A stretch of DNA of 64,000 nucleotides from Monocercomonoides exilis PA203. Its lineage: Eukaryota > Protista > Preaxostyla. The notes under the pieces are model-generated. The model had not been told where the DNA came from. It saw only the letters and a program-made list of their open reading frames with translations, and did not search any database. Shown here piece by piece: positions 1-64,000 of this stretch. The position numbers and the translations under genes are program-made. The stretch's first letter is position 1. Each line of letters starts with the position of its first letter. The stretch is from assembly GCA_001643675.2 (NCBI GenBank), contig LSRY02000012.1, forward strand, positions 248,001 through 312,000, in the 5' to 3' direction.

Positions 1-431
1 ATTCAGCCTTTTCAGACCCCTACCAATCACCCTCGCCTTCACAAGACCCTGCAGCCATCACACAGTACTTCTTCCCTTCACGAAAATTGACTCAGACGAG
101 AAGGGGACTGTCAGCCACAACAGGTTCAGCAGCAACAGACAGAGAGAAAATGCGGAAGAAAGACAAAGAAGAGAGCATTCCTTCACTCACATCCACACCC
201 ATTTCAAAGAAAACGTCCATTTCACCTTCATCATCACCACAGACACGAGCTGTGTCTTCTGAACAGCAGCGCCTTCAGACAAATGCAGACACCCACTCAA
301 ACACACCAAGCAAGCCATCTTCTGCATCACATGCTGCGAGAGAAGGGGGAACAAAGCCACAAAGAATGAATGTGGCACGATACTACAACACAAACATCAT
401 CAGAAGAGCACAGGAAATAACTCATAAATGA
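1..431 (+). CDS. 3' end of a Ser/Thr/Pro-rich hypothetical protein (5' truncated by window)
   Basis: Frame 3 is open from position 3 (SAFSDPYQSPSPSQ...) to TGA at 429-431, followed by an AT-rich 3' region. No recognisable domain. Confidence 0.55.
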   Translation, partial: SAFSDPYQSPSPSQDPAAITQYFFPSRKLTQTRRGLSATTGSAATDREKMRKKDKEESIPSLTSTPISKKTSISPSSSPQTRAVSSEQQRLQTNADTHSNTPSKPSSASHAAREGGTKPQRMNVARYYNTNIIRRAQEITHK

Positions 432-936
432 GTTTTTTTTCGTTTCATGGATACATTTTTACCTCTAAAAAAACATTTTATTTTCATTTATTTGCTTAAA
501 AACTGTTTTTTTTTTTTGTTTGTTATTATGTTTTGGAATAGCTATTTATTTGTACCTAACTGACTGGTGCATAAATGCATTTCCAGCTATCTTTATGTAG
601 ATTTTTTTGTTCTGTTCACATTTTTATGTTATTCCTTGTATTATTGTCAATATCAACATTTCTCACTTTCACCAATTTTGGATTAGAATAAATCCGTTTC
701 CTTTTTCATTTTCATGTAATTTTATTGATGGTTCATTTGTTTGAATCAATTGTATTTCTTTTTTTGGATATCGTTATGTTTAAGCTGAAGTTGAAATTTT
801 CTTTTCATTTCCAACAAACAAAGAAAAAGTTATGTTATTCGACATTTTCTTTCTTTTTTTAAATTAAAAGAAAAAGAATATCAAAAATATAAATACTTCA
901 ATGATGAACAAAGACCACCATATTCCATCAAACTCT

Positions 937-3900
937 TCATGTTTCTACATCTTTTGAATAGAAACTTTCAATAAACCTGCTTCTCTCCTCCGAATCTGAG
1001 AAAACCTTCAGCGTATCTTCACTTCCATTCCCCGAAGCCAAAGTTAGTCTTCTTCGCCCAGTCTCCATCTCCATCAGGCTGCTCCGCTTCCACTTCCCTT
1101 TATCGCCGCATTTCGAACAAGGAAATGGCGGAATGGGAAACAACACCACTGCCACTGTCTTCTGGCAGCCGGTGCATGTGAAGAAGCGGCGCTTTGTTGA
1201 AATGAGCGAAAGATGATGAAGCGAATCGTGCTTCCCCTTTGAGCACAGAGGTTTCGCTGCACACGAAGAAGTTTTGACTTTCTGCTTCGTTTCCAGTGTT
1301 GGTACTGAAGTGACATACACATCATCGTCTGTCTGTGACGCAAGTGAAGACTTGTCCTCTTTGATTTCTTTAATGAGAGTGCCAAATTTGGATGAAAATC
1401 TCGAACTAGTTGTCTCATTCTCAGACACATTTGAAGCAGATTTTGAATCAGACTGTGCATTTTTATTGTTATATTCCCGTTTTGGGTATGTATACAGATC
1501 CTTTTTGTTGATGAAAATGCCCTGCTCCCTCAACCTTGTGATCTCCTCTTCATTCTTCTTTTCGCAATACCCCGTTTTCTTCTCTCGGGAGACAAGGCCA
1601 CACACACTGCACCACCACACCATCACCTTCATCTCTGTCACTTCTGCTTTCTTCAGCAGCATCCGCTCCTCCTTTTCCATCTCGTCCCACTTCGCATTCT
1701 CTCTTCGCTCTTCTTCAATCTCTATCGCTTCAAACATCTTCTGCAAATAGGGGTCTTTAAGAAGTGTCGGATCAGACAAAAAGGCTGCATTTCCAGCAAG
1801 CATACCAATTCCCCCATCTGAATTGTCACTTCCAGTACTCATTTTCTCTTCAAACTCTTTGAATTCCTCTTCTTCCTTTTCTGCTTCTTCAACAAGTCTT
1901 TGGATGATCGCTTTTGTTTCCTCGCTCATTCGTTCACTTTCCGACACGATTGGCAAGTTGAAATGACTCTTTTCAATTTTCTCCTTTTCTTTTGCTTCTT
2001 CTTTCTTTTCATCTCCTTTGATATTGTCCAATCTGCTGAACAGCCTGTCAGCTGCAGATATTTGCTTCAGTGCTTTTTCTCTTTCCTGTTTTGAAGGCGA
2101 GACTATCGAGTCAATCTGAAGTGCATCTGCAGAATTCGACAAACTGCGCTTTTTGTGCGGAGAAAGAGGAGCCATTGCAGAATGAAGTGAAGATGATGCT
2201 TTAGAGCGTGAAACAGCATCTGAACGTGAAGGAGACTTTAAAAGAGAAGAATTTGAAGCAGAAGCAGACAAAGTCACAGGAGATTTTGGTGAAGTTATTG
2301 AGCTCTTTTGCGATTCTGTCATATCATCTTTTTCATCACTGGAAAGCAGCCCAGAAAACATTTCCTCAAACGAAAGAGAAGATTTCTGCGGAGTTTTAAC
2401 TGGCAAAGCGGAATTTGCTGTCTGCTGCTTCTTTAATGACTTCAACGTCTCAGAAGCCTTCTGAAGCTTTCTTTTGTTCTCCTCCTGCTTTGATTCGAAA
2501 TGAGATGAAGATGAAGGAAATACACTCGATGACGATGAGAACAGAGACGAAATAAAAGGATCAGAAATGGCAGAATTGTCTGGTTCATCAACTGCAAGAG
2601 ATGATAATGCTGGATCAACTTCAGGTTTTTTGATAGAAATTGCACTTTTGTTGGAAGATGACAAAGAATCATTCGTCAACTTTGAGCGTTTTAAAGGAGG
2701 CGAACGAAGTGAATCTGAACTTTGTTCAATTTTCATTCTTTTTGCACTCCCAAATGCTTTTTGATCATTGGATTGTTCATTTTTGTCATCGTCATCTATT
2801 TTTAATGCATCGTCTGAAAGATTAATAACCTTGTCTCTTGGTGGCGACGTTAAGTGGGATCTGTCTGGCCGGATTCTTTTCTTTGCCGGCTGCGACATAA
2901 TTTCATCTTCATCTTTTTTCAGTTTTTGAGCTGAATCAACAGACTTCGCTATTTTGTGTTGCTGATCATTGTTTGACTTAGTCTCTTCTTGTGCTTTTTT
3001 GACTGAAGACTTTAATTCTTGTGTTATTGTCGATGCAACTTTTTTGATCCCCATTTCTGGAACTGCTAAAGATTCGTCGCTTTTCAACTTTTTGGCTTTT
3101 CTTTCTGCTGCTTCTTTATACTTTTCCATCAGCTGTGCATGTTTTGACAGCACAAGAGATGTTCTATGGAACACATAATCAATAGGAAAATTTAGCAACA
3201 AGAAAAATATCAGTCAAAATATTAGTTTTTTTGAAGGAAAAAATAATAGCACACTTTGTTGGCAATGGCCTGGTTGTGTTCTTTGAGGCTAATGTTGGCT
3301 CGCGCAATGTGGCTCTGATGAATGCTCCTTTGACTGCTGCCAGTTTCTTCTGTTCCAGTGTCTCTCTGTGGCTTGCTTCTTCTTTCTCTCTTTTCAGCCT
3401 GAAGAATATTGCGTTTTTGTGTCACCACAAACAAAGTTTAATGGAAAAAATATTCTTTTAAACAAACAAAAAAATTGTGTACAAACATTTCTTGACTCAC
3501 TCTTGCATGAAAAACGCAACACATTCCATCTCTTTTATCAATTGGTGTGTTGCACACTCGTCCATCAGCTTTTCTTAGTATTTTGCAACGGCCATAATCT
3601 TTAACACTCCCTATTAACATCTTAAAAAATATAAACACATTTAATAATAATTCGTGCTTCCAATAAATTTCATTCACAATAGAAATATTGTGCCAACTAT
3701 TTGACTTGCATCATCAACTGACAGCGATATCGAACCAGGCTTTTGTGAAGTCAACACTTTTGGATTTGCAACATAAATGAGATCTCCTTCCTTTGATGAA
3801 ATAATTTGAAGCATTAAAAACATTCTTTGTCTTCCAAAAAATCACACCACAGGATGAGATAAAAATGTTCTGGCAATTCCAGAACGATGAATTTCACTCA

Positions 3901-4609
3901 GTTTTTGCTGCGCACACGAATGCGCTTCGCCAAACAAAAGTAAACTACAAACATATTCGTTATGCTACCCAAGACAGAAATAAAAATTCTTTCAAACCTT
4001 GACCATGTTGAACTGAGATCATGAAGAGACCAAACAGTATAAAATTGTCCATTCTTTGCTTGAGAAGTTCTTGATTCAATAAATACTCCCCACTATTAAA
4101 GTTAAATTTCACAATAATCAAGCAAGAAAAACTTTCACACTGTCATAAATTGCAGTGATTGACTTGCCAATATGTCTTTTGCAATCTCAGAAAACTTTAA
4201 TGTTTGCATTCCTTTTGTAGCATTTTTAAACTGATCTTGAGTTATTGTTCTCTCTCTAATGATGAATCATTTACGAATTTTTCACAAAACAGGGGGAAAA
4301 AATTTTACAAACATAATATTAAAACCAGAAGTACTATCTATTTGCTGTACGACTTCACTTGCTTCTGAAAGTTGATTCGAAGATACACGTGTGTGATAAA
4401 ATTCTTGAAGTGTTCCTGAAACAATTTGTTTGAAAATTAATAAAATTATTATAAAAAAATTTCAAACTTGGCAAACAAGATAATTGTTTTCCAGTTTCAT
4501 TGAGTGAATCTAATGAAGCATGATAATTTGGAAGAGAAGCATATGAATTAGTTAGCTGCATTTCATTTGTATCATTGACTTTCTCGAAAGATTCCAAAGG
4601 AAATTCCAT
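937..4609 (-). CDS. MCM10: Minichromosome maintenance protein 10 (multi-exon)
   Basis: Spliced exons give DSTSGFNII/ERTIT, the OB-fold WGVFIESRTSQAKNGQFYTVWSLHDL, the CCCH finger IGSVKDYGRCKILRKADGRVCNTPIDKRDGMCCVFH, and C-terminal Zn motifs WWCSVC...KRRFFTCTGC...PCSKCGDKGKWKR. Most GT-AG introns were phase-checked (e.g. 3254-3164). Start at ATG 4609 is probable. Confidence 0.88.
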
Positions 4610-5325
4610 CAAAATTTTGTAACTCAATAATAAAAATCAAATGTGTGAATTTTCTTTTGAATTTCTTTGAAATAGGATTTTTATTAATTAATTTCACTTT
4701 TAAATAAGAAATAAACAATTCATTATGGTAACAAAAATTATTTAAATGGCCACGATCATGAAACATAAGAATATTCAAGCATTCATGCAAATTCAAGTTA
4801 AAAATCTAATAAATTCCTGTTTAGCACGCATTACAGGGTTTGAAGATATCATATAAATATTTGCAAACAAAAAATTTACTCTGCCTTTGCGGTGGTAGAA
4901 TGAAGTGTGCGTTTGCTTCAAGGCATAATATTTGAAAATATGTAAGAAAAAAATAATTTTCAATTTCATAAAGAAGCTATTTTTTATATTTTAAGAAAAA
5001 TTGAGAATTATCGAAAATCCTCTGTAAAAGGCGATCTTACATAATTAAAATACGTTTTTTTGGAACAAAATTATTTAATCAACTCCACTTTATGGTTAGA
5101 AGTGAATTCACCGAATTTTAAGAAATTTTGAAGCGCAAGAATTTTCGATTCTCAATGAAATTATTTATGGTTTATCCATTATGAGAAGTGCAATTTTTAA
5201 ATAAATACACTAAACTTTATATTTTAATGCATTTAAAATGTATCTTGAGTTTCAGATGAATTCTTTATGCAAAATATAAATGGTGGGTGCGACCATTGAT
5301 TGTGTTCTCAGGCCAGACCTCAAGG

Positions 5326-7330
5326 ATGGAAACAAAACGCCACGCCTGGAAATTTTGCCAAGTATTTGGGGACCGAAATCTTGAAAATGTGCAAAAGGCT
5401 GATATTATATCAGCAATAGAGTTCGATCAGACTGGAGACTATATGGCAGCTGGTGACAACGTATGTTTCTTTTCCTGCAATCATTCTATATTCGATCATT
5501 TTGCATTTGAAATATATTACCGCTTTGCTATAGGGAGGAAGACTTGTTTTGTTTAATATTGCAAAGCAAAGTAAGTCGTCTTCTTCAAAAACAAAGGTTG
5601 AGTATAACTTTATAACAGAGTTTCAATCACATGAACCAGACTTCGGTATTGTTCTTGCGCTTATGCATAGCATTTATTTTTTTGTACTAATATTTTTTAG
5701 ACCACCTTAGAAGCTTAGAAATTGAAGAACGAATTAATGCAATAAAATTCCTTCCACAAACAACAAGCTCACATCTTCTATTAACAACAAATGATAAAAC
5801 CATCAAAGTTTGTTTAATGCTTGCTTTTTGAAAACGAGATAAATCTTGTGAATAATTATTAAAACAGTTGTGGAAAGTTACACCAACAACACCATTAACA
5901 GTTGTAAAGACTAACACAATCACTGATTCTATGGGCAGAATTCTACCGGGTACAACACCCGCTTCACTTCGCCTTCCGTCACTCTCTCGCGGTGAAACTA
6001 CATTACTGTCTACAACTCGAAAAATCTTCGGAAATGCACATACCTACCACATCAATTCTCTTTCTCTCTGTTCTGATCATGAACTTTTCTTATCCTCTGA
6101 CGATCTGCGAGTGAATTTATGGAATTTGGAGTATTCAGATGTCTGCTACAGTATGACTTTTATTGAGTTAACAATATTAAGAAAATATTATTAATTATTT
6201 GCAAATTCATTTGTTAGACGTTGTTGATATAAAACCAGATAACATTGACGATATTACTCAACTCATAACATGTTCATCAATGCCCATAGCGGCAACATCA
6301 GGAGTATCTTCTTTATTCCAATATTCCACGTCAAAAGGCATTACACGTATTTGCGATATGAGAAGAAAAGCACTTTCTGATCAACCTGCAATTGGTATGA
6401 AACATTCGATTCAACAAAAACTTAGAGAAGAAAATGACTTAAGTGAAGAATATGAAAAACGAAAAAACGGAAACAAAATTTCTATTTAATACATTTACAT
6501 GATTCATAATATTTTTATTAAAAATATTTATTGATACTCATCTATGCTATATTATTTTATTGTATGCTTATTCTTGAAGAACTTATTGATCCAACCGTCG
6601 CAGCAGCCACTGCAGCTTCAAGCTCAGATTCTATACCGATGATGGGCGCTCCTTCTGACATGCCTTATTTCATTTGCGATGCAAAATTCTCTCCTGATGG
6701 TCGTTTTGTGTTAACAAGGTGAGCATATCTATGCATTCATTTGATATATAATAATTCATCGATATTATTTTGCACTTGTTTTTTTTGCGTCTTTTCGCAT
6801 GTATTTTCTTGATTTGTGCTGATTTTTTATTTTGCTTCGCTGTTTTCTTTCGTTGCAATGCGAAATAAATATTCAGAGACTTCTATCATCTTCGCCTTTG
6901 GGATTTGAAGATGGCACGTCGCCCGCTCTTGGCAATACCTCTGCACGATGCGATCAAGAGCAGTCTGCTGAGTCATCTGGAGCAGCTGTCTCTGATGCAG
7001 GACGGCTCAGCGCTCGACAAATTCTCCGTTGACTTCTCGTCTGACTCGAGGTTCATGCTGACTGGCTCGTACAACAACCGCTTTTTGGTGTATGACACCA
7101 CGACAGGCAAGCAGGATGCAGCGATCGAGGCGTCTCGAATCCTCCCTGCAAAGAAGAAGACCAAAGCAGCAGCGAAAGGCGACTCGTCGCTGTATGCGTC
7201 AAACATCGCAGAGCCTCTGACGGCAGACACTGTCGATTTCTCGAGGAAGCTTGTGAAGGTTGCGTGGCACCCGCAGCAGAACATCCTGGCACTTGCTGCC
7301 TGCTCAAATTTGTATATCTATGCAGAGTAA
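5326..7330 (+). CDS. PPP2R2: PP2A regulatory subunit B55/PR55 (WD40), multi-exon
   Basis: Motifs [104 protein letters not shown]...SNLYIY-stop, joined by short GT-AG introns. Confidence 0.95.
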
Positions 7331-8198
7331 CTCATCAATCATCATTACAAACACACCGCAGAGAGAAAGAGAGAGTAGCAAGGGAATATGAAATAAGCTT
7401 TTTTATTTTAGTTGTAGTTGTACAAAATGAATTTTAGACAAAACCATCATAATAAAAATGGGGGATTTTATTTTTATTTTTATAATTTTCATGCTAACAC
7501 TTTTTTTTCCTGAATTATCAATAACTTTTTTATCATTCTACACTGTTTTTATGTTTGATGAATGGATTGTCGTTCATTTCTTTGAATATTTCCGTCTCAT
7601 TGACGCTCTTTTTAGCTTTCCTTTATTCACGAAAGATTGATTTCTTGCATTCAATTCAATTATTATCTGTTCCTTGCCGATCTTTCTTTCTCTCGAGTCA
7701 ACAAACACAATCTTAATCTTTTTTTTATACGCAGCCCAGTTTGATGTTTATCTATTTGAATGAATAAACCCCCCACTTCTTTCTTATTCACAAACAATGA
7801 ATTTCTTCTGTTTGTTCAAATCTATTTTTTTATGTGATGTGAATGTCAGTAATGTTCTTTTATTTCTTTTGCAGTATTCACAAGCATAGCACATCCCATG
7901 CAACAACACCGTTTGTATGCACAAAATATTCATAGGAATAACAACAAAGACTTTTTGGCTTAGCAAACCATTCTCAAATGACAGATATCAACACAAACAG
8001 AAAACTTTTCACTTAAAAAATTGGAATATAAAAATTCAACGAAATTCGAAATAAATTCAATGAAACTAATTAAACATAACCGCCAATGAAACAATCAACA
8101 AAATGAAACAGAAATCTTCCTCAAGCTTAAATAAATTTACAACATCCAACATCTGATAGAGAATTTTCTTTCTTTCTTTTTCTTCTTTCTTCTTTCTT

Positions 8199-8402
8199 TC
8201 ACAAAATTGCACAGTCCTCTTTGTCTTTCTCACTTAGAATTTGCTTCTCCTTCGCTGTTGGCTTCGTCCTTCCGCTGTACCACGGGCTTCCGTACTGAGA
8301 CAAATGATTGGTGATGATTGGTATTTTTGACTGGGGAATTTCAGAAAGTTTGCTGCTATACCCATCTGGTGGGGTAGAGCCAGCTGTTCAAAGGAATATT
8401 GC

Positions 8403-8435
<33 letters not shown>

Positions 8436-10159
8436 CAATAGAGTGTGTTTGTGATTTACATGAAATAACAAGTTTTTTGTTGAAATTTAGTTAAAATTAA
8501 GGATTTTCATTGAAATTTGAAGAAAAAAAGTCATTTATAAAAATTCAACAAAATATGTGAATGAATAACTGATATAAGATTAACAGCAAACGTTCAAGTG
8601 GCCAAAAGTCAGCATTGCAAATTGTCGTTTCATTATTAATGCCGTCAATTCTCATCCATACAACATTTGGGCATGATGCAATTCCTTGTGTAGTTACCTT
8701 AATGGTTTCAGTAACAATCGAAAAACACAATCAAAAAGATAAAACTTCAAAATTTATTCAAAAAATTAACTTTTTTCACAAACCAGCTCGTGTATTTGAT
8801 TGAAAGATTTTGTAATGACTGAGAAGTGGTTGGCTTTGAACAGGATGGCAAGCGAGCCTTCCCTCATTTTTGCGTTCAGCTCAAATAAACCTTCATATGT
8901 CAGCTGCATTTCTGAGGAAGCAGACGAGATGAATTGCTTGTACACCTCCACCTCCTTCTCAGATGGCGTGACTGAAGAAGAGCCCTTTGATGACTGTGTA
9001 ACATCCCCTGAAGAAATGGTATTGGGAGAAAGTTCTGCCGAAGGTGGACTTTGCAAGGCTGAAGAAGAAGAGAAATGTCCAGAAACAGAAAGCGGTTGGG
9101 GAAGTTGTGGTAAAAGCTGCTGTTGAAGATGCGATTGATAGTTTACTGCGAAAGTATTTGACGCTTGGTTAGATTCGCTAATGCCACTTTGCTGTGAAAT
9201 AGACGAAGATGCAATTGGAGAACTTTGAATTTGTTTGTCGCCACTGACTCCTGAAAATGTTGGAGAGCTAAACGAGGTTGTTGAGCTGAAAGGCAAGGGC
9301 ACAATTGGAGGTGATTGTGGTTGAAGTGAAAGTGAAGCGGATTGGTGGAAATCTTCTACATTTGATTGGAGTGTTTTTGTTGATGATTCAGAGGAAAAAG
9401 ACGGAGTTGAAACAGATGGAATGATGACAGGAGGAGGAAGAGTTGTTTGCATTATGTGAAATGAAGTGTCATTTTGAAGCTGACTAACTTTCGGTGGCGG
9501 TCCAAAAATAAATGAAACAGGATTTTTTCCCTCAGGCTGAGCAATGGCTGGATTTGTGCAAATTAATGAAGAAGTATTCTGTAATGACTGCATTGGGTTT
9601 GCATATTGTTTATCATTTTCTGACTGAGAAATTGCAATTTTCTCCAATAAAGAGTTATACGATTGATCTTTCAAATAAAAAAACAATGGATCATCTTTTG
9701 AGATAACCCATCCATGAAACAGACTTACATTGCACATATCAAACAATACCATCTGATTCGAATACTCAAAATCATCAATACTTTTAAATCGAATATTTAT
9801 GTCTAATCCATGAAATGCTGAAGGAAGAAGTCCAATTGCATCGGATAAATTTTTTGAACGATCTGCGAAATCAGGACTCTCATGTTTCTAATAAGGTTTT
9901 CATCAAAAATCACAAAGTAATTCAAATCAAAATAATAATTGAAACAAACCAATGGATTAAAGCGGATCAAATATTCTTTTAAAATGGAAAGTAATTCTTC
10001 TGACGAATAACTACCAGGATGCGAAAGAATTATTCCTCCACGTAAAGATAAGCAATTTACCAAAGCAAGCAACGGGCATGGTCCATTCGCTGATTGCATC
10101 AAAATCCTCCTTTGTCTATAATTATCATATTTCCACAGAATAACTTTTGATTCAAACAT
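8199..10159 (-). CDS. MINDY-1/2-type (FAM63) deubiquitinase with C-terminal CaaX
   Basis: Catalytic Cys motif MQSANGPCPLLALVN, LFHGW, His motif FKANHFSVITK and VTTQG...NVVWMRIDG. The last exon ends KDKEDCAIL-TGA (8199-8201). Start is approximate. Confidence 0.88.
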
Positions 10160-10659
10160 TATTTGTGGAATGTTTGAATACAAATTTAAATTTTGTCCGT
10201 TCATAATCATTTAATATTTGGACAAAATACAATCAAAATGTTAAATTAAAAAAGTATGGTTAATAAATTAGATTCCCAAGTTTTTCATATTGAAGAATTT
10301 TTATAGTATGAAAATATATCCACTTACTTGAGTGTGCAACTGTGCAAGTATATTTCCGCAATTGCAATTGTATTTGTTTTGAAAGATGAAAAAAACGAGA
10401 TGACAATCAAATTTTGAGAATATCATCTGATGTAATTTTCTTCGATGACTTAAGCCAGAATCAACAGGTAATTTTTTAATTAAGCTGCTGTTTGTGGAGA
10501 AATACATGCAATTAATACGAAAAACCAGGCAAAACGAAACTGAATAGCCTTCAGAAAGTTTATTCATCGCGATCAAATGTTCTTGATTTAAATCCAAAAC
10601 ATGAAATCTAAGCATCAATTTAAAAAAACCAGACATACACAAAAGGAAGTGCTTCACAC

Positions 10660-12400
10660 TATGTTATCTTATTTTACACAAAATTTGCCAACAAAAATTT
10701 GAGAAAATCCAATGAGACATAGACTTACACAGACCTCTGAAGGAAATCTACACAAAATCACGACTCTACGACAGAAATATCATTGAAGCTATTCAGGACA
10801 AAAGAAAGTTGCGACAGAAAAGCATGAATAAAATTTTTGAAAAAGCATCAACAAAGAAGGTAATTCTCAACTTTTGGAACGTTTGAAGTGAGAAGTTCGC
10901 GAAAAAGTTAGAGCACGATTTGCTTTTGGATGCATGCATGGACATACGTTAGAAAAAGTTAATTGAAACATTTTTTGTCATACTATTTAAGGAGCAGAAT
11001 TGATTGAAAAAAATTCATTTTGCTCAATTGTCAATCTGCAAAGCTGCTTCTTTGGAGATCTAATGCAATCAAATTTGATATCAACAACATTTTTACTGAA
11101 GAGAAGGTGATACATGACTCTGAGATAACTTTTTTTGGCTTTTTCTGTTTGTATCTCCGGAATGCCGTTTCAATGGTCAGCAATTATTCAAAATTTCTTT
11201 CACGCAAGTTTAAAAGAGGGGTTTTGATTGATTAGATCAGCGAAAGACACAAAAGCAAGAAAGGAAAGAATGAAGGAAGGAATGAAAGAAGCATCCATTT
11301 GCTATCACAGCAAGAAATGGCATCTCCAATGATATTTCAAGAATATGTCTGGAGCTTCACAGAGCAAGCAAGGTTTTTCATTTTCATCTGATTCAATGCT
11401 TCACCAAAACACTTGTATTTTTGATTTTATTTATTTACGAAGTTGAATTGCTCATCCTCGTTCAGATGAATACTACATCAACAGCTTGGCTTGCAAAGGA
11501 AAAAGAGAAGACAGAAGCCAAAGAGCAACTTGAATGGGACATTTTGGATGTTTTATTTCAGTTAATTACAAAAAGCGTTCAAAAACGATTTTTCGTGGAT
11601 ATGAAAAGGTGTTTGATTGATAAGCGAGCACATCTGAATGGATTGAGAAAATTTGAAGAGAACAAGGAAAGAGAAAGTGCACTTCAGCATCCTTTGATTT
11701 TCTAGTATGTCTCCTTATTTTTTTTCCCTCATCATTTTTTGTTTTTCACACTTTTGGAAAGAAAGAAGAAAAGATCTGCAGACGCATTGGAGAAGCGAAA
11801 AAATAAATCCAATGAAATGTTAACACAAATGGGAAAAGAGCTGAGCTCTTAGGATTTAGCAAGAGAAAGAGAATAAGGAAGGCAAATGAAAAAGACAGGA
11901 ATTGCATTCAACGAGGAAACGCTACAGGCAAATAATAATAATAAAGAACTTTAGTAAACTGAAAAGGATGGACAGCAGAAATTTTGAAAATAGAAAGTGA
12001 AAGCAGATACAGAAACGATGGAACGGAAAAGAAAGAGATGATGAATTTAGAATTTTAACGTGAAGAATGAAAGTGGAAGAGGAAAGAATGAAAACATTGC
12101 ACGAATGCAAGAAATTGGATGCAATGAGTAATCAATTACAAGTTTTTTCAGACTTGAGGCTACAAAAGGAAAAGTTCTATTCTGCAATTGGAGCACAACC
12201 AAAGAAAAAATCATATCTGTGAAAGGATAACTATTATGAACAAATTACAAAAGTGGTATGGAATTGTTGAGTCTTATGTTTTTGAATAAATGTTTGTGAA
12301 TTCGGAAGGAAATATTGAGATATTGGAAAACGAAATGGTGATAAATCGAAAATTAAATGAAATTTTCAAAATGAAAAAAAGAGCAAAAGCGTTGAAAAGG
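10660..12400 (+). pseudogene. Decayed coiled-coil-like coding fragments
   Basis: Purine-rich, E/K-coding-like stretches (e.g. 11466-11705 AWLAKEKEKTEAKEQLEWD...) interrupted by many stops; no coherent gene model. Confidence 0.3.
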
Positions 12401-12629
12401 TGGAAAGCAAAACGTGGACATTGAAACTTAAAACTTTAAGTCTATGATTGATCAGTATAATGGTGATGATTTGAAAATATTATTTCGATTCAATTGCCGT
12501 TCATATGACTTTTGTTTTTCTTTCTTTTTTTTCATATTTCACAGTCGAAGATTCATTTTTGATTTTGCAGCTCAGATGCTTCAACAAGCATGAGGCATTT
12601 CCTTTTTGTAATGAATGCAACACAGAATT

Positions 12630-15600
12630 TCAATTGAATGTTGTCGATAAAGTTGTTGTTTCGTTGCCTTTGCTTGACGATTCAAACGTAATGGCATCTG
12701 TTACTGTTAACATTACGCTTCCAGCGGGAAACAGCTTGATGAACTCTCTTTTCAGCTCATTTAGCGACAGCCTTTCTGAATAGTTCTCGCTCCAGCAAGA
12801 TCTCATAACTTGACCCAATCTGGAGTCGTCTGCATTCCCCATGTTTGGCCTTTCTCCGTTGACAATCTTCCGTGCCGCTATCTCTGCTTCATACTCGCCA
12901 AATGGGATCTGAAGTGTTAAGCATTCCCACAGCATCATCCCAATCGAAAACGACACTGTCTTTTTTGTTGCAACTGCATTTCTGTTTGCCATCAGCTCTG
13001 GTGCCTTCCACCTCAGGCACTCCTTTCTGTAATCGTCATCATCCTCGAAGGCAGATGAAGGAGGAGGTGAGTCCCTGCCATTTCTGTTTGCTGTCGAGCA
13101 ATCAGAGGTTGATGTGATAATGGTTGATGTTGATGAAATGGATGATGAATCTGAACTGTCATCAGAAGAACACTCTGAGTGCATCACGATGCAAATGACC
13201 ATGTGTTCAGAGAATAATACAACGTGAGGACTCAGATTTGCAAGCGATTGAACTGGATTATCCATTTCATCAAACGAGTGGAGAGCAAGATTAGCCACCC
13301 AGAACAGGATTTGAGCAGCTGTTTGCTCCCTTTGTTGAAGACTCCCAATCGCCATCTCTTTCTTCTCATTCCTTCCATGCAACAGCATGAAAAGCGAATC
13401 CCTCAAGTCCACAATCAGCTTCTCATGAGGAGATGAACAGGCCATCGCATCTACCAGATTCGACATTGATGAGGTGGTTGGACACAGACTCTCTGATCGA
13501 ACAAAAGTGGATTCTGTGTCTGAAGTGTCTGTGGTTGAAGTGGATGAAATGGATGGCGACGGAGTTCTCTTTCTTATCTCTTCTTCTTTCTCATCAACCT
13601 TCTCCAATGCCCATTCTGGAATCTTGTCTGAATCTCTTCCCAAGATATATTCAGTCGATCCACTCTCAGATAGAAGATGCTCCGATGACTCTGAATGTCC
13701 CAAGCTTTTCTCATACACCCTCTTCTTTATCCTCTCTTCATTACTCTTTTCTGCCTCTTTCTCTGCTCTTCTCCATTGCGCTTCAGGAGACATCTCCATC
13801 GTCACCATCTCAAACGCCTTCGGATCCTTCCTCACTGTGTCTTCCACAATCACTTCCAATTCTTCTGTTCTTCTCTTCTGTTTTCTCCATCGAACAACAA
13901 ATATTACCAATGCAATTAAAAGTACGACTACAATTACAATGCACACAATCAATATCCATGAGAATTTCTCTTCTTTTCCTCCCTCAACAACCCTTTCGCC
14001 TCCATTTGCCTTGGGCACGCTTCTGTTCTTCAGAATGAAAGAAGCTGTTGAAGACGGAGAATTCAAGTCACCAAACAGAATTGATACAGAAACTTCTGCA
14101 CTATCAGGGAGATCTGAGACAATTGATGAAAGAATGGATGAATGGGCTTCATTTTCAGATATGCTTTGATCTGTTTCAAGAGGGTACACATTGAGGAGGC
14201 TGGCATCTCCTTGAGTGATGGAAAGACGATATGACAAGTTGCAAGGAAGGAGAAGAGATCCATGAAATCGAAGCTCTGTCCAGCTTCCCAAGTCATTTGC
14301 TTCTACAGACTCAAGTGTTGGAATGAAGAAGGACGATTGCCTTCCTGCAGCCAACCCTTCCAGCTTGCATCCGTTATTCAGAATCCACAGAGATGAATTG
14401 TCTCTTGCGCCATCTCCTCCTTTCAAGCTTCCAATATTCAATGCAGCAGAGCCAAAGCAAATGATGTTTCTCCTGACTGAAGGGTATTTTTCTATCTTCG
14501 GGTTGTTGTTGAGCATCTCGCCTTTCAACATTGTGACATTGCATTCGTTCGCTGTCAATCCTCCGTTTGATGCATTGGCAATTGTTGTGTCTTTGATCAT
14601 CGCTGAGCTCTTGTCCATGTCGACAACAGACCCATTCCACTGGCAGATATCTCCTAAATGTTCCTCATTCTCGTTTGTGTTCCGCGCAGCATTCGCCCCA
14701 TCAAAAGTGCATGAAGCGATCTCAACCTGCTTTAATCCTGCGATACTGATGATACTCCCTTTTGCTGATGCTGATTTGCATTTCTCGAATGAACAGTCCT
14801 CCATTGCAACTTGAGATGATGGTGACTCTGCTGATAAACAGCATGGCCCAACAGAATTTCTGGTGATGTTGGAAAATAATGATTGTTTCAGTATCAGTTT
14901 TGATGAACTGAATTCGGCATTCACCACACATCCATTGGAAAGGGTTATTCCATCAAAAGTTAAGTTGCTCATTTCTGTGGAAGAGTCTTCGCATGCAATG
15001 AAAAGCAACGATTCTGCAGAAACAGATATATTAACGAATTCCAAGAGATAGCACCGAATGCTTGTTTTAACATCAGTTCTGTCTGACGAGAATGCAATCA
15101 TATTGGCTTTTGATTGCACTTTGTTCATTTGCAATTTTTCGATTTGGCAATCTCTGCAGTCATGAAGAATCATGGATGAATCCTCGAAGAGGCAGAAAGC
15201 AACATGCATTTGATGGATGAGCAGCTTGGTGAGATTGTGCAAGTTCATTGCTCTTTTGGCATCCACATGAGTAATATTTGTGTTTGAGAAAGAACAATAC
15301 TCTCCACCGATTGCAGTTAAACACGATGAGCAGATGTGGAGAGATGCAAAGCAGCATTCATTTATTGTCAATCTCCCACTTTCTAACTGGATAATCGAGC
15401 AGTTCAGGAGAGAGTCGGAATTCTGCGAAGATGCTTCTTGAGTGAACAATGCGTTTGTGACAGACAAGTTCCCGTCAATAACGCAGAGAAGGCACAAATG
15501 TTCTGAAGAAAAGGCATTCCCAAACAAGAACGTCAAATGCTCAATTGCCACTCTGGAAGAGCAAGCGAGAAGATGATTTGACTTCTTCTCGATTGCTGCA

Positions 15601-18600
15601 TTCATCGCTATCACACCCTTTTCATTTTCTTGCTGCATTGATTTCATGGTCACATCTCTCAAACTTGCCTCTCCAGATACAGCGCACTCTTTGTCTATCA
15701 GCAAATTGCTGAAGACTGAAGGAATAACATGGTTCAGACCAGTATTCAACGAAGTGCATGGTCCGCTGGCTGCTCCGCACTGGCGTGAGTCTGTATTGTT
15801 TTCAGCTGTGGACGAGACAAATACAATCTCGTTCTGATACACAATCACAATTAGCAGCAGATCCTCCTCGTTCTCGAAGTGCTCGTCTGTGCAGCCCCAA
15901 ATTGCGAGCTCCTTGACAAACGGAGGACGAAAATCGAGCTGGAATTGGGCTAGTCCGATTTGTGAATCGATCTTGCTGCACTTCACAAACAAGTCTCTTC
16001 CCCTGAATGCTCTGTTCTCCAAAAATGTGGAGTTCACAAACTTGAATGGAGCCAGCTCTTCTGTCTCTGCTGCTGAGCAGTCCAGATACATTGCACCTCC
16101 TCTTCCAGTTGTGGAACAGAAACAACCAGTTAAGTTCGAATAGCAGCACTCGAGCAATCCTCCTTCGTTCAACTTCATTATCACGCCTCCTCCTTTCTCG
16201 CTTGCGCTGCTTCCACAGCTCTTTATCGATGTGTTCAGGATGGAAACGGTAATTGTTTTGCTTGTGAGACATTGAACAATGGATGGATCTGAAGGAGTGC
16301 TCTGTTGCAGCGAGTGAAGAGTGCAGCACTTCAGTTGAATTGTGTAACCTTCTCCATCGTTTGCTCTGCATGCTTCTTGCTGTTGTTGAGCAGCAATAAC
16401 ACTTTTTCCAGTGAGCTCGATGTTGTTTGTTGTTGTGTTTGTCAAGGAAAGACTGCCAAGAGAAGATGTCATTGCAATGTGATGTGCACACTTCATTGAT
16501 TCAAACGAACAAAAACTCAGCTCGCATGTTCCTGACAAGCAAACAACCACGCAATATGTGATTGTCTCTCCAATGACTCCAGAAAACTTGCAGCTGTCGA
16601 AAGCGAGGTTTCTGCCTGATGAGCAAATCAAATTGGAGTGGTGCCATTCTGCGCTGCAGCTACAGCAGATGCCAAGATTCAAGAAGCTGCATTCACCTGT
16701 GCTTGCAAGTGTCGAGCTACACACATCCTCAATTCCTGGCTTGGGGTTAATGGCTGGATTGAATTTCAGCAATGAATGATTCTCCACATTTTTTGATGTG
16801 ACAACCATATTTGTCACATCAACCTCGCAGTCAACAAGCACCTCATCCATTGCAACCAATTTATTCAATGCTGAATCGGATTCATCGCTTGAAGAAGGAA
16901 AGTGCATTTGTCCATATTGCATCGTCATGCAAGGCTCTCCCTCACTTCCGCACCTTGAAACGTCCCAACCGTTGTTTTTGCTCAGACATATCTCAGAAGA
17001 AATGAATGGGATCAAGAAACGGAGGAGATCAAAATCTGTTTTTGTTGAGTCGCTTCCAATGAACAGATTATTGCTGGCTTCTGCATCAGAAATGGCAAAT
17101 GCAAGTCTTTCTGCAGTTATTGATAAATTGAGATCAGACGAAATAACAAACAAATTCTTTCCCGCATGTGCGTTGCACATTTCGAAAGTTATATCCGCAA
17201 ACAAAAAGGCATCTGATGCTGAGCAGTCAACAAACAGCGCTCCTCCTTTGCCTTTTGTTTCGCTTTCTGCGCAACATTTTGTGAATGTGCTGTTTTTGAT
17301 CTTGAATGAGCCAGTTGAGCCAATCACTGCCTTCAATGCCCCTCCTTCATCGCTTTGTGTTCCTCTAATATCTGTTGCATTCCATTGGTCGCACTCTATA
17401 TCCATTGATACAAGCGATGAGAACAATATTGCACAATTAGCATCATTATCTTCGCGAGTTATCTTTTCAAATGAACATCCAAAAAGAGTCAAAACGTTGT
17501 TGTTTGCATTGTCATTTTTTTGGTGTTTGTTTGTGGAAGGAATGACACAAATAAGGGGGTAACTGCCAATTACAGAGTTCATGATCTTCAAAGTGATAGC
17601 ATCCGAAGGTGTATCTTCATTTGCTCTCGCTCCAATTGGTGCATGAGAGATGCAATCAGATTGCAGTGAGCAATGATCCATTTTGAGGATTCCTCCGCAC
17701 AACTCAAACAGCTGAAAGCTCACCTGATCCACTTCGCCCTCCTGCATGCTGAGCAGACATTCAACCATTGAAAAGTTGCTTTCAGAAGACAAGAAAATCA
17801 GCGACAGGACATCGTTGTTGAATGATGATGGGATTGCAAGCATTGCCTGTTCGATCGAAGAATTTCCTGAAACAGTCAACACTTTTCCTGATAGAGTGCT
17901 CACAGCTTTCAGAAAAGATATTTTCATTTTCGAGTTGCTTGCCGACTTCACCTCAGCATTTTGCAAGCACATTTCGTTTCTGATTTCTGTTGAAGTGCTG
18001 ATGGTTATTGCCTTCCCATTGATCTGAGCTAATCTCTGCATCCCATAATCCAGCGATGCACATGGGTAATCTGAAAACCCGCAAACAAATGTATTGGCTC
18101 CATTGCTGAGGCTTGCATAGAGGGTTTGTCCGACATCCTCCAGAAGCAGAACCAGAGGAACTGCATTTTCATGGTCCTCACCGTAATATCCTTGCAAGTT
18201 ATTGAATGAACCATGGTCACACTGAGCTGCAAAAGGAAGAGATTCCATTGTGATGCTTGCTTTCAGATCTGGCGAGCAAACAAACAGATCGCTTCCATGT
18301 TTTGCTTTGTTTGGGCTTTCTGTTGCAAAGGATGGATCTGAAACAACAAATCCAGCATCTGAGTCAACAAGATCGAAAAATATCCCTCCACCAAACCCTT
18401 CAAGCATGTCTGAAGGTGCTTCGCAGCCATTGAAGGTGCACAGAGTGATTGACAATGAACGTGGACTCGACAGAGAACAAAACAATCCACCACCCCCGCT
18501 CCCATTTTCAGCAACAGCACAGCCATCAAATGAACAGTTCTCGATTGAAAGTTGGCGTTCATTTGCATTTCCAGTTGTGATGTCAAAGCACGATCCGTTT

Positions 18601-21600
18601 CCTTTTGAGCACGTAATTGTGAGAAAGGAAGTGTTTTTTGCTTCCAGTGTTTGAATTGAAGATATCTCAATCAGACTAGATTCATCCATGCTGCAGCTTT
18701 CAATCGAAGAATTGTGAATTGTGAGAAGTCTGCTGTCTGCTGCATAAATTAACCCTTTATTTCCTTTGACGGTGACTTTGTTCACACTTAAGAAATCAAT
18801 TTCGCAGCTTGAGTGCGAGCCAGTGATTGATATGATTGGCTGAGAGACGCAAAGCATTCCGGGAATCAAAAAGTGTGCAAAGTTGATTGAACCTTCTGAA
18901 ACCAATGCAAAGGAGTATTCGATAATCTCTGATGATTCGAGGTCTTCGGATATTGTCAGTGCGCAGTCAGTCATAAAGAGCTCTTCGTCTCTCACATCGA
19001 AAAGCGATGAAAAAGGTGCCAATGAGGTTGAAGAGAGGGTGAAGGTTATTGCTGCGAATGAACAATCCACACTTGTGGTTATGAGTCCTCCCGTTCCTTC
19101 TATCGGCCCAGTTCCTATCACTGTTATTGTTGACGGAAGATTACGTTCACCAACATCATATCCAACTTCATTGAGCGCAAGCTTCTCTTTCAATTCTATT
19201 TTTTGTGAGATTTTGATCTTCTTCTTCACTGAAGCCTGAACATCAAACGAATATGAAAGTGTTTCGCATGGGTACAATGGATGTCCGCAGCAAACGTTGT
19301 CACTTCCTGTCGAAGATACAAAAACAAAATCTCCGCGAGCTTTGAGGAATATTTCCAAGGGGATAATTGTATTTGGAACCCTCTTGTCTGAGCCCATCAG
19401 CAACTGCGGAGAGTCAGATTCCTGCCAAAACCCAAAACGAGGCAAAAGGATGCTTGCATTCAAGTTAGGAGAATGGACAAAGGCATTTTTGCCGAAGGCA
19501 GCATTGTTCGAAGAAGTGAATTGTGTGCCTGAGATATTGAAGATTGAGTTTTCATCTCTTAGATCCATCATCAATCCCCCTCCTTTCCCGTTCTTTCCTT
19601 CTTCAAAAGCTGCAGTGCAATGATCGAATCTTGTGTCAGCCACAGCGCAACTGAATCCTGCGCTGAGACAGATGAACAGCCCTCCGCCTCCTGTGTCATC
19701 TCCTTGAGTGCAACAAGTGTCAAATTCACAAGTGTCAAATGAAATACTACATGATTCCTCAAGTGCTTCACTGCAAACAACACTCATGCATCCTCCGTTC
19801 TGGTTGCTCACAATGTTGGAGAATGATGCATTCACAAGAGTGGACATCTTGCAGTCGTTAATTGCAACAGCACAACCTTGAGCAAATGCAAAACCAGACA
19901 TCTTCACTGATCTCATATTCAGCTCTCCTTCATCGACTTGGAGAAGCGATTGTGTTGAAGGAAGATTTGAAGAGAGATCTTTTGTGAATGCACACAATTC
20001 CAGCTGCAATGTTCCAGAAGACACAGCATGTATTGCTGTTCTGTTGAAAACACACACAAAAGAAGTGTTGCCCACTTTCAAAAACCCGTTTGCAACATAA
20101 AACAAATCCACAGTTGTTGAGTTGGCAAGACACATAACTTTTGATTCGTTTGCAGCAACCCCAATGATTTCGATATGTTTCGAGTTGATCTCAATGTAGT
20201 TTTCAATGTAGTTTTCACTGAATAGCAATATGCTTTGATTCAACTGAGATCTCCACCTTGTCACTCCATATTCCACGGTTTTGCATTCAGATCCAATATT
20301 CCCACATGTGTTTATGTCACTTCCATCTTTGCTGATGCGAATTTCTGAGGGAGGAGATGGCAGCCAATCATCATGGGCTACGCCACGATCTCCGCATTCT
20401 TCTGCAAATCTGGCACAGATTACGACGTGCCTCGGTGCATTGGAAAGTGTGAAGCAGTGTTTTATTTCGTTCACAGCAGTATCAGCATCGTATCCTTTTC
20501 CGAGATATATATCTGCTGCATGTGTATCCTTCTGCACAGTATTGTTCTCAAACAGACAAAATTGAATGAGCAGAGATGTATTATGATCATTGTCAGAAAT
20601 GTCCAGGCCTCCTGCTCCTAAGGGAGCAGAACCCCCAGATATTGAGCAATTCGATATTACAATATCTTGCTTGTTGTGTCGATAAAACACTGTACCTGCA
20701 AAGTTGTAATTTGACACACAATTTAACATTTCGCTATCGTAAATTGAACCACTTCCTCCATTGTACCATGCAGAAGCTCCACCATATGAAGCTGAACAAT
20801 TGTGAAATTTGCATCCATTTATGTTAGTGAATCCATCATTAATATGGCCAATCCCACCACCAATAAGACTTTTTCCAGTACCATGGCAGTTTGAAAACAA
20901 GGAGTCATTCACATTGCAGTCAACTCCATAAATGAAAATGGCTCCTCCATAACTGAAGACTTCCTGATATGTACTTACACATTCGAAAAAGAAGCATTGA
21001 TTTATTTTGAGTGAACTGTTTCCGCCAACTGTAATAGCTCCTCCATTTTCTGCAGTACAACCAGTGAAATTGCAATTGATGAACTCGATTTCACCTTCAG
21101 AAAATGATCCTGCGTTACTTGTGTAATTTCTGTTTGAGAGTGTGTTATCAGCGCGAATGAAGGTTGTATTGGATGAGAAGAAGCCTTTTCCAAAAGAGGC
21201 GCATATTATGGTTTCATAAAGTGGTGAAGTGCAATCACTGACAAAACAATTAGCCATTCCACTCATTTGATTGTGATTGCTGGTGTGTTTTGAAGAGCAT
21301 AGAAAATGAGAGGAAATATTCAGAAATGTGCACATTGAAATGTCAACATCTTCAAAGCACCCATTTCCAATGAAAGGAGGGGAAGACACACAGATTGAGT
21401 TGAATGAGCTCTCCAACATCAATAAGCTTGCTTTTAATTGTCTTGCATGATCTGGTGAAGTGGTCAAAGAAGGAATCAAAGAGGCATCCATTTTGTGGAT
21501 GAATGAAATATTCCGTGCAACAATCAGCCCACCACGAATGTGAAGAGGAGCAACTTTGCTGAAAGTCAGAAGACTTATGCTGCAAGCAACCAATTCGACT

Positions 21601-22085
21601 CTTGAATTGTCAGCGATGATCAAGGATGCATTGTTTTTTGATTGCAGTTTTTTGCAGTTGCAGATTGTGAAAGTTGAGTTCGTCAAAAAGAAAGAAGCAG
21701 CCATCATGAATTGCTGATTGTTTGGAATGTGTGAATGTTTTGCAGATTGTTTATCTTTGGAAGAGAAATCATTTTCATAAGAATTGCGATCAAAAGCGTG
21801 TTTTTCGATGTCTTCTTCTGGAAGTGAACAGGTACTTCTGGAAGCTTGAAATGGACTTGGTGATTCATTTGTTGTGTCATTTGATGTATGATGGTGATGA
21901 AAGAATAAATGAAGCTGGGATGAAGAAGTTTCTGTTTTTTGTTTGATTTCATTCGTGTTAATATGATTTGGGATAGGCTCGCAACTTTGAGCAGTTTCTC
22001 TACAACTCGTGTTTGGTTGGAATGATTGGATGTAAATGTGAATGACCAAGATTGATAACAAAACAAAAAAATGAACTACGTTCAT
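12630..22085 (-). CDS. Giant single-pass receptor-like protein: beta-helix (Pmp/pectin-lyase-like) ectodomain, TM, degenerate TKL/Tyr-kinase C-lobe
   Basis: Intronless 3151-aa ORF with an N-terminal hydrophobic signal, GGAI/GGGLF and FxxC/FxxN repeats, and five CGxxxxxCxT/S modules. TM WILIVCIVIVVVLLIALVIFVV-RWRK; kinase remnants LRWKAPE, SFSIGMMLWECLTLQIPF, GERP, CWSENYSERLS. Confidence 0.85.
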   Translation of the reverse strand: MNVVHFFVLLSILVIHIYIQSFQPNTSCRETAQSCEPIPNHINTNEIKQKTETSSSQLHLFFHHHHTSNDTTNESPSPFQASRSTCSLPEEDIEKHAFDRNSYENDFSSKDKQSAKHSHIPNNQQFMMAASFFLTNSTFTICNCKKLQSKNNASLIIADNSRVELVACSISLLTFSKVAPLHIRGGLIVARNISFIHKMDASLIPSLTTSPDHARQLKASLLMLESSFNSICVSSPPFIGNGCFEDVDISMCTFLNISSHFLCSSKHTSNHNQMSGMANCFVSDCTSPLYETIICASFGKGFFSSNTTFIRADNTLSNRNYTSNAGSFSEGEIEFINCNFTGCTAENGGAITVGGNSSLKINQCFFFECVSTYQEVFSYGGAIFIYGVDCNVNDSLFSNCHGTGKSLIGGGIGHINDGFTNINGCKFHNCSASYGGASAWYNGGSGSIYDSEMLNCVSNYNFAGTVFYRHNKQDIVISNCSISGGSAPLGAGGLDISDNDHNTSLLIQFCLFENNTVQKDTHAADIYLGKGYDADTAVNEIKHCFTLSNAPRHVVICARFAEECGDRGVAHDDWLPSPPSEIRISKDGSDINTCGNIGSECKTVEYGVTRWRSQLNQSILLFSENYIENYIEINSKHIEIIGVAANESKVMCLANSTTVDLFYVANGFLKVGNTSFVCVFNRTAIHAVSSGTLQLELCAFTKDLSSNLPSTQSLLQVDEGELNMRSVKMSGFAFAQGCAVAINDCKMSTLVNASFSNIVSNQNGGCMSVVCSEALEESCSISFDTCEFDTCCTQGDDTGGGGLFICLSAGFSCAVADTRFDHCTAAFEEGKNGKGGGLMMDLRDENSIFNISGTQFTSSNNAAFGKNAFVHSPNLNASILLPRFGFWQESDSPQLLMGSDKRVPNTIIPLEIFLKARGDFVFVSSTGSDNVCCGHPLYPCETLSYSFDVQASVKKKIKISQKIELKEKLALNEVGYDVGERNLPSTITVIGTGPIEGTGGLITTSVDCSFAAITFTLSSTSLAPFSSLFDVRDEELFMTDCALTISEDLESSEIIEYSFALVSEGSINFAHFLIPGMLCVSQPIISITGSHSSCEIDFLSVNKVTVKGNKGLIYAADSRLLTIHNSSIESCSMDESSLIEISSIQTLEAKNTSFLTITCSKGNGSCFDITTGNANERQLSIENCSFDGCAVAENGSGGGGLFCSLSSPRSLSITLCTFNGCEAPSDMLEGFGGGIFFDLVDSDAGFVVSDPSFATESPNKAKHGSDLFVCSPDLKASITMESLPFAAQCDHGSFNNLQGYYGEDHENAVPLVLLLEDVGQTLYASLSNGANTFVCGFSDYPCASLDYGMQRLAQINGKAITISTSTEIRNEMCLQNAEVKSASNSKMKISFLKAVSTLSGKVLTVSGNSSIEQAMLAIPSSFNNDVLSLIFLSSESNFSMVECLLSMQEGEVDQVSFQLFELCGGILKMDHCSLQSDCISHAPIGARANEDTPSDAITLKIMNSVIGSYPLICVIPSTNKHQKNDNANNNVLTLFGCSFEKITREDNDANCAILFSSLVSMDIECDQWNATDIRGTQSDEGGALKAVIGSTGSFKIKNSTFTKCCAESETKGKGGALFVDCSASDAFLFADITFEMCNAHAGKNLFVISSDLNLSITAERLAFAISDAEASNNLFIGSDSTKTDFDLLRFLIPFISSEICLSKNNGWDVSRCGSEGEPCMTMQYGQMHFPSSSDESDSALNKLVAMDEVLVDCEVDVTNMVVTSKNVENHSLLKFNPAINPKPGIEDVCSSTLASTGECSFLNLGICCSCSAEWHHSNLICSSGRNLAFDSCKFSGVIGETITYCVVVCLSGTCELSFCSFESMKCAHHIAMTSSLGSLSLTNTTTNNIELTGKSVIAAQQQQEACRANDGEGYTIQLKCCTLHSLQQSTPSDPSIVQCLTSKTITVSILNTSIKSCGSSASEKGGGVIMKLNEGGLLECCYSNLTGCFCSTTGRGGAMYLDCSAAETEELAPFKFVNSTFLENRAFRGRDLFVKCSKIDSQIGLAQFQLDFRPPFVKELAIWGCTDEHFENEEDLLLIVIVYQNEIVFVSSTAENNTDSRQCGAASGPCTSLNTGLNHVIPSVFSNLLIDKECAVSGEASLRDVTMKSMQQENEKGVIAMNAAIEKKSNHLLACSSRVAIEHLTFLFGNAFSSEHLCLLCVIDGNLSVTNALFTQEASSQNSDSLLNCSIIQLESGRLTINECCFASLHICSSCLTAIGGEYCSFSNTNITHVDAKRAMNLHNLTKLLIHQMHVAFCLFEDSSMILHDCRDCQIEKLQMNKVQSKANMIAFSSDRTDVKTSIRCYLLEFVNISVSAESLLFIACEDSSTEMSNLTFDGITLSNGCVVNAEFSSSKLILKQSLFSNITRNSVGPCCLSAESPSSQVAMEDCSFEKCKSASAKGSIISIAGLKQVEIASCTFDGANAARNTNENEEHLGDICQWNGSVVDMDKSSAMIKDTTIANASNGGLTANECNVTMLKGEMLNNNPKIEKYPSVRRNIICFGSAALNIGSLKGGDGARDNSSLWILNNGCKLEGLAAGRQSSFFIPTLESVEANDLGSWTELRFHGSLLLPCNLSYRLSITQGDASLLNVYPLETDQSISENEAHSSILSSIVSDLPDSAEVSVSILFGDLNSPSSTASFILKNRSVPKANGGERVVEGGKEEKFSWILIVCIVIVVVLLIALVIFVVRWRKQKRRTEELEVIVEDTVRKDPKAFEMVTMEMSPEAQWRRAEKEAEKSNEERIKKRVYEKSLGHSESSEHLLSESGSTEYILGRDSDKIPEWALEKVDEKEEEIRKRTPSPSISSTSTTDTSDTESTFVRSESLCPTTSSMSNLVDAMACSSPHEKLIVDLRDSLFMLLHGRNEKKEMAIGSLQQREQTAAQILFWVANLALHSFDEMDNPVQSLANLSPHVVLFSEHMVICIVMHSECSSDDSSDSSSISSTSTIITSTSDCSTANRNGRDSPPPSSAFEDDDDYRKECLRWKAPELMANRNAVATKKTVSFSIGMMLWECLTLQIPFGEYEAEIAARKIVNGERPNMGNADDSRLGQVMRSCWSENYSERLSLNELKREFIKLFPAGSVMLTVTDAITFESSSKGNETTTLSTTFN

Positions 22086-23088
22086 TGCAATTAAAAAAAT
22101 GTGAAGAAATATTAAGAACTTGGCAATGGACTTTTATTAGTCAAAAAAAAAAAATTTATGTACTAGGGTTATTTTTTTATTCGGATATTTTTTCATATGG
22201 GATCGAAAAAATTATAAAATTTTAATCTTATAATCGAATACTAATTTATGAACAAAAGAACATAATAATAAATATTGTTTATGGACTTTCTCTTGCTAAT
22301 TTTTCTTTATTTTTCTTATTTTCTTTATCCTCAGAACTATCAATAAAAAAAAAAGCAATTTTCGCTGAATTTTCGTTTTCTCCGATTTTTCTACATCAAA
22401 AAGTTATTTTCAACTATTTCTTGAAAATCTTCATTTCCTTTCATTCCTTCTTTCATATTCTTCATGTTCTTGGCTAATTATAACTTAACGAAGTCGCTCA
22501 AATTTTGTTTTTAATAGGATTTTTTTTCATAATAGTCAATAATGTGATAAATTTAAAGAAGTCAGCTCCGAAAAATTGAGCAATCTTTTGTTTTCAGAAA
22601 AATACATTTTTTTTTCCAAAAAATTCCATAATATTGGTTTTTTTGTTTTATTATTATTAAAAATTTTTCAAAATGGAACCTATTTTCAAATGGAATGGGG
22701 GAAAAAATGATATTGAAATAACTATGGTAAATGTTTTTTATCGGGGAACTCGAATTTTTCAAAATTTTTATTATTAACGGACATAAAATAGTATAAGAAT
22801 CTAAGCCTTTGTGACTTACTGACTTTTAATGATAAAAATTTCGATTCTGACTGACTTTTTCATTTTTTTGAGTCAAAGCAATATTTTTTTTATTTGGAAT
22901 ATATTTTATTCAGTTTGAAAATTTTTTCACTCATAATATTTTTTTGAATTTCAAATATCCAAATCATAACTTCATGGAAAAAAATTAATTTGAATATTTT
23001 GTTAATGATGGGAAATGACCAGATCAACAATTAGGGAATTTCCAAGTCAGTGACTTGTTGATCTTTTTGTGTCTCAGTCAAAAAAGTC

Positions 23089-26071
23089 ATGTCAGGGCCC
23101 ATCATTTTAAACAAGGATTCACTAATCAAAGAGTTTCAAGATGCACTAACAGATTCGAAAATTGTTTTATTGTTTTTTATCTTGCATTTTTTGTATAACA
23201 TTTTTTTATTAGGCTATGAGTTATTTGAGAAAACTCGATGAATTAAAAAAATACGGATGCAACTTTTTGAATCTCACTCTGATGGAACGAAATGAAAAAG
23301 GAGCAGGTTTGCTTGTGAATATCTTTTATTTTGATTTACGATAAAAATCATTCAAAGTTTACAAACATCCTGTTAAAGAAAATGAGTTTTTAACAAAAGT
23401 CACATTGGAAGTTGTTAACGAAAAATTATGGATATCTTACATCCCATCAAACGAATGCGGAGCGCCAGTTAGGGAATATCACAAACAATACCTTTGTCCA
23501 AATGCAAGAGGAGATGCAGTTTGCGGTGTCAGTGGAAGAAAAAATTATGCTGGAATCAAAAATCATCATTGTTCAATTTTACTAACACAAAATATCACAA
23601 GTTTCAAACAATTTTCTTCTGTGATTAAAAATCGTGATGATCCAACAAAAAAATTTGATAATTCAATTAACTACACAAGCACAAATTTGGAATTTCTATT
23701 TGCGCAAATTGTGAGTCATTGCAACATTTCCATAGCTTCTGCATCGTCGAAAGAATTTAACAATTTCATAACTGCCTTAATAAAAATTTCTCAAGAAAAT
23801 CCAGACAAACATCCCACAAAAATATTCCCATATTTAACTAGAAGAAAATTAAGCAGCTTGATTATTTTTCAAAGTGAAATCGCAAAAGAAAAGAGGGCGA
23901 AAGAATTATTCGGAAAATGCATTTGCGTAATGATGGATGGTGGAATAGTTGGAGGACAAAAATGTACCGTTGTTACAATTGCTCCTCTGTCACTAGAAAC
24001 TACGACTTTTTTTTGGAAAGTTTATCCTCCTTGTTTCAATGCTAGTCACTATAGAAAATTAGCCTGGATCATAATAAAAGAATTGGAATCATTACATACA
24101 AGTGTTAGGTGTTTCTGTTCAGATGGTTTAAAACCTCAGAAAAAAGCACTGGAAAACTTCTCAACATCACTTGAAGAATATGAAGAATCTTTGCTATCAA
24201 AAATTAAAGTTGCTCCATTTTTTATTTATTGTTCTAACCATCTTTTAAATTTAGTCATAACAAAAGCTTTCACTAAAATTGATTTTCTTAGACAAATATT
24301 GAATGATCTTACATATTTTGCAAAATATGCCCATTCTTCGGCAATCAGAAAGTTACTAAAGCAAAAATGTCCTTCATTTGTTCAAACGAGATGGCTTTGT
24401 TTGTACCCAATTTGCTCATTTATAAGGAAAAACTGCGAGGACATTTTAAAACATTCGTTGATTTCTTCAGATAAAGTGTTAAATTCAGTATTGATGGAAT
24501 TATTGTTATTTCCTATTCATAGGCTTCAACTTTTTTTGGAAAACGATCAAACAAAACTTGGTGAAATTTTCCCTATGATCCTTCAAACGATTGGAATTTT
24601 ATATGGAATCAAATCCTTCCAAAGATTCAGATCTTCAAATTGGCAAAATGCAATTACTAATATTCTTGTTCTTATGCATAACCATTTTTTATTTGGAAAA
24701 ACAGGTGAAATGATATCACTGGCACACGCTTTAACACCAGTTGGAATTCAAAAGTTCATTAGAAATGAATTTACAAATTCATTTATTGAAGCAAAACACG
24801 TAATAGAAGAATTGGATTCAAAAGGAGGAGCAGAACATCCTCTCCATTCAATCAGTGAGCATTCAAATTCGGAAAAAACAATTCTTCAACAAGGTCATAT
24901 TAATGAAGACAATAGATTAGTTCGAATGAGATATTCCTCGTTTACACAACAAAAGGAAATTTCATCACACTCAGATTTTTTCAACTCAACAAATTCTTCT
25001 TTTTCATTTTCATTGCAATCAAATATATCCAATTGTTCTTCTTCCAGTTTGGATAAAAATCAACTTAGTGATATTTCTTCTCCTTTTCTAATTAATACTT
25101 TCTCTCCAATTTCTATGACACATAATTTCTATTTATCAAATGATAGTTTCAATCTTGCTTTGGAAAGGTTTCATTCATCTGTTAGAGATGAACAGGTCAG
25201 CTTTTTCACAATGTCTCAGAACCTCAATTGCTTTGATGATATGTTTGAAGATAAGAAACTTGATGACGTCTGTGCAGAAATTATCAAACTCCTTCGAATT
25301 GCAGATACAGTCGAAAAATGTGAAACACCACAGCAAGAAGAACCAAAAACAATGGAGGAATTTGAAAACGAATCGGATGATTTTGAAGAAGACCCTCTTG
25401 GAATTTTGTTGGCAGAAAGAGATTTGAAAGATCCTGATTTTCAAGCAGCTAATATTTTTGATTCAGTCATGAGATCTCCATCTTCATCTTCATCATCTTC
25501 ATCATCATCATCTCCATCATTATCTTCGTCTTGTTCATCATATTTTTTAACATCATCATCAAGATCATCTGACTCATTTTCCGACACGAATGAATCTTCA
25601 AATGTTGCAATTGAATCGGAAGATGATGAAGTTGAATTGCTTTTTGCAAGCAAAGTTTTCGATATCATCTCACCATCTTCGACTGACAAAGAAGACGAAA
25701 TGTGCCTCAATATATCTTCATGCATCACCTCAGATTGGTCCAATAGGATGGAAAGAAGGTTTGAAATATTAATAAACTCAGTTTTATTTAAAGAAGATCA
25801 AAAGCTGAAAGAGTTGTGTCTGAAGATATACCAAAGTGAGATGAGTGCATCGCCAAGTTCTGTTGTGGAAGATAATGCTCAAATCTATTATGTAAATTTA
25901 TCTAAGAAAAGTTTCAATCACACCATATATTCGAATATTTGTTTTTCTTTTGTTTCATCACCGTGCAGCGAAGCAAGCTGTGAACGAATTTTCTCGAGGA
26001 TGAAAAGAATAACTGGAGACAACAGACACTCTCTTTCATTCAACACTCTCAACGCATTGCTTTTAATTTAG
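23089..26071 (+). CDS. hAT-family DDE transposase (3 exons: 23089-23163, 23213-23306, 23358-26071)
   Basis: VMMDGG (D1), FCSDG (D2), FIYCSNHLLNL (CxxH), VQTRWL, ALTP, and hATC motif SEASCERIFSRMKRITGDNRHSLS (E). Both introns are GT-AG and keep the frame. Confidence 0.92.
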
Positions 26072-26743
26072 TTTTTCTTTATTCATTTTTTGCAATTTTG
26101 TTCATCTAAGTATTTTTAGACACATTTCATTTAATGAAACTTTCAAATAAATCTCAATAAATAAGGAAAAAAAATACATTATCTTTTTCATAAGAACAAT
26201 TATGAAATGAACACAATAAATAGAAATAACAATAAAACTATTTTCTTTGAACAATCCACTTCAATTTTAATCTCCTCCTCCTCCTCCTCCTTTTTCTCTT
26301 TTCTCTTCTTCTTCTTCCGATGCGAAGAAGAAAAAGGAGAGCAAACGAAGCAGCACATCTTCACTGGGTGTGGATGCTAACTCCTTCGTATATTTAGCAA
26401 AAGCTGTTGATTTCTCCATTGTTTTCCTCACTTCTTCTCTTCTGACAATCGAAGCATTGTCCACACAGAAACATGCAGATGTTGCTGAAGTCAGCAGAAT
26501 TTACGTGGCTCTGCTGCCATTCGTGTTGTCCATTGCTAATTAATCAGAAGATGATGAAGTTTTGAATTCATCCTTTATGCAGATGTTTGATCAATCACAC
26601 AAAACTCTCAGATATTATGCCGTATGGTGTTTGAGTGGTTGTAGCAATAATAATAACTCTTCTCTTTCTCCTTCTCCTTCTTCTTCTTCCTCCTCTTCTT
26701 CTTTCTCCTCTTCTTCCTCTTCCTCTTCCTCTTTCTCCAACAA

Positions 26744-28925
26744 TCACCTCCTCCACCACAACTTCCCAGCCACTCGCACCGATCTCTTCGAAGCAGCAAC
26801 AGACTTGTCCTTCAAATTCATCTCTCTCTCTTTCAAGTCCTTTGTGAAATCATGTCTCAGCTTCGTATTCTGGTTCCTCTTCTCCCTCTCCTCTTTCCTT
26901 TTAGCAGCTTTCCTCGTCGCCCCTCCCCTTCTCCCTTGTGATGTTGCATTCAATGATGAGATTTCATCTTCTTCAAAACAGCCAGAGAGTCTAGTCATCA
27001 ACAAAGTGTTTGAATATCTCAAAACAATGGTCAATGTAGTGGTGGAAGATGCAGCTCAAGCTAATTCTTCCTCTTCTTCCTCATCTTCCCATGACAACTC
27101 CAATCCCCACCTCCCCCAGCTCCCTTCTATCTGCGCTGCCTCTTCCTCTCTCTCTCTCTCTCTCTTCCCTCTCTCTTCTTTCGTCCAGCTCCACATCTCC
27201 CACACTCTCCAGGGTTTTCTTCCTCCTCTCTTCACTTTGGCTGATATTCTTCCTTTTTGCAATGGCCTTATGCTTCTTTTCTTCCCCACCTCCATCGTTA
27301 ATAACTTGAAATTCCTTCCTCATTCTGTTTCAGAAAATGCGTTTTTAACTGATGCTGATGATGATGAAGCTAATTTGCCATACAAATATAAAAAACTTTT
27401 TTTTTCTCCGTCTGCTGAGCCGGCAAAGATGAACATGTTGATTCAAGTCAGCTCTCCTCTTTCTCTCTGCAACAGCTTCTTTACCTTCATCGATGTTAAA
27501 TCTGTTCTTTCTTTTTCTTCTCCTTCTAATTCCTTTTTGTCTTCTTCCTCCTCCTCCTCTTCTTCTTCTCACTCTTCTTCCTCTTCTTTTTCCTCCTCCT
27601 CTTCTTCTTCTAATTCTTCTTATTCTTTCCACTCAGCACAAAACAAACAACTTTCTTGCCCAACTTCTTCATCGAATTTGCCTTTTTCTTCAATTACTGT
27701 CAAATGATCAACTGATATTTTCTACTGCTCCACATCTTCAGTTATTTCAATTTGACTTTTCACTGAAGAAATACTCAAACACTCAAATTCTTTTCCTGCT
27801 GTAACATTCTTATTTCTCGCGTATTCCAATGTTGCACAACAGGCACGCAAAATGAAAGCTTTGTTCAGCATTTGTGAAAGGCTCCTCTCTGAAAAAATCT
27901 CTTTCCATTTCTCCGCCTTCACAAACCTCAGCCCACTCATCCCAAGCGCCTTTACAACCAGCAGCTCCATCGCGTCTTCCAGCTTCCCCTTGTTCTCTTT
28001 GATTCTCTCCACAAACTCTCTGTATGTTGTTGGATACACGCCTTTTGCCTCATTCCAATCGCCCTCCTCTCTTCCTCCATCTTCCTTTCCCTCTTTTTCT
28101 CCCTCTTTTTCTCCCTCTTTTTCTCCCTCTTTGCCTCCCCTTTCTCCTTCCTCTGCTTCTTCCCGCTCCTTCAGCACAACCAGCACAATCGCTGCTGGTG
28201 AGAGAGCCACATCCTCCATCCTCAGCCCCGCCACATCCAGACCCTTCTCCACAATCTCCCCCACTTCACACGCTGCAACCCCTCCCCACATCACTTCATC
28301 GTCCAGCTTCATATCCACATGCCTTGACTGAGGAGATAGCGACACCAGCCTCATTATTTCTGATGGCAGCAGCGAACGAACAAACAAATCGTTGATCGCT
28401 GTGAACTCATTCACATCTTCCTAAACTAAGATCAACTTGCTCCCCAACTTCTTTCTCACTGATGCTGCAAGTGAGTGGAGCGGCACCACCAGCGGAACTG
28501 AAAGCATCTCTGAAAGAACCACATCGTATGCACACACAACACCCCCATTCAGCACAGCCAGCTGTGAAGCGCCATATCCCTCGAAACGTCTGCAGCGCTC
28601 TCAGAAACGACTTCTTTTGATTAATATACTCCCCAGCTGCCTCTGGCACCACAATCCAAAGCCACTTCTCAATATCATCCATCTCTGCTGCAGACTAGTA
28701 TGACGCCACAACCACAGAGGCATCCGAAGGGTCAATTACAGGCTCAGATGAAGATGACAATGTTTTATCATCTCCTGCCTCCTTTTTATCTTCGCTTCTC
28801 CGCCTCCAGAATGGGAAAGTTGATAAAGAATACAAAAGATGCTGAACAAAGAGACTTCTGCTTCACATAGGCAGCCAAATGAATCTTCTTTGAGAAAAGT
28901 TATATAACATGTTGGCAGCTCCTTA
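26744..28925 (-). pseudogene. IQCH-like (ATP-grasp-like) gene fragment carried inside hAT-1
   Basis: Broken frames give DIEKWLWIVVPEA, VLNGGVVCAYDVVLSEMLSVPLV, KKLGSKLIL, RHVDMKLDDEVMWGGVAACEV and YPTTYREFV, in the same order as recalled IQCH motifs ([57 protein letters not shown]). Contains stops and frameshifts. The 3' boundary is uncertain. Confidence 0.65.
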
Positions 28926-30580
28926 TGAAATGCTAAGATAATATTTTCATTTGAAAAAAGATGTCGATTTGTTCAAAAAGCCGATCATTTTTGAGCTATG
29001 GAACAAGAAGGAGCTGAATTTCTTTGAACGATAAATTGAAACTAGCAGATGAAAAATGAAAATAAAAACAGATGGATTAGCGAAAACAATAAAGATTATT
29101 AAAGAAGATTGCGTCTCATAAAAGAGATATAAGTGCCATTTTGAATTGATAATAAAAGAGCATTTCTGCGGGAAAATGGACAAAACATTTAATTTTTTAA
29201 TCAAAAATTCTTTTATTGTTCCACATGCTTTTGTTTTTGAATGTTGTCCAACAACAATAAGCAATGAAATGTTGAATTTTTCTCAATCTTAAATATCATA
29301 AAAAAAAGTATTCCAAGATTAGCAGTTTTTTCAAATGTTACACAACAAAGAAGTTTGTTTAAAAGAAAGAAAGCATTTAAAAAATCAGAATGAATTATCA
29401 AACGGATGAAATGAAAACAATGAAATAAAAACAAATTGTCAGTTTGTACAAAATGGCTAGAAATCAACAGTTTTAAGAAGTAAAAAGACAAAAATGTTAA
29501 AATTGAATATGATATAATGCTAATTTTGAATTCATATCACAGTATTAGCGAAGAGAAATCTTCTTTATATATTTTTCTCTCTATATTATGGTAATGGAAT
29601 GATCATAATCTGTTGATCTTTTTTGATCAATTATCAATAAGTCAGTGACTGACTTGAAACAAAATTTCATCTTAAGTCACAAAGGCTTATAAGAATCATT
29701 TATTTATTAATTAGAATTTGAGATCATCATATTGTTTGATAAATAATAATCAAGGATTCTTTATATTTATGGGAAAGATCAATAAAATTTCATGTAATTT
29801 TTGAGTGCTGACCCTAAAAAGAAGAAACGGAACAAACCCGAAACCCAAGATTTGTTACGTTAACCCTAGAACCTAAACCAATCTGTTAATGGAGAGATTA
29901 TTTTAGAATTTTAACCCAAATTATTAAAAAAATACTGGGTCAGATCAAAATGTTTTATTTGAAAAAAAGAAATTATGATGATTGATGATCTCAAATTTTT
30001 ATTAATTTATAAATGATTCTTACACAATATTATTTCCATTTTTTATGCAGATTTTGAAAAATTCATGTTCCACTATCATCTCCTTTTACCATAACTATTT
30101 TATATAGAAAGTTGCTTGTGAAAAAGATCATATCAAAATTGTTTATCATCCTCAAACGATGATGCATCACCTCCATTTACAAATTCCATGTTTCGTCGTT
30201 ATCCCTTGTTATATTCATAATAGTTAATTATTCATCTTTTGTATCATTTATCTTCTCATCTCGTTTTAAAAACTGTTATTTTTGAATAATTTAAAAAAGA
30301 GATATTTTTATATTTGTATAATTATTTATTGAATTTCAAACTATTTGTGCACAAGTTTGATCACACTCAAAAATTTAAATATTTTTGTTTAAATTTGGGA
30401 CGAAATATTTTGGTTTATGAATTTTGTTCCATTCAACTCAAACAAATATTTTTCTCAATTTTAGAATCTTTCTGTATTTATTTGACATGGGAATGAAAGA
30501 CTTATAATGATAATGTTGGAGAAAAAGTTTGGAACAAATCGTTGTTTCTTTCATAAATGAAAAAATTTTTATCCCATTTA

Positions 30581-30941
30581 CAGATATCGCACAAAATACC
30601 GGACAAGATCGATTTCACAATAACCACAAGAGGAATAATTCTGACTATTTTCCTCAAAATATATCTCACCAATCCAAACTCACATGACATACAAGAATTT
30701 CAGGACAGCTTCATTTGTGCTCAGTAAAAATTAATTTTTGAGATCTCGGAGAAAAATGTATTTGTGTTTCTCCGAGGTTTTAATATTAAAATTTTTCTGA
30801 ACATAAACAAGGAAGTTTTTTAAAGTTTTGTTTTTCAAATGAGTTTGGATTGGTGAGATATATTTTGTGGAAAATTTCCAGAATTATTCCTCTTGTGGTT
30901 ATTGTGAAATCGATCTTGTCCGGTATTTTGTGCGATATCTG
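30581..30941. mobile_element. 361-bp fully palindromic MITE flanked by TA (Tc1/mariner-like)
   Basis: TA|cagatatcgcacaaaataccggacaagatcgatttcacaataaccacaagaggaataattctg... is inverted at ...cttgtccggtattttgtgcgatatctg|TA. Outer ~100 bp nearly perfect; imperfect pairing continues to a central ctcggagaaa-loop-tttctccgag. Confidence 0.88.
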
Positions 30942-31346
30942 TATATTCACTAAACACATTATTGAATATCAAATATTCGACACCAAACGCATTAAATATA
31001 TATTTGTAAACAGTCTTGTGTTAAAATTTTTGTATTTTTTGAACTTTTCAATGACCACGTTAAGTTATCATATACTTTGTTCTTCTATTCATCGAGATTA
31101 TCTTGGTCATTTGAAATCTTTACATGATATTCAAATTGATTATTTAGTTTTTTTTATGAAAACAATAATCACTCATCAAATACAATAATTTCTTGTGATT
31201 TACTATCAAATGAGAAAAGTATTTTCATTTATAACAATGAGAAGAAGTTTTTTGAGATGTTGTTTTCTTATAATGATTCTTTCCTGATTGTCATTGTGAA
31301 ACATTTCTCACATAAAAAATCAATTAATTAATTAGAATGTGTTAAT

Positions 31347-31355
31347 AAAAAAAAA

Positions 31356-31400
<45 letters not shown>
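31347..31400 (+). repeat. Poly(A) tract (~53 nt)
   Basis: A-run interrupted once by GT, directly after aat. Confidence 0.8.
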
Positions 31401-31401
<1 letters not shown>

Positions 31402-31768
31402 GATTACATTGCACCGAGCAATAAAAATAATTTCTACAAAAAGATTCGGAAAAGTTTAACTTATTGGGTCCGAAAATTTTCATAGAAATCATCTTGAATT
31501 ATTAAAAAAAAATGATTCATTTAGGCCTCTGCGACTCACTTTTTTTGAGTGCAATTTGTCGGTCGAGAAATTATTCATTTGTCGAAAATTTTGAAATGAT
31601 TGTTTTTTACCTAATTTTGCAATTCATGAATATATCTGACTTTCCTTTTTTTCACTGTTTTTCTTTTTCTTTTTTCTTTTTCTTTTCTTTTTTCTTTTTC
31701 TTTTCTTTTTTTTAATGTTATTACCATAATAATAATATATTATGTATTTTGAAAACAAATAAGAAATT

Positions 31769-32884
31769 CATGAAAAAACTGGAGAAGATAGATGAAAGGA
31801 ATCAAAAAGATTGTTATACAATATTAAATGCAATGGTTTGGAATGGAATTTTTTTTGATATCTTTGCTGCTGATGTGGATTTGATTCAAAGTGATAATTT
31901 TAACGTTGTTATTTAAAATGCTAGAAGAAATTTTTCTCATGAATAAGAATTGTTCTATTCATCATCATCTTCTTCTTCCTCTTCCATTTCACCAGTTCCT
32001 TTGCTTCCGCCCGCTTCAACATGGCCATCTTCCATTGACACTCAATTTCCATTTCGTACCACTTCATCAAAGCATCTCACATTACACTCCACAACTCCAT
32101 CTTTCATATCGCAAGTGCCTTCTATCACTCTCTATCTCTCTCTCTCTCTTTCTCTTTCTCTCTCTCTCTCTCTCTCATCTCCAGTCCGCAGATCCCTCTT
32201 CTCCCAGCAGGTGCGCCGGATGATTCTTCTCCTCCGCTTTATGCGTGTTTTGGTGCAAGGCTCCATCCTCAGCCGCAAATTAGCCTCAAATTCGTCACCT
32301 CTTCTGTCTTCTGACGAACCCCGCTTAGTCACTGCCTCTCATTCGTCTATTCCCTTTTTGAGACCTCTGGCTGCAATTACACAGGAAAATAATAATTATA
32401 AAAGTTATGGTAATTATTTAAATTTTGCCGGCAGAAAAATTGTTTCTGGAAGGATGAAAAGATAAAGTTCGGGGAAATATTGGATGATTGAGCCACAATT
32501 CAAAGGAGTTTATGAAGGAGGCAATGAATTCAGATCAGCTTCCTCAAATAATACTGAAATCACTTCACTTTCATCACAATCAATGTCATCATCATCATCA
32601 TCCTCATCGTCATCATCATCATCATCTTTTTCTTCTTCCTCTTCCTCCTTCTCCGGCTCCACCCCCTTCTCCACCCTTCTCAACCACTTCACCCGCTCTA
32701 CTGGGATGTTGCTGTGGGGCGACTCATTTTTCATTAGACATTTTGCAACTGGCTTGTATTTGACAGTTGTTCCATGTTATTTGGATGAATGGGCGAATGG
32801 AAGGAAAAGAAAAGGAGAGAGAAAGAAGGAGGAAGAAAAGGAAGAGAAAGAGAGAGAGAAAGAGAAAGAGAAAGAGAAAGAGAA

Positions 32885-32927
<43 letters not shown>

Positions 32928-32934
32928 AAAAGAA

Positions 32935-32973
<39 letters not shown>

Positions 32974-33150
32974 GAAAGAGAAAGAAGGAAAAGAAAAAGA
33001 GAGTTATTTAGAGAAGAATCGCAATGTTATTTACAGAGTGCGTCTGATGCCTTTACCCTCATCATCATCATCATCACCATCATCTTCTTCTTCTTCCATC
33101 CCATTTGACAGCTCCTGGTTCCTCTGGCGTTTCCGCCCTCTTCAATCAGG
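31769..33150 (+). pseudogene. IP3 receptor/ryanodine receptor MIR-domain-like fragment carried inside hAT-2
   Basis: KYWMIEPQFKGVYEGG...LLWGDSFFIRHFATGLYLTV resembles the IP3R MIR motif LWEVE...GG...WNSLFRFKHLATGHYL. In-frame stops (e.g. TAA 32463-32465), a frameshift in a (GAGAAA)n tract, and poly-Ser inserts. Confidence 0.55.
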
Positions 33151-36100
33151 AGACATTTCATCATCTTCTTCTTCTTCCTTATCCTCTTCCTCTTCTTCCT
33201 CCTCCTCTTCTTCCTCCTCCTCTTCTTCCTCCTCCTCATCCTCTTCCTCCTCTTCCTCTTCTTCCTTGTCTGATTTATCTCTTTCATCTGATTCCTCTTT
33301 GTCTTCCTCTTCTGCTCCTTCTGTAAATCATTCTTCTTCAATTCCAAATGAAATGGAGTTTTTGAATGACTTTTCTTCTTCTTCTTCTTCTTCATTCACA
33401 TCTCCTCTTCCTTCTCTCAACAAGATTTCTAACAGTTCTTTCTCTTTCTTCCTTTCTCTTTCTCTTTTTCTTTTTTTATTTCTCCCACGCAATTCTTCCA
33501 ACTCTCCTCTTCCTCCTCCTCTTCTTCCTCAAATCTTCCTTTCTCTTCATCTCAAACATTTCCTCAGCAAAATCTGAAGAAAATTAACTTTCGTATGCTT
33601 TACGATCGTTTTTGAAAAGAATTCTATTTCATTTTCATCATTTTCTTCAAAACAATAAAGAAAATGAAAAAAAAAATTTTTTTTCTTTTTTTTGTATTGT
33701 TTTCTGTGTGAAAGAAGGAGAAGAAAAAAAAATATAAGTTGAAATTACTAAAAATAAAATTTTCCAAACTCCTTTTTCGATTTTTTTTCATTTATTATTT
33801 CATCATCATCTTTTTCCTCTTCTTCTTCCATTTGTTTCTCTTTTTCTCACAGTTGTGCTTATTTCAAGCAGCATCAATGTGTCGAAGTGCATTTTTGAAT
33901 AGCCGAAAAGACGTTGTGAGAAGAGGTTAACTCGCTTTTTGCTGAAATGACTGATCATGCACTGAAACTTCTGCATATTTCCCTTATTATTCTAAGGCGA
34001 CAAAAAAGTGTGTTGTTATTTTTCTTATTTTATTTATTCGATTTTAAAACAAAAAAGCTGTCATATGGTTCGCTGCAAGTGTTCTTTGAGCAAACAGATC
34101 ATAGCGTTCAACGTTTGTTGTTTTGCTAATTTGCGTCATTGTTCAAAAAATGACGGCTTCTTTTGTTTTTTCAGCCAATTTCCTTCCAATGCAAGAACCA
34201 GAACTAACTTTCACATTAGTTTTACAAAAGATGGTTGTAATGCTCATGAATGTATCACTTTGGTATATGATCATCGATGAGCGGAATGTGTCGTTGTCAC
34301 AGATGTGCGTCATATCGCCAGCGCATTGAGTGATTTTGAAGCAGGCGATGAAGAAAGAATAGCTTGAGCAAAAAGACTTTATTGAAGAAGAGCCGGCAGA
34401 ACTGGATTCTTCGAGAAAGAAAAAGAAAGTGAAAGATCCAAAAGGAAATGAAAGCGGAGCTGAGAACATTGAAGATTCAGAAGAAGACAGAAATCCAAAA
34501 GGAAAAAGTGACAAGTTTTCATCAAAAAGTTAAGTGAATGACAAAAGAACTGGGAAAATGAAGACGAGCCAGTTGAAAGGGAAAAAAACAGAGAAGAAAG
34601 AGAAAATACCACGCCAAAGCAAAAAACATCTAAAGTTCTGATTTTGGAGCGGACATTGAATCTGATGAATTCTGTTCTGATAGAATCAGAAGAATAAGAA
34701 ATGAAGGAGAAGCAGAAGATAATCGAAATCTTTACAAATAAAAAGATTCAATAGCAGAAAACAGCAAACGGAAATGCAGATAAGAAAGCAACTCAAAAGA
34801 AGAAGAAGAAGAAGAGCGGGCAGATGAAAAGAACAAATTCACATTTGAAGCGAAAGAAATCAAAGAGGAAGAGAGGTTCTGATGAAGGAAGCGACGAAGA
34901 TGATGAAGACGACATGAACATTACAAAAAAGAAGAGTGTAACGAAGAAGAAGAAGAAGAAGAAGAAGAAGAAGAGGGAAAGGGAAAAGGAGTGGGAGAAG
35001 AAGAAGAGGAAGATGTTGACGAAGGATAGGAAGAAGAAGAGGAAGAAGAAGAATTCTTTTCGAATGAGCTTTAATTCGATGACTTCCGCGAAAGTTTTCA
35101 TTTGATTGGCTTGCAAAATGCTTCACAATCGTCATCATCGTCATCATCATCATCACCACCATCATCATCACCATCATCATCTTATTCTTATTCCACACAA
35201 ACTTATTTCTTTTTCGTCTTTGTTGAAAAAGTCTTATTCTGCTTCAATATTTTCCGATTTTTTGTGATCAATATTCTGTATCTTTTGTTTATTCTGTTTA
35301 TTCTGTTATTTCTACTAAATCCATCTCTTTGCCTTTTCATCCTTGTTGCTATTTTATACAAAAAACGTTTAACTCTTTTATAATCAGATTCGCATGAAAA
35401 GCAATCCCCATTTCTTCATTGAGTGAATATTCATTCAAAGAAACATATGCCGCCACATCATTTTCTTCTCCCCTCCCGTTCATTTATGAAAAACGCCTTC
35501 AGCTGGTAAAGCTCAGCACTCTTCAGTTTATACGATGTCAGGCAAACGAGTGCTTTTGCAGTATCAATCTCACTCTTTCCTCCGGAGCTCCTTCAAATTC
35601 GACTCTTCAACATGTGAAGTTATTGTTCCAACATTATTCTCATCGCGGTCTAAATGCATGAATGTTCATTTACAACTGTAATCACTTCACCATCTGCGTT
35701 CATTCCAGTTAAAGCAGCCTTATTGCTCACAGATCTTTAATATCAAAATAAAACTTTTTTCAAAAACGAATTTGAGAATTATTGAGTTATATATATATTT
35801 TTTAGCTTTAAGTTTTTCAGAAAGAGAAATTCCTATTGAATAGTTTTAAGGAATGAGATTTTTTTTGAAAAAGAAGGATGAAGATGATGATGGTTTTATC
35901 GTGTGAATAACTTATGAAAAATGTCTGCTTTGAAAGTGCCTTAGAACTTTTCGATATTTGTTCCATTATGTTTTGAAAATTTGAGATGATGAATAAGGAA
36001 TAAGATTTGTTACGCTTGCCTTTTTTCGAGTTATGAGAAAAATAAATAAAACCAACAACTTTCAGAATATGAATTGCTTGTTCTTTGAAAAATTAAAGAA

Positions 36101-36805
36101 TATCAATCAACAGAATGAATCAACATTTGAAATGAATAAATAGAAATTGAGCGGATTCATTTTGCAAAAAAAAAAAAAAAAACTGAAACGAGTTTGTTCA
36201 AGAATGCATTGCCAACAAGAACAATTGCTGGATTTTCAATTCAAGTCTGTTTAACAATAAAGCATTCAATCTTGTATCAAGATAACGAACAAAACACATT
36301 CAATTTTTTATTATCGGTTGTGTATCATTAAATACTGAATAATACTTTGAAATTTGAGTTGATAAAATCATTTCTGTTCGTATGCTTGGACATTTAAATA
36401 TTGAATCACTTCAAAAAAACCTATAAGGTTAATCATATTGCAAACAATAAAATCTCAAGGTCAATCACATTCTAAGCGATTTTAAACCTCAAAAAAATAA
36501 AGCAAACATATCTTTATTTGATGTGAACTTCAATATTCAAAATAAATAAAAGAATTACGAGTTTATCGGTTTCTGAAAAGCCAAAATAATGTGAGATGGA
36601 TTTATATAATAAAAGCTCTTGGAGATATTGAAATGTTTCAAGTGTTTGTTATCAAAAATCGTTTATCATTCTGGAATTGCTTTGTTGAATTTCCTGTCAA
36701 TAATGAAAAACAAAACTGAATCTCGAAAAAGAAAATTATATTTAACAAAAAATAAACAGTTGCAAACCTGTTGATTATTCTGTTGTTATTGAAGAAATGA
36801 CTGAT

Positions 36806-39800
36806 TCACAACAGCAACAAATTGTTCAGAGTTTCCAATGACAAAGAATGACGTTTGTCACCAACAATTCTTCTAATTCTGGAGAATGCTCTCTCGCATG
36901 ATGCCTCGCTGCAGGGCGAAGCAACTAAGGCAAAACAAATGTTTGAATAAATATGAGTGATGAGACTTGATTTGCCAATTTCGGTGTAATAAACAAATGG
37001 ATCGTCTTGTGTTATTGCTTGCCTTCTATCCAACAAAAATGAAGTAAATAACGCCTCTATTTGCGTTTGAAGATCACGACTTTTATTTGAAAGCACTTGT
37101 TTGACGTAACCTTCAAATCCGCTCTTCAAACGCAAAAACCAATCGTTAAAAATGACTTTTTGGATATCCTGTAGAATTTGTAATCTTTGTTCGTGATCGC
37201 TGATGTTTGAGTAAGAAATTCTAGCATTTGATCCAAGATCTATAACATCTTCGTCTTCACTAAAGATTAACGTTTGATCATTTTCCTTATCCATATCTTC
37301 TTCCATATCTTTTTCATTCAATAAGAGATTATCCTCTTGATCACTTGCTGAGCGCGTGGTTATCGACTTATCAATAAAGCTTCTTTTTTTTTCGATAAAT
37401 TCGGAAGTTTTGAATTCATCATCTTCTTCTAATTCCTCAGCCTCTTTCAATCCAAATGTTTCTTCGAACAAGTCATTTGAATCTTCGTCTTCGCAGTCGT
37501 CGTCATCGTCTTGATTTGTAACATCAAATTCTTTATATTCGCTCCTTTTTTGCAATAATTCAATGTAATGAAGAATTTGAAAATAGTGATATGAAAAGTC
37601 TTTATTCGAAGATAACTGCTCTTGTTCCAAACTTTTTCCTTGAAGCAAAAATGAAACCGTTGATAACGTGTGCTCATCATTTATTTTTCTTTTTTCGTAC
37701 TGATAAAGTGCATCATGAAATCCTTCAACAGTCAATGACGAAAACCCTGGAGGTTCTAAGAGATCAAAAAACTTTGATTGTTTATCGGAAAAATAAATAT
37801 TTTCTTCTCTCGTTTTTGATTCTTTCGGTGAACAATCACAAGCCGTTTGAAACAGTTTGTTGATTGAATTCGATGAATAATCTTTTTGAATTGATGGTTC
37901 ATGTTCACAGATTGGAGAAGCAGAAGAAGAAGAACATATTGAAGATGACTGAAAAACTGAATCGAAGGATGATGAAGATGATGATTGATCACTTATATTT
38001 GAGTGTTTTTGGTTTAATGATGTTGGGTGCAACAAAGAATCTGAATTTCCTTTATTTGATATTTTATTCAATTCAATAAATTCTGATGAATACGAATTAA
38101 TGAATAAACTTTGTTGGTATTGTTTAGTTCCAATGGGAGTGAGAGAAAAAGCCAAGGCAAACATATTTCCTCTTTGACCTGATAAAGTGTAATTGAATAG
38201 ATTAATAATAATATTGCACAGGCCTCTTTGCCATTTTTCTTCTGAAAAACATTTCAAATCTAGCATCCAATAGAACTGAGCAAATGCTTTGAGCAGAAGA
38301 GGAAAGACATTTCCAAGTTTTGTTAACTCATTTTCAAATTGCAGTTGTAACGTTTGAAGAGGCAGTAAAAGCAGTTCAAACTTTGAAACTTCAATTAACT
38401 GGATATCTTTCAGAATGTCCGTGAATAAGTCGTTGTCTTTGTTTTTAAATATGAAATTGCAAATATTGAAAATGCAAAGCCATCTTGTTTGAACGAACGC
38501 TGGGCAGATTGGGATTGACGGGTTCTTAACAGCTGCTGCTCTTGATGATCTTGAAAATTGAATTACACTTTCTTTCAGTTGCTCAAAAAATGGATCACTT
38601 TCAAGAAAGTGAGAAAGAACCAAATTGACGATGTGATTGCAACAGTAAATAAAAAATGGGGGTACGAAAACACTTTGGGTTGTCTCCTTTCTTGTTGAAC
38701 AAATATTTGATAATTTTTCCATTGCTAACCTCTGAGGAAGTAATCCATCAGTACAAAAACAACGGATTTCTGATGAAACAGCTTTGATCTCCTCCGATAA
38801 TTCAACTGCCAGTTCATAATAATCGCTTGTTGTTGAACAAGATTTTTTCAGTGACCAGAACATTGATTTTTCTTTGAAGTCTAAAGGGATAACTGTAACA
38901 ACTGTGTATTTTTTCTTTGAAACAACACCTCCATCGATCATCACTCCGACCATCGTATTTGCAATCTTTTCATTTCTTTCCTTCTTTTTCCTTATTCCTT
39001 CCTGTTTCATGAATGCTGCAAGTTTCCGACATGTTAAATGAGGGAAAATCATATTTGGTGTTAGTGTTGGATTTTGTTGCGATTTTTGAATTAAATTTCT
39101 AATGAAGGAATTGAATTCAACCGAATATGAAGACAAAAACGCGATGTTGCAATGACTGATCAATCTTAAAAATTGCTCTAATAATCCCCCGAATTGATGA
39201 TGTTGGGTTGACATGATTGAATATGTTGTTTGCTCCGAAGATTGCTGAGCTGTTCGATGATTGATAAAAGAAAGCATTGTTGATTTATTCAGTAATGAAC
39301 ATTTATGATCAGATATTTTCTTTGATCCTTTTCTTGCAGAAAAGCCACAGTCAATTCCAGATTTGCTATTGACGCATAAATAATGATGATGGCCATCTTT
39401 TTTCAGAGATCCATCTCTTAAAACAGGTGTGTATGCAATCCAAATACTTCCTTCACTTTCCACGAAATGCACATTTCCGATTTCTTCTCCACTTTTGTTG
39501 GGGTGAAGATAATCTTTGAATAGGTTAAAATAGAAAAAACAGAAATATAAATTATGCACACAATTTCCATTTATTGTGACTTTTGACAAAACAAGATTAA
39601 CAAAGGAACAATTTGCATTTTTTAACTCTTCACATTTCTTCGTAAAAACAGAAGGCTATTTTTCATGAAAATAGAAAAATAAAGAATTCACATTTAAAAA
39701 AGAGTTTTAAATGAAAATGACACATTAATTTTTGTTTTCAGAGAGATTTTCAGATCGATAGGAAGTGTGGAAGTGACTGCTTCTGGATCATCATCTTTCA

Positions 39801-39822
39801 AAGAATCTGAGAAATTCGACAT
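36806..39822 (-). CDS. hAT-family DDE transposase (3 exons: 39822-39724, 39655-39562, 39513-36806)
   Basis: VMIDGG, FCTDG, FIYCCNHIVNL, VQTRWL, SLTP, SEASCERAFSRIRRIVGDKRHSLS. Clearly paralogous to the hAT-1 transposase, with introns at equivalent positions and phases. Confidence 0.92.
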
Positions 39823-40658
39823 AGCGACAACTCGACTGATCTATGTCACTCGACTGATCTCGACAAAGATCTGTCGATACCCCATAAAAAATGTCTCTAA
39901 ATTTTTTTTGAATTATTATTTATTAATCAGTTAATAACACCAGAATATTTTAATAAATGAAAAAATTGAATGACTATTTGAAAAATTGAATTTATTTCTC
40001 GTTTTTTTTATCAAAAAAATGATCAAAAAAAAAAGTTGTATTGTCGGTCGACTTGTCGAATGGTTCAAAAAATGTCGGTCTGTCGCAGAGGCCTAGATTC
40101 ATTGTTGAAAATTCGTTAAAAAAATGTGTTTATTAAGTTTCAACAATCAACAAATGAGTTGTGAATTTCAGTTTCATTACCAAAAATTAAACTATAATTT
40201 TCAAATATTTAAAAAAACATAAAAATTTTAATTCAAAAACCAACGGATTTTCTTCTAAATTTTTCTTTCATCAAAAAATCTTCATTTAAATTGTTGTTAT
40301 TAACAGAATCTGTAGATCTTTCATCATCTTTGAAGTTTTCTTTTCATTATCCATAAAAAATATTGAATGGATCTGTCCAACCTATTGAGTGATAATGCCT
40401 TTGAAATAATGTTCTGATTGGATTTTTCAATAAAAATCATAATTTCTCAAAACAAAAAATATCATTCGATGAATGACGATATTTGAATGTGTCAAATTTG
40501 GTGAAATATTGATTATAATTCACAGTTTAAATCGGGACCCAATATGTTACATCTTACCAAAGATTCAACATGACTGTCAATGATATCCACTCAAAAAAAT
40601 TACGAAGAAATTATTAATATGTGCGATTTGATCATATAATATTTTTTACTTCAAAATC

Positions 40659-43600
40659 ATGCTTGTATTACTGATATTAAATATAGCGAACTTGTATCAT
40701 TGTTCTCCGTGTAATTTAAAAGCATTTGAGCCTGCTCCATGGAAGCAGGTTGAATCATGCTTGCAAAATTTACCAGTTTGTTTTTCCAACTGTTATCTTT
40801 TTTCGTAATGGACATTATCTTTTTTTCATATTTTTTAACAATAGTACGATAAGGATTCTGAAGAAATAAAATCTGTTATACCGACAATTTTGAAGTATAT
40901 GGATGGATATGCATTTCGAGATATAATGCTGAATCCTCCATCTCCTCATGAATATCAAGCTATTGATATCGTGAAGGAACTACAAGATATACAAAATGGT
41001 TCATGGCCCGATGGATATTCTTTTTATGAGGCTATTGGCACAACATTCTCAAAGTTGAAGGATCCCCACACCCTGTACACTTTTCCTTGCTCAATGAATT
41101 TTATGTACCTGCTTCCATACACTTTTACTATTGAAATTATAGATATCAAAGGAGAAAATCAAACAGTTGTCACGTGCATGGATAGCATTCTTAACGGTTG
41201 GACATCTGCTTACGTTCAACAAAAGCAAGTGGATCTTCGTCTAAAAATAATTACACATATTGCTCTTGATGGAGAAGATTACGTGGAAGGAGAAACGGCA
41301 GCAGAAACTCTTTCAAGGTGGGCAGAAGAAAATAGTCCATTATCGCGCACACCTTCTGCCAGGCTGAATAATGCCCTTTCATCAGAATTCTCAACAAGGG
41401 CTGCATCACTCTATCATCGCCCGAAAGGAGACATACGAGTTAAATGGAGATCACTTAGTCAAACCGGAGAAGAAGGACCCGAAAGTGAAGCAACAATTGA
41501 GTGGTTCGGACTCGCTGGAACCGATGTGAATGAGCTGACAACTATTTGTCCTCTTCGCAAGAGCAAACAGACAAACAGAATCAATTCAAATCAAAATAAA
41601 AATTCAATATTTGAACAAAAAATTCAACAAAAAATTATGAAAATGAAGACTAATTCCAAAGAATCAGCAATGAAGAGTCTTGATGAATCAAAACAGCAAT
41701 TAAAATACATTGAGACAAATAGAACGAAAGCAATAGCAACACTTTTGACTGAAAACGAAGAAGTTCAGGAGATACTGCACAAGATGCAATTGTACGATAG
41801 GTTTAGAGGAACTGGCTCTGAAGTGTTAGCTGGAAGCTCATTTATCAAGGAAGAACTGAGAAAGAGAGAGTTTAATGTGGATAAAAACGGAAATCCACAA
41901 ATACATCTGAAAAAGAATGTGGGGTTTGCAAACTTCGGAATGAATGAGTCAAACGAAGATGGTCACTTGAACAGAAAAATTGTGGAAAAAGTGAATAAAA
42001 TGGCAGACAAATTAAAAACCCAGAATCCAGATCTCCGCAAAAGACTATTCAACCAATCATTAACTTCTTCTTCCTCTTCCTCTTCATCTTCATCTTCCTC
42101 ATCTTCCTCATCTTCTTCTTCGACTTCTTCTGCATCCACTTCGCATTTGAGGGACGGACTTATTCAAGTGACCAAAGGCGAGCATGTTTTGGGGGTGATC
42201 TTCGAAGACGACAAAGCAGCGCTGCTGTCTCTTGCCACATTCGACATCCCATTCGGCGCTCCTCTTTTGCAGTTCGTCATCGACATTGTCTCGCTCTTTG
42301 ACCAGATGGACCGCAGAAACATCACCAAGCTTGTGATTGACGTGAGGCAGAACCTGGGAGGGTCGGTGGCGCTGGGGCAGCATCTGTTCCACTTCCTCTT
42401 TCCGAATGCGTTTCCTTCTGGAATCGAAGCTGATCTTGTGGCGACAGAACTAAACGAGGTGCTGTTCTCTGCGCTGCTGGAAGCAGAGCTCGGGATGGAG
42501 ATTGTGGACTGGAAGACACTCGAGAACAAGAGTCTGATCACGGTGTTTGGGAGCGAGAGGAAGGAAAGGGTGGAGCAAGGCAGGGAAGGAACAGCACTTG
42601 AAGGAAGAAGCAGGAAGAGGCAGTGGAGCGGGAGATTCTCAATGGCATTTGACGATTCTGATCTCTTTGAGTTCCTGTTCCGAATGACAGCGCTTCAAAA
42701 GCCTCGAAAAGAACACACACAGCCAGTTTCTCTTTTGTCTGCATTTCAGTCTGATGCAACAGTACACAACACCTCATCTTCTTCTCTGCCCAATGCAAAT
42801 TTCTGGCCCCGTCCGAATCTTCTTGAGCCAAGCGACGTGGTCATCCTTACAGACGGCACATGCGGCTCGACTTGTGCCAATGTGATGAAGCATGTGCGGC
42901 AGGAGTCGCTGGCACGTGTGGTGACACTCGGCGGGTCGATGAAGCGGAAGGAGATTCCACCGGACATTGCGTCGTTTGCAGGCGGCGTGGTGTTCAGCTC
43001 GGCGATGATCGCTGGAATCGACTGGGAGGCGTCGATGAAAGCCGCTAGCGAAGAAGAGAGGAAAGAGATCGAGAGGATGAAGACGATCATCCCAGAGCCA
43101 TTTCCGCGGGAAACGACAGCGCTGAGCTTCACGCTTGTGAACAACTATGGATTCAACGTCTCGAAGCGGGATGAGCTGCTGGAGTTTGCGGTTGTTCCAG
43201 GCGATGTGAATATTCAGTACTATCCGCACCCAGTCGACAGGACAGCCGAAGGGCGCCTGTCTATTGCGCAGGCGTTTGGGTTTCCGATGTTTAACGTCTG
43301 CTTCGAGTGGGAAGTGAAAGCAGACGAAGAAGGCTGTGCAGGAAAAGCGAAGGAGATGGAGGATGAACATGCTGTGTATGGCCATCCCTGCTCTGCTGCT
43401 GAGCACAAGTTTGACACAAGCACATGCAAGTTTGCCAGGTGCCAGAACGGATACTATCGCTCTTCACAAGGGAAATGCGAGCATATTCCACTGCGCGCTG
43501 GGCTGAGGCAACAGGAGATTCCTGTTATTAGAAAAGAGCTTCCATTTGAACAGCTTCAAGTGAAAGATTCGAAAGAATATCAAATTTTGAATGCCATTGT

Positions 43601-43751
43601 TGTTATATTAGCTGTGTTATTGGGAATTGCGGGTGCATCAATTATTGTGCTTATTGCAATGTTGATGAAGAAAAGCAAAAAATCTCCTAAAAATTCAGTT
43701 AAATATCAAGTTCTTGACATGAAAGCTGGAGACGAAGAAGAACTTGTTTAA
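40659..43751 (+). CDS. Membrane-anchored peptidase S41 (tail-specific protease/CPAF-like) family protein
   Basis: Exon 1 40659-40775 (signal-like MLVLLILNIANLYHCS), intron 40776-40844. Motifs LKDPHT, KLVIDVRQNLGGSV, VILTDGTCGSTCA (nucleophile Ser) and VTLGG; Cys-rich stalk; C-terminal TM ILNAIVVILAVLLGIAGASIIVLIAML-MKKSKK. Confidence 0.82.
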
Positions 43752-43927
43752 CATTTGAAATTAAAATTGTAATTATTATTATTATGTTTTTATACAATTC
43801 ATTATTTTTGTTTATTATTTAATACACATGATAGTTTAAGCTTTATTTGAAATTCAAAACCTCTTTTATTGTACTGATCAAAAAATGATCAAGCAATTCC
43901 TTAGTTTGTTATTTTTGATTTTTGTGG

Positions 43928-46900
43928 ATGAATCATCAGAGTGATCAAACGCACATTAGCACAAAAGCCAAATGCCACACATCCCAATTAATTCAATCTA
44001 ATGCATTCCACACAAACTCTGAGATGATATCCACACATTTACAGGAACAGATGGAAACCTCAAAATCCAGTCCTTTTTATTATAAGACTTCAAATTCACA
44101 GCAAAAATACGTAGAGAGTTCATTAATCCAAGGCCCTGAAGCAAATGCAACAAATTTAATTTTTTCAAGTGATAAACTTCAAGATGGTACACAAATAGTT
44201 TTATCTTTATCTTCGGATTCTTTGAACATCACAACTGATCCGAAACAATCTGTTTTTCCAAAATTGCCACCAACTCCTTCATCATCCATTGATTCTAGTC
44301 AATCTGTTTTTACTCTCGATTCCAAACAAAGTTTACCACCACTTCCAACAACACCAAATTTTGTAAAGATATCCTCACCAACGTTTGGATCTGTTCCAGG
44401 GCCAAGTCAGGATCCAACAAATAATTCCCCAATTTCAACGAGTCAAATAAATGAAATTAAAACACCAAAAGTTAACACTGGAAAAGGTACAAAACGTGTA
44501 AAAAAAACTCGAAGAATTTCAATTATTCCAAAGACAGAAGTTTTAACAACTACCGAAATATTAAAGTCGCAAAATGCTGAAACTGATAAAGATAATATTA
44601 CAGTTGATCGCAAAACACCAAAAAGAAGAAGGCTTCGGAAGAAAACCATGGTTAGTCGTGAGAAAGTTAAAAGGGATTTGTCAAAAGAAAGCAATGGAAC
44701 ACATCGTTCATCATCTGCATTGTCGTTTTCAACACTGACAATAGAATTGGATTCCGGGCTAATCAGCGATTCGTTATCTGAATATGAAATAAAGTTACAT
44801 CGAAAACGTACTTTGAAGTCAACAGGCGAATCAAAGCAAGAAAAGCAAAGCACTCAAAAATTGAAGAAGAAACTCAAAGAAATTGGAATTGTGAAACGCA
44901 AGTCATCAAAAGAACCAAAAACAAAAGAAGGAAAACCAAAGAAGGTTGTCAAAAAGCGAGCTAAAAAACAAAGCACTAACAGTCCACTGCCTCCTCTTCC
45001 TCCAACGCCAACATCGTTTGTCAGAGGTTTGTTGTCTGATGAAGAAAGAGAGCATTATTCTGGTTTCCCCCTTGAAGATGGCAGTGATAGCCAGATGGAC
45101 TACGATATTAAAGGATTTCTGAGTGATGATGAAGATAATGATGATGGCGCAGGTGCTGAGCTCGACGGCAGTGAGGAAGGGGATGATAATTTACACAGAG
45201 CATCCAATGAAGCTGCTGAATTTCATGAAGTTGGCAAAGCAGAAGAAATGCTCCAGCCAGAAGTGTTGAGAGAAATCCCGACGCCTCAGCTGGTGCCTCT
45301 GCTGCTGCTCCAGACGCCCTGCCGAAATCCAGTCGGTTTGCAGGAGCTTTCACCGTTCGTCTCTGCCAATCAACTTTTTGAGTCACAGCAACCCTCTCAG
45401 AACCAGCCACAGACGTTACCACCGCCTCAGCTGGCATTGATCGACACGCCAAGCACACAGCAGTCGTCTTATACATCGTCTCCTGCACAGTCTTCGCCAG
45501 CCTTTCGTCAGTACAACTCCTTCCAGCCACTTGTGTATTCACCCCCTCAGTTCTTTTCTTCGCCACATGCGTCATCAACATACCAGCAGGCTCAGCCTCC
45601 TTCGCTTCTCTCCCGCACCTCGTATTTATTTCCTCCTCCACAAAATTCTGCAATAACAGCTTCTTCTTCTTCTGCTGCTGCTTCTCCTTCTCCATCTCGA
45701 ACTCCTCCTTCATCATCAATGTTGCCATCTGCAACTCCTTTACTCCTTTCTTCTTCCTCCTCCTCTTCCCCCTTTTCATCATCTCCTGCATCTACAACAG
45801 AACTGCCTGTTTATTCGCACGAGCAACAACAACAGAGAATTCTGCAGGAGCAGATGAAGCTCCGCCTGCAGCTGCAGCAGCGACAGGAACAGCAGCTGGC
45901 GCAGATGAGACAGCAGCAGCTGGAACAGAAGGCAGAACAGATGCTGCTCAAACAACAACAACAGCAGCAGCAACTTCAACTTCAACAACATCAGCTGACA
46001 ACTCAAACTTCTACCGAGAATTCGCCTTCTGCTTTCCAGTCTCCAATACGCCTTCCCTTTGAGTCTGTCACACAGTTCGGGTATTCTCCTTCATCTCTCT
46101 ATCAGCCAATGATGCGCACTGCCCAACAGCCATCGCCGCATGTATTAGCACAAAGCATACCTTCTTCCCCTAATCCAGCCCCGTCTGCTGCTTCTGTCCA
46201 GTCAGCCACACAAACACAGGCCTCAACACCGAAGCAGTTCCAGTTTGTTGCCTCGCCTGCTCTGCCAAAGACATCCGTATCTCCTTTGACGCCTGCCATT
46301 TCCCATCCCACTGAAGCAGCTACAGACAGAACAACTCCTGTCAAGTTTGCCCAGGGTGCTGAAGAAATATCGCTGAACTGGCTGCCTCCGCTGTCAACAT
46401 GCACACCAAACTCGAAGCAAAGGCAGATACAGACACAGACACAAACACAGACGCAGTCAGAGAAGCAGATGGAAATACAGACGGAGACACAGACGGAGAG
46501 GGAGAGGGAGAAGGAGATGTCGACTCAACAGAAAGAAGACACAGAAATGCCTCAGCCTTCCCTGCCTGTTGAGACACACCGCCCAGCCACTGCTCCCCTG
46601 AAACCACAGAGTACAGTCTCCACACGAAGACACAGCTACATCGCTCCACACAGATGCTCTGTCAGATGCAAGTCTGCTTCTCCAGGGATGAGGAAGAGGT
46701 CGTATCTGTTGGACTCGCCATTCTCATATGTGAAGATTGCGCTGTGCAAGTCGGCTCCTCCATCCACTTTGATTCGGACATCAAAAGTGAAGTTAAACAA
46801 TGCTGATGAAATGGATAGGATGGATGGTACGGATGGAATTGAAGGTGCTGTCTGCACACCACCACCCCATCCGAATTATCAGTCATCAGCACATTCTGGT

Positions 46901-49108
46901 TATTCGCCTGTTACTCCGTCGAAGTCTGCTCCGCCTGCTACTCCTGGGTCATCGTGCATAAAGATTCATCAGATGGGAAATAATATATCAACAATCAAAA
47001 CACCAGAAATGCCCATTCAGCCAATTGAGGAGGAGCAGAAAGATGATGTTATAAATAATGGTGATAATAATTTTAATAGTATTTGTGATAACAATAATAA
47101 CAGTAACAATTATAACAATAACACTAATAGTGGTAATAGTAATAATAATATTTTGAAAAAGCATTCATTGTTTACTCTTCAGTCGGTTGAGATTGCACAA
47201 CCTTTTGTTCCAGCTTCAGTTTCAGCAGCAGCTGCTGCAAAAGCACAAGCGGCTGGTACTTCATTACCATCATCATCATCTTCTTCATCATCATCTTCTT
47301 CTTCAACACCATCTTCCTCTTCTTCATCTGCTTTATTACCAATCCCTGTCTCTGTTGATGCATCGAATGAATCAGCACACAAGGACTCATTCATTGCACT
47401 GATGGAGTCATCATGTGCCACCCCGATAGTCCCCACCACACCGATGCAGAATATCAATATAACTTCTTCTTCTTCCTCTTCTTCATCTGCTTCTGTTTCT
47501 GCTGCCCTTTCGCTCACCCAAACACCATCAACGCGTATTCTCCGGAGCCAAACGATTTATGCTCCGACTTCTACTCCTGCGAGGAGCTCCTCCCCAAACT
47601 GCCGAGCCGAAAAGAGCAGCAGCCAGACAGCATCTTTCGTGCGGAACGGCCGGGCGCTGACGTCGTCTGTAGACACTCCTGTCACACGGGCACTCCGCTC
47701 GTCTCTCCCTCCCCCGGTCTTCTCATTCACAAACTTCAATAACTTCAATAACTTCAATAACTCCCCGGCTTCTGCTTCTGCATCTATGTCTACGTCTATG
47801 TCTATTCCAATGTCTATGTCAATGTCCATGTCTATGTCTGCATCTGACTCTTCATCTGAAACTGTGTCAGCATCTGATATACTGCCTGCGCCCCCTGCCT
47901 CACCTGCCCCACCCGAAAAGCCGAAGAGCTATCCAATCACATTTGTGACGACGACGACTGCTGACATGCCAAAGATACCAACTATGCCCAGCAAGTCTAA
48001 GACGCCTACTGTTCCTTCTTCAACTTCATCATCATCATCATCGTCTCCATCATCATCGTCATCTTCTTCTTCTTCTTCTCCCTCCTCTTCAGCTTCAATC
48101 AACATTGTTTCGTCTTCGGCTGATTCTTCAGTGAAGACGCCAACCACATCTTCCTCAGGAGACTGTTCTGATGGTGTTAATCAGTCTCCATCGTCCACAA
48201 AGCTGAAAATGACCCCCAATTTTGTGCCATTCACTCCAAAGGGCCTGTTCTTCCCGCTGTCCTGCATGAAACCCATACAAACGCCTGAAATCTCAAAAGA
48301 GAAGGAGAAAGAGAAAGAGAAAGAAAAAGAAGATGATCCGCTTCTTTTCCCCTCGCTGCGGCAGAAGACTGATCCCTGCTTTTATTGCGGGTCTTTGGAG
48401 CACTCGGTGTCTGCGTGTCCCACTCGAAGGCATCGGATGAGGACGAAGTATGAGAGACGCTCCTCGAAGATAGAGCCAGCAGACCCGTCGATCAACTACG
48501 AGTTCATCATTGAGAAGGTTGTGAGTGACAGTGACAGCGACAGTGAAAATGAGAATGATGTGTCGGATGAAGGGAGAAGGAAAGAGAGAGAGAAAGAGAA
48601 GGAGAAGAAGAGAGAAGGAGAAGAAGAGAAAGAGAGGACGAAAGACGGGATGAGTGCTGGGAGCAATGCCAATTCGAGTGCCAGTTCTGCTGACCCAGCA
48701 AAGAACAACAACTCCAACAGCGAAGACACTCTCTGTCTGTCTTCTCATATAAAGCCTGACCAGCAACAGGAGCAACAACAGGAACAGGAACAGCAGCAGT
48801 CAATGAATGAGCCAGGAGCATCCGATTTCCTTCGTGCGATGACTGCGCAGGCGCCGTCTCCGTCTCCGTCTCGTCCCTTTGTGTCGCTGAGGAGGTGCCA
48901 GCTGTGTGGTCAGCGTGGCCATCTGAGTGGAATGTGCCCGTATGCCTCGCCTCCCCCGCAGCATGCAGCGATGCGCAGGAATGTCGACTATCGAACACAC
49001 CCGTCTCTTTTCAGTGCTGATATGCTCACGATGGAAGAGGCAGTGTCGGATAATGTTGAAGAAAGGCGGTTTTCCCAGTTGCATTCTTTTCATTTTTACC
49101 CAAGATAG
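43928..49108 (+). CDS. Large low-complexity protein with two CCHC zinc knuckles
   Basis: ~1726-aa intronless ORF rich in S/P/Q/N; CFYCGSLEHSVSAC and CQLCGQRGHLSGMC; Lys-rich NLS-like segments. Confidence 0.7.
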   Translation: MNHQSDQTHISTKAKCHTSQLIQSNAFHTNSEMISTHLQEQMETSKSSPFYYKTSNSQQKYVESSLIQGPEANATNLIFSSDKLQDGTQIVLSLSSDSLNITTDPKQSVFPKLPPTPSSSIDSSQSVFTLDSKQSLPPLPTTPNFVKISSPTFGSVPGPSQDPTNNSPISTSQINEIKTPKVNTGKGTKRVKKTRRISIIPKTEVLTTTEILKSQNAETDKDNITVDRKTPKRRRLRKKTMVSREKVKRDLSKESNGTHRSSSALSFSTLTIELDSGLISDSLSEYEIKLHRKRTLKSTGESKQEKQSTQKLKKKLKEIGIVKRKSSKEPKTKEGKPKKVVKKRAKKQSTNSPLPPLPPTPTSFVRGLLSDEEREHYSGFPLEDGSDSQMDYDIKGFLSDDEDNDDGAGAELDGSEEGDDNLHRASNEAAEFHEVGKAEEMLQPEVLREIPTPQLVPLLLLQTPCRNPVGLQELSPFVSANQLFESQQPSQNQPQTLPPPQLALIDTPSTQQSSYTSSPAQSSPAFRQYNSFQPLVYSPPQFFSSPHASSTYQQAQPPSLLSRTSYLFPPPQNSAITASSSSAAASPSPSRTPPSSSMLPSATPLLLSSSSSSSPFSSSPASTTELPVYSHEQQQQRILQEQMKLRLQLQQRQEQQLAQMRQQQLEQKAEQMLLKQQQQQQQLQLQQHQLTTQTSTENSPSAFQSPIRLPFESVTQFGYSPSSLYQPMMRTAQQPSPHVLAQSIPSSPNPAPSAASVQSATQTQASTPKQFQFVASPALPKTSVSPLTPAISHPTEAATDRTTPVKFAQGAEEISLNWLPPLSTCTPNSKQRQIQTQTQTQTQSEKQMEIQTETQTEREREKEMSTQQKEDTEMPQPSLPVETHRPATAPLKPQSTVSTRRHSYIAPHRCSVRCKSASPGMRKRSYLLDSPFSYVKIALCKSAPPSTLIRTSKVKLNNADEMDRMDGTDGIEGAVCTPPPHPNYQSSAHSGYSPVTPSKSAPPATPGSSCIKIHQMGNNISTIKTPEMPIQPIEEEQKDDVINNGDNNFNSICDNNNNSNNYNNNTNSGNSNNNILKKHSLFTLQSVEIAQPFVPASVSAAAAAKAQAAGTSLPSSSSSSSSSSSSTPSSSSSSALLPIPVSVDASNESAHKDSFIALMESSCATPIVPTTPMQNINITSSSSSSSSASVSAALSLTQTPSTRILRSQTIYAPTSTPARSSSPNCRAEKSSSQTASFVRNGRALTSSVDTPVTRALRSSLPPPVFSFTNFNNFNNFNNSPASASASMSTSMSIPMSMSMSMSMSASDSSSETVSASDILPAPPASPAPPEKPKSYPITFVTTTTADMPKIPTMPSKSKTPTVPSSTSSSSSSSPSSSSSSSSSSPSSSASINIVSSSADSSVKTPTTSSSGDCSDGVNQSPSSTKLKMTPNFVPFTPKGLFFPLSCMKPIQTPEISKEKEKEKEKEKEDDPLLFPSLRQKTDPCFYCGSLEHSVSACPTRRHRMRTKYERRSSKIEPADPSINYEFIIEKVVSDSDSDSENENDVSDEGRRKEREKEKEKKREGEEEKERTKDGMSAGSNANSSASSADPAKNNNSNSEDTLCLSSHIKPDQQQEQQQEQEQQQSMNEPGASDFLRAMTAQAPSPSPSRPFVSLRRCQLCGQRGHLSGMCPYASPPPQHAAMRRNVDYRTHPSLFSADMLTMEEAVSDNVEERRFSQLHSFHFYPR

Positions 49109-50118
49109 ATTACGCCCCCTATTCATAGTTTATTTTATATATCACAGTTTATTACTTGAGTTAAACTTTTTTATTAATCCTCAAAATGGATTTGAAAAGT
49201 TTAATGGCTTTTCTTTAACCTCTTGTGACATAATCTTCTCATTCCTTTTTATTTTTATTTATTTTTTATTTTTTATTTTTTTCCATTTAATATTATATTT
49301 TTAAGTTTTTGGTTGTTTGCACTTTTTATTTCGACATTCTAAGTTTATATCGGCCCCATTTAAGATATTCCAATCCATTATATTTTATTTGTATTATGAT
49401 TATTTATTAATTTTTATTGAATCCTTATCGCATTTTTTTATATGATATATCTTTATTTCCGATTTATTTGAGTTTTTCATAGTTATATTTTTATATGATT
49501 CTCAGTTCATGAAGACGAGTTTTTATGTTTTTTATATATATTTTTTTCATTTTTTTCCGATTGATTGTATTTAAAATGAAACCTGTAAATTTGGCTTTTA
49601 TTTTTTTTTTTTTTTCGAACAATTTTCAAAAATATATTAATGCATTTCAAAAGCCAAAATGTTTGAAGAATTAATTTTGGTGAAGGTTTGAATGACGTAT
49701 TGTTCTTGTAATTCAAAAACGATGTTGGATTTCGTTTTCAATTCATCTAAGAATTATTCTGAATAAATGTCTTTTTTTTTTTTTTTTTGAATGTTTCAAT
49801 CAATTGCTTTTTGTGAATGTTTCAATTAAGTTAACCGGAAAAAAGAAATCTTTTTTTCTTTCATTTTTTAGGTCATTATTTTATCGACACAAAAAATCAA
49901 AAGAATCACCAAACACGCATAAAGAAAAAAAAGAGAAGAGATTTTCTGTGAAACTCTAATAACATTAAATGAAATAGTAATGATATTTTTAGAAAAAAGG
50001 TTTCTTGTGGCTTAAATTTGAAGCTGAATTTTTTCAAATTTCAATTCAAGTGTAATTCATCAATTTTAACCCATATAATATTTCTTAATTCTAAAAGTTA
50101 GCATTTTTCGTTTTTTTA

Positions 50119-50892
50119 ATGACTGCAACTTTCACTCATTGCGGCCCGTGCAATTGCCATGGATGCGAATGTAAAGTTTATTCGGCTCCTGGACTGCAAG
50201 GCGGAAATTGTGCAAATTGCCACCATGCAAATGTATCTCATGCAATTTATTGCGCGGAATGCCACAGCCCAATTTTTGATGTTGCAAATTCCCTTGAATT
50301 GTTCTGTTTGGATCATTTATGCAATAGCTGCGCAAAAAAGCATGGTTTATCAACAAAAATTTGATTTTTTATGTCTTTTAAACAATTATTGAACAATTAT
50401 TATGAAATAATACATATATAACGTGATATTTTTAAGGAACTGAAAACATCTTGTGTCCAAAATGCTTTTGCATGACAGCTCGTAAACCATTTCAATCAAA
50501 AATTAAATTATCAAGCGAGGATGAAGAGCAATCTTTGGAGACTCGATTTAAACAAACAGCCATGAAATTGACGCTATTGTCAAAGAAGCCATCTGATAAC
50601 ATTCTTCTTCAAATTTATTCATTATACAAGCAAGCAACGATTGGCGATTGCAATACAAGTTTGAATGAGAAAATTTTTTTATCAAATAATAAATAATTCC
50701 AAATTTAGAAAAGCCTGGAATGTTGGATCCTGCTGGTAGAGCAAAATGGGATGCATGGAATGGGAAAAAAGGTAAAATTTGCTTCTTCAATTTAATTTTA
50801 AAAATGTTAATTGAAAATATTCTGGATCAGGAATGGGAAAGGACGAAGCAATGCAACTTTACATTAACATATATGACAGTCTTCGCGAATGA
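50119..50892 (+). CDS. Acyl-CoA-binding domain protein with N-terminal Cys/His and RING-like zinc fingers (190 aa, 4 exons)
   Basis: Exons 50119-50344, 50437-50658, 50709-50771 and 50831-50892 total 573 nt in frame. ACBP motifs [50 protein letters not shown]. Confidence 0.88.
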
Positions 50893-51125
50893 AATTCACA
50901 ATTTCTTTTTCACTTCATATTTATATTTCTTTATTTGAGATGTTTTTTCACAATTCTTTTTTTGAAGATCATTATTATTTTGAATGGTCTCAATAAGCAT
51001 TTATAGGAAATGATTAAAAACAAAAAATAGAAGCAGTCATTGTACAAGCATTTTTTTGTAATTATTTATACGTTTCGAGGAAGAAAAGTGAAGTGTTTAT
51101 GAAAAGAAGTGAAAGAAAATTTTTG

Positions 51126-51560
51126 TTAAGAAGATGGAGATGACCTTTTTCCAGAAATTGTAGAAATGTAGAGGACTATAGCAAGAATAAATGAATGGAA
51201 TAAATTTAAGGTTTCTGCATATCTCATTAAGATCATCAAATTGCACACCATTGTTTCCACGAATAAACGCATCTCCATATTGCTTCTCCAATTTCCCTCC
51301 AATCCACTCTTCGGATTGTTCCATTGCGATGTTCATAAAGCCATCTAAACTTGCCAAAATGCCTTTGAAATGAAATTTGTAAGAGCAAAATCAAAGACAA
51401 AAAGCAATAAAAATAATAATTGAATAAAACACAATTGATTGCATTAACCTCGATACTCTATTCCTGAATTAAGTTTCACAACTACGGTACGTCCAATAAC
51501 ATCTTTTAGAAAATCTGCTGGCTTCGTTATTTTCGGGGCAGAGATAGTTTCAGAAGACAT
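51126..51560 (-). CDS. LSM6: U6 snRNA-associated Sm-like protein LSm6 (3 exons)
   Basis: KPADFLKDVIGRTVVVKLNSGIEYR/GILASLDGFMNIAMEQSEE...YGDAFIRGNN/VLYIST. Confidence 0.92.
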
Positions 51561-51622
51561 TGATAATTTATTATGGAAAATTTTGATTAATTGTCAATGG
51601 TTTTGATCAAAGGAAACTTGCA
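51561..51622. promoter_or_regulatory. 62-bp divergent intergenic region (putative bidirectional promoter)
   Basis: The LSM6 ATG (51560, minus) and the TAF4-like ATG (51623, plus) are head to head. Confidence 0.55.
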
Positions 51623-54554
51623 ATGAGCAATCCTCAGGTATAACAGATATTTTATCATCGAAAATATTTTTTTAATAATTTTCATAATATTAATTTCTTA
51701 ACAGTATCCGTTTGGCGATCCAAGAGCTTTGAATTTTTCAACAATTCAACAGCCATCATCATTTCAATTTCATGGGATGCCAAACGCTGCACCTGGTTAT
51801 CCATCTGGCTTTCCTCGTGCAATTTCTCCTCCTCAACCAGTTCAATCGGTGCCCTCACCTTCTTCTCCGCCGGGAACGCCTCCTCCACAAATTGGACGAT
51901 CTGTCAGTCCGTCTGTGGATGCTATGATGATATCTTCAAAAAAAGGGAGATCCAGAAAACAAGATTTAATGGAGGAATTTGTTCCAGATATATTAACACC
52001 AGAAGAAAGAGCAATTCGTCGTTCTCTTTCTCCTCAACCACATGTTCCATCAACAGCTCGACCTCGTCAGCCTCTGCTTCCACCTGGAGCTAAAACTCCT
52101 CCCAAGCGATCTCAGAGTCCCACTCCACTCACTTCGACTCAAGCACAGCAACCTCAGTCACTTCAAGTTCAGTCTTCGCTTCCTCAACAACAATCAACGG
52201 CATCTGATACATCTTCAATCTCTTCTTTACCACCTCCGACTTTTGCTCCTTCCCCTGCACCTTCTCAAACTAGAATGCTACCAACAACTACATATACTAC
52301 TTCAATTCCTTCGGCCAATCCTTCATCTTATAATCAGCCATCTCTTTTTCGTCCTTTGATTCCCACTTCTCAGGCAACTGTCCAGACTCAACCAACGAAA
52401 ATTCAACCGTATTTGATCCCTTATTCTGCACTTCCATCTGTGATTGCTGCACGGCAGTTCGAAGAACAAATGGCTCATGAAAATTTCGAATCAGATGAAC
52501 TTTCATTTGCAACTACAGAAAATATAACATTGCTGGATAAAAATACTCGACTTTCAAGCTCAACGCAAATAAATGAAATAGATTTAACAGAAAATATGCC
52601 ATTTGAGCACGCAGATGAAAGCATGTCATTTCTCGAGGACAAGATTGACGAGGAGTTTGGCTCTGATGCAGCAGAGGATGAATACACTGGATCAGAAATT
52701 GCATATCGCGAGAGCACTTTCCGCCCAGTTGATGCGTATTCGTCGATTATCCCATTTTGCACCACGCTGATTCCAAAGCACTACAAACGCATGGGACACA
52801 ACAACAACAATAATAATAATAACAGCAGCAGTAGTAGTAATAGCAGCACTGCGCATCCTCCGGTGAGTGATGCGGAGGAAGGCGAAGAACAGGACGACCG
52901 GCAGCGCGAAGAAGAGGAGGAGCAGCAGCTTGCAAAGGAGATCGAGGAAGACGTTGGCACTGAGCACCTGAAGCCTCTGATGGACACGTACATCCTGTTC
53001 TCCATTAACAAGACAGTCGCTGCTGATGACGCGGTTATTCGTAGTCACATCGAAAGACTTGTTGCTGAGACAAACGAGGCGATCGACAAAACGAAGCTGC
53101 TGTCGACGAAGATCGGGATGCCCCGCTCGCCCGCATTCATCTCATACATCAAGACAGTCATCCACACACACATCCTTTCTCTCCTCTCTTCGCTGCGGTC
53201 TGTTTGTGACATCCGGACGGAGATTGCGTCGCCGACAGACCGCTTTATGCGCTCTTATCCGCATCTCGAGGCGTGGAACCCGGATCTGATGGACCCCGAC
53301 ATCCGCATCTTCTCTGCCGCCCGCATGCAACAAGGCCTGGCGGCTGCTGCTGCTGCCTCTCATGCAAATGCAGCGCAGCAGATGCAGTCGTCTTCCTCTT
53401 CCTCGTCGGCTGGCGCGTCTTCTTCGTCAGCAGGTGCTGCTGGGTCGCAGAATGCGCAGTCTTCTGGAGGAGCAGGCGGGGCAGGAGGGAGTGGAGCAGC
53501 ATCTGTGCTGTCTCGTTCCTCAATGGACGGTGGTCGTGTCAGCTCCATCCCACCGCCTCCACTCTTTCCGGTGAGAAGAAGCCCAATGGAATTTCCATCT
53601 GCTTCGTTGATTCCGAACAGCGTATTTCTGTCGATGCACCGTTCGCTGCGGGTGCTGGTGGCAGAAGAGGCAGCCGCAGAGAAAGAGAGGCAGCGGCAGC
53701 AGGGGTTGGACAAGAGGAGAGTGAAGGAGAAGAAGAAGAGAACAGGAGAAGGAGAAGAGGAAGGGGCAGGGAAAGGCAAACAAGGAGGGCTTCGTGATGC
53801 CATTGCGAAGCAGGCAGAAGAGGCAGCGATGGAGCAGCAAAAGAAGCTGAGTGGAGAGGCAGTGATGAGAGGCATAGAAGGAGTGCAGTTTGGGCGGAGC
53901 GGGTTTAACTTCGGCTCGTTTGGTGTTACTCGCATTGCTGATGCCTCGTCTCAGCCGTCTGCCGCACAGCAGAAGGCGCCTCTTTCATCTGCTCCTTCAT
54001 TCGGCGTGGGCGGAGTCAATCAGAGCAGCACAGGCAGCAACCGCCCGCACCCTCCGAATTCTGCATCTTCTGGCTCTTTCCAGCAGCCGATGGGTTTAAC
54101 ACCGACACTCATCACACTTGCTGATCTCGTGTCTGTCTTTGCTGCTGACCGAAACTATCGCTTTTCGAAGGTTCTGGCGAAGGTCACCCACCAGATGGGC
54201 CAGAAACCGGCGTCTGTGCCTCTGAGCTTCACCCATCTCTTCACCCCTCCTTCATTCAAAGAGGTGGCTGTCCCTGTGCCTCTTCTGAACCCTGCCTCCT
54301 CTCCTCTCCTCGCACCGCACCAGTCTCAGGCGTCGTTTCAGATGGCTGCTCAGAGAAGGAGAGAAGCCATGCGACAGACCAACCCGAACTTCGCTTTTGA
54401 ACGCTTGCCTCTGGACCCTCACCTCGTCCACATGTCACAACACATGCCTTCCTCTTCGTTTTCATTTCCCTCGTCTGCCTCTTCTATTCAGCAATTAGGG
54501 CAACCACAGCAGATGTCGTCTTCCACAATGCAGAGACAACAATTTGGAAGATAA
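51623..54554 (+). CDS. Divergent TFIID subunit TAF4-like protein
   Basis: Mini exon 51623-51637 and intron 51638-51704, in frame with the long ORF. Histone-fold-like FISYIKTVIHTHILSLLSSLRSVCDIRTE, a charged helix, and a CCTD-like ITLADLVSVFAADRNYRFSKVLAK (cf. recalled TAF4 VNLRDLIFCLENERETSHSLLLYK). Confidence 0.55.
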
Positions 54555-54711
54555 GGGAATTTTGAAAAACATTTCAAATAATTGGCTTGTACACTTCACT
54601 AAATCATTTCAGCACTCTCACGCATTTCAACTCAAATTCAAATTATAATATTTTATACTGTTTAAAGGAAGATTGTTCTATTTTTCATTTTTCGAATACC
54701 CATTTTTAAAA

Positions 54712-57645
54712 ATGTCTCAAGTGAAACCGAAATCAAAAACTATTGTGTTTGTCTAACAACAAAGATTTCAAAATAAAGAAAATGAGTTTTCGTTTTTATA
54801 ATAATTTATTTTTTGTAAATGAAATTTAGAAAGCGTGAAGAGAACCCCTTCCATGTTCCAAAAGGAAGTAAGGCATTTGATATCGTTATGGAAGAAGAAA
54901 AGAAAAAAGCCGAGGTACAATCAATATTTTAATAAGAAATAAATATCATTAATTGATTTTTATTGTCTGAACTTGTTTGATGATGTATTTATTAGGAAAA
55001 GGCTCGTTTACGTAAACAAGGAGCAACAGCAATACCAAGTCGTTTTGAAAGAGTATCACGAAGAGAGCTCGTAGGAGAGCAAGTGAATACAAAAGTTCGC
55101 GCATATAATCCACGTATGATTATTCTTACGTTATATGAAGTACTTATTAATCATTAAGCAATTTTTCGAACGAGGGAGCCGAGAGAAGGGATGCGAGATT
55201 TTATTCAAAAAAAGAGAGAAATGTTTATCGTTGGCATGCTAATAAAGGAGAAAGAAGAGGAAATACGAAAAATGAAAAAAGAATGCGAAAGAGAAGAAGA
55301 GAAACTTAGGTATGATTACTCAATTTAGAATTTAAAATTATTTTTTGAAAATTATAATTTTTTAGAATTGAATTCGAGCAGTTAGAGCAAGCCAAACAGG
55401 AGCATGATCGGCAGGTTCAGCTTGCACATCAACAATCACAAGAGCAAAGCCGAAAAGCCGAAAAGGAAGCCGAAGAGCAGGCAAAGAAAAATCAAGAATT
55501 GAAAAGATTAGAGCAACAAATAGCCAAAATACAAGCAGATTTGGATAAATTACGAGTATGAATCGAATATTGTGGATTTATGTTTATTTAATGTTATTTT
55601 CAATTGTGTTTATTCAAATTACAATTTTTATTTTTCAGGATAAAAAACAAGAGCACAAAGGATACAAACTGTTTTTGGATAAGCTGATTGAGCCAGATGT
55701 GCTGGAAGAGAGGCTGAAAGAAGAGAAGAGGCGGAAAGAGGAGCGGAAAAAGAAGCATGCGGAGCTGCTGGCGCAGGCAGAGGACATTGCCATCCGCATT
55801 GACCGCATCCAAAGAGACCTGCCAGAAGAAGGACCGACTTCGATTGAGCTGTCCAGCGTTGCCTCATCGCAGCATCTCACACAGAAGGAGCTGAGCCACT
55901 CGGCTTCCACACAAATCACAACGGTTGATTCAAACACTTCTTCTTCTTCTTCTTCTTCTTCAGCCACGTCTTTCACATCATCGCCTTCTTCTTCCAACTT
56001 AGCAACATCTCACCTCACATCCTCATCTGCTTCATCTTCCTCCTCTTCCTCTTCTTCTTCTGAGGCAGCAGGCTCTTCTGCTTCATGGTCAGTCACTGGC
56101 GGTGCGCCTTCTTATGCTCCCCGCCAATCATCGCTTGCAACAGGCAAAGCGGAAAGCGACAAAGAAAAAGCGAAGAGAACAGAAAAAGAGAAGCTGCGTG
56201 CGAAGGAGAAAGAGGCAGCGATTGTTGAGGAAAGCGAAGAGAACGAGGGCGAGGCGGTGGATGAGGAAGCAGAGCAGCGGGAGATGGTGCGGATCGCTGA
56301 GAAGAACAAGCGGATCACGGCGCTGGAGGAAGAGAGGAGCCGAATTCTGAGGGAGGCTGACAGGTGTCTGATGGTGTCGGCGAAGGAGGAGTACAACTGG
56401 ATGTTCTTCAAAGAGACGTCGAAGGTGAACGACGTGCTGTCGAAGCTGAAGGACGACAATCTGTTTTTGACTGAGATGAGCCAGGACGAGGAAGAAGAGC
56501 TGGACAGGCTCCAGCAGAGGCAGCAGGCGGAGGCTGAAAAGATGTATGCTGCTATGCGTGTTATATACCATTTTGTGCTTATTTTTGTGTTGTCGAAAAA
56601 TATTTTCCTTCTTTTTTTCAAAAAAAATTGTGGAAAAAAAATGATTTTTCTGAATTTCCTTTTTATTTAATGTTTGAAATCATCTATTGTTTGTTTTGCC
56701 TATCTTTTTCTTTTTTCCTGTCAGTGCTGTTCAACTTGAAGAATTAGAGGCACACAGCGCGCAGTTAGACCAACAAATCCAAAAGGAGGAAGAAAGAATG
56801 GCTTCGATGTCCTTCTCACTTGAGTTTGCTTCTATCTTTCTGATTTAAAAATCATTTATTGTTATTATTATTGTTATTATTATTCGAAATGTGTTTTTCT
56901 TTTTTATGGTTTCACTCTTGTTGTGATACAACTGTCTATCTTTTGGTCTCTGTATTTCTTTCTTTCTCTTTCTCTGTCTCTGTCTCTGTCTCTATCTCTC
57001 CAAATTATCAGATCCCGTTCATCGTCTTCTTCTTCTTCATCTACTTCTGAGCTGTCGCAGCTGGCTGAGGAAATCCATTCTGTGTACACAGAACTGAAAG
57101 TGGACGACAGAAGCTTTTCTTCGTCTTCTCCTTTGCTTGTGCTATCTGCAATTGAAAAGCGTCTTCTGTTTCTGCTGCAAAAAGTGGACATGCTAATGCG
57201 GCTGGACCAAGACATGGTAACTGCCTCTCTGAAGGTATTAACTATCTTTTATTATTTATTTATTTATTTATTTATTTTTATTTTATTTTATTTTATTTTA
57301 TTTTATTTTATTTTTTTTTTTTTTTTTGCCTTTTGTGTTAGAAAAAAACTCAAATGCGATTTGCTGAAAACAGAGCTACACAGGCTGCTGAGATTGAAAA
57401 GAAGAATAAGGAGAGGAATATGGCAGCGTTAAAAAGATCTACTGGACCAACTGTAAAACATGTGTGCTTTGCTTTTTAAAGAAACGTTTTATTCGATTTG
57501 ACTTAAAAAATACATTTTTTTATTACAGGTTGGAAGGCCAATGTTCTACAGATCCCCAATGCCAAAAGTTAAAAAAGATGAAGTAAAAGAAACGAAACAA
57601 CTATCTGATGAAGATGCCGAACTTATAGAATTTTTTACTGAATAA
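54712..57645 (+). CDS. CFAP100: Cilia/flagella coiled-coil protein CFAP100 (CCDC37/DUF4200)-like, multi-exon
   Basis: ENPFHVP, REGMRDFIQKKREMFIVGMLIKEKEEEIRKM, MFFKE...LKDDNLFL, LSAIEKRL, ALKRSTGPTVKH/VGRPMFYRSP...EFFTE-TAA. Several GT-AG introns were phase-checked. Confidence 0.75.
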
Positions 57646-58000
57646 ATTATAATTTAACATTTCAATTAAGATCATCTCCCTTAGTTATATTTTATTTCTT
57701 TAAATTTTGTAATTTTGTAATAATAGCGTTATAATTCGTATTATTCAGCGTATTGCTGCAGTTTAATTTTATGTTTGTGAAGCATTTTCTTTTTTAATTG
57801 AGGATATAAACGATATTTACTCTTCAATAGAATATGTCAGATCGCACTCCGAAATCACGTCTTGAAACTTTGCTTGACGAAAGTATGACATTATAAATAA
57901 ATAAAATTTATTAAGTGAAAATGAATATTTCAATTTCTTTATATATCTTTTTGTTTGTTTTGTGTTTTTTCGATTTGACATAAATTTATTTTGTTTCATC

Positions 58001-59242
58001 ATGAATTTTAATTCTTCAGGTCAACTTCCGCAAAGCAATCCTCTAACACCTTATCAAGAGACTCCAGCATCTGCTAGAAATATTACAGAGCTTAATGATG
58101 GAGAACGAACCCCTGTTTCAACCCCACAAACAAATCAGCTTCACGTCACTCCACCTCATCTTTCACTTCCTCTTCCCCCTCCACCTCCAAGTATGTCTCA
58201 GCAAGATACTCCAGTTAAATATTATGGAGCAATGGTATCGACTGTTTCAACTTTTCAAGCACCTCAATTCAGATCACCATTTCCACCTCAGCAATCGCAA
58301 TCACTTTCTCAATCTTCAATTGATGATCAATCATTAGATGAAATAGATGATGAAGATGTTGAAATGGCAAGGCAACAGCAGAATGAACAATCTTCTCAGC
58401 CTTTGATCCTGCAATCTACTGATTCATTACAACAGGTTGGAAGCATTGTAACTTCGCAATCTCCACTTTCACCTGCTAACATAGCACAAACTCAACAAAT
58501 GGAAACTTCTCCTGAGAGAATACCCCGACAGTCAGTTGTAACTCCTGCTACAACAAGGTCAGATAGGCGTGCGTCAGATACAATCCCTTCACCAATTACA
58601 ATGATTTCATTTAGCGATGATCAGGAACCAGAAGAAAATGAAGAAGAGCCTGATGCAAAAAAAAATGTTGGCGAACCTGATTTGCCAAATAATAATAATA
58701 ATTTTGAAACAGTTGAACGTGGAAGACTTGATGTTGAATCTGATAATGAAGACATAACCACAGAAAAAATAAAACGAAAATCATTATCTATCCGCCCTAT
58801 TTACAAGCCTAAGTCAGGAACAATACCACTTCTGAGGATAACGACAATATTCAAGCGTTATGCAACTGTAGACGTGCAGCAAAAAGTACTCCCGCGTATT
58901 GGAACATCCTTCTTTGATTTTTTGCGATTTATGTCTGACTCCTTTGCGAGAGCAAGAGTTGGCTCCACTTCTTCATTAATGTCTGTTAATGATTTTAGCA
59001 CGCAGCCAGAACTGGCACTCAATCGCACAAAGCGCCGACAAAATAAAGCAGTGAAACGCAGAGGAACAGGCCATCCAGCTGTTAGTCAGGAGATTACAGT
59101 ATCAGTGGAGGATGTAATGGAGTTTTTGGTTCACAATGATTTCATTGATCCAAAGAGGGTTTTGATATTTGGCAAGAAGCCAACATTGGAGGAAGTGTAT
59201 AAAAATGAGGTAAGAAAGAATCTTCCGCGAGAATGGTGGTGA
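58001..59242 (+). CDS. CENP-T-like kinetochore protein (disordered N-terminus + C-terminal histone fold)
   Basis: C-terminus IPLLRITTIFKRYATVDVQQKVLPRIGTSFFDFLRFMSDSF...TVSVEDVMEFL...VRKNLPREW resembles the recalled CENP-T_C fold; N-terminal ~270 aa are S/T-P-rich and acidic. A further small 3' exon is possible. Confidence 0.6.
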   Translation: MNFNSSGQLPQSNPLTPYQETPASARNITELNDGERTPVSTPQTNQLHVTPPHLSLPLPPPPPSMSQQDTPVKYYGAMVSTVSTFQAPQFRSPFPPQQSQSLSQSSIDDQSLDEIDDEDVEMARQQQNEQSSQPLILQSTDSLQQVGSIVTSQSPLSPANIAQTQQMETSPERIPRQSVVTPATTRSDRRASDTIPSPITMISFSDDQEPEENEEEPDAKKNVGEPDLPNNNNNFETVERGRLDVESDNEDITTEKIKRKSLSIRPIYKPKSGTIPLLRITTIFKRYATVDVQQKVLPRIGTSFFDFLRFMSDSFARARVGSTSSLMSVNDFSTQPELALNRTKRRQNKAVKRRGTGHPAVSQEITVSVEDVMEFLVHNDFIDPKRVLIFGKKPTLEEVYKNEVRKNLPREWW

Positions 59243-59574
59243 AATGCGAAACACATGTCATCATATCATCTACATTATTACTTTCAAGTTTAACTCTTTT
59301 CCCCTAAACTTGTTTTATTGTGATCAAATTATTGATTGATTTTTTTCCAAACTTGTTATTATTGTTCATTTCAACAATTGTGCTTTGTGCATAGAAATTT
59401 TCTTTTATTTTCAATTTTTACCGCAACAATATCAAAAAAAACTATGAGAAAAAATGATGGATTTTGATGTTATGAATGTTTAACGAAAATATTTAATGTG
59501 TAAAACGTAAAAACTATATGAAACGGAAAAATGTAATTCTACCACTTTTCTATAAACATTAAAAAACCTGTAAA

Positions 59575-60618
59575 TCATTCTGCTTTGTTGTCCTTCTTTT
59601 CTGATTGTTCTTCAGCTGCCATACGCTGGAAGATGCCTCCAAACATTTTCTTTTCTCTTTCTTTTTCGGCTTCTATTGCCTTTTTTGATTTTTCAAGCCA
59701 CTGTTTCAAATTCAAATCGTTTGGAGACAATTTTAATCCATCTTCAAAAGCTTTCTTTGCTTCAACAAATTCCCTCAGGCCCATCCTTCCTTGACCGATT
59801 CTGAAATACGCTTTGGGGTTGCGATCGTCCATTTTAAGTGACTCAACTGCTTCTATAACGGCTCGGTTGTATTCTGGAGGATCAATTTTCAAGCAACATA
59901 AAGATAAGTTTAAGTGAAGGGCAGAAGCAATCGAAGAAATTTGTGGTCGAATCGCCTTTTTTCTGGAATAAAGATGACCCACATAAACAAGCCCTCGTTC
60001 GTATTCATTATAAGCCTTTTTCCATTTCCCGCTATTTGCATATTCATTCCCTGCAATCTTTCGTTTGGTGGCATATTCAATTTTCTCTTCATCTGTCCAG
60101 GGCTCGCTTTCTTTATCTAATAATTCTACTTTAAAATGGAGATTCGCATCTGGTGGAATTCGAGGTGGTTGACCAGGTTTTCCATAAGCAAACTGAGATG
60201 CAATTTTAAACTCAGAAATTTCTCCAACTTTCATGCTTCCTATTGCGATATCCCATCCTTTAATTACTTCCCCTATTGCAAGACGAAAAACAAATGGACT
60301 ATTTCTATCCTGGTTTTCATCAAATACTGTTCCATCTTCAAGAGTTCCGGTGTAAAGAACCCGAACCTTACTGCGACGAGATGGGCGTTCTCCTTCTCCT
60401 TCTTTAATTATCTTTTTTAAAACCATATTAGGGCATTCGTTTTTGATATCAATCCAACCATTTTCAAGAATTTTTTCAGTTCCTGGAAGGTACTCTTTTG
60501 GATCTTCTCCTTCATTATCGAAATCACTGTAAAAAGAACTTGTAGAATCCGTATCTGAATCACAAAATTCTTCAAAATTGTTTGTTTCTTCTTCTTTCGA
60601 AATTTCCATATTATTCAT
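59575..60618 (-). CDS. FKBP-type peptidyl-prolyl isomerase with TPR domain (Hsp90 co-chaperone type)
   Basis: VRVLYTGTLEDGTVFD, FRLAIGEVIKGWDIAIGSMKVGE, AYGKPGQPPRIPPDANLHFKVELL, followed by three TPR-like helix pairs (KIAGNEY, LHLNLSLCCLK, NPKAYFRIGQG). Confidence 0.93.
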   Translation of the reverse strand: MNNMEISKEEETNNFEEFCDSDTDSTSSFYSDFDNEGEDPKEYLPGTEKILENGWIDIKNECPNMVLKKIIKEGEGERPSRRSKVRVLYTGTLEDGTVFDENQDRNSPFVFRLAIGEVIKGWDIAIGSMKVGEISEFKIASQFAYGKPGQPPRIPPDANLHFKVELLDKESEPWTDEEKIEYATKRKIAGNEYANSGKWKKAYNEYERGLVYVGHLYSRKKAIRPQISSIASALHLNLSLCCLKIDPPEYNRAVIEAVESLKMDDRNPKAYFRIGQGRMGLREFVEAKKAFEDGLKLSPNDLNLKQWLEKSKKAIEAEKEREKKMFGGIFQRMAAEEQSEKKDNKAE

Positions 60619-61547
60619 CAACAGAAAACGAAAAAACAAAAGAAAATGTTAATATTATTTAATGTGGTATTGATCAAAACACATTCAACAAAAAAGTTTA
60701 ATATATTAAAAATATTATCAGAAAATGAATTTTTTCAACAAAAAGGGAATTTATGAAGCATTACATTATTGACAAAAGTGAATTTGTTGAAAGCAAATGA
60801 AGTCAAAACCTGAAACTCGAATTGAAATTCATATACAAATTTTCATTATTGATTATAAATGTCGTTACTACCTGAGAATTATAACTGTGAAACATTGAAA
60901 GCAGTTTACGAAAAATAAATGCATTTTATTCTTCGTTTGAGCATTTAATAATGCAATCTGAACTTATCTATTTGCAAATATTTGTAAAATCGTTTATTTA
61001 ACCGCTAAATATTTTTCATTTCTATTCATTTGATGCTTCGTTTGTTGCCATTCTTGTTTTCAACTCTCATCCTTTAATAATTACATTCAATTCATTGCAT
61101 CTTCTTCTTTAAACATATCAACATCATATCATTTAACTTCTTTAATTCATTATTCATTTCATTTGATGAATTTCTTCATTTTTAACATAAGCATCAGAGG
61201 TTGTAAGAGAAAAGAAATGGAAACGAAGAAATCGCATAAATAAATGATGCTTCATCCAGAAATAGAAAATGCATCGGGTTGTGAATGAGAAATGAAAACA
61301 GGCAACAATCCTTACCAAAAATCAATTACGTTACCTTTCATCTGGATTTGGTACTTAGCGGTCTTCAGCCTTTAAGGTTTGAGCTGCAAACATTTGAGTT
61401 TTAATTGTGGTTCATCCTGGAGATTGAAGGTTGACATGTATTTTTCTTTCTTTTTTTCCCAACAAAATGAGTTGCAAACAGCCCTTGCTGCATTTTCCAT
61501 TTCTGAATTGATCTTTTAATCTGCCCCTCATTAAATTCTTCTGATAT

Positions 61548-62520
61548 TGTATCAGAACGTTAATTCTATCATCAGCAGCATAGCTTCTTCTTCTTCTTCT
61601 CATTTCAACTCCTCACCTGAAGAAACTCTGTTCCATCTGTTCCCATCACTCGAGAATGGCGAGCTTTCGCTGCTGGTTGATCTTTCTGATCTGAATGTGG
61701 ATGTTGCGTTTGTGTCGCTGGTGGAGCTGCAGGCAGAAGTGGTGGGGTATCTGAGAAAGCTTCTCGCTTCCATCGAAGTACAGCATTCTTCTCCTTTCTC
61801 AGCACTTTTTGTATTCTTCGTCTACTTCATCGCGGTTTGTTCGAAACAGAAGCAAAGAGAAGGAAGCACGAGGAGATGATAGGCCATTGTTATTCTCATC
61901 GAGAGTGCCTGCAATTGATCCTTCGGATGCCCTAGCTGTGGAGTAGTCATACACATCTGCAGCAACGATGGACAACATCGAGAGGCGGCTACGGGTTATG
62001 GTACCAGAGGCGTCTGGGGTGCATGCGTAGCACATGCCTCTGTCGCTGAAACTGCTGTGTGGATATGTTGTGGCGCGGCAGGCGGTGCTGTATAGGGGTG
62101 TTGTGTATGCCTACGACGAAGCACTTTCGACAAAGCTCTTAATTCTACTGGTGATGCAGCTTCCATCGCTTGAATCAATTTAAGGAACGAAGTCGGGGAG
62201 TTAACAGATCTTTGCTGCGGCGGATGTGAATGCGTTCCTGTCGATCTACGATCTGTTTGACCTATCGCTACTGCCATCTGCGATAGCACGGCTGGTGATT
62301 AATTCGCAGCATTCGAGGCGTGTGGTGATGAAGTTGGATGACGAAGTAATGCAGCGAGGGGTTGCGGTGTGTGATGTTGGGGAGATTGTGGAGAAGGCGC
62401 CTTTAACAAATGGGAAGAGGGAAATTTATTTATTTTTTCGCCAGCAGCGTTAGAGCATGCAAAGCTGGAGGAGCGAGAAGAGGAAGAGGAAGGAAATGCA
62501 CCAGAGATGATGCAGTATAT
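61548..62520 (+). pseudogene. Second IQCH-like pseudogene fragment, homologous to the hAT-1 cargo
   Basis: GELSLLVDLSDLNVDVAFVSLVELQAEVVGYLRKLL, DNIERRLRVMVPEA, RRVVMKLDDEVMQRGVAVCDVGEIVEK. DNA similarity to the reverse complement of ~28140-28925 (e.g. aattgatccttcggatgcc vs aattgacccttcggatgcc). Multiple stops and frameshifts. Confidence 0.7.
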
Positions 62521-64000
62521 TGAGCCACAACAAAGATGATTGCGTTCTGAATGAGAATGATCAGTTAGTTTATCAGCTCCGATAAACGAGTCGCTTCTCC
62601 AAAATGCCCTTAACAAATAAGACAAACAAACTGCAATTTCTCTTTCAAGCTAATGTCAAGCATTGACAGGCTATGCAACATACAAAATAGATGGCAGAAG
62701 CCACGAATATCATCGTTGGATGCAATCCAAACAAGGATAATCTCAAAACTTATGGTTCTTTTGAAAAAGGAAAAAAAGGTTTCTCTCCATGACATTCCTG
62801 TTCATGATCAATCTGTATTCATTCAAATATCACCTTTAAATAAAAATGAATGAAAATAAAAGTCAAAATATCTTTTTGGTCTAAAAATATTTTCCCATCT
62901 CCAGTGCACTCGAAATCATGAAATCTGCAGGCTTTCTTGTTCTCCAAAATTGCCTCTCTCCTTCCTCAAAAGATTGACAACTGTACAACAAATGGCTGAT
63001 GCATAATGTCATCGAACGCAGAGAATCCATTGTGAAGCTGGCCGTGATATCAGATGAAAATACACATTCTCCAAATAAACAAGAAATGTACTCTTTTTCA
63101 AAGACTTATTCAACGATATGTCTTTGCTGATAGCTTTCCAACGGGCTTTGTGCAAAATGCAAATGAGATTGTTGTTAAGGCCTGCTGAGTGCTTCGTTCA
63201 ACTCGCTTCCTCCATTGTTCAATCCCCAAATTCCCTTTCCTTTTCCCAAAACCAACCTTCCCCAAAATAAATCACTGAAAACAAGTCCTGCGCAAAAGAT
63301 ATGCCAAGAACACTGCACTTCCCTGAAATGAACAAGCAGTTCAATTCTATCTTTCTGGCATTCAACTCGCTTTTTCTGCATCTTGCTTGGATAATTTTTC
63401 ACTCAAAATATCGCAGCCGGTGTTGCATAATGTATTTTGCAATTTTTAACCAAGTTCAAATTTCATGCAACTTCCTCCACCAATTCACTTTTCGCAAACA
63501 ATCAATGCATACAGCCACTCGCTCCTCCATCTGCAAGCAAAATCCCTGTTCTTCTATGGCGATATAACTTGCATGCGTGCATCTGTGGGTTTACCATCTA
63601 GCAGCTCAAATATACTCTGAATGCTGCAAATCATCAATAAAAAATCTCCATTTATAAAATTACAGGTTGTTAACCCTTATTAATTTGCTCGATAAGGAGA
63701 TTTTTATTTCAAAGATTTTCTTGTTTTGATGCAAAAATCACAAATGGCAAAACAGGTTTAGAATCCTGTGTTATTTTAATTTTTCAATTTTTTGTTTTTA
63801 ATTCTTTTGATTCGAATATTCGACGAATCAATCGAAAATGTATTTCTCATAATTTTAAATTTATTTTGCTGTGTGCAGTATTCTTCAAAGAAACAAATTT
63901 TTTGGGGTTTGCTGGAGTTTGTAAGAAACGAATGGTTTAAAAATAAATGCTTCTTTTATCTCTTTTGATTTAACCAAATTTTTAGAAAATTTGTTGCAAT

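Follow-up and report, generated by a model that had tools for sequence, protein, structure and literature searches.

Two elements in the 64,000-nt window that we analysed (Monocercomonoides exilis PA203, contig LSRY02000012.1, positions 248,001–312,000) are very likely hAT cut-and-paste transposons, each with an apparently intact transposase gene and, 3′ of it, fragments of host genes that were captured in ancestral copies and have been mobilized together with the element ever since. Elements 1 and 2 represent hAT transduplication, a behaviour already known in fungi and plants, in a very divergent and undescribed lineage. They are two sub-lineages of a large clade whose members come from M. 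exilis and its metagenomic relatives only.

Boundaries of the two elements and their relatives

Direct reading of the sequence placed element 1 at window positions 22802–29689 (6888 bp) and element 2 at 31522–40095 (8574 bp), and bore out the lengths and perfect ends given in a preliminary description of the window. Element 1 has perfect 17-bp TIRs (TAAGCCTTTGTGACTTA, at 22802–22818 and 29673–29689) and is flanked by a perfect 8-bp TSD (TAAGAATC, at 22794–22801 and 29690–29697). The TIRs of element 2 are 14 bp long and likewise perfect (TAGGCCTCTGCGAC, at 31522–31535 and 40082–40095), and lie within a perfect 8-bp TSD (GATTCATT, at 31514–31521 and 40096–40103).

Searching the genome by these ends, as had been proposed, was productive. 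A degenerate form of the end motif, TARGCCTYTGYGAC, has 205 genome-wide occurrences compared with two for the reversed control, so the ends are not a product of chance. The clade comprises at least 60 transposase loci and ∼100 TIR-bounded elements, with a low copy number per family (about two to 10). The termini of hAT TIRs follow a YARNG-type consensus, and the TIRs found here, which start with TAAGC or TAGGC, match it at four of five positions.

Eight further paired copies are related to element 1, making family 1 a set of nine elements of 4.7–14.7 kb, all nine with TIRs at both ends. The 17-bp TIR at the left end of element 1 (22802–22818, + strand) recurs in all eight. Each of seven copies lies within its own perfect 8-bp TSD, the TSD of the copy on contig 43 matches at seven of eight positions, and no common motif was found among the eight TSDs. 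In element 1 the backbone common to family copies includes the 3′ flank of the transposase ORF (26072–26265, + strand; element positions 3271–3464), which seven of the eight other full copies have; the sister copy on contig 17 retains part of it. It also includes the 3′ subterminal region with the right TIR (29121–29689, + strand), which is common to all eight at 82%–99% identity and is where divergence is lowest.

Element 2 has its transposase on the minus strand and therefore begins, in window order, with its 3′ terminal backbone (31522–32121, − strand, including the TIR at 31522–31535), for which DNA matches of about 600–655 bp at 77%–87% identity were found in more than 20 other elements. 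A captured fragment (32122–33216) is followed by an internal block (33437–35012) that is family-wide, being 81%–86% identical at 12 or more loci, several of them within listed TIR pairs, in transposase-less elements of ∼3.3–5.6 kb with the same ends. Between this block and the transposase stop codon lies a sub-lineage block (35013–36805), shared only with sister copies on contig 17 (94% identity) and contig 18 (81%–83%). The transposase gene (36806–39822, − strand) and the 5′ subterminal region with the right TIR (39823–40095, − strand) complete the element; the terminal 263 bp at this end are conserved at 66%–92% identity in more than 30 related elements.

The preliminary description had taken the perfect ends as a sign of recent activity. 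This is upheld for element 1, whose sister copy on contig 9 is ∼99% identical with a transposase dS of 0.015, whereas the nearest sister copy of element 2 is only about 92%–94% identical. The elements may be active in the present day.

Transposase genes and products

The stop-to-stop frames of the transposases span 908 codons in element 1 (23345–26071, + strand) and 949 codons in element 2 (39655–36806, − strand), and neither contains an in-frame ATG ahead of the conserved N-terminus. Each gene probably has two introns of ∼50 nt near its 5′ end (49 and 51 nt in element 1, 68 and 48 nt in element 2), as suggested by GT..AG ends, the reading frame and an alignment of variable length. The three-exon models (23089–23163, 23213–23306 and 23358–26071 for element 1, gene span 23089–26071, + strand; 39822–39724, 39655–39562 and 39513–36806 for element 2) predict proteins of 960 and 966 aa, both apparently intact. 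Their ATGs at 23089 and 39822 lie 287 and 273 nt from the respective element ends. The joined models served for length and frame counts only, and the long exon was used in searches and fold prediction. A transposase of ∼950–980 aa starting ∼270–290 bp from one end had been described earlier; its size and start are confirmed, but the claim that it is uninterrupted gives way to the two putative introns in each gene.

Membership of both transposases in the hAT superfamily, also proposed earlier, is supported by motifs, a profile match to Hermes and the predicted fold. Residues D178, D240, C276xxH279, R329W330 and E856/E860-R861 (numbered from position 23405) are invariant or nearly so among 67 relatives. 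In a profile alignment (E 2.5e-4), the CxxH/RW and SER.FS blocks fell on their counterparts in Hermes, with the putative dimerization block at Hermes residues about 459–505. When an AlphaFold model of the transposase (mean pLDDT 75.6) was compared with the PDB using Foldseek, the top 12 matches were all Hermes, with E-values down to 5.7e-11, and the next family followed at ∼1e-3. The Pfam domain Dimer_Tnp_hAT (PF05699) scored 20.0 and 19.2 bits in the two proteins, just under the cut-off of 21.4, and matched 13 of 48 distant relatives at E ≤ 0.001.

An N-terminal BED zinc finger is common in hAT transposases, without being universal. A Pfam search found zf-BED in neither protein, and in its place the N-terminus has the conserved residues C31, C40, H54 and C56 (Cx8Cx13HxC). 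About 250 residues are predicted to be disordered. A word search of 5.8 billion proteins returned one homologue only, and the closest relatives are metagenomic proteins. As judged from substitutions between copies (dN/dS of 0.13–0.5), both transposase frames are under purifying selection.

Captured DNA 3′ of the transposases

The DNA on the 3′ side of the transposases amounts to 3.6 kb in element 1 and 5.3 kb in element 2, and is rich in microsatellites, with decayed coding DNA within. It had been described throughout as host-like and decayed; captured pieces and microsatellites are indeed present, but part of it is conserved element backbone (∼0.8 kb in element 1 and at least 0.65 kb in element 2). 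Going by DNA and protein matches, three blocks are shown to be of host origin, namely two pieces of giant ORFs and one IQCH-like ATP-grasp piece. Apart from these blocks and the backbone, the 3′ DNA includes ∼3.4 kb of element 2 (33437–36805) and several hundred base pairs of element 1.

The giant-ORF fragment of element 1 (26304–27620, + strand) is a copy of ∼1.3 kb from a 5,845-codon ORF (contig 39:582871–585834), to which it is 87%–88% identical in DNA and 89% identical in protein, over residues 42–359 inside the 5,845-aa frame. It has an open frame at 26544–27704 and, when set against the sister copy on contig 9, an internal deletion of 1.6 kb; the fragment is also present in the contig 9 and contig 17 sister copies and in an 8.6-kb copy on contig 8. 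The fragment in element 2 (32122–33216, + strand, antisense to the transposase) comprises 1.1 kb copied from a 5,968-codon ORF (contig 12:988984–990021; 91%/85% identity in DNA, 88% in protein inside the 5,968-aa frame), with an open frame at 32466–33008. A paralogue at 57% lies inside a 6,296-aa frame, and there were only four matches in the whole genome. For both blocks, homologues outside the transposon families occur only inside giant open frames.

The third block is a decayed IQCH-like ATP-grasp fragment of ∼1.2 kb in element 1 (PF24923; 27638–28870, − strand, antisense to the transposase), with frames at 27725–28420 and 28410–28694 and a weak codon periodicity of substitutions that is consistent with decay. 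IQCH-like genes sit on contig 25, and at least 185 IQCH-like ATP-grasp fragments with sharp common borders are spread across the genome. This piece could have come within another mobile unit and not directly from a gene.

Look-ups of both captured peptides in the ESM Atlas gave no usable match, and the cargo frames gave nothing significant in Pfam. The neighbouring 3151-aa kinase ORF and the other ORFs of the window were ruled out as cargo sources by blastx. When the 3′ regions of both elements were compared by tblastx with each other and with that of a third lineage, no similarity was found except in the IQCH fragment, which rules out a conserved second gene common to the lineages. Elements 1 and 2 share neither cargo nor a second gene, so the shared architecture attributed to them earlier is positional only.

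Mobility, loss and exchange of the cargo

Copies on four contigs (6, 8, 9 and 17), all with different TSDs, contain the same captured fragments, which indicates that the cargo moves with the element. Element 1 and the contig 9 copy, whose TSDs are unlike, differ by ∼1% in both backbone and cargo. The presence of fragments in sister copies contradicts the possibility that family copies carry the transposase only. Combined with the selection on the transposase frames, it bears out the earlier suggestion of a lineage that shuttles host fragments while keeping its transposase. The further suggestion that such elements gave rise to pseudogene debris elsewhere in the window is a conjecture.

The cargo is also dispensable, as indicated by two elements that lack the captured fragment. 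A compact copy on contig 8 (4.68 kb) keeps its 908-codon frame intact, and its ∼0.66 kb of internal DNA shows no match to the cargo blocks of element 1. In a metagenomic relative, an end of similar sequence, TAAGCCTTTGTTACC, follows the stop codon after 518 bp. The 4.68-kb and 8.6-kb sister copies on contig 8 differ by a deletion between GAG/GAA microsatellites. Within the IQCH block, a patch at 28482–28781 is 16%–30% diverged from the contig 9 copy, compared with 0%–2% for the rest of the block and the 3′ region, a divergence profile showing that part of the IQCH piece was replaced through gene conversion between copies.

Proposed mechanism and alternative explanations

The transposase has a DDE core of the RNase-H-like type, into which an all-helical domain and long disordered Ser/acidic stretches are inserted. 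In the mechanism that we propose, this enzyme would recognize the conserved subterminal regions, cleave the TARGCC... ends and integrate the element through an 8-bp staggered cut, and the DNA between its stop codon and the 3′ subterminal region would not be needed for transposition. Fragments were acquired in ancestors of the present copies, likely when the repair of the double-strand gap that excision leaves switched to another template, and were then carried along through later transpositions. They are now decaying, suffering deletions between purine-rich microsatellites and swapping patches with paralogues by ectopic gene conversion.

The extra DNA might instead consist mainly of later nested mobile-element insertions, with ends and target duplications of their own, and not of captured host sequence. 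Nesting is real in this genome: at locus L053, a deletion derivative of family 1 harbours a 3.26-kb element whose ends are of the element 2 type and whose target duplication is offset by 2 nt. The contig 43 copy of family 1 has ∼6 kb of extra DNA inside, some internal blocks are inverted between family-1 copies, and the IQCH-like piece is a repeat with a high copy number and sharp borders. We nonetheless consider nesting an unlikely explanation of the extra DNA as a whole. Beyond the family copies, the blocks matching contigs 12 and 39 each have a single intact giant frame and no more than one or two weaker matches, which is not a transposon-like copy number. Moreover, a pattern scan of the extracted loci found no exact family end motif at the borders of internal blocks, and these borders lie in microsatellites rather than at TIRs.

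Very little probability attaches to the idea that the 3′ region belongs to the elements as a functional component, be it a second gene or a long sequence acting in cis in transposition or regulation. Such DNA is absent from the 4.68-kb copy on contig 8 and from the metagenomic relative, frames are broken differently in sister copies, and the 3′ regions of the three lineages have no similarity at the protein level, the IQCH fragment excepted. The observations in its favour are that the extra DNA is on the 3′ side of the transposase in every case, that the paired elements listed in our census are all at least 3.2 kb long, and that block 33437–35012 is common to many transposase-less relatives. 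Chimeric joins are a conceivable source of long internal regions in an assembly that was built from ONT data and has much low-complexity DNA (PMC8767320), but the same order of backbone and cargo recurs at independent loci (contigs 9, 17 and 8), every one of them bounded by TIRs and a separate TSD, and we regard an assembly artefact as extremely improbable.

Comparison with known systems

Capture in ancestral copies followed by co-mobilization, the reading that we prefer, can be set against known systems. Hermes, Ac and hobo resemble elements 1 and 2 in their 8-bp TSDs and short TIRs. The transposases, too, have features in common: a DDE core of the RNase-H type that bears CxxH and RW, a helical insertion domain and, at the C-terminus, a SER.FS block (in elements 1 and 2 a putative dimerization block). 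Hermes is the top match of these transposases by both sequence profile and fold, yet at only ∼16% identity. The transposases described here differ from this group in having the Cx8Cx13HxC arrangement and not a BED finger and in their ∼250 residues of disorder, and the element ends differ in starting with TARGCC.

Histone H3-carrying hAT elements have been reported in the fungi Pseudocercospora fijiensis (∼9.5 kb) and Pyrenophora tritici-repentis (PMC6710886, PMC3538342). Like elements 1 and 2, they are transposase-bearing, about 7–9.5 kb long and equipped with TIRs and 8-bp TSDs, and between their ends they hold a copy of a host gene that was amplified by transduplication (PMC6710886, PMC3538342). 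Their cargo is a whole small housekeeping gene, whereas the cargo found here consists of partial giant-ORF and ATP-grasp pieces and differs by sub-lineage, with few copies per family. Decay proceeds here by ordinary mutation, deletion and conversion and not by RIP, and the host is a metamonad.

Pack-TYPE elements (Pack-MULE, Pack-CACTA and the Pack-hAT of maize) resemble elements 1 and 2 in carrying gene fragments from several donors between TIRs and mobilizing them as one unit, but are defined as non-autonomous (PMC8903248, PMC5861414). The preliminary description had called our elements 'Pack' transposons, a label that has to be dropped because such elements are non-autonomous by definition (PMC8903248) and both of ours keep long open, apparently intact transposase genes. 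The related transposase-less elements of this genome (3.3–5.6 kb) would fit the Pack-TYPE class better, if their internal DNA proves to be host-derived.

Significance for the M. exilis genome

M. exilis is, to our knowledge, the only known eukaryote without mitochondria. With elements 1 and 2, some of the many unclassified repeats of its genome get a concrete identity, and the hAT superfamily gains a lineage that branches deeply, is poorly sampled and has a non-BED N-terminus; the genome paper never mentions hAT (PMC8767320). Gene capture by transposase-bearing hAT elements is, on this evidence, not confined to plants and fungi. A broader and rather doubtful extension is that this clade is a main engine of the genome's 35% 'unclassified repeats', copying giant-gene and IQCH-like pieces to hundreds of sites and returning patches by conversion. 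If that were true, transposase-bearing carriers would be actively remodelling host gene families and might also make antisense RNAs against the donors. Many of the short 'uncharacterized protein' models of this genome (e.g., MONOS proteins) appear to be gene fragments carried by transposons, and are not to be counted as genes.

Ends, target duplications, and copy number

We searched the Monocercomonoides exilis PA203 ONT assembly (82.3 Mb, 101 contigs), in which the window is contig 6:248001–312000. Element 1 (22802–29689) is bounded by a perfect 17-bp TIR and the TSD TAAGAATC, and element 2 (31522–40095) by a perfect 14-bp TIR and the TSD GATTCATT, confirming the perfect ends and duplications that the preliminary description had reported for both. 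A genome-wide search yielded 205 occurrences of the degenerate end motif TARGCCTYTGYGAC versus two for the reversed control, and facing pairs of the motif bound elements of 3.3–13 kb among the pairs listed in the census. At least eight other full copies of element 1 occur in the genome (together with it, family 1; 4.7–14.7 kb), all with both TIRs; seven of the eight carry their own perfect 8-bp TSD, and the contig 43 copy has one matching at seven of eight positions.

An apparently intact and divergent hAT transposase

The long transposase frames comprise 908 codons in element 1 and 949 in element 2 (35% identity across the N-terminal halves), and neither has an in-frame ATG ahead of the conserved N-terminus. 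Upstream of the long frame, both elements have a short ATG exon followed by a second short exon, with predicted GT..AG introns between them (49 and 51 nt in element 1, 68 and 48 nt in element 2). The second short exon is recognizably conserved between the elements, and family alignments show the exons conserved and the first predicted intron of element 1 variable in length. Counted on the joined exons, the predicted gene models encode 960 and 966 aa and start 287 and 273 nt from the element ends; the size and start claimed earlier therefore hold, and the description of the transposase as uninterrupted does not, owing to the predicted introns near the 5' end. At least 60 loci in the genome match the transposase, many of them intact, with dN/dS between copies of 0.13–0.5.

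Assignment to hAT, previously proposed from the 8-bp TSDs and the CxxH and S.ER.FS motifs, was borne out by alignment and structure. Across a third lineage, a metagenomic homologue, and 63 relatives added to the alignment afterwards, residues D178, D240, C276xxH279, R329W330, E856/E860, and R861 (element 1 transposase, counted from window 23405) were invariant or nearly so. The best solved structure for the four-sequence profile was Hermes, and the CxxH...RW and SER.FS blocks of the profile align to the same Hermes blocks. An AlphaFold model built from 67 sequences (mean pLDDT 75.6, core >90) retrieved Hermes in all top 12 Foldseek hits (E down to 5.7e-11, TM by target ∼0.55), with ISCth4 and the P element next at ∼1e-3. 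The Pfam dimerization model scored slightly below cut-off for both element proteins; among 48 more distant relatives, 13 matched it at E ≤ 0.001. In place of a BED finger, the N-terminus carries a Cx8Cx13HxC pattern, and predicted disorder covers ∼250 residues. The lineage is scarce in databases: a word search returned one match and an exhaustive HMM search 695, the closest of which, as sampled, were metagenomic proteins. One metagenomic relative (locus L055, on a contig of ENA ERZ1672045) encodes a 1004-aa transposase and has the end TAAGCCTTTGTTACC (4010–4024) 518 bp past the stop codon. This end is nearly the element 1 TIR, and the end motif is thus conserved across the clade outside the M. 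exilis genome.

Dispensable cargo that travels with its element

Element 1 and a sister copy on contig 9 keep the same cargo at separate sites with different TSDs, bearing out the proposal that a hAT with an intact transposase shuttles host fragments. Divergence between the two is 0.2%–2% over the 5' region, the 3' end, and the bulk of the cargo, and the transposase dS is 0.015. On contig 8, a 4.68-kb copy retains a 908-codon frame and has ∼0.66 kb of internal DNA matching none of the element 1 cargo blocks; it is 96%–98% identical to an 8.6-kb sister copy, and the gap between the two is flanked on both sides by GAG/GAA microsatellites. The metagenomic relative L055, which ends just 518 bp past its transposase stop codon, is a second transposase-bearing element with no captured fragment. 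We also found deletion derivatives lacking most of the transposase and one nested insertion.

Dothideomycete fungi are known to harbour hAT elements that encode a transposase and both carry and amplify a captured host gene (PMC6710886), and the M. exilis elements resemble them in combining a transposase with captured host sequence; nonautonomous Pack-hATs are documented in maize (PMC8903248). Given these precedents, host-gene capture by M. exilis hATs is a further case of a known phenomenon; new here are the metamonad host, the divergence of the clade, the giant-ORF donors, and the evident conversion. The M. exilis genome paper, in which the word hAT is absent, reports 46% repeats, with unclassified repeats making up 35% of the genome (PMC8767320).

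Host origin of cargo fragments

The family 1 backbone (element positions 1–3464 and 6320–6888, the latter being the conserved last 569 bp) is common to copies, and the DNA between is a mosaic that differs from copy to copy. In element 1 it includes a plus-strand giant-ORF fragment (26304–27620; open frame 26544–27704) whose one homologue outside the family, contig 39:582871–583833 (89% amino acid and 88% DNA identity), lies within a 5845-codon open frame. A second piece of that frame lies 1.6 kb away; this 1.6 kb is missing from element 1 and retained in the contig 9 and contig 17 sister copies and the 8.6-kb contig 8 copy, making element 1 an internal-deletion derivative of a ∼8.4-kb form.

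Beside it is a minus-strand, decayed IQCH-like fragment (27638–28870), whose peptide matches at least 185 loci across the genome at 60%–75% identity; annotated homologues bear the start of Pfam ATP-grasp_IQCH (PF24923). A Pfam scan of the genome gave at least 96 matches to this domain, mostly partial, and only three frames among them reach 750 codons (1553, 758, and 980), all on contig 25. A further decayed fragment at 61790–62430 (PF24923 positions 1–88, two stops) is 68% identical to the element 1 copy, and no TIR pair is recognizable around it within the window. Dozens of short "uncharacterized protein MONOS_..." models (130–400 aa) across the genome are IQCH-like repeat fragments and are probably annotation artefacts, not genes.

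The first ∼600–655 bp of element 2 are a backbone common to more than 20 elements. A fragment at 32122–33216 (plus strand, antisense to the transposase) has 91%/85% identity to contig 12:988984–990021. A genome-wide search with its peptide gave just four matches: the fragment itself, a contig 17 sister element (93%), a 5968-codon contig 12 frame (88%), and a 6296-codon paralogue (57%). The existence of an old paralogue and an intact giant frame argues for transfer from host to element. The block at 33437–35012 is common to many transposase-less elements with the same ends, and that at 35013–36805 only to two sister copies of element 2. A tblastx comparison of the 3' regions of element 1, element 2, and the third lineage found nothing in common besides the IQCH piece.

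Ectopic exchange and a possible route of capture

Divergence within the IQCH block is uneven. Positions 28482–28781 differ from the contig 9 copy by 16%–30%, against 0%–2% elsewhere in the block and in the 3' region. In this patch the contig 9 copy matches that on contig 17, identifying element 1 as the recipient, and a second patch (27582–28481) sets the contig 17 copy apart from the other two. Such patchy exchange makes whole-block identities seem lower than those of the backbone.

Membership of the hAT family implies transposition by a hAT DDE enzyme. Cargo may be captured by template switching in gap repair, since rearrangement breakpoints cluster directly 3' of the transposase, internal deletions fall at microsatellites, block borders sit in microsatellites, and conversion patches show ectopic template use by these copies.

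Local context and nesting

Elements 1 and 2 lie tail to tail, cargo ends facing, 1.8 kb apart in a single intergenic region (29690–31521). Between them is an inverted repeat (30549–30973; 152-nt arms, 84% complementary, 121-nt spacer) that lacks TARGCC ends. A common GAATC target motif was rejected, being absent as a shared motif from the TSDs of eight other family 1 copies. A minus-strand 3151-codon frame (12630–22085), whose product has a Tyr/Ser-Thr kinase domain at its C-terminus (Pfam E 2.3e-10), lies ∼0.7 kb from element 1; the frame resembles the cargo of neither element and probably belongs to the large kinase family that the genome paper mentions. At a contig 7 locus (L053 5416–8670; contig 7:1620415–1623669), a family 1 deletion derivative contains a nested 3.26-kb transposase-less element whose ends are of the element 2 type; the duplication of this nested element, CGGAGATG, has a 2-nt offset on one side.
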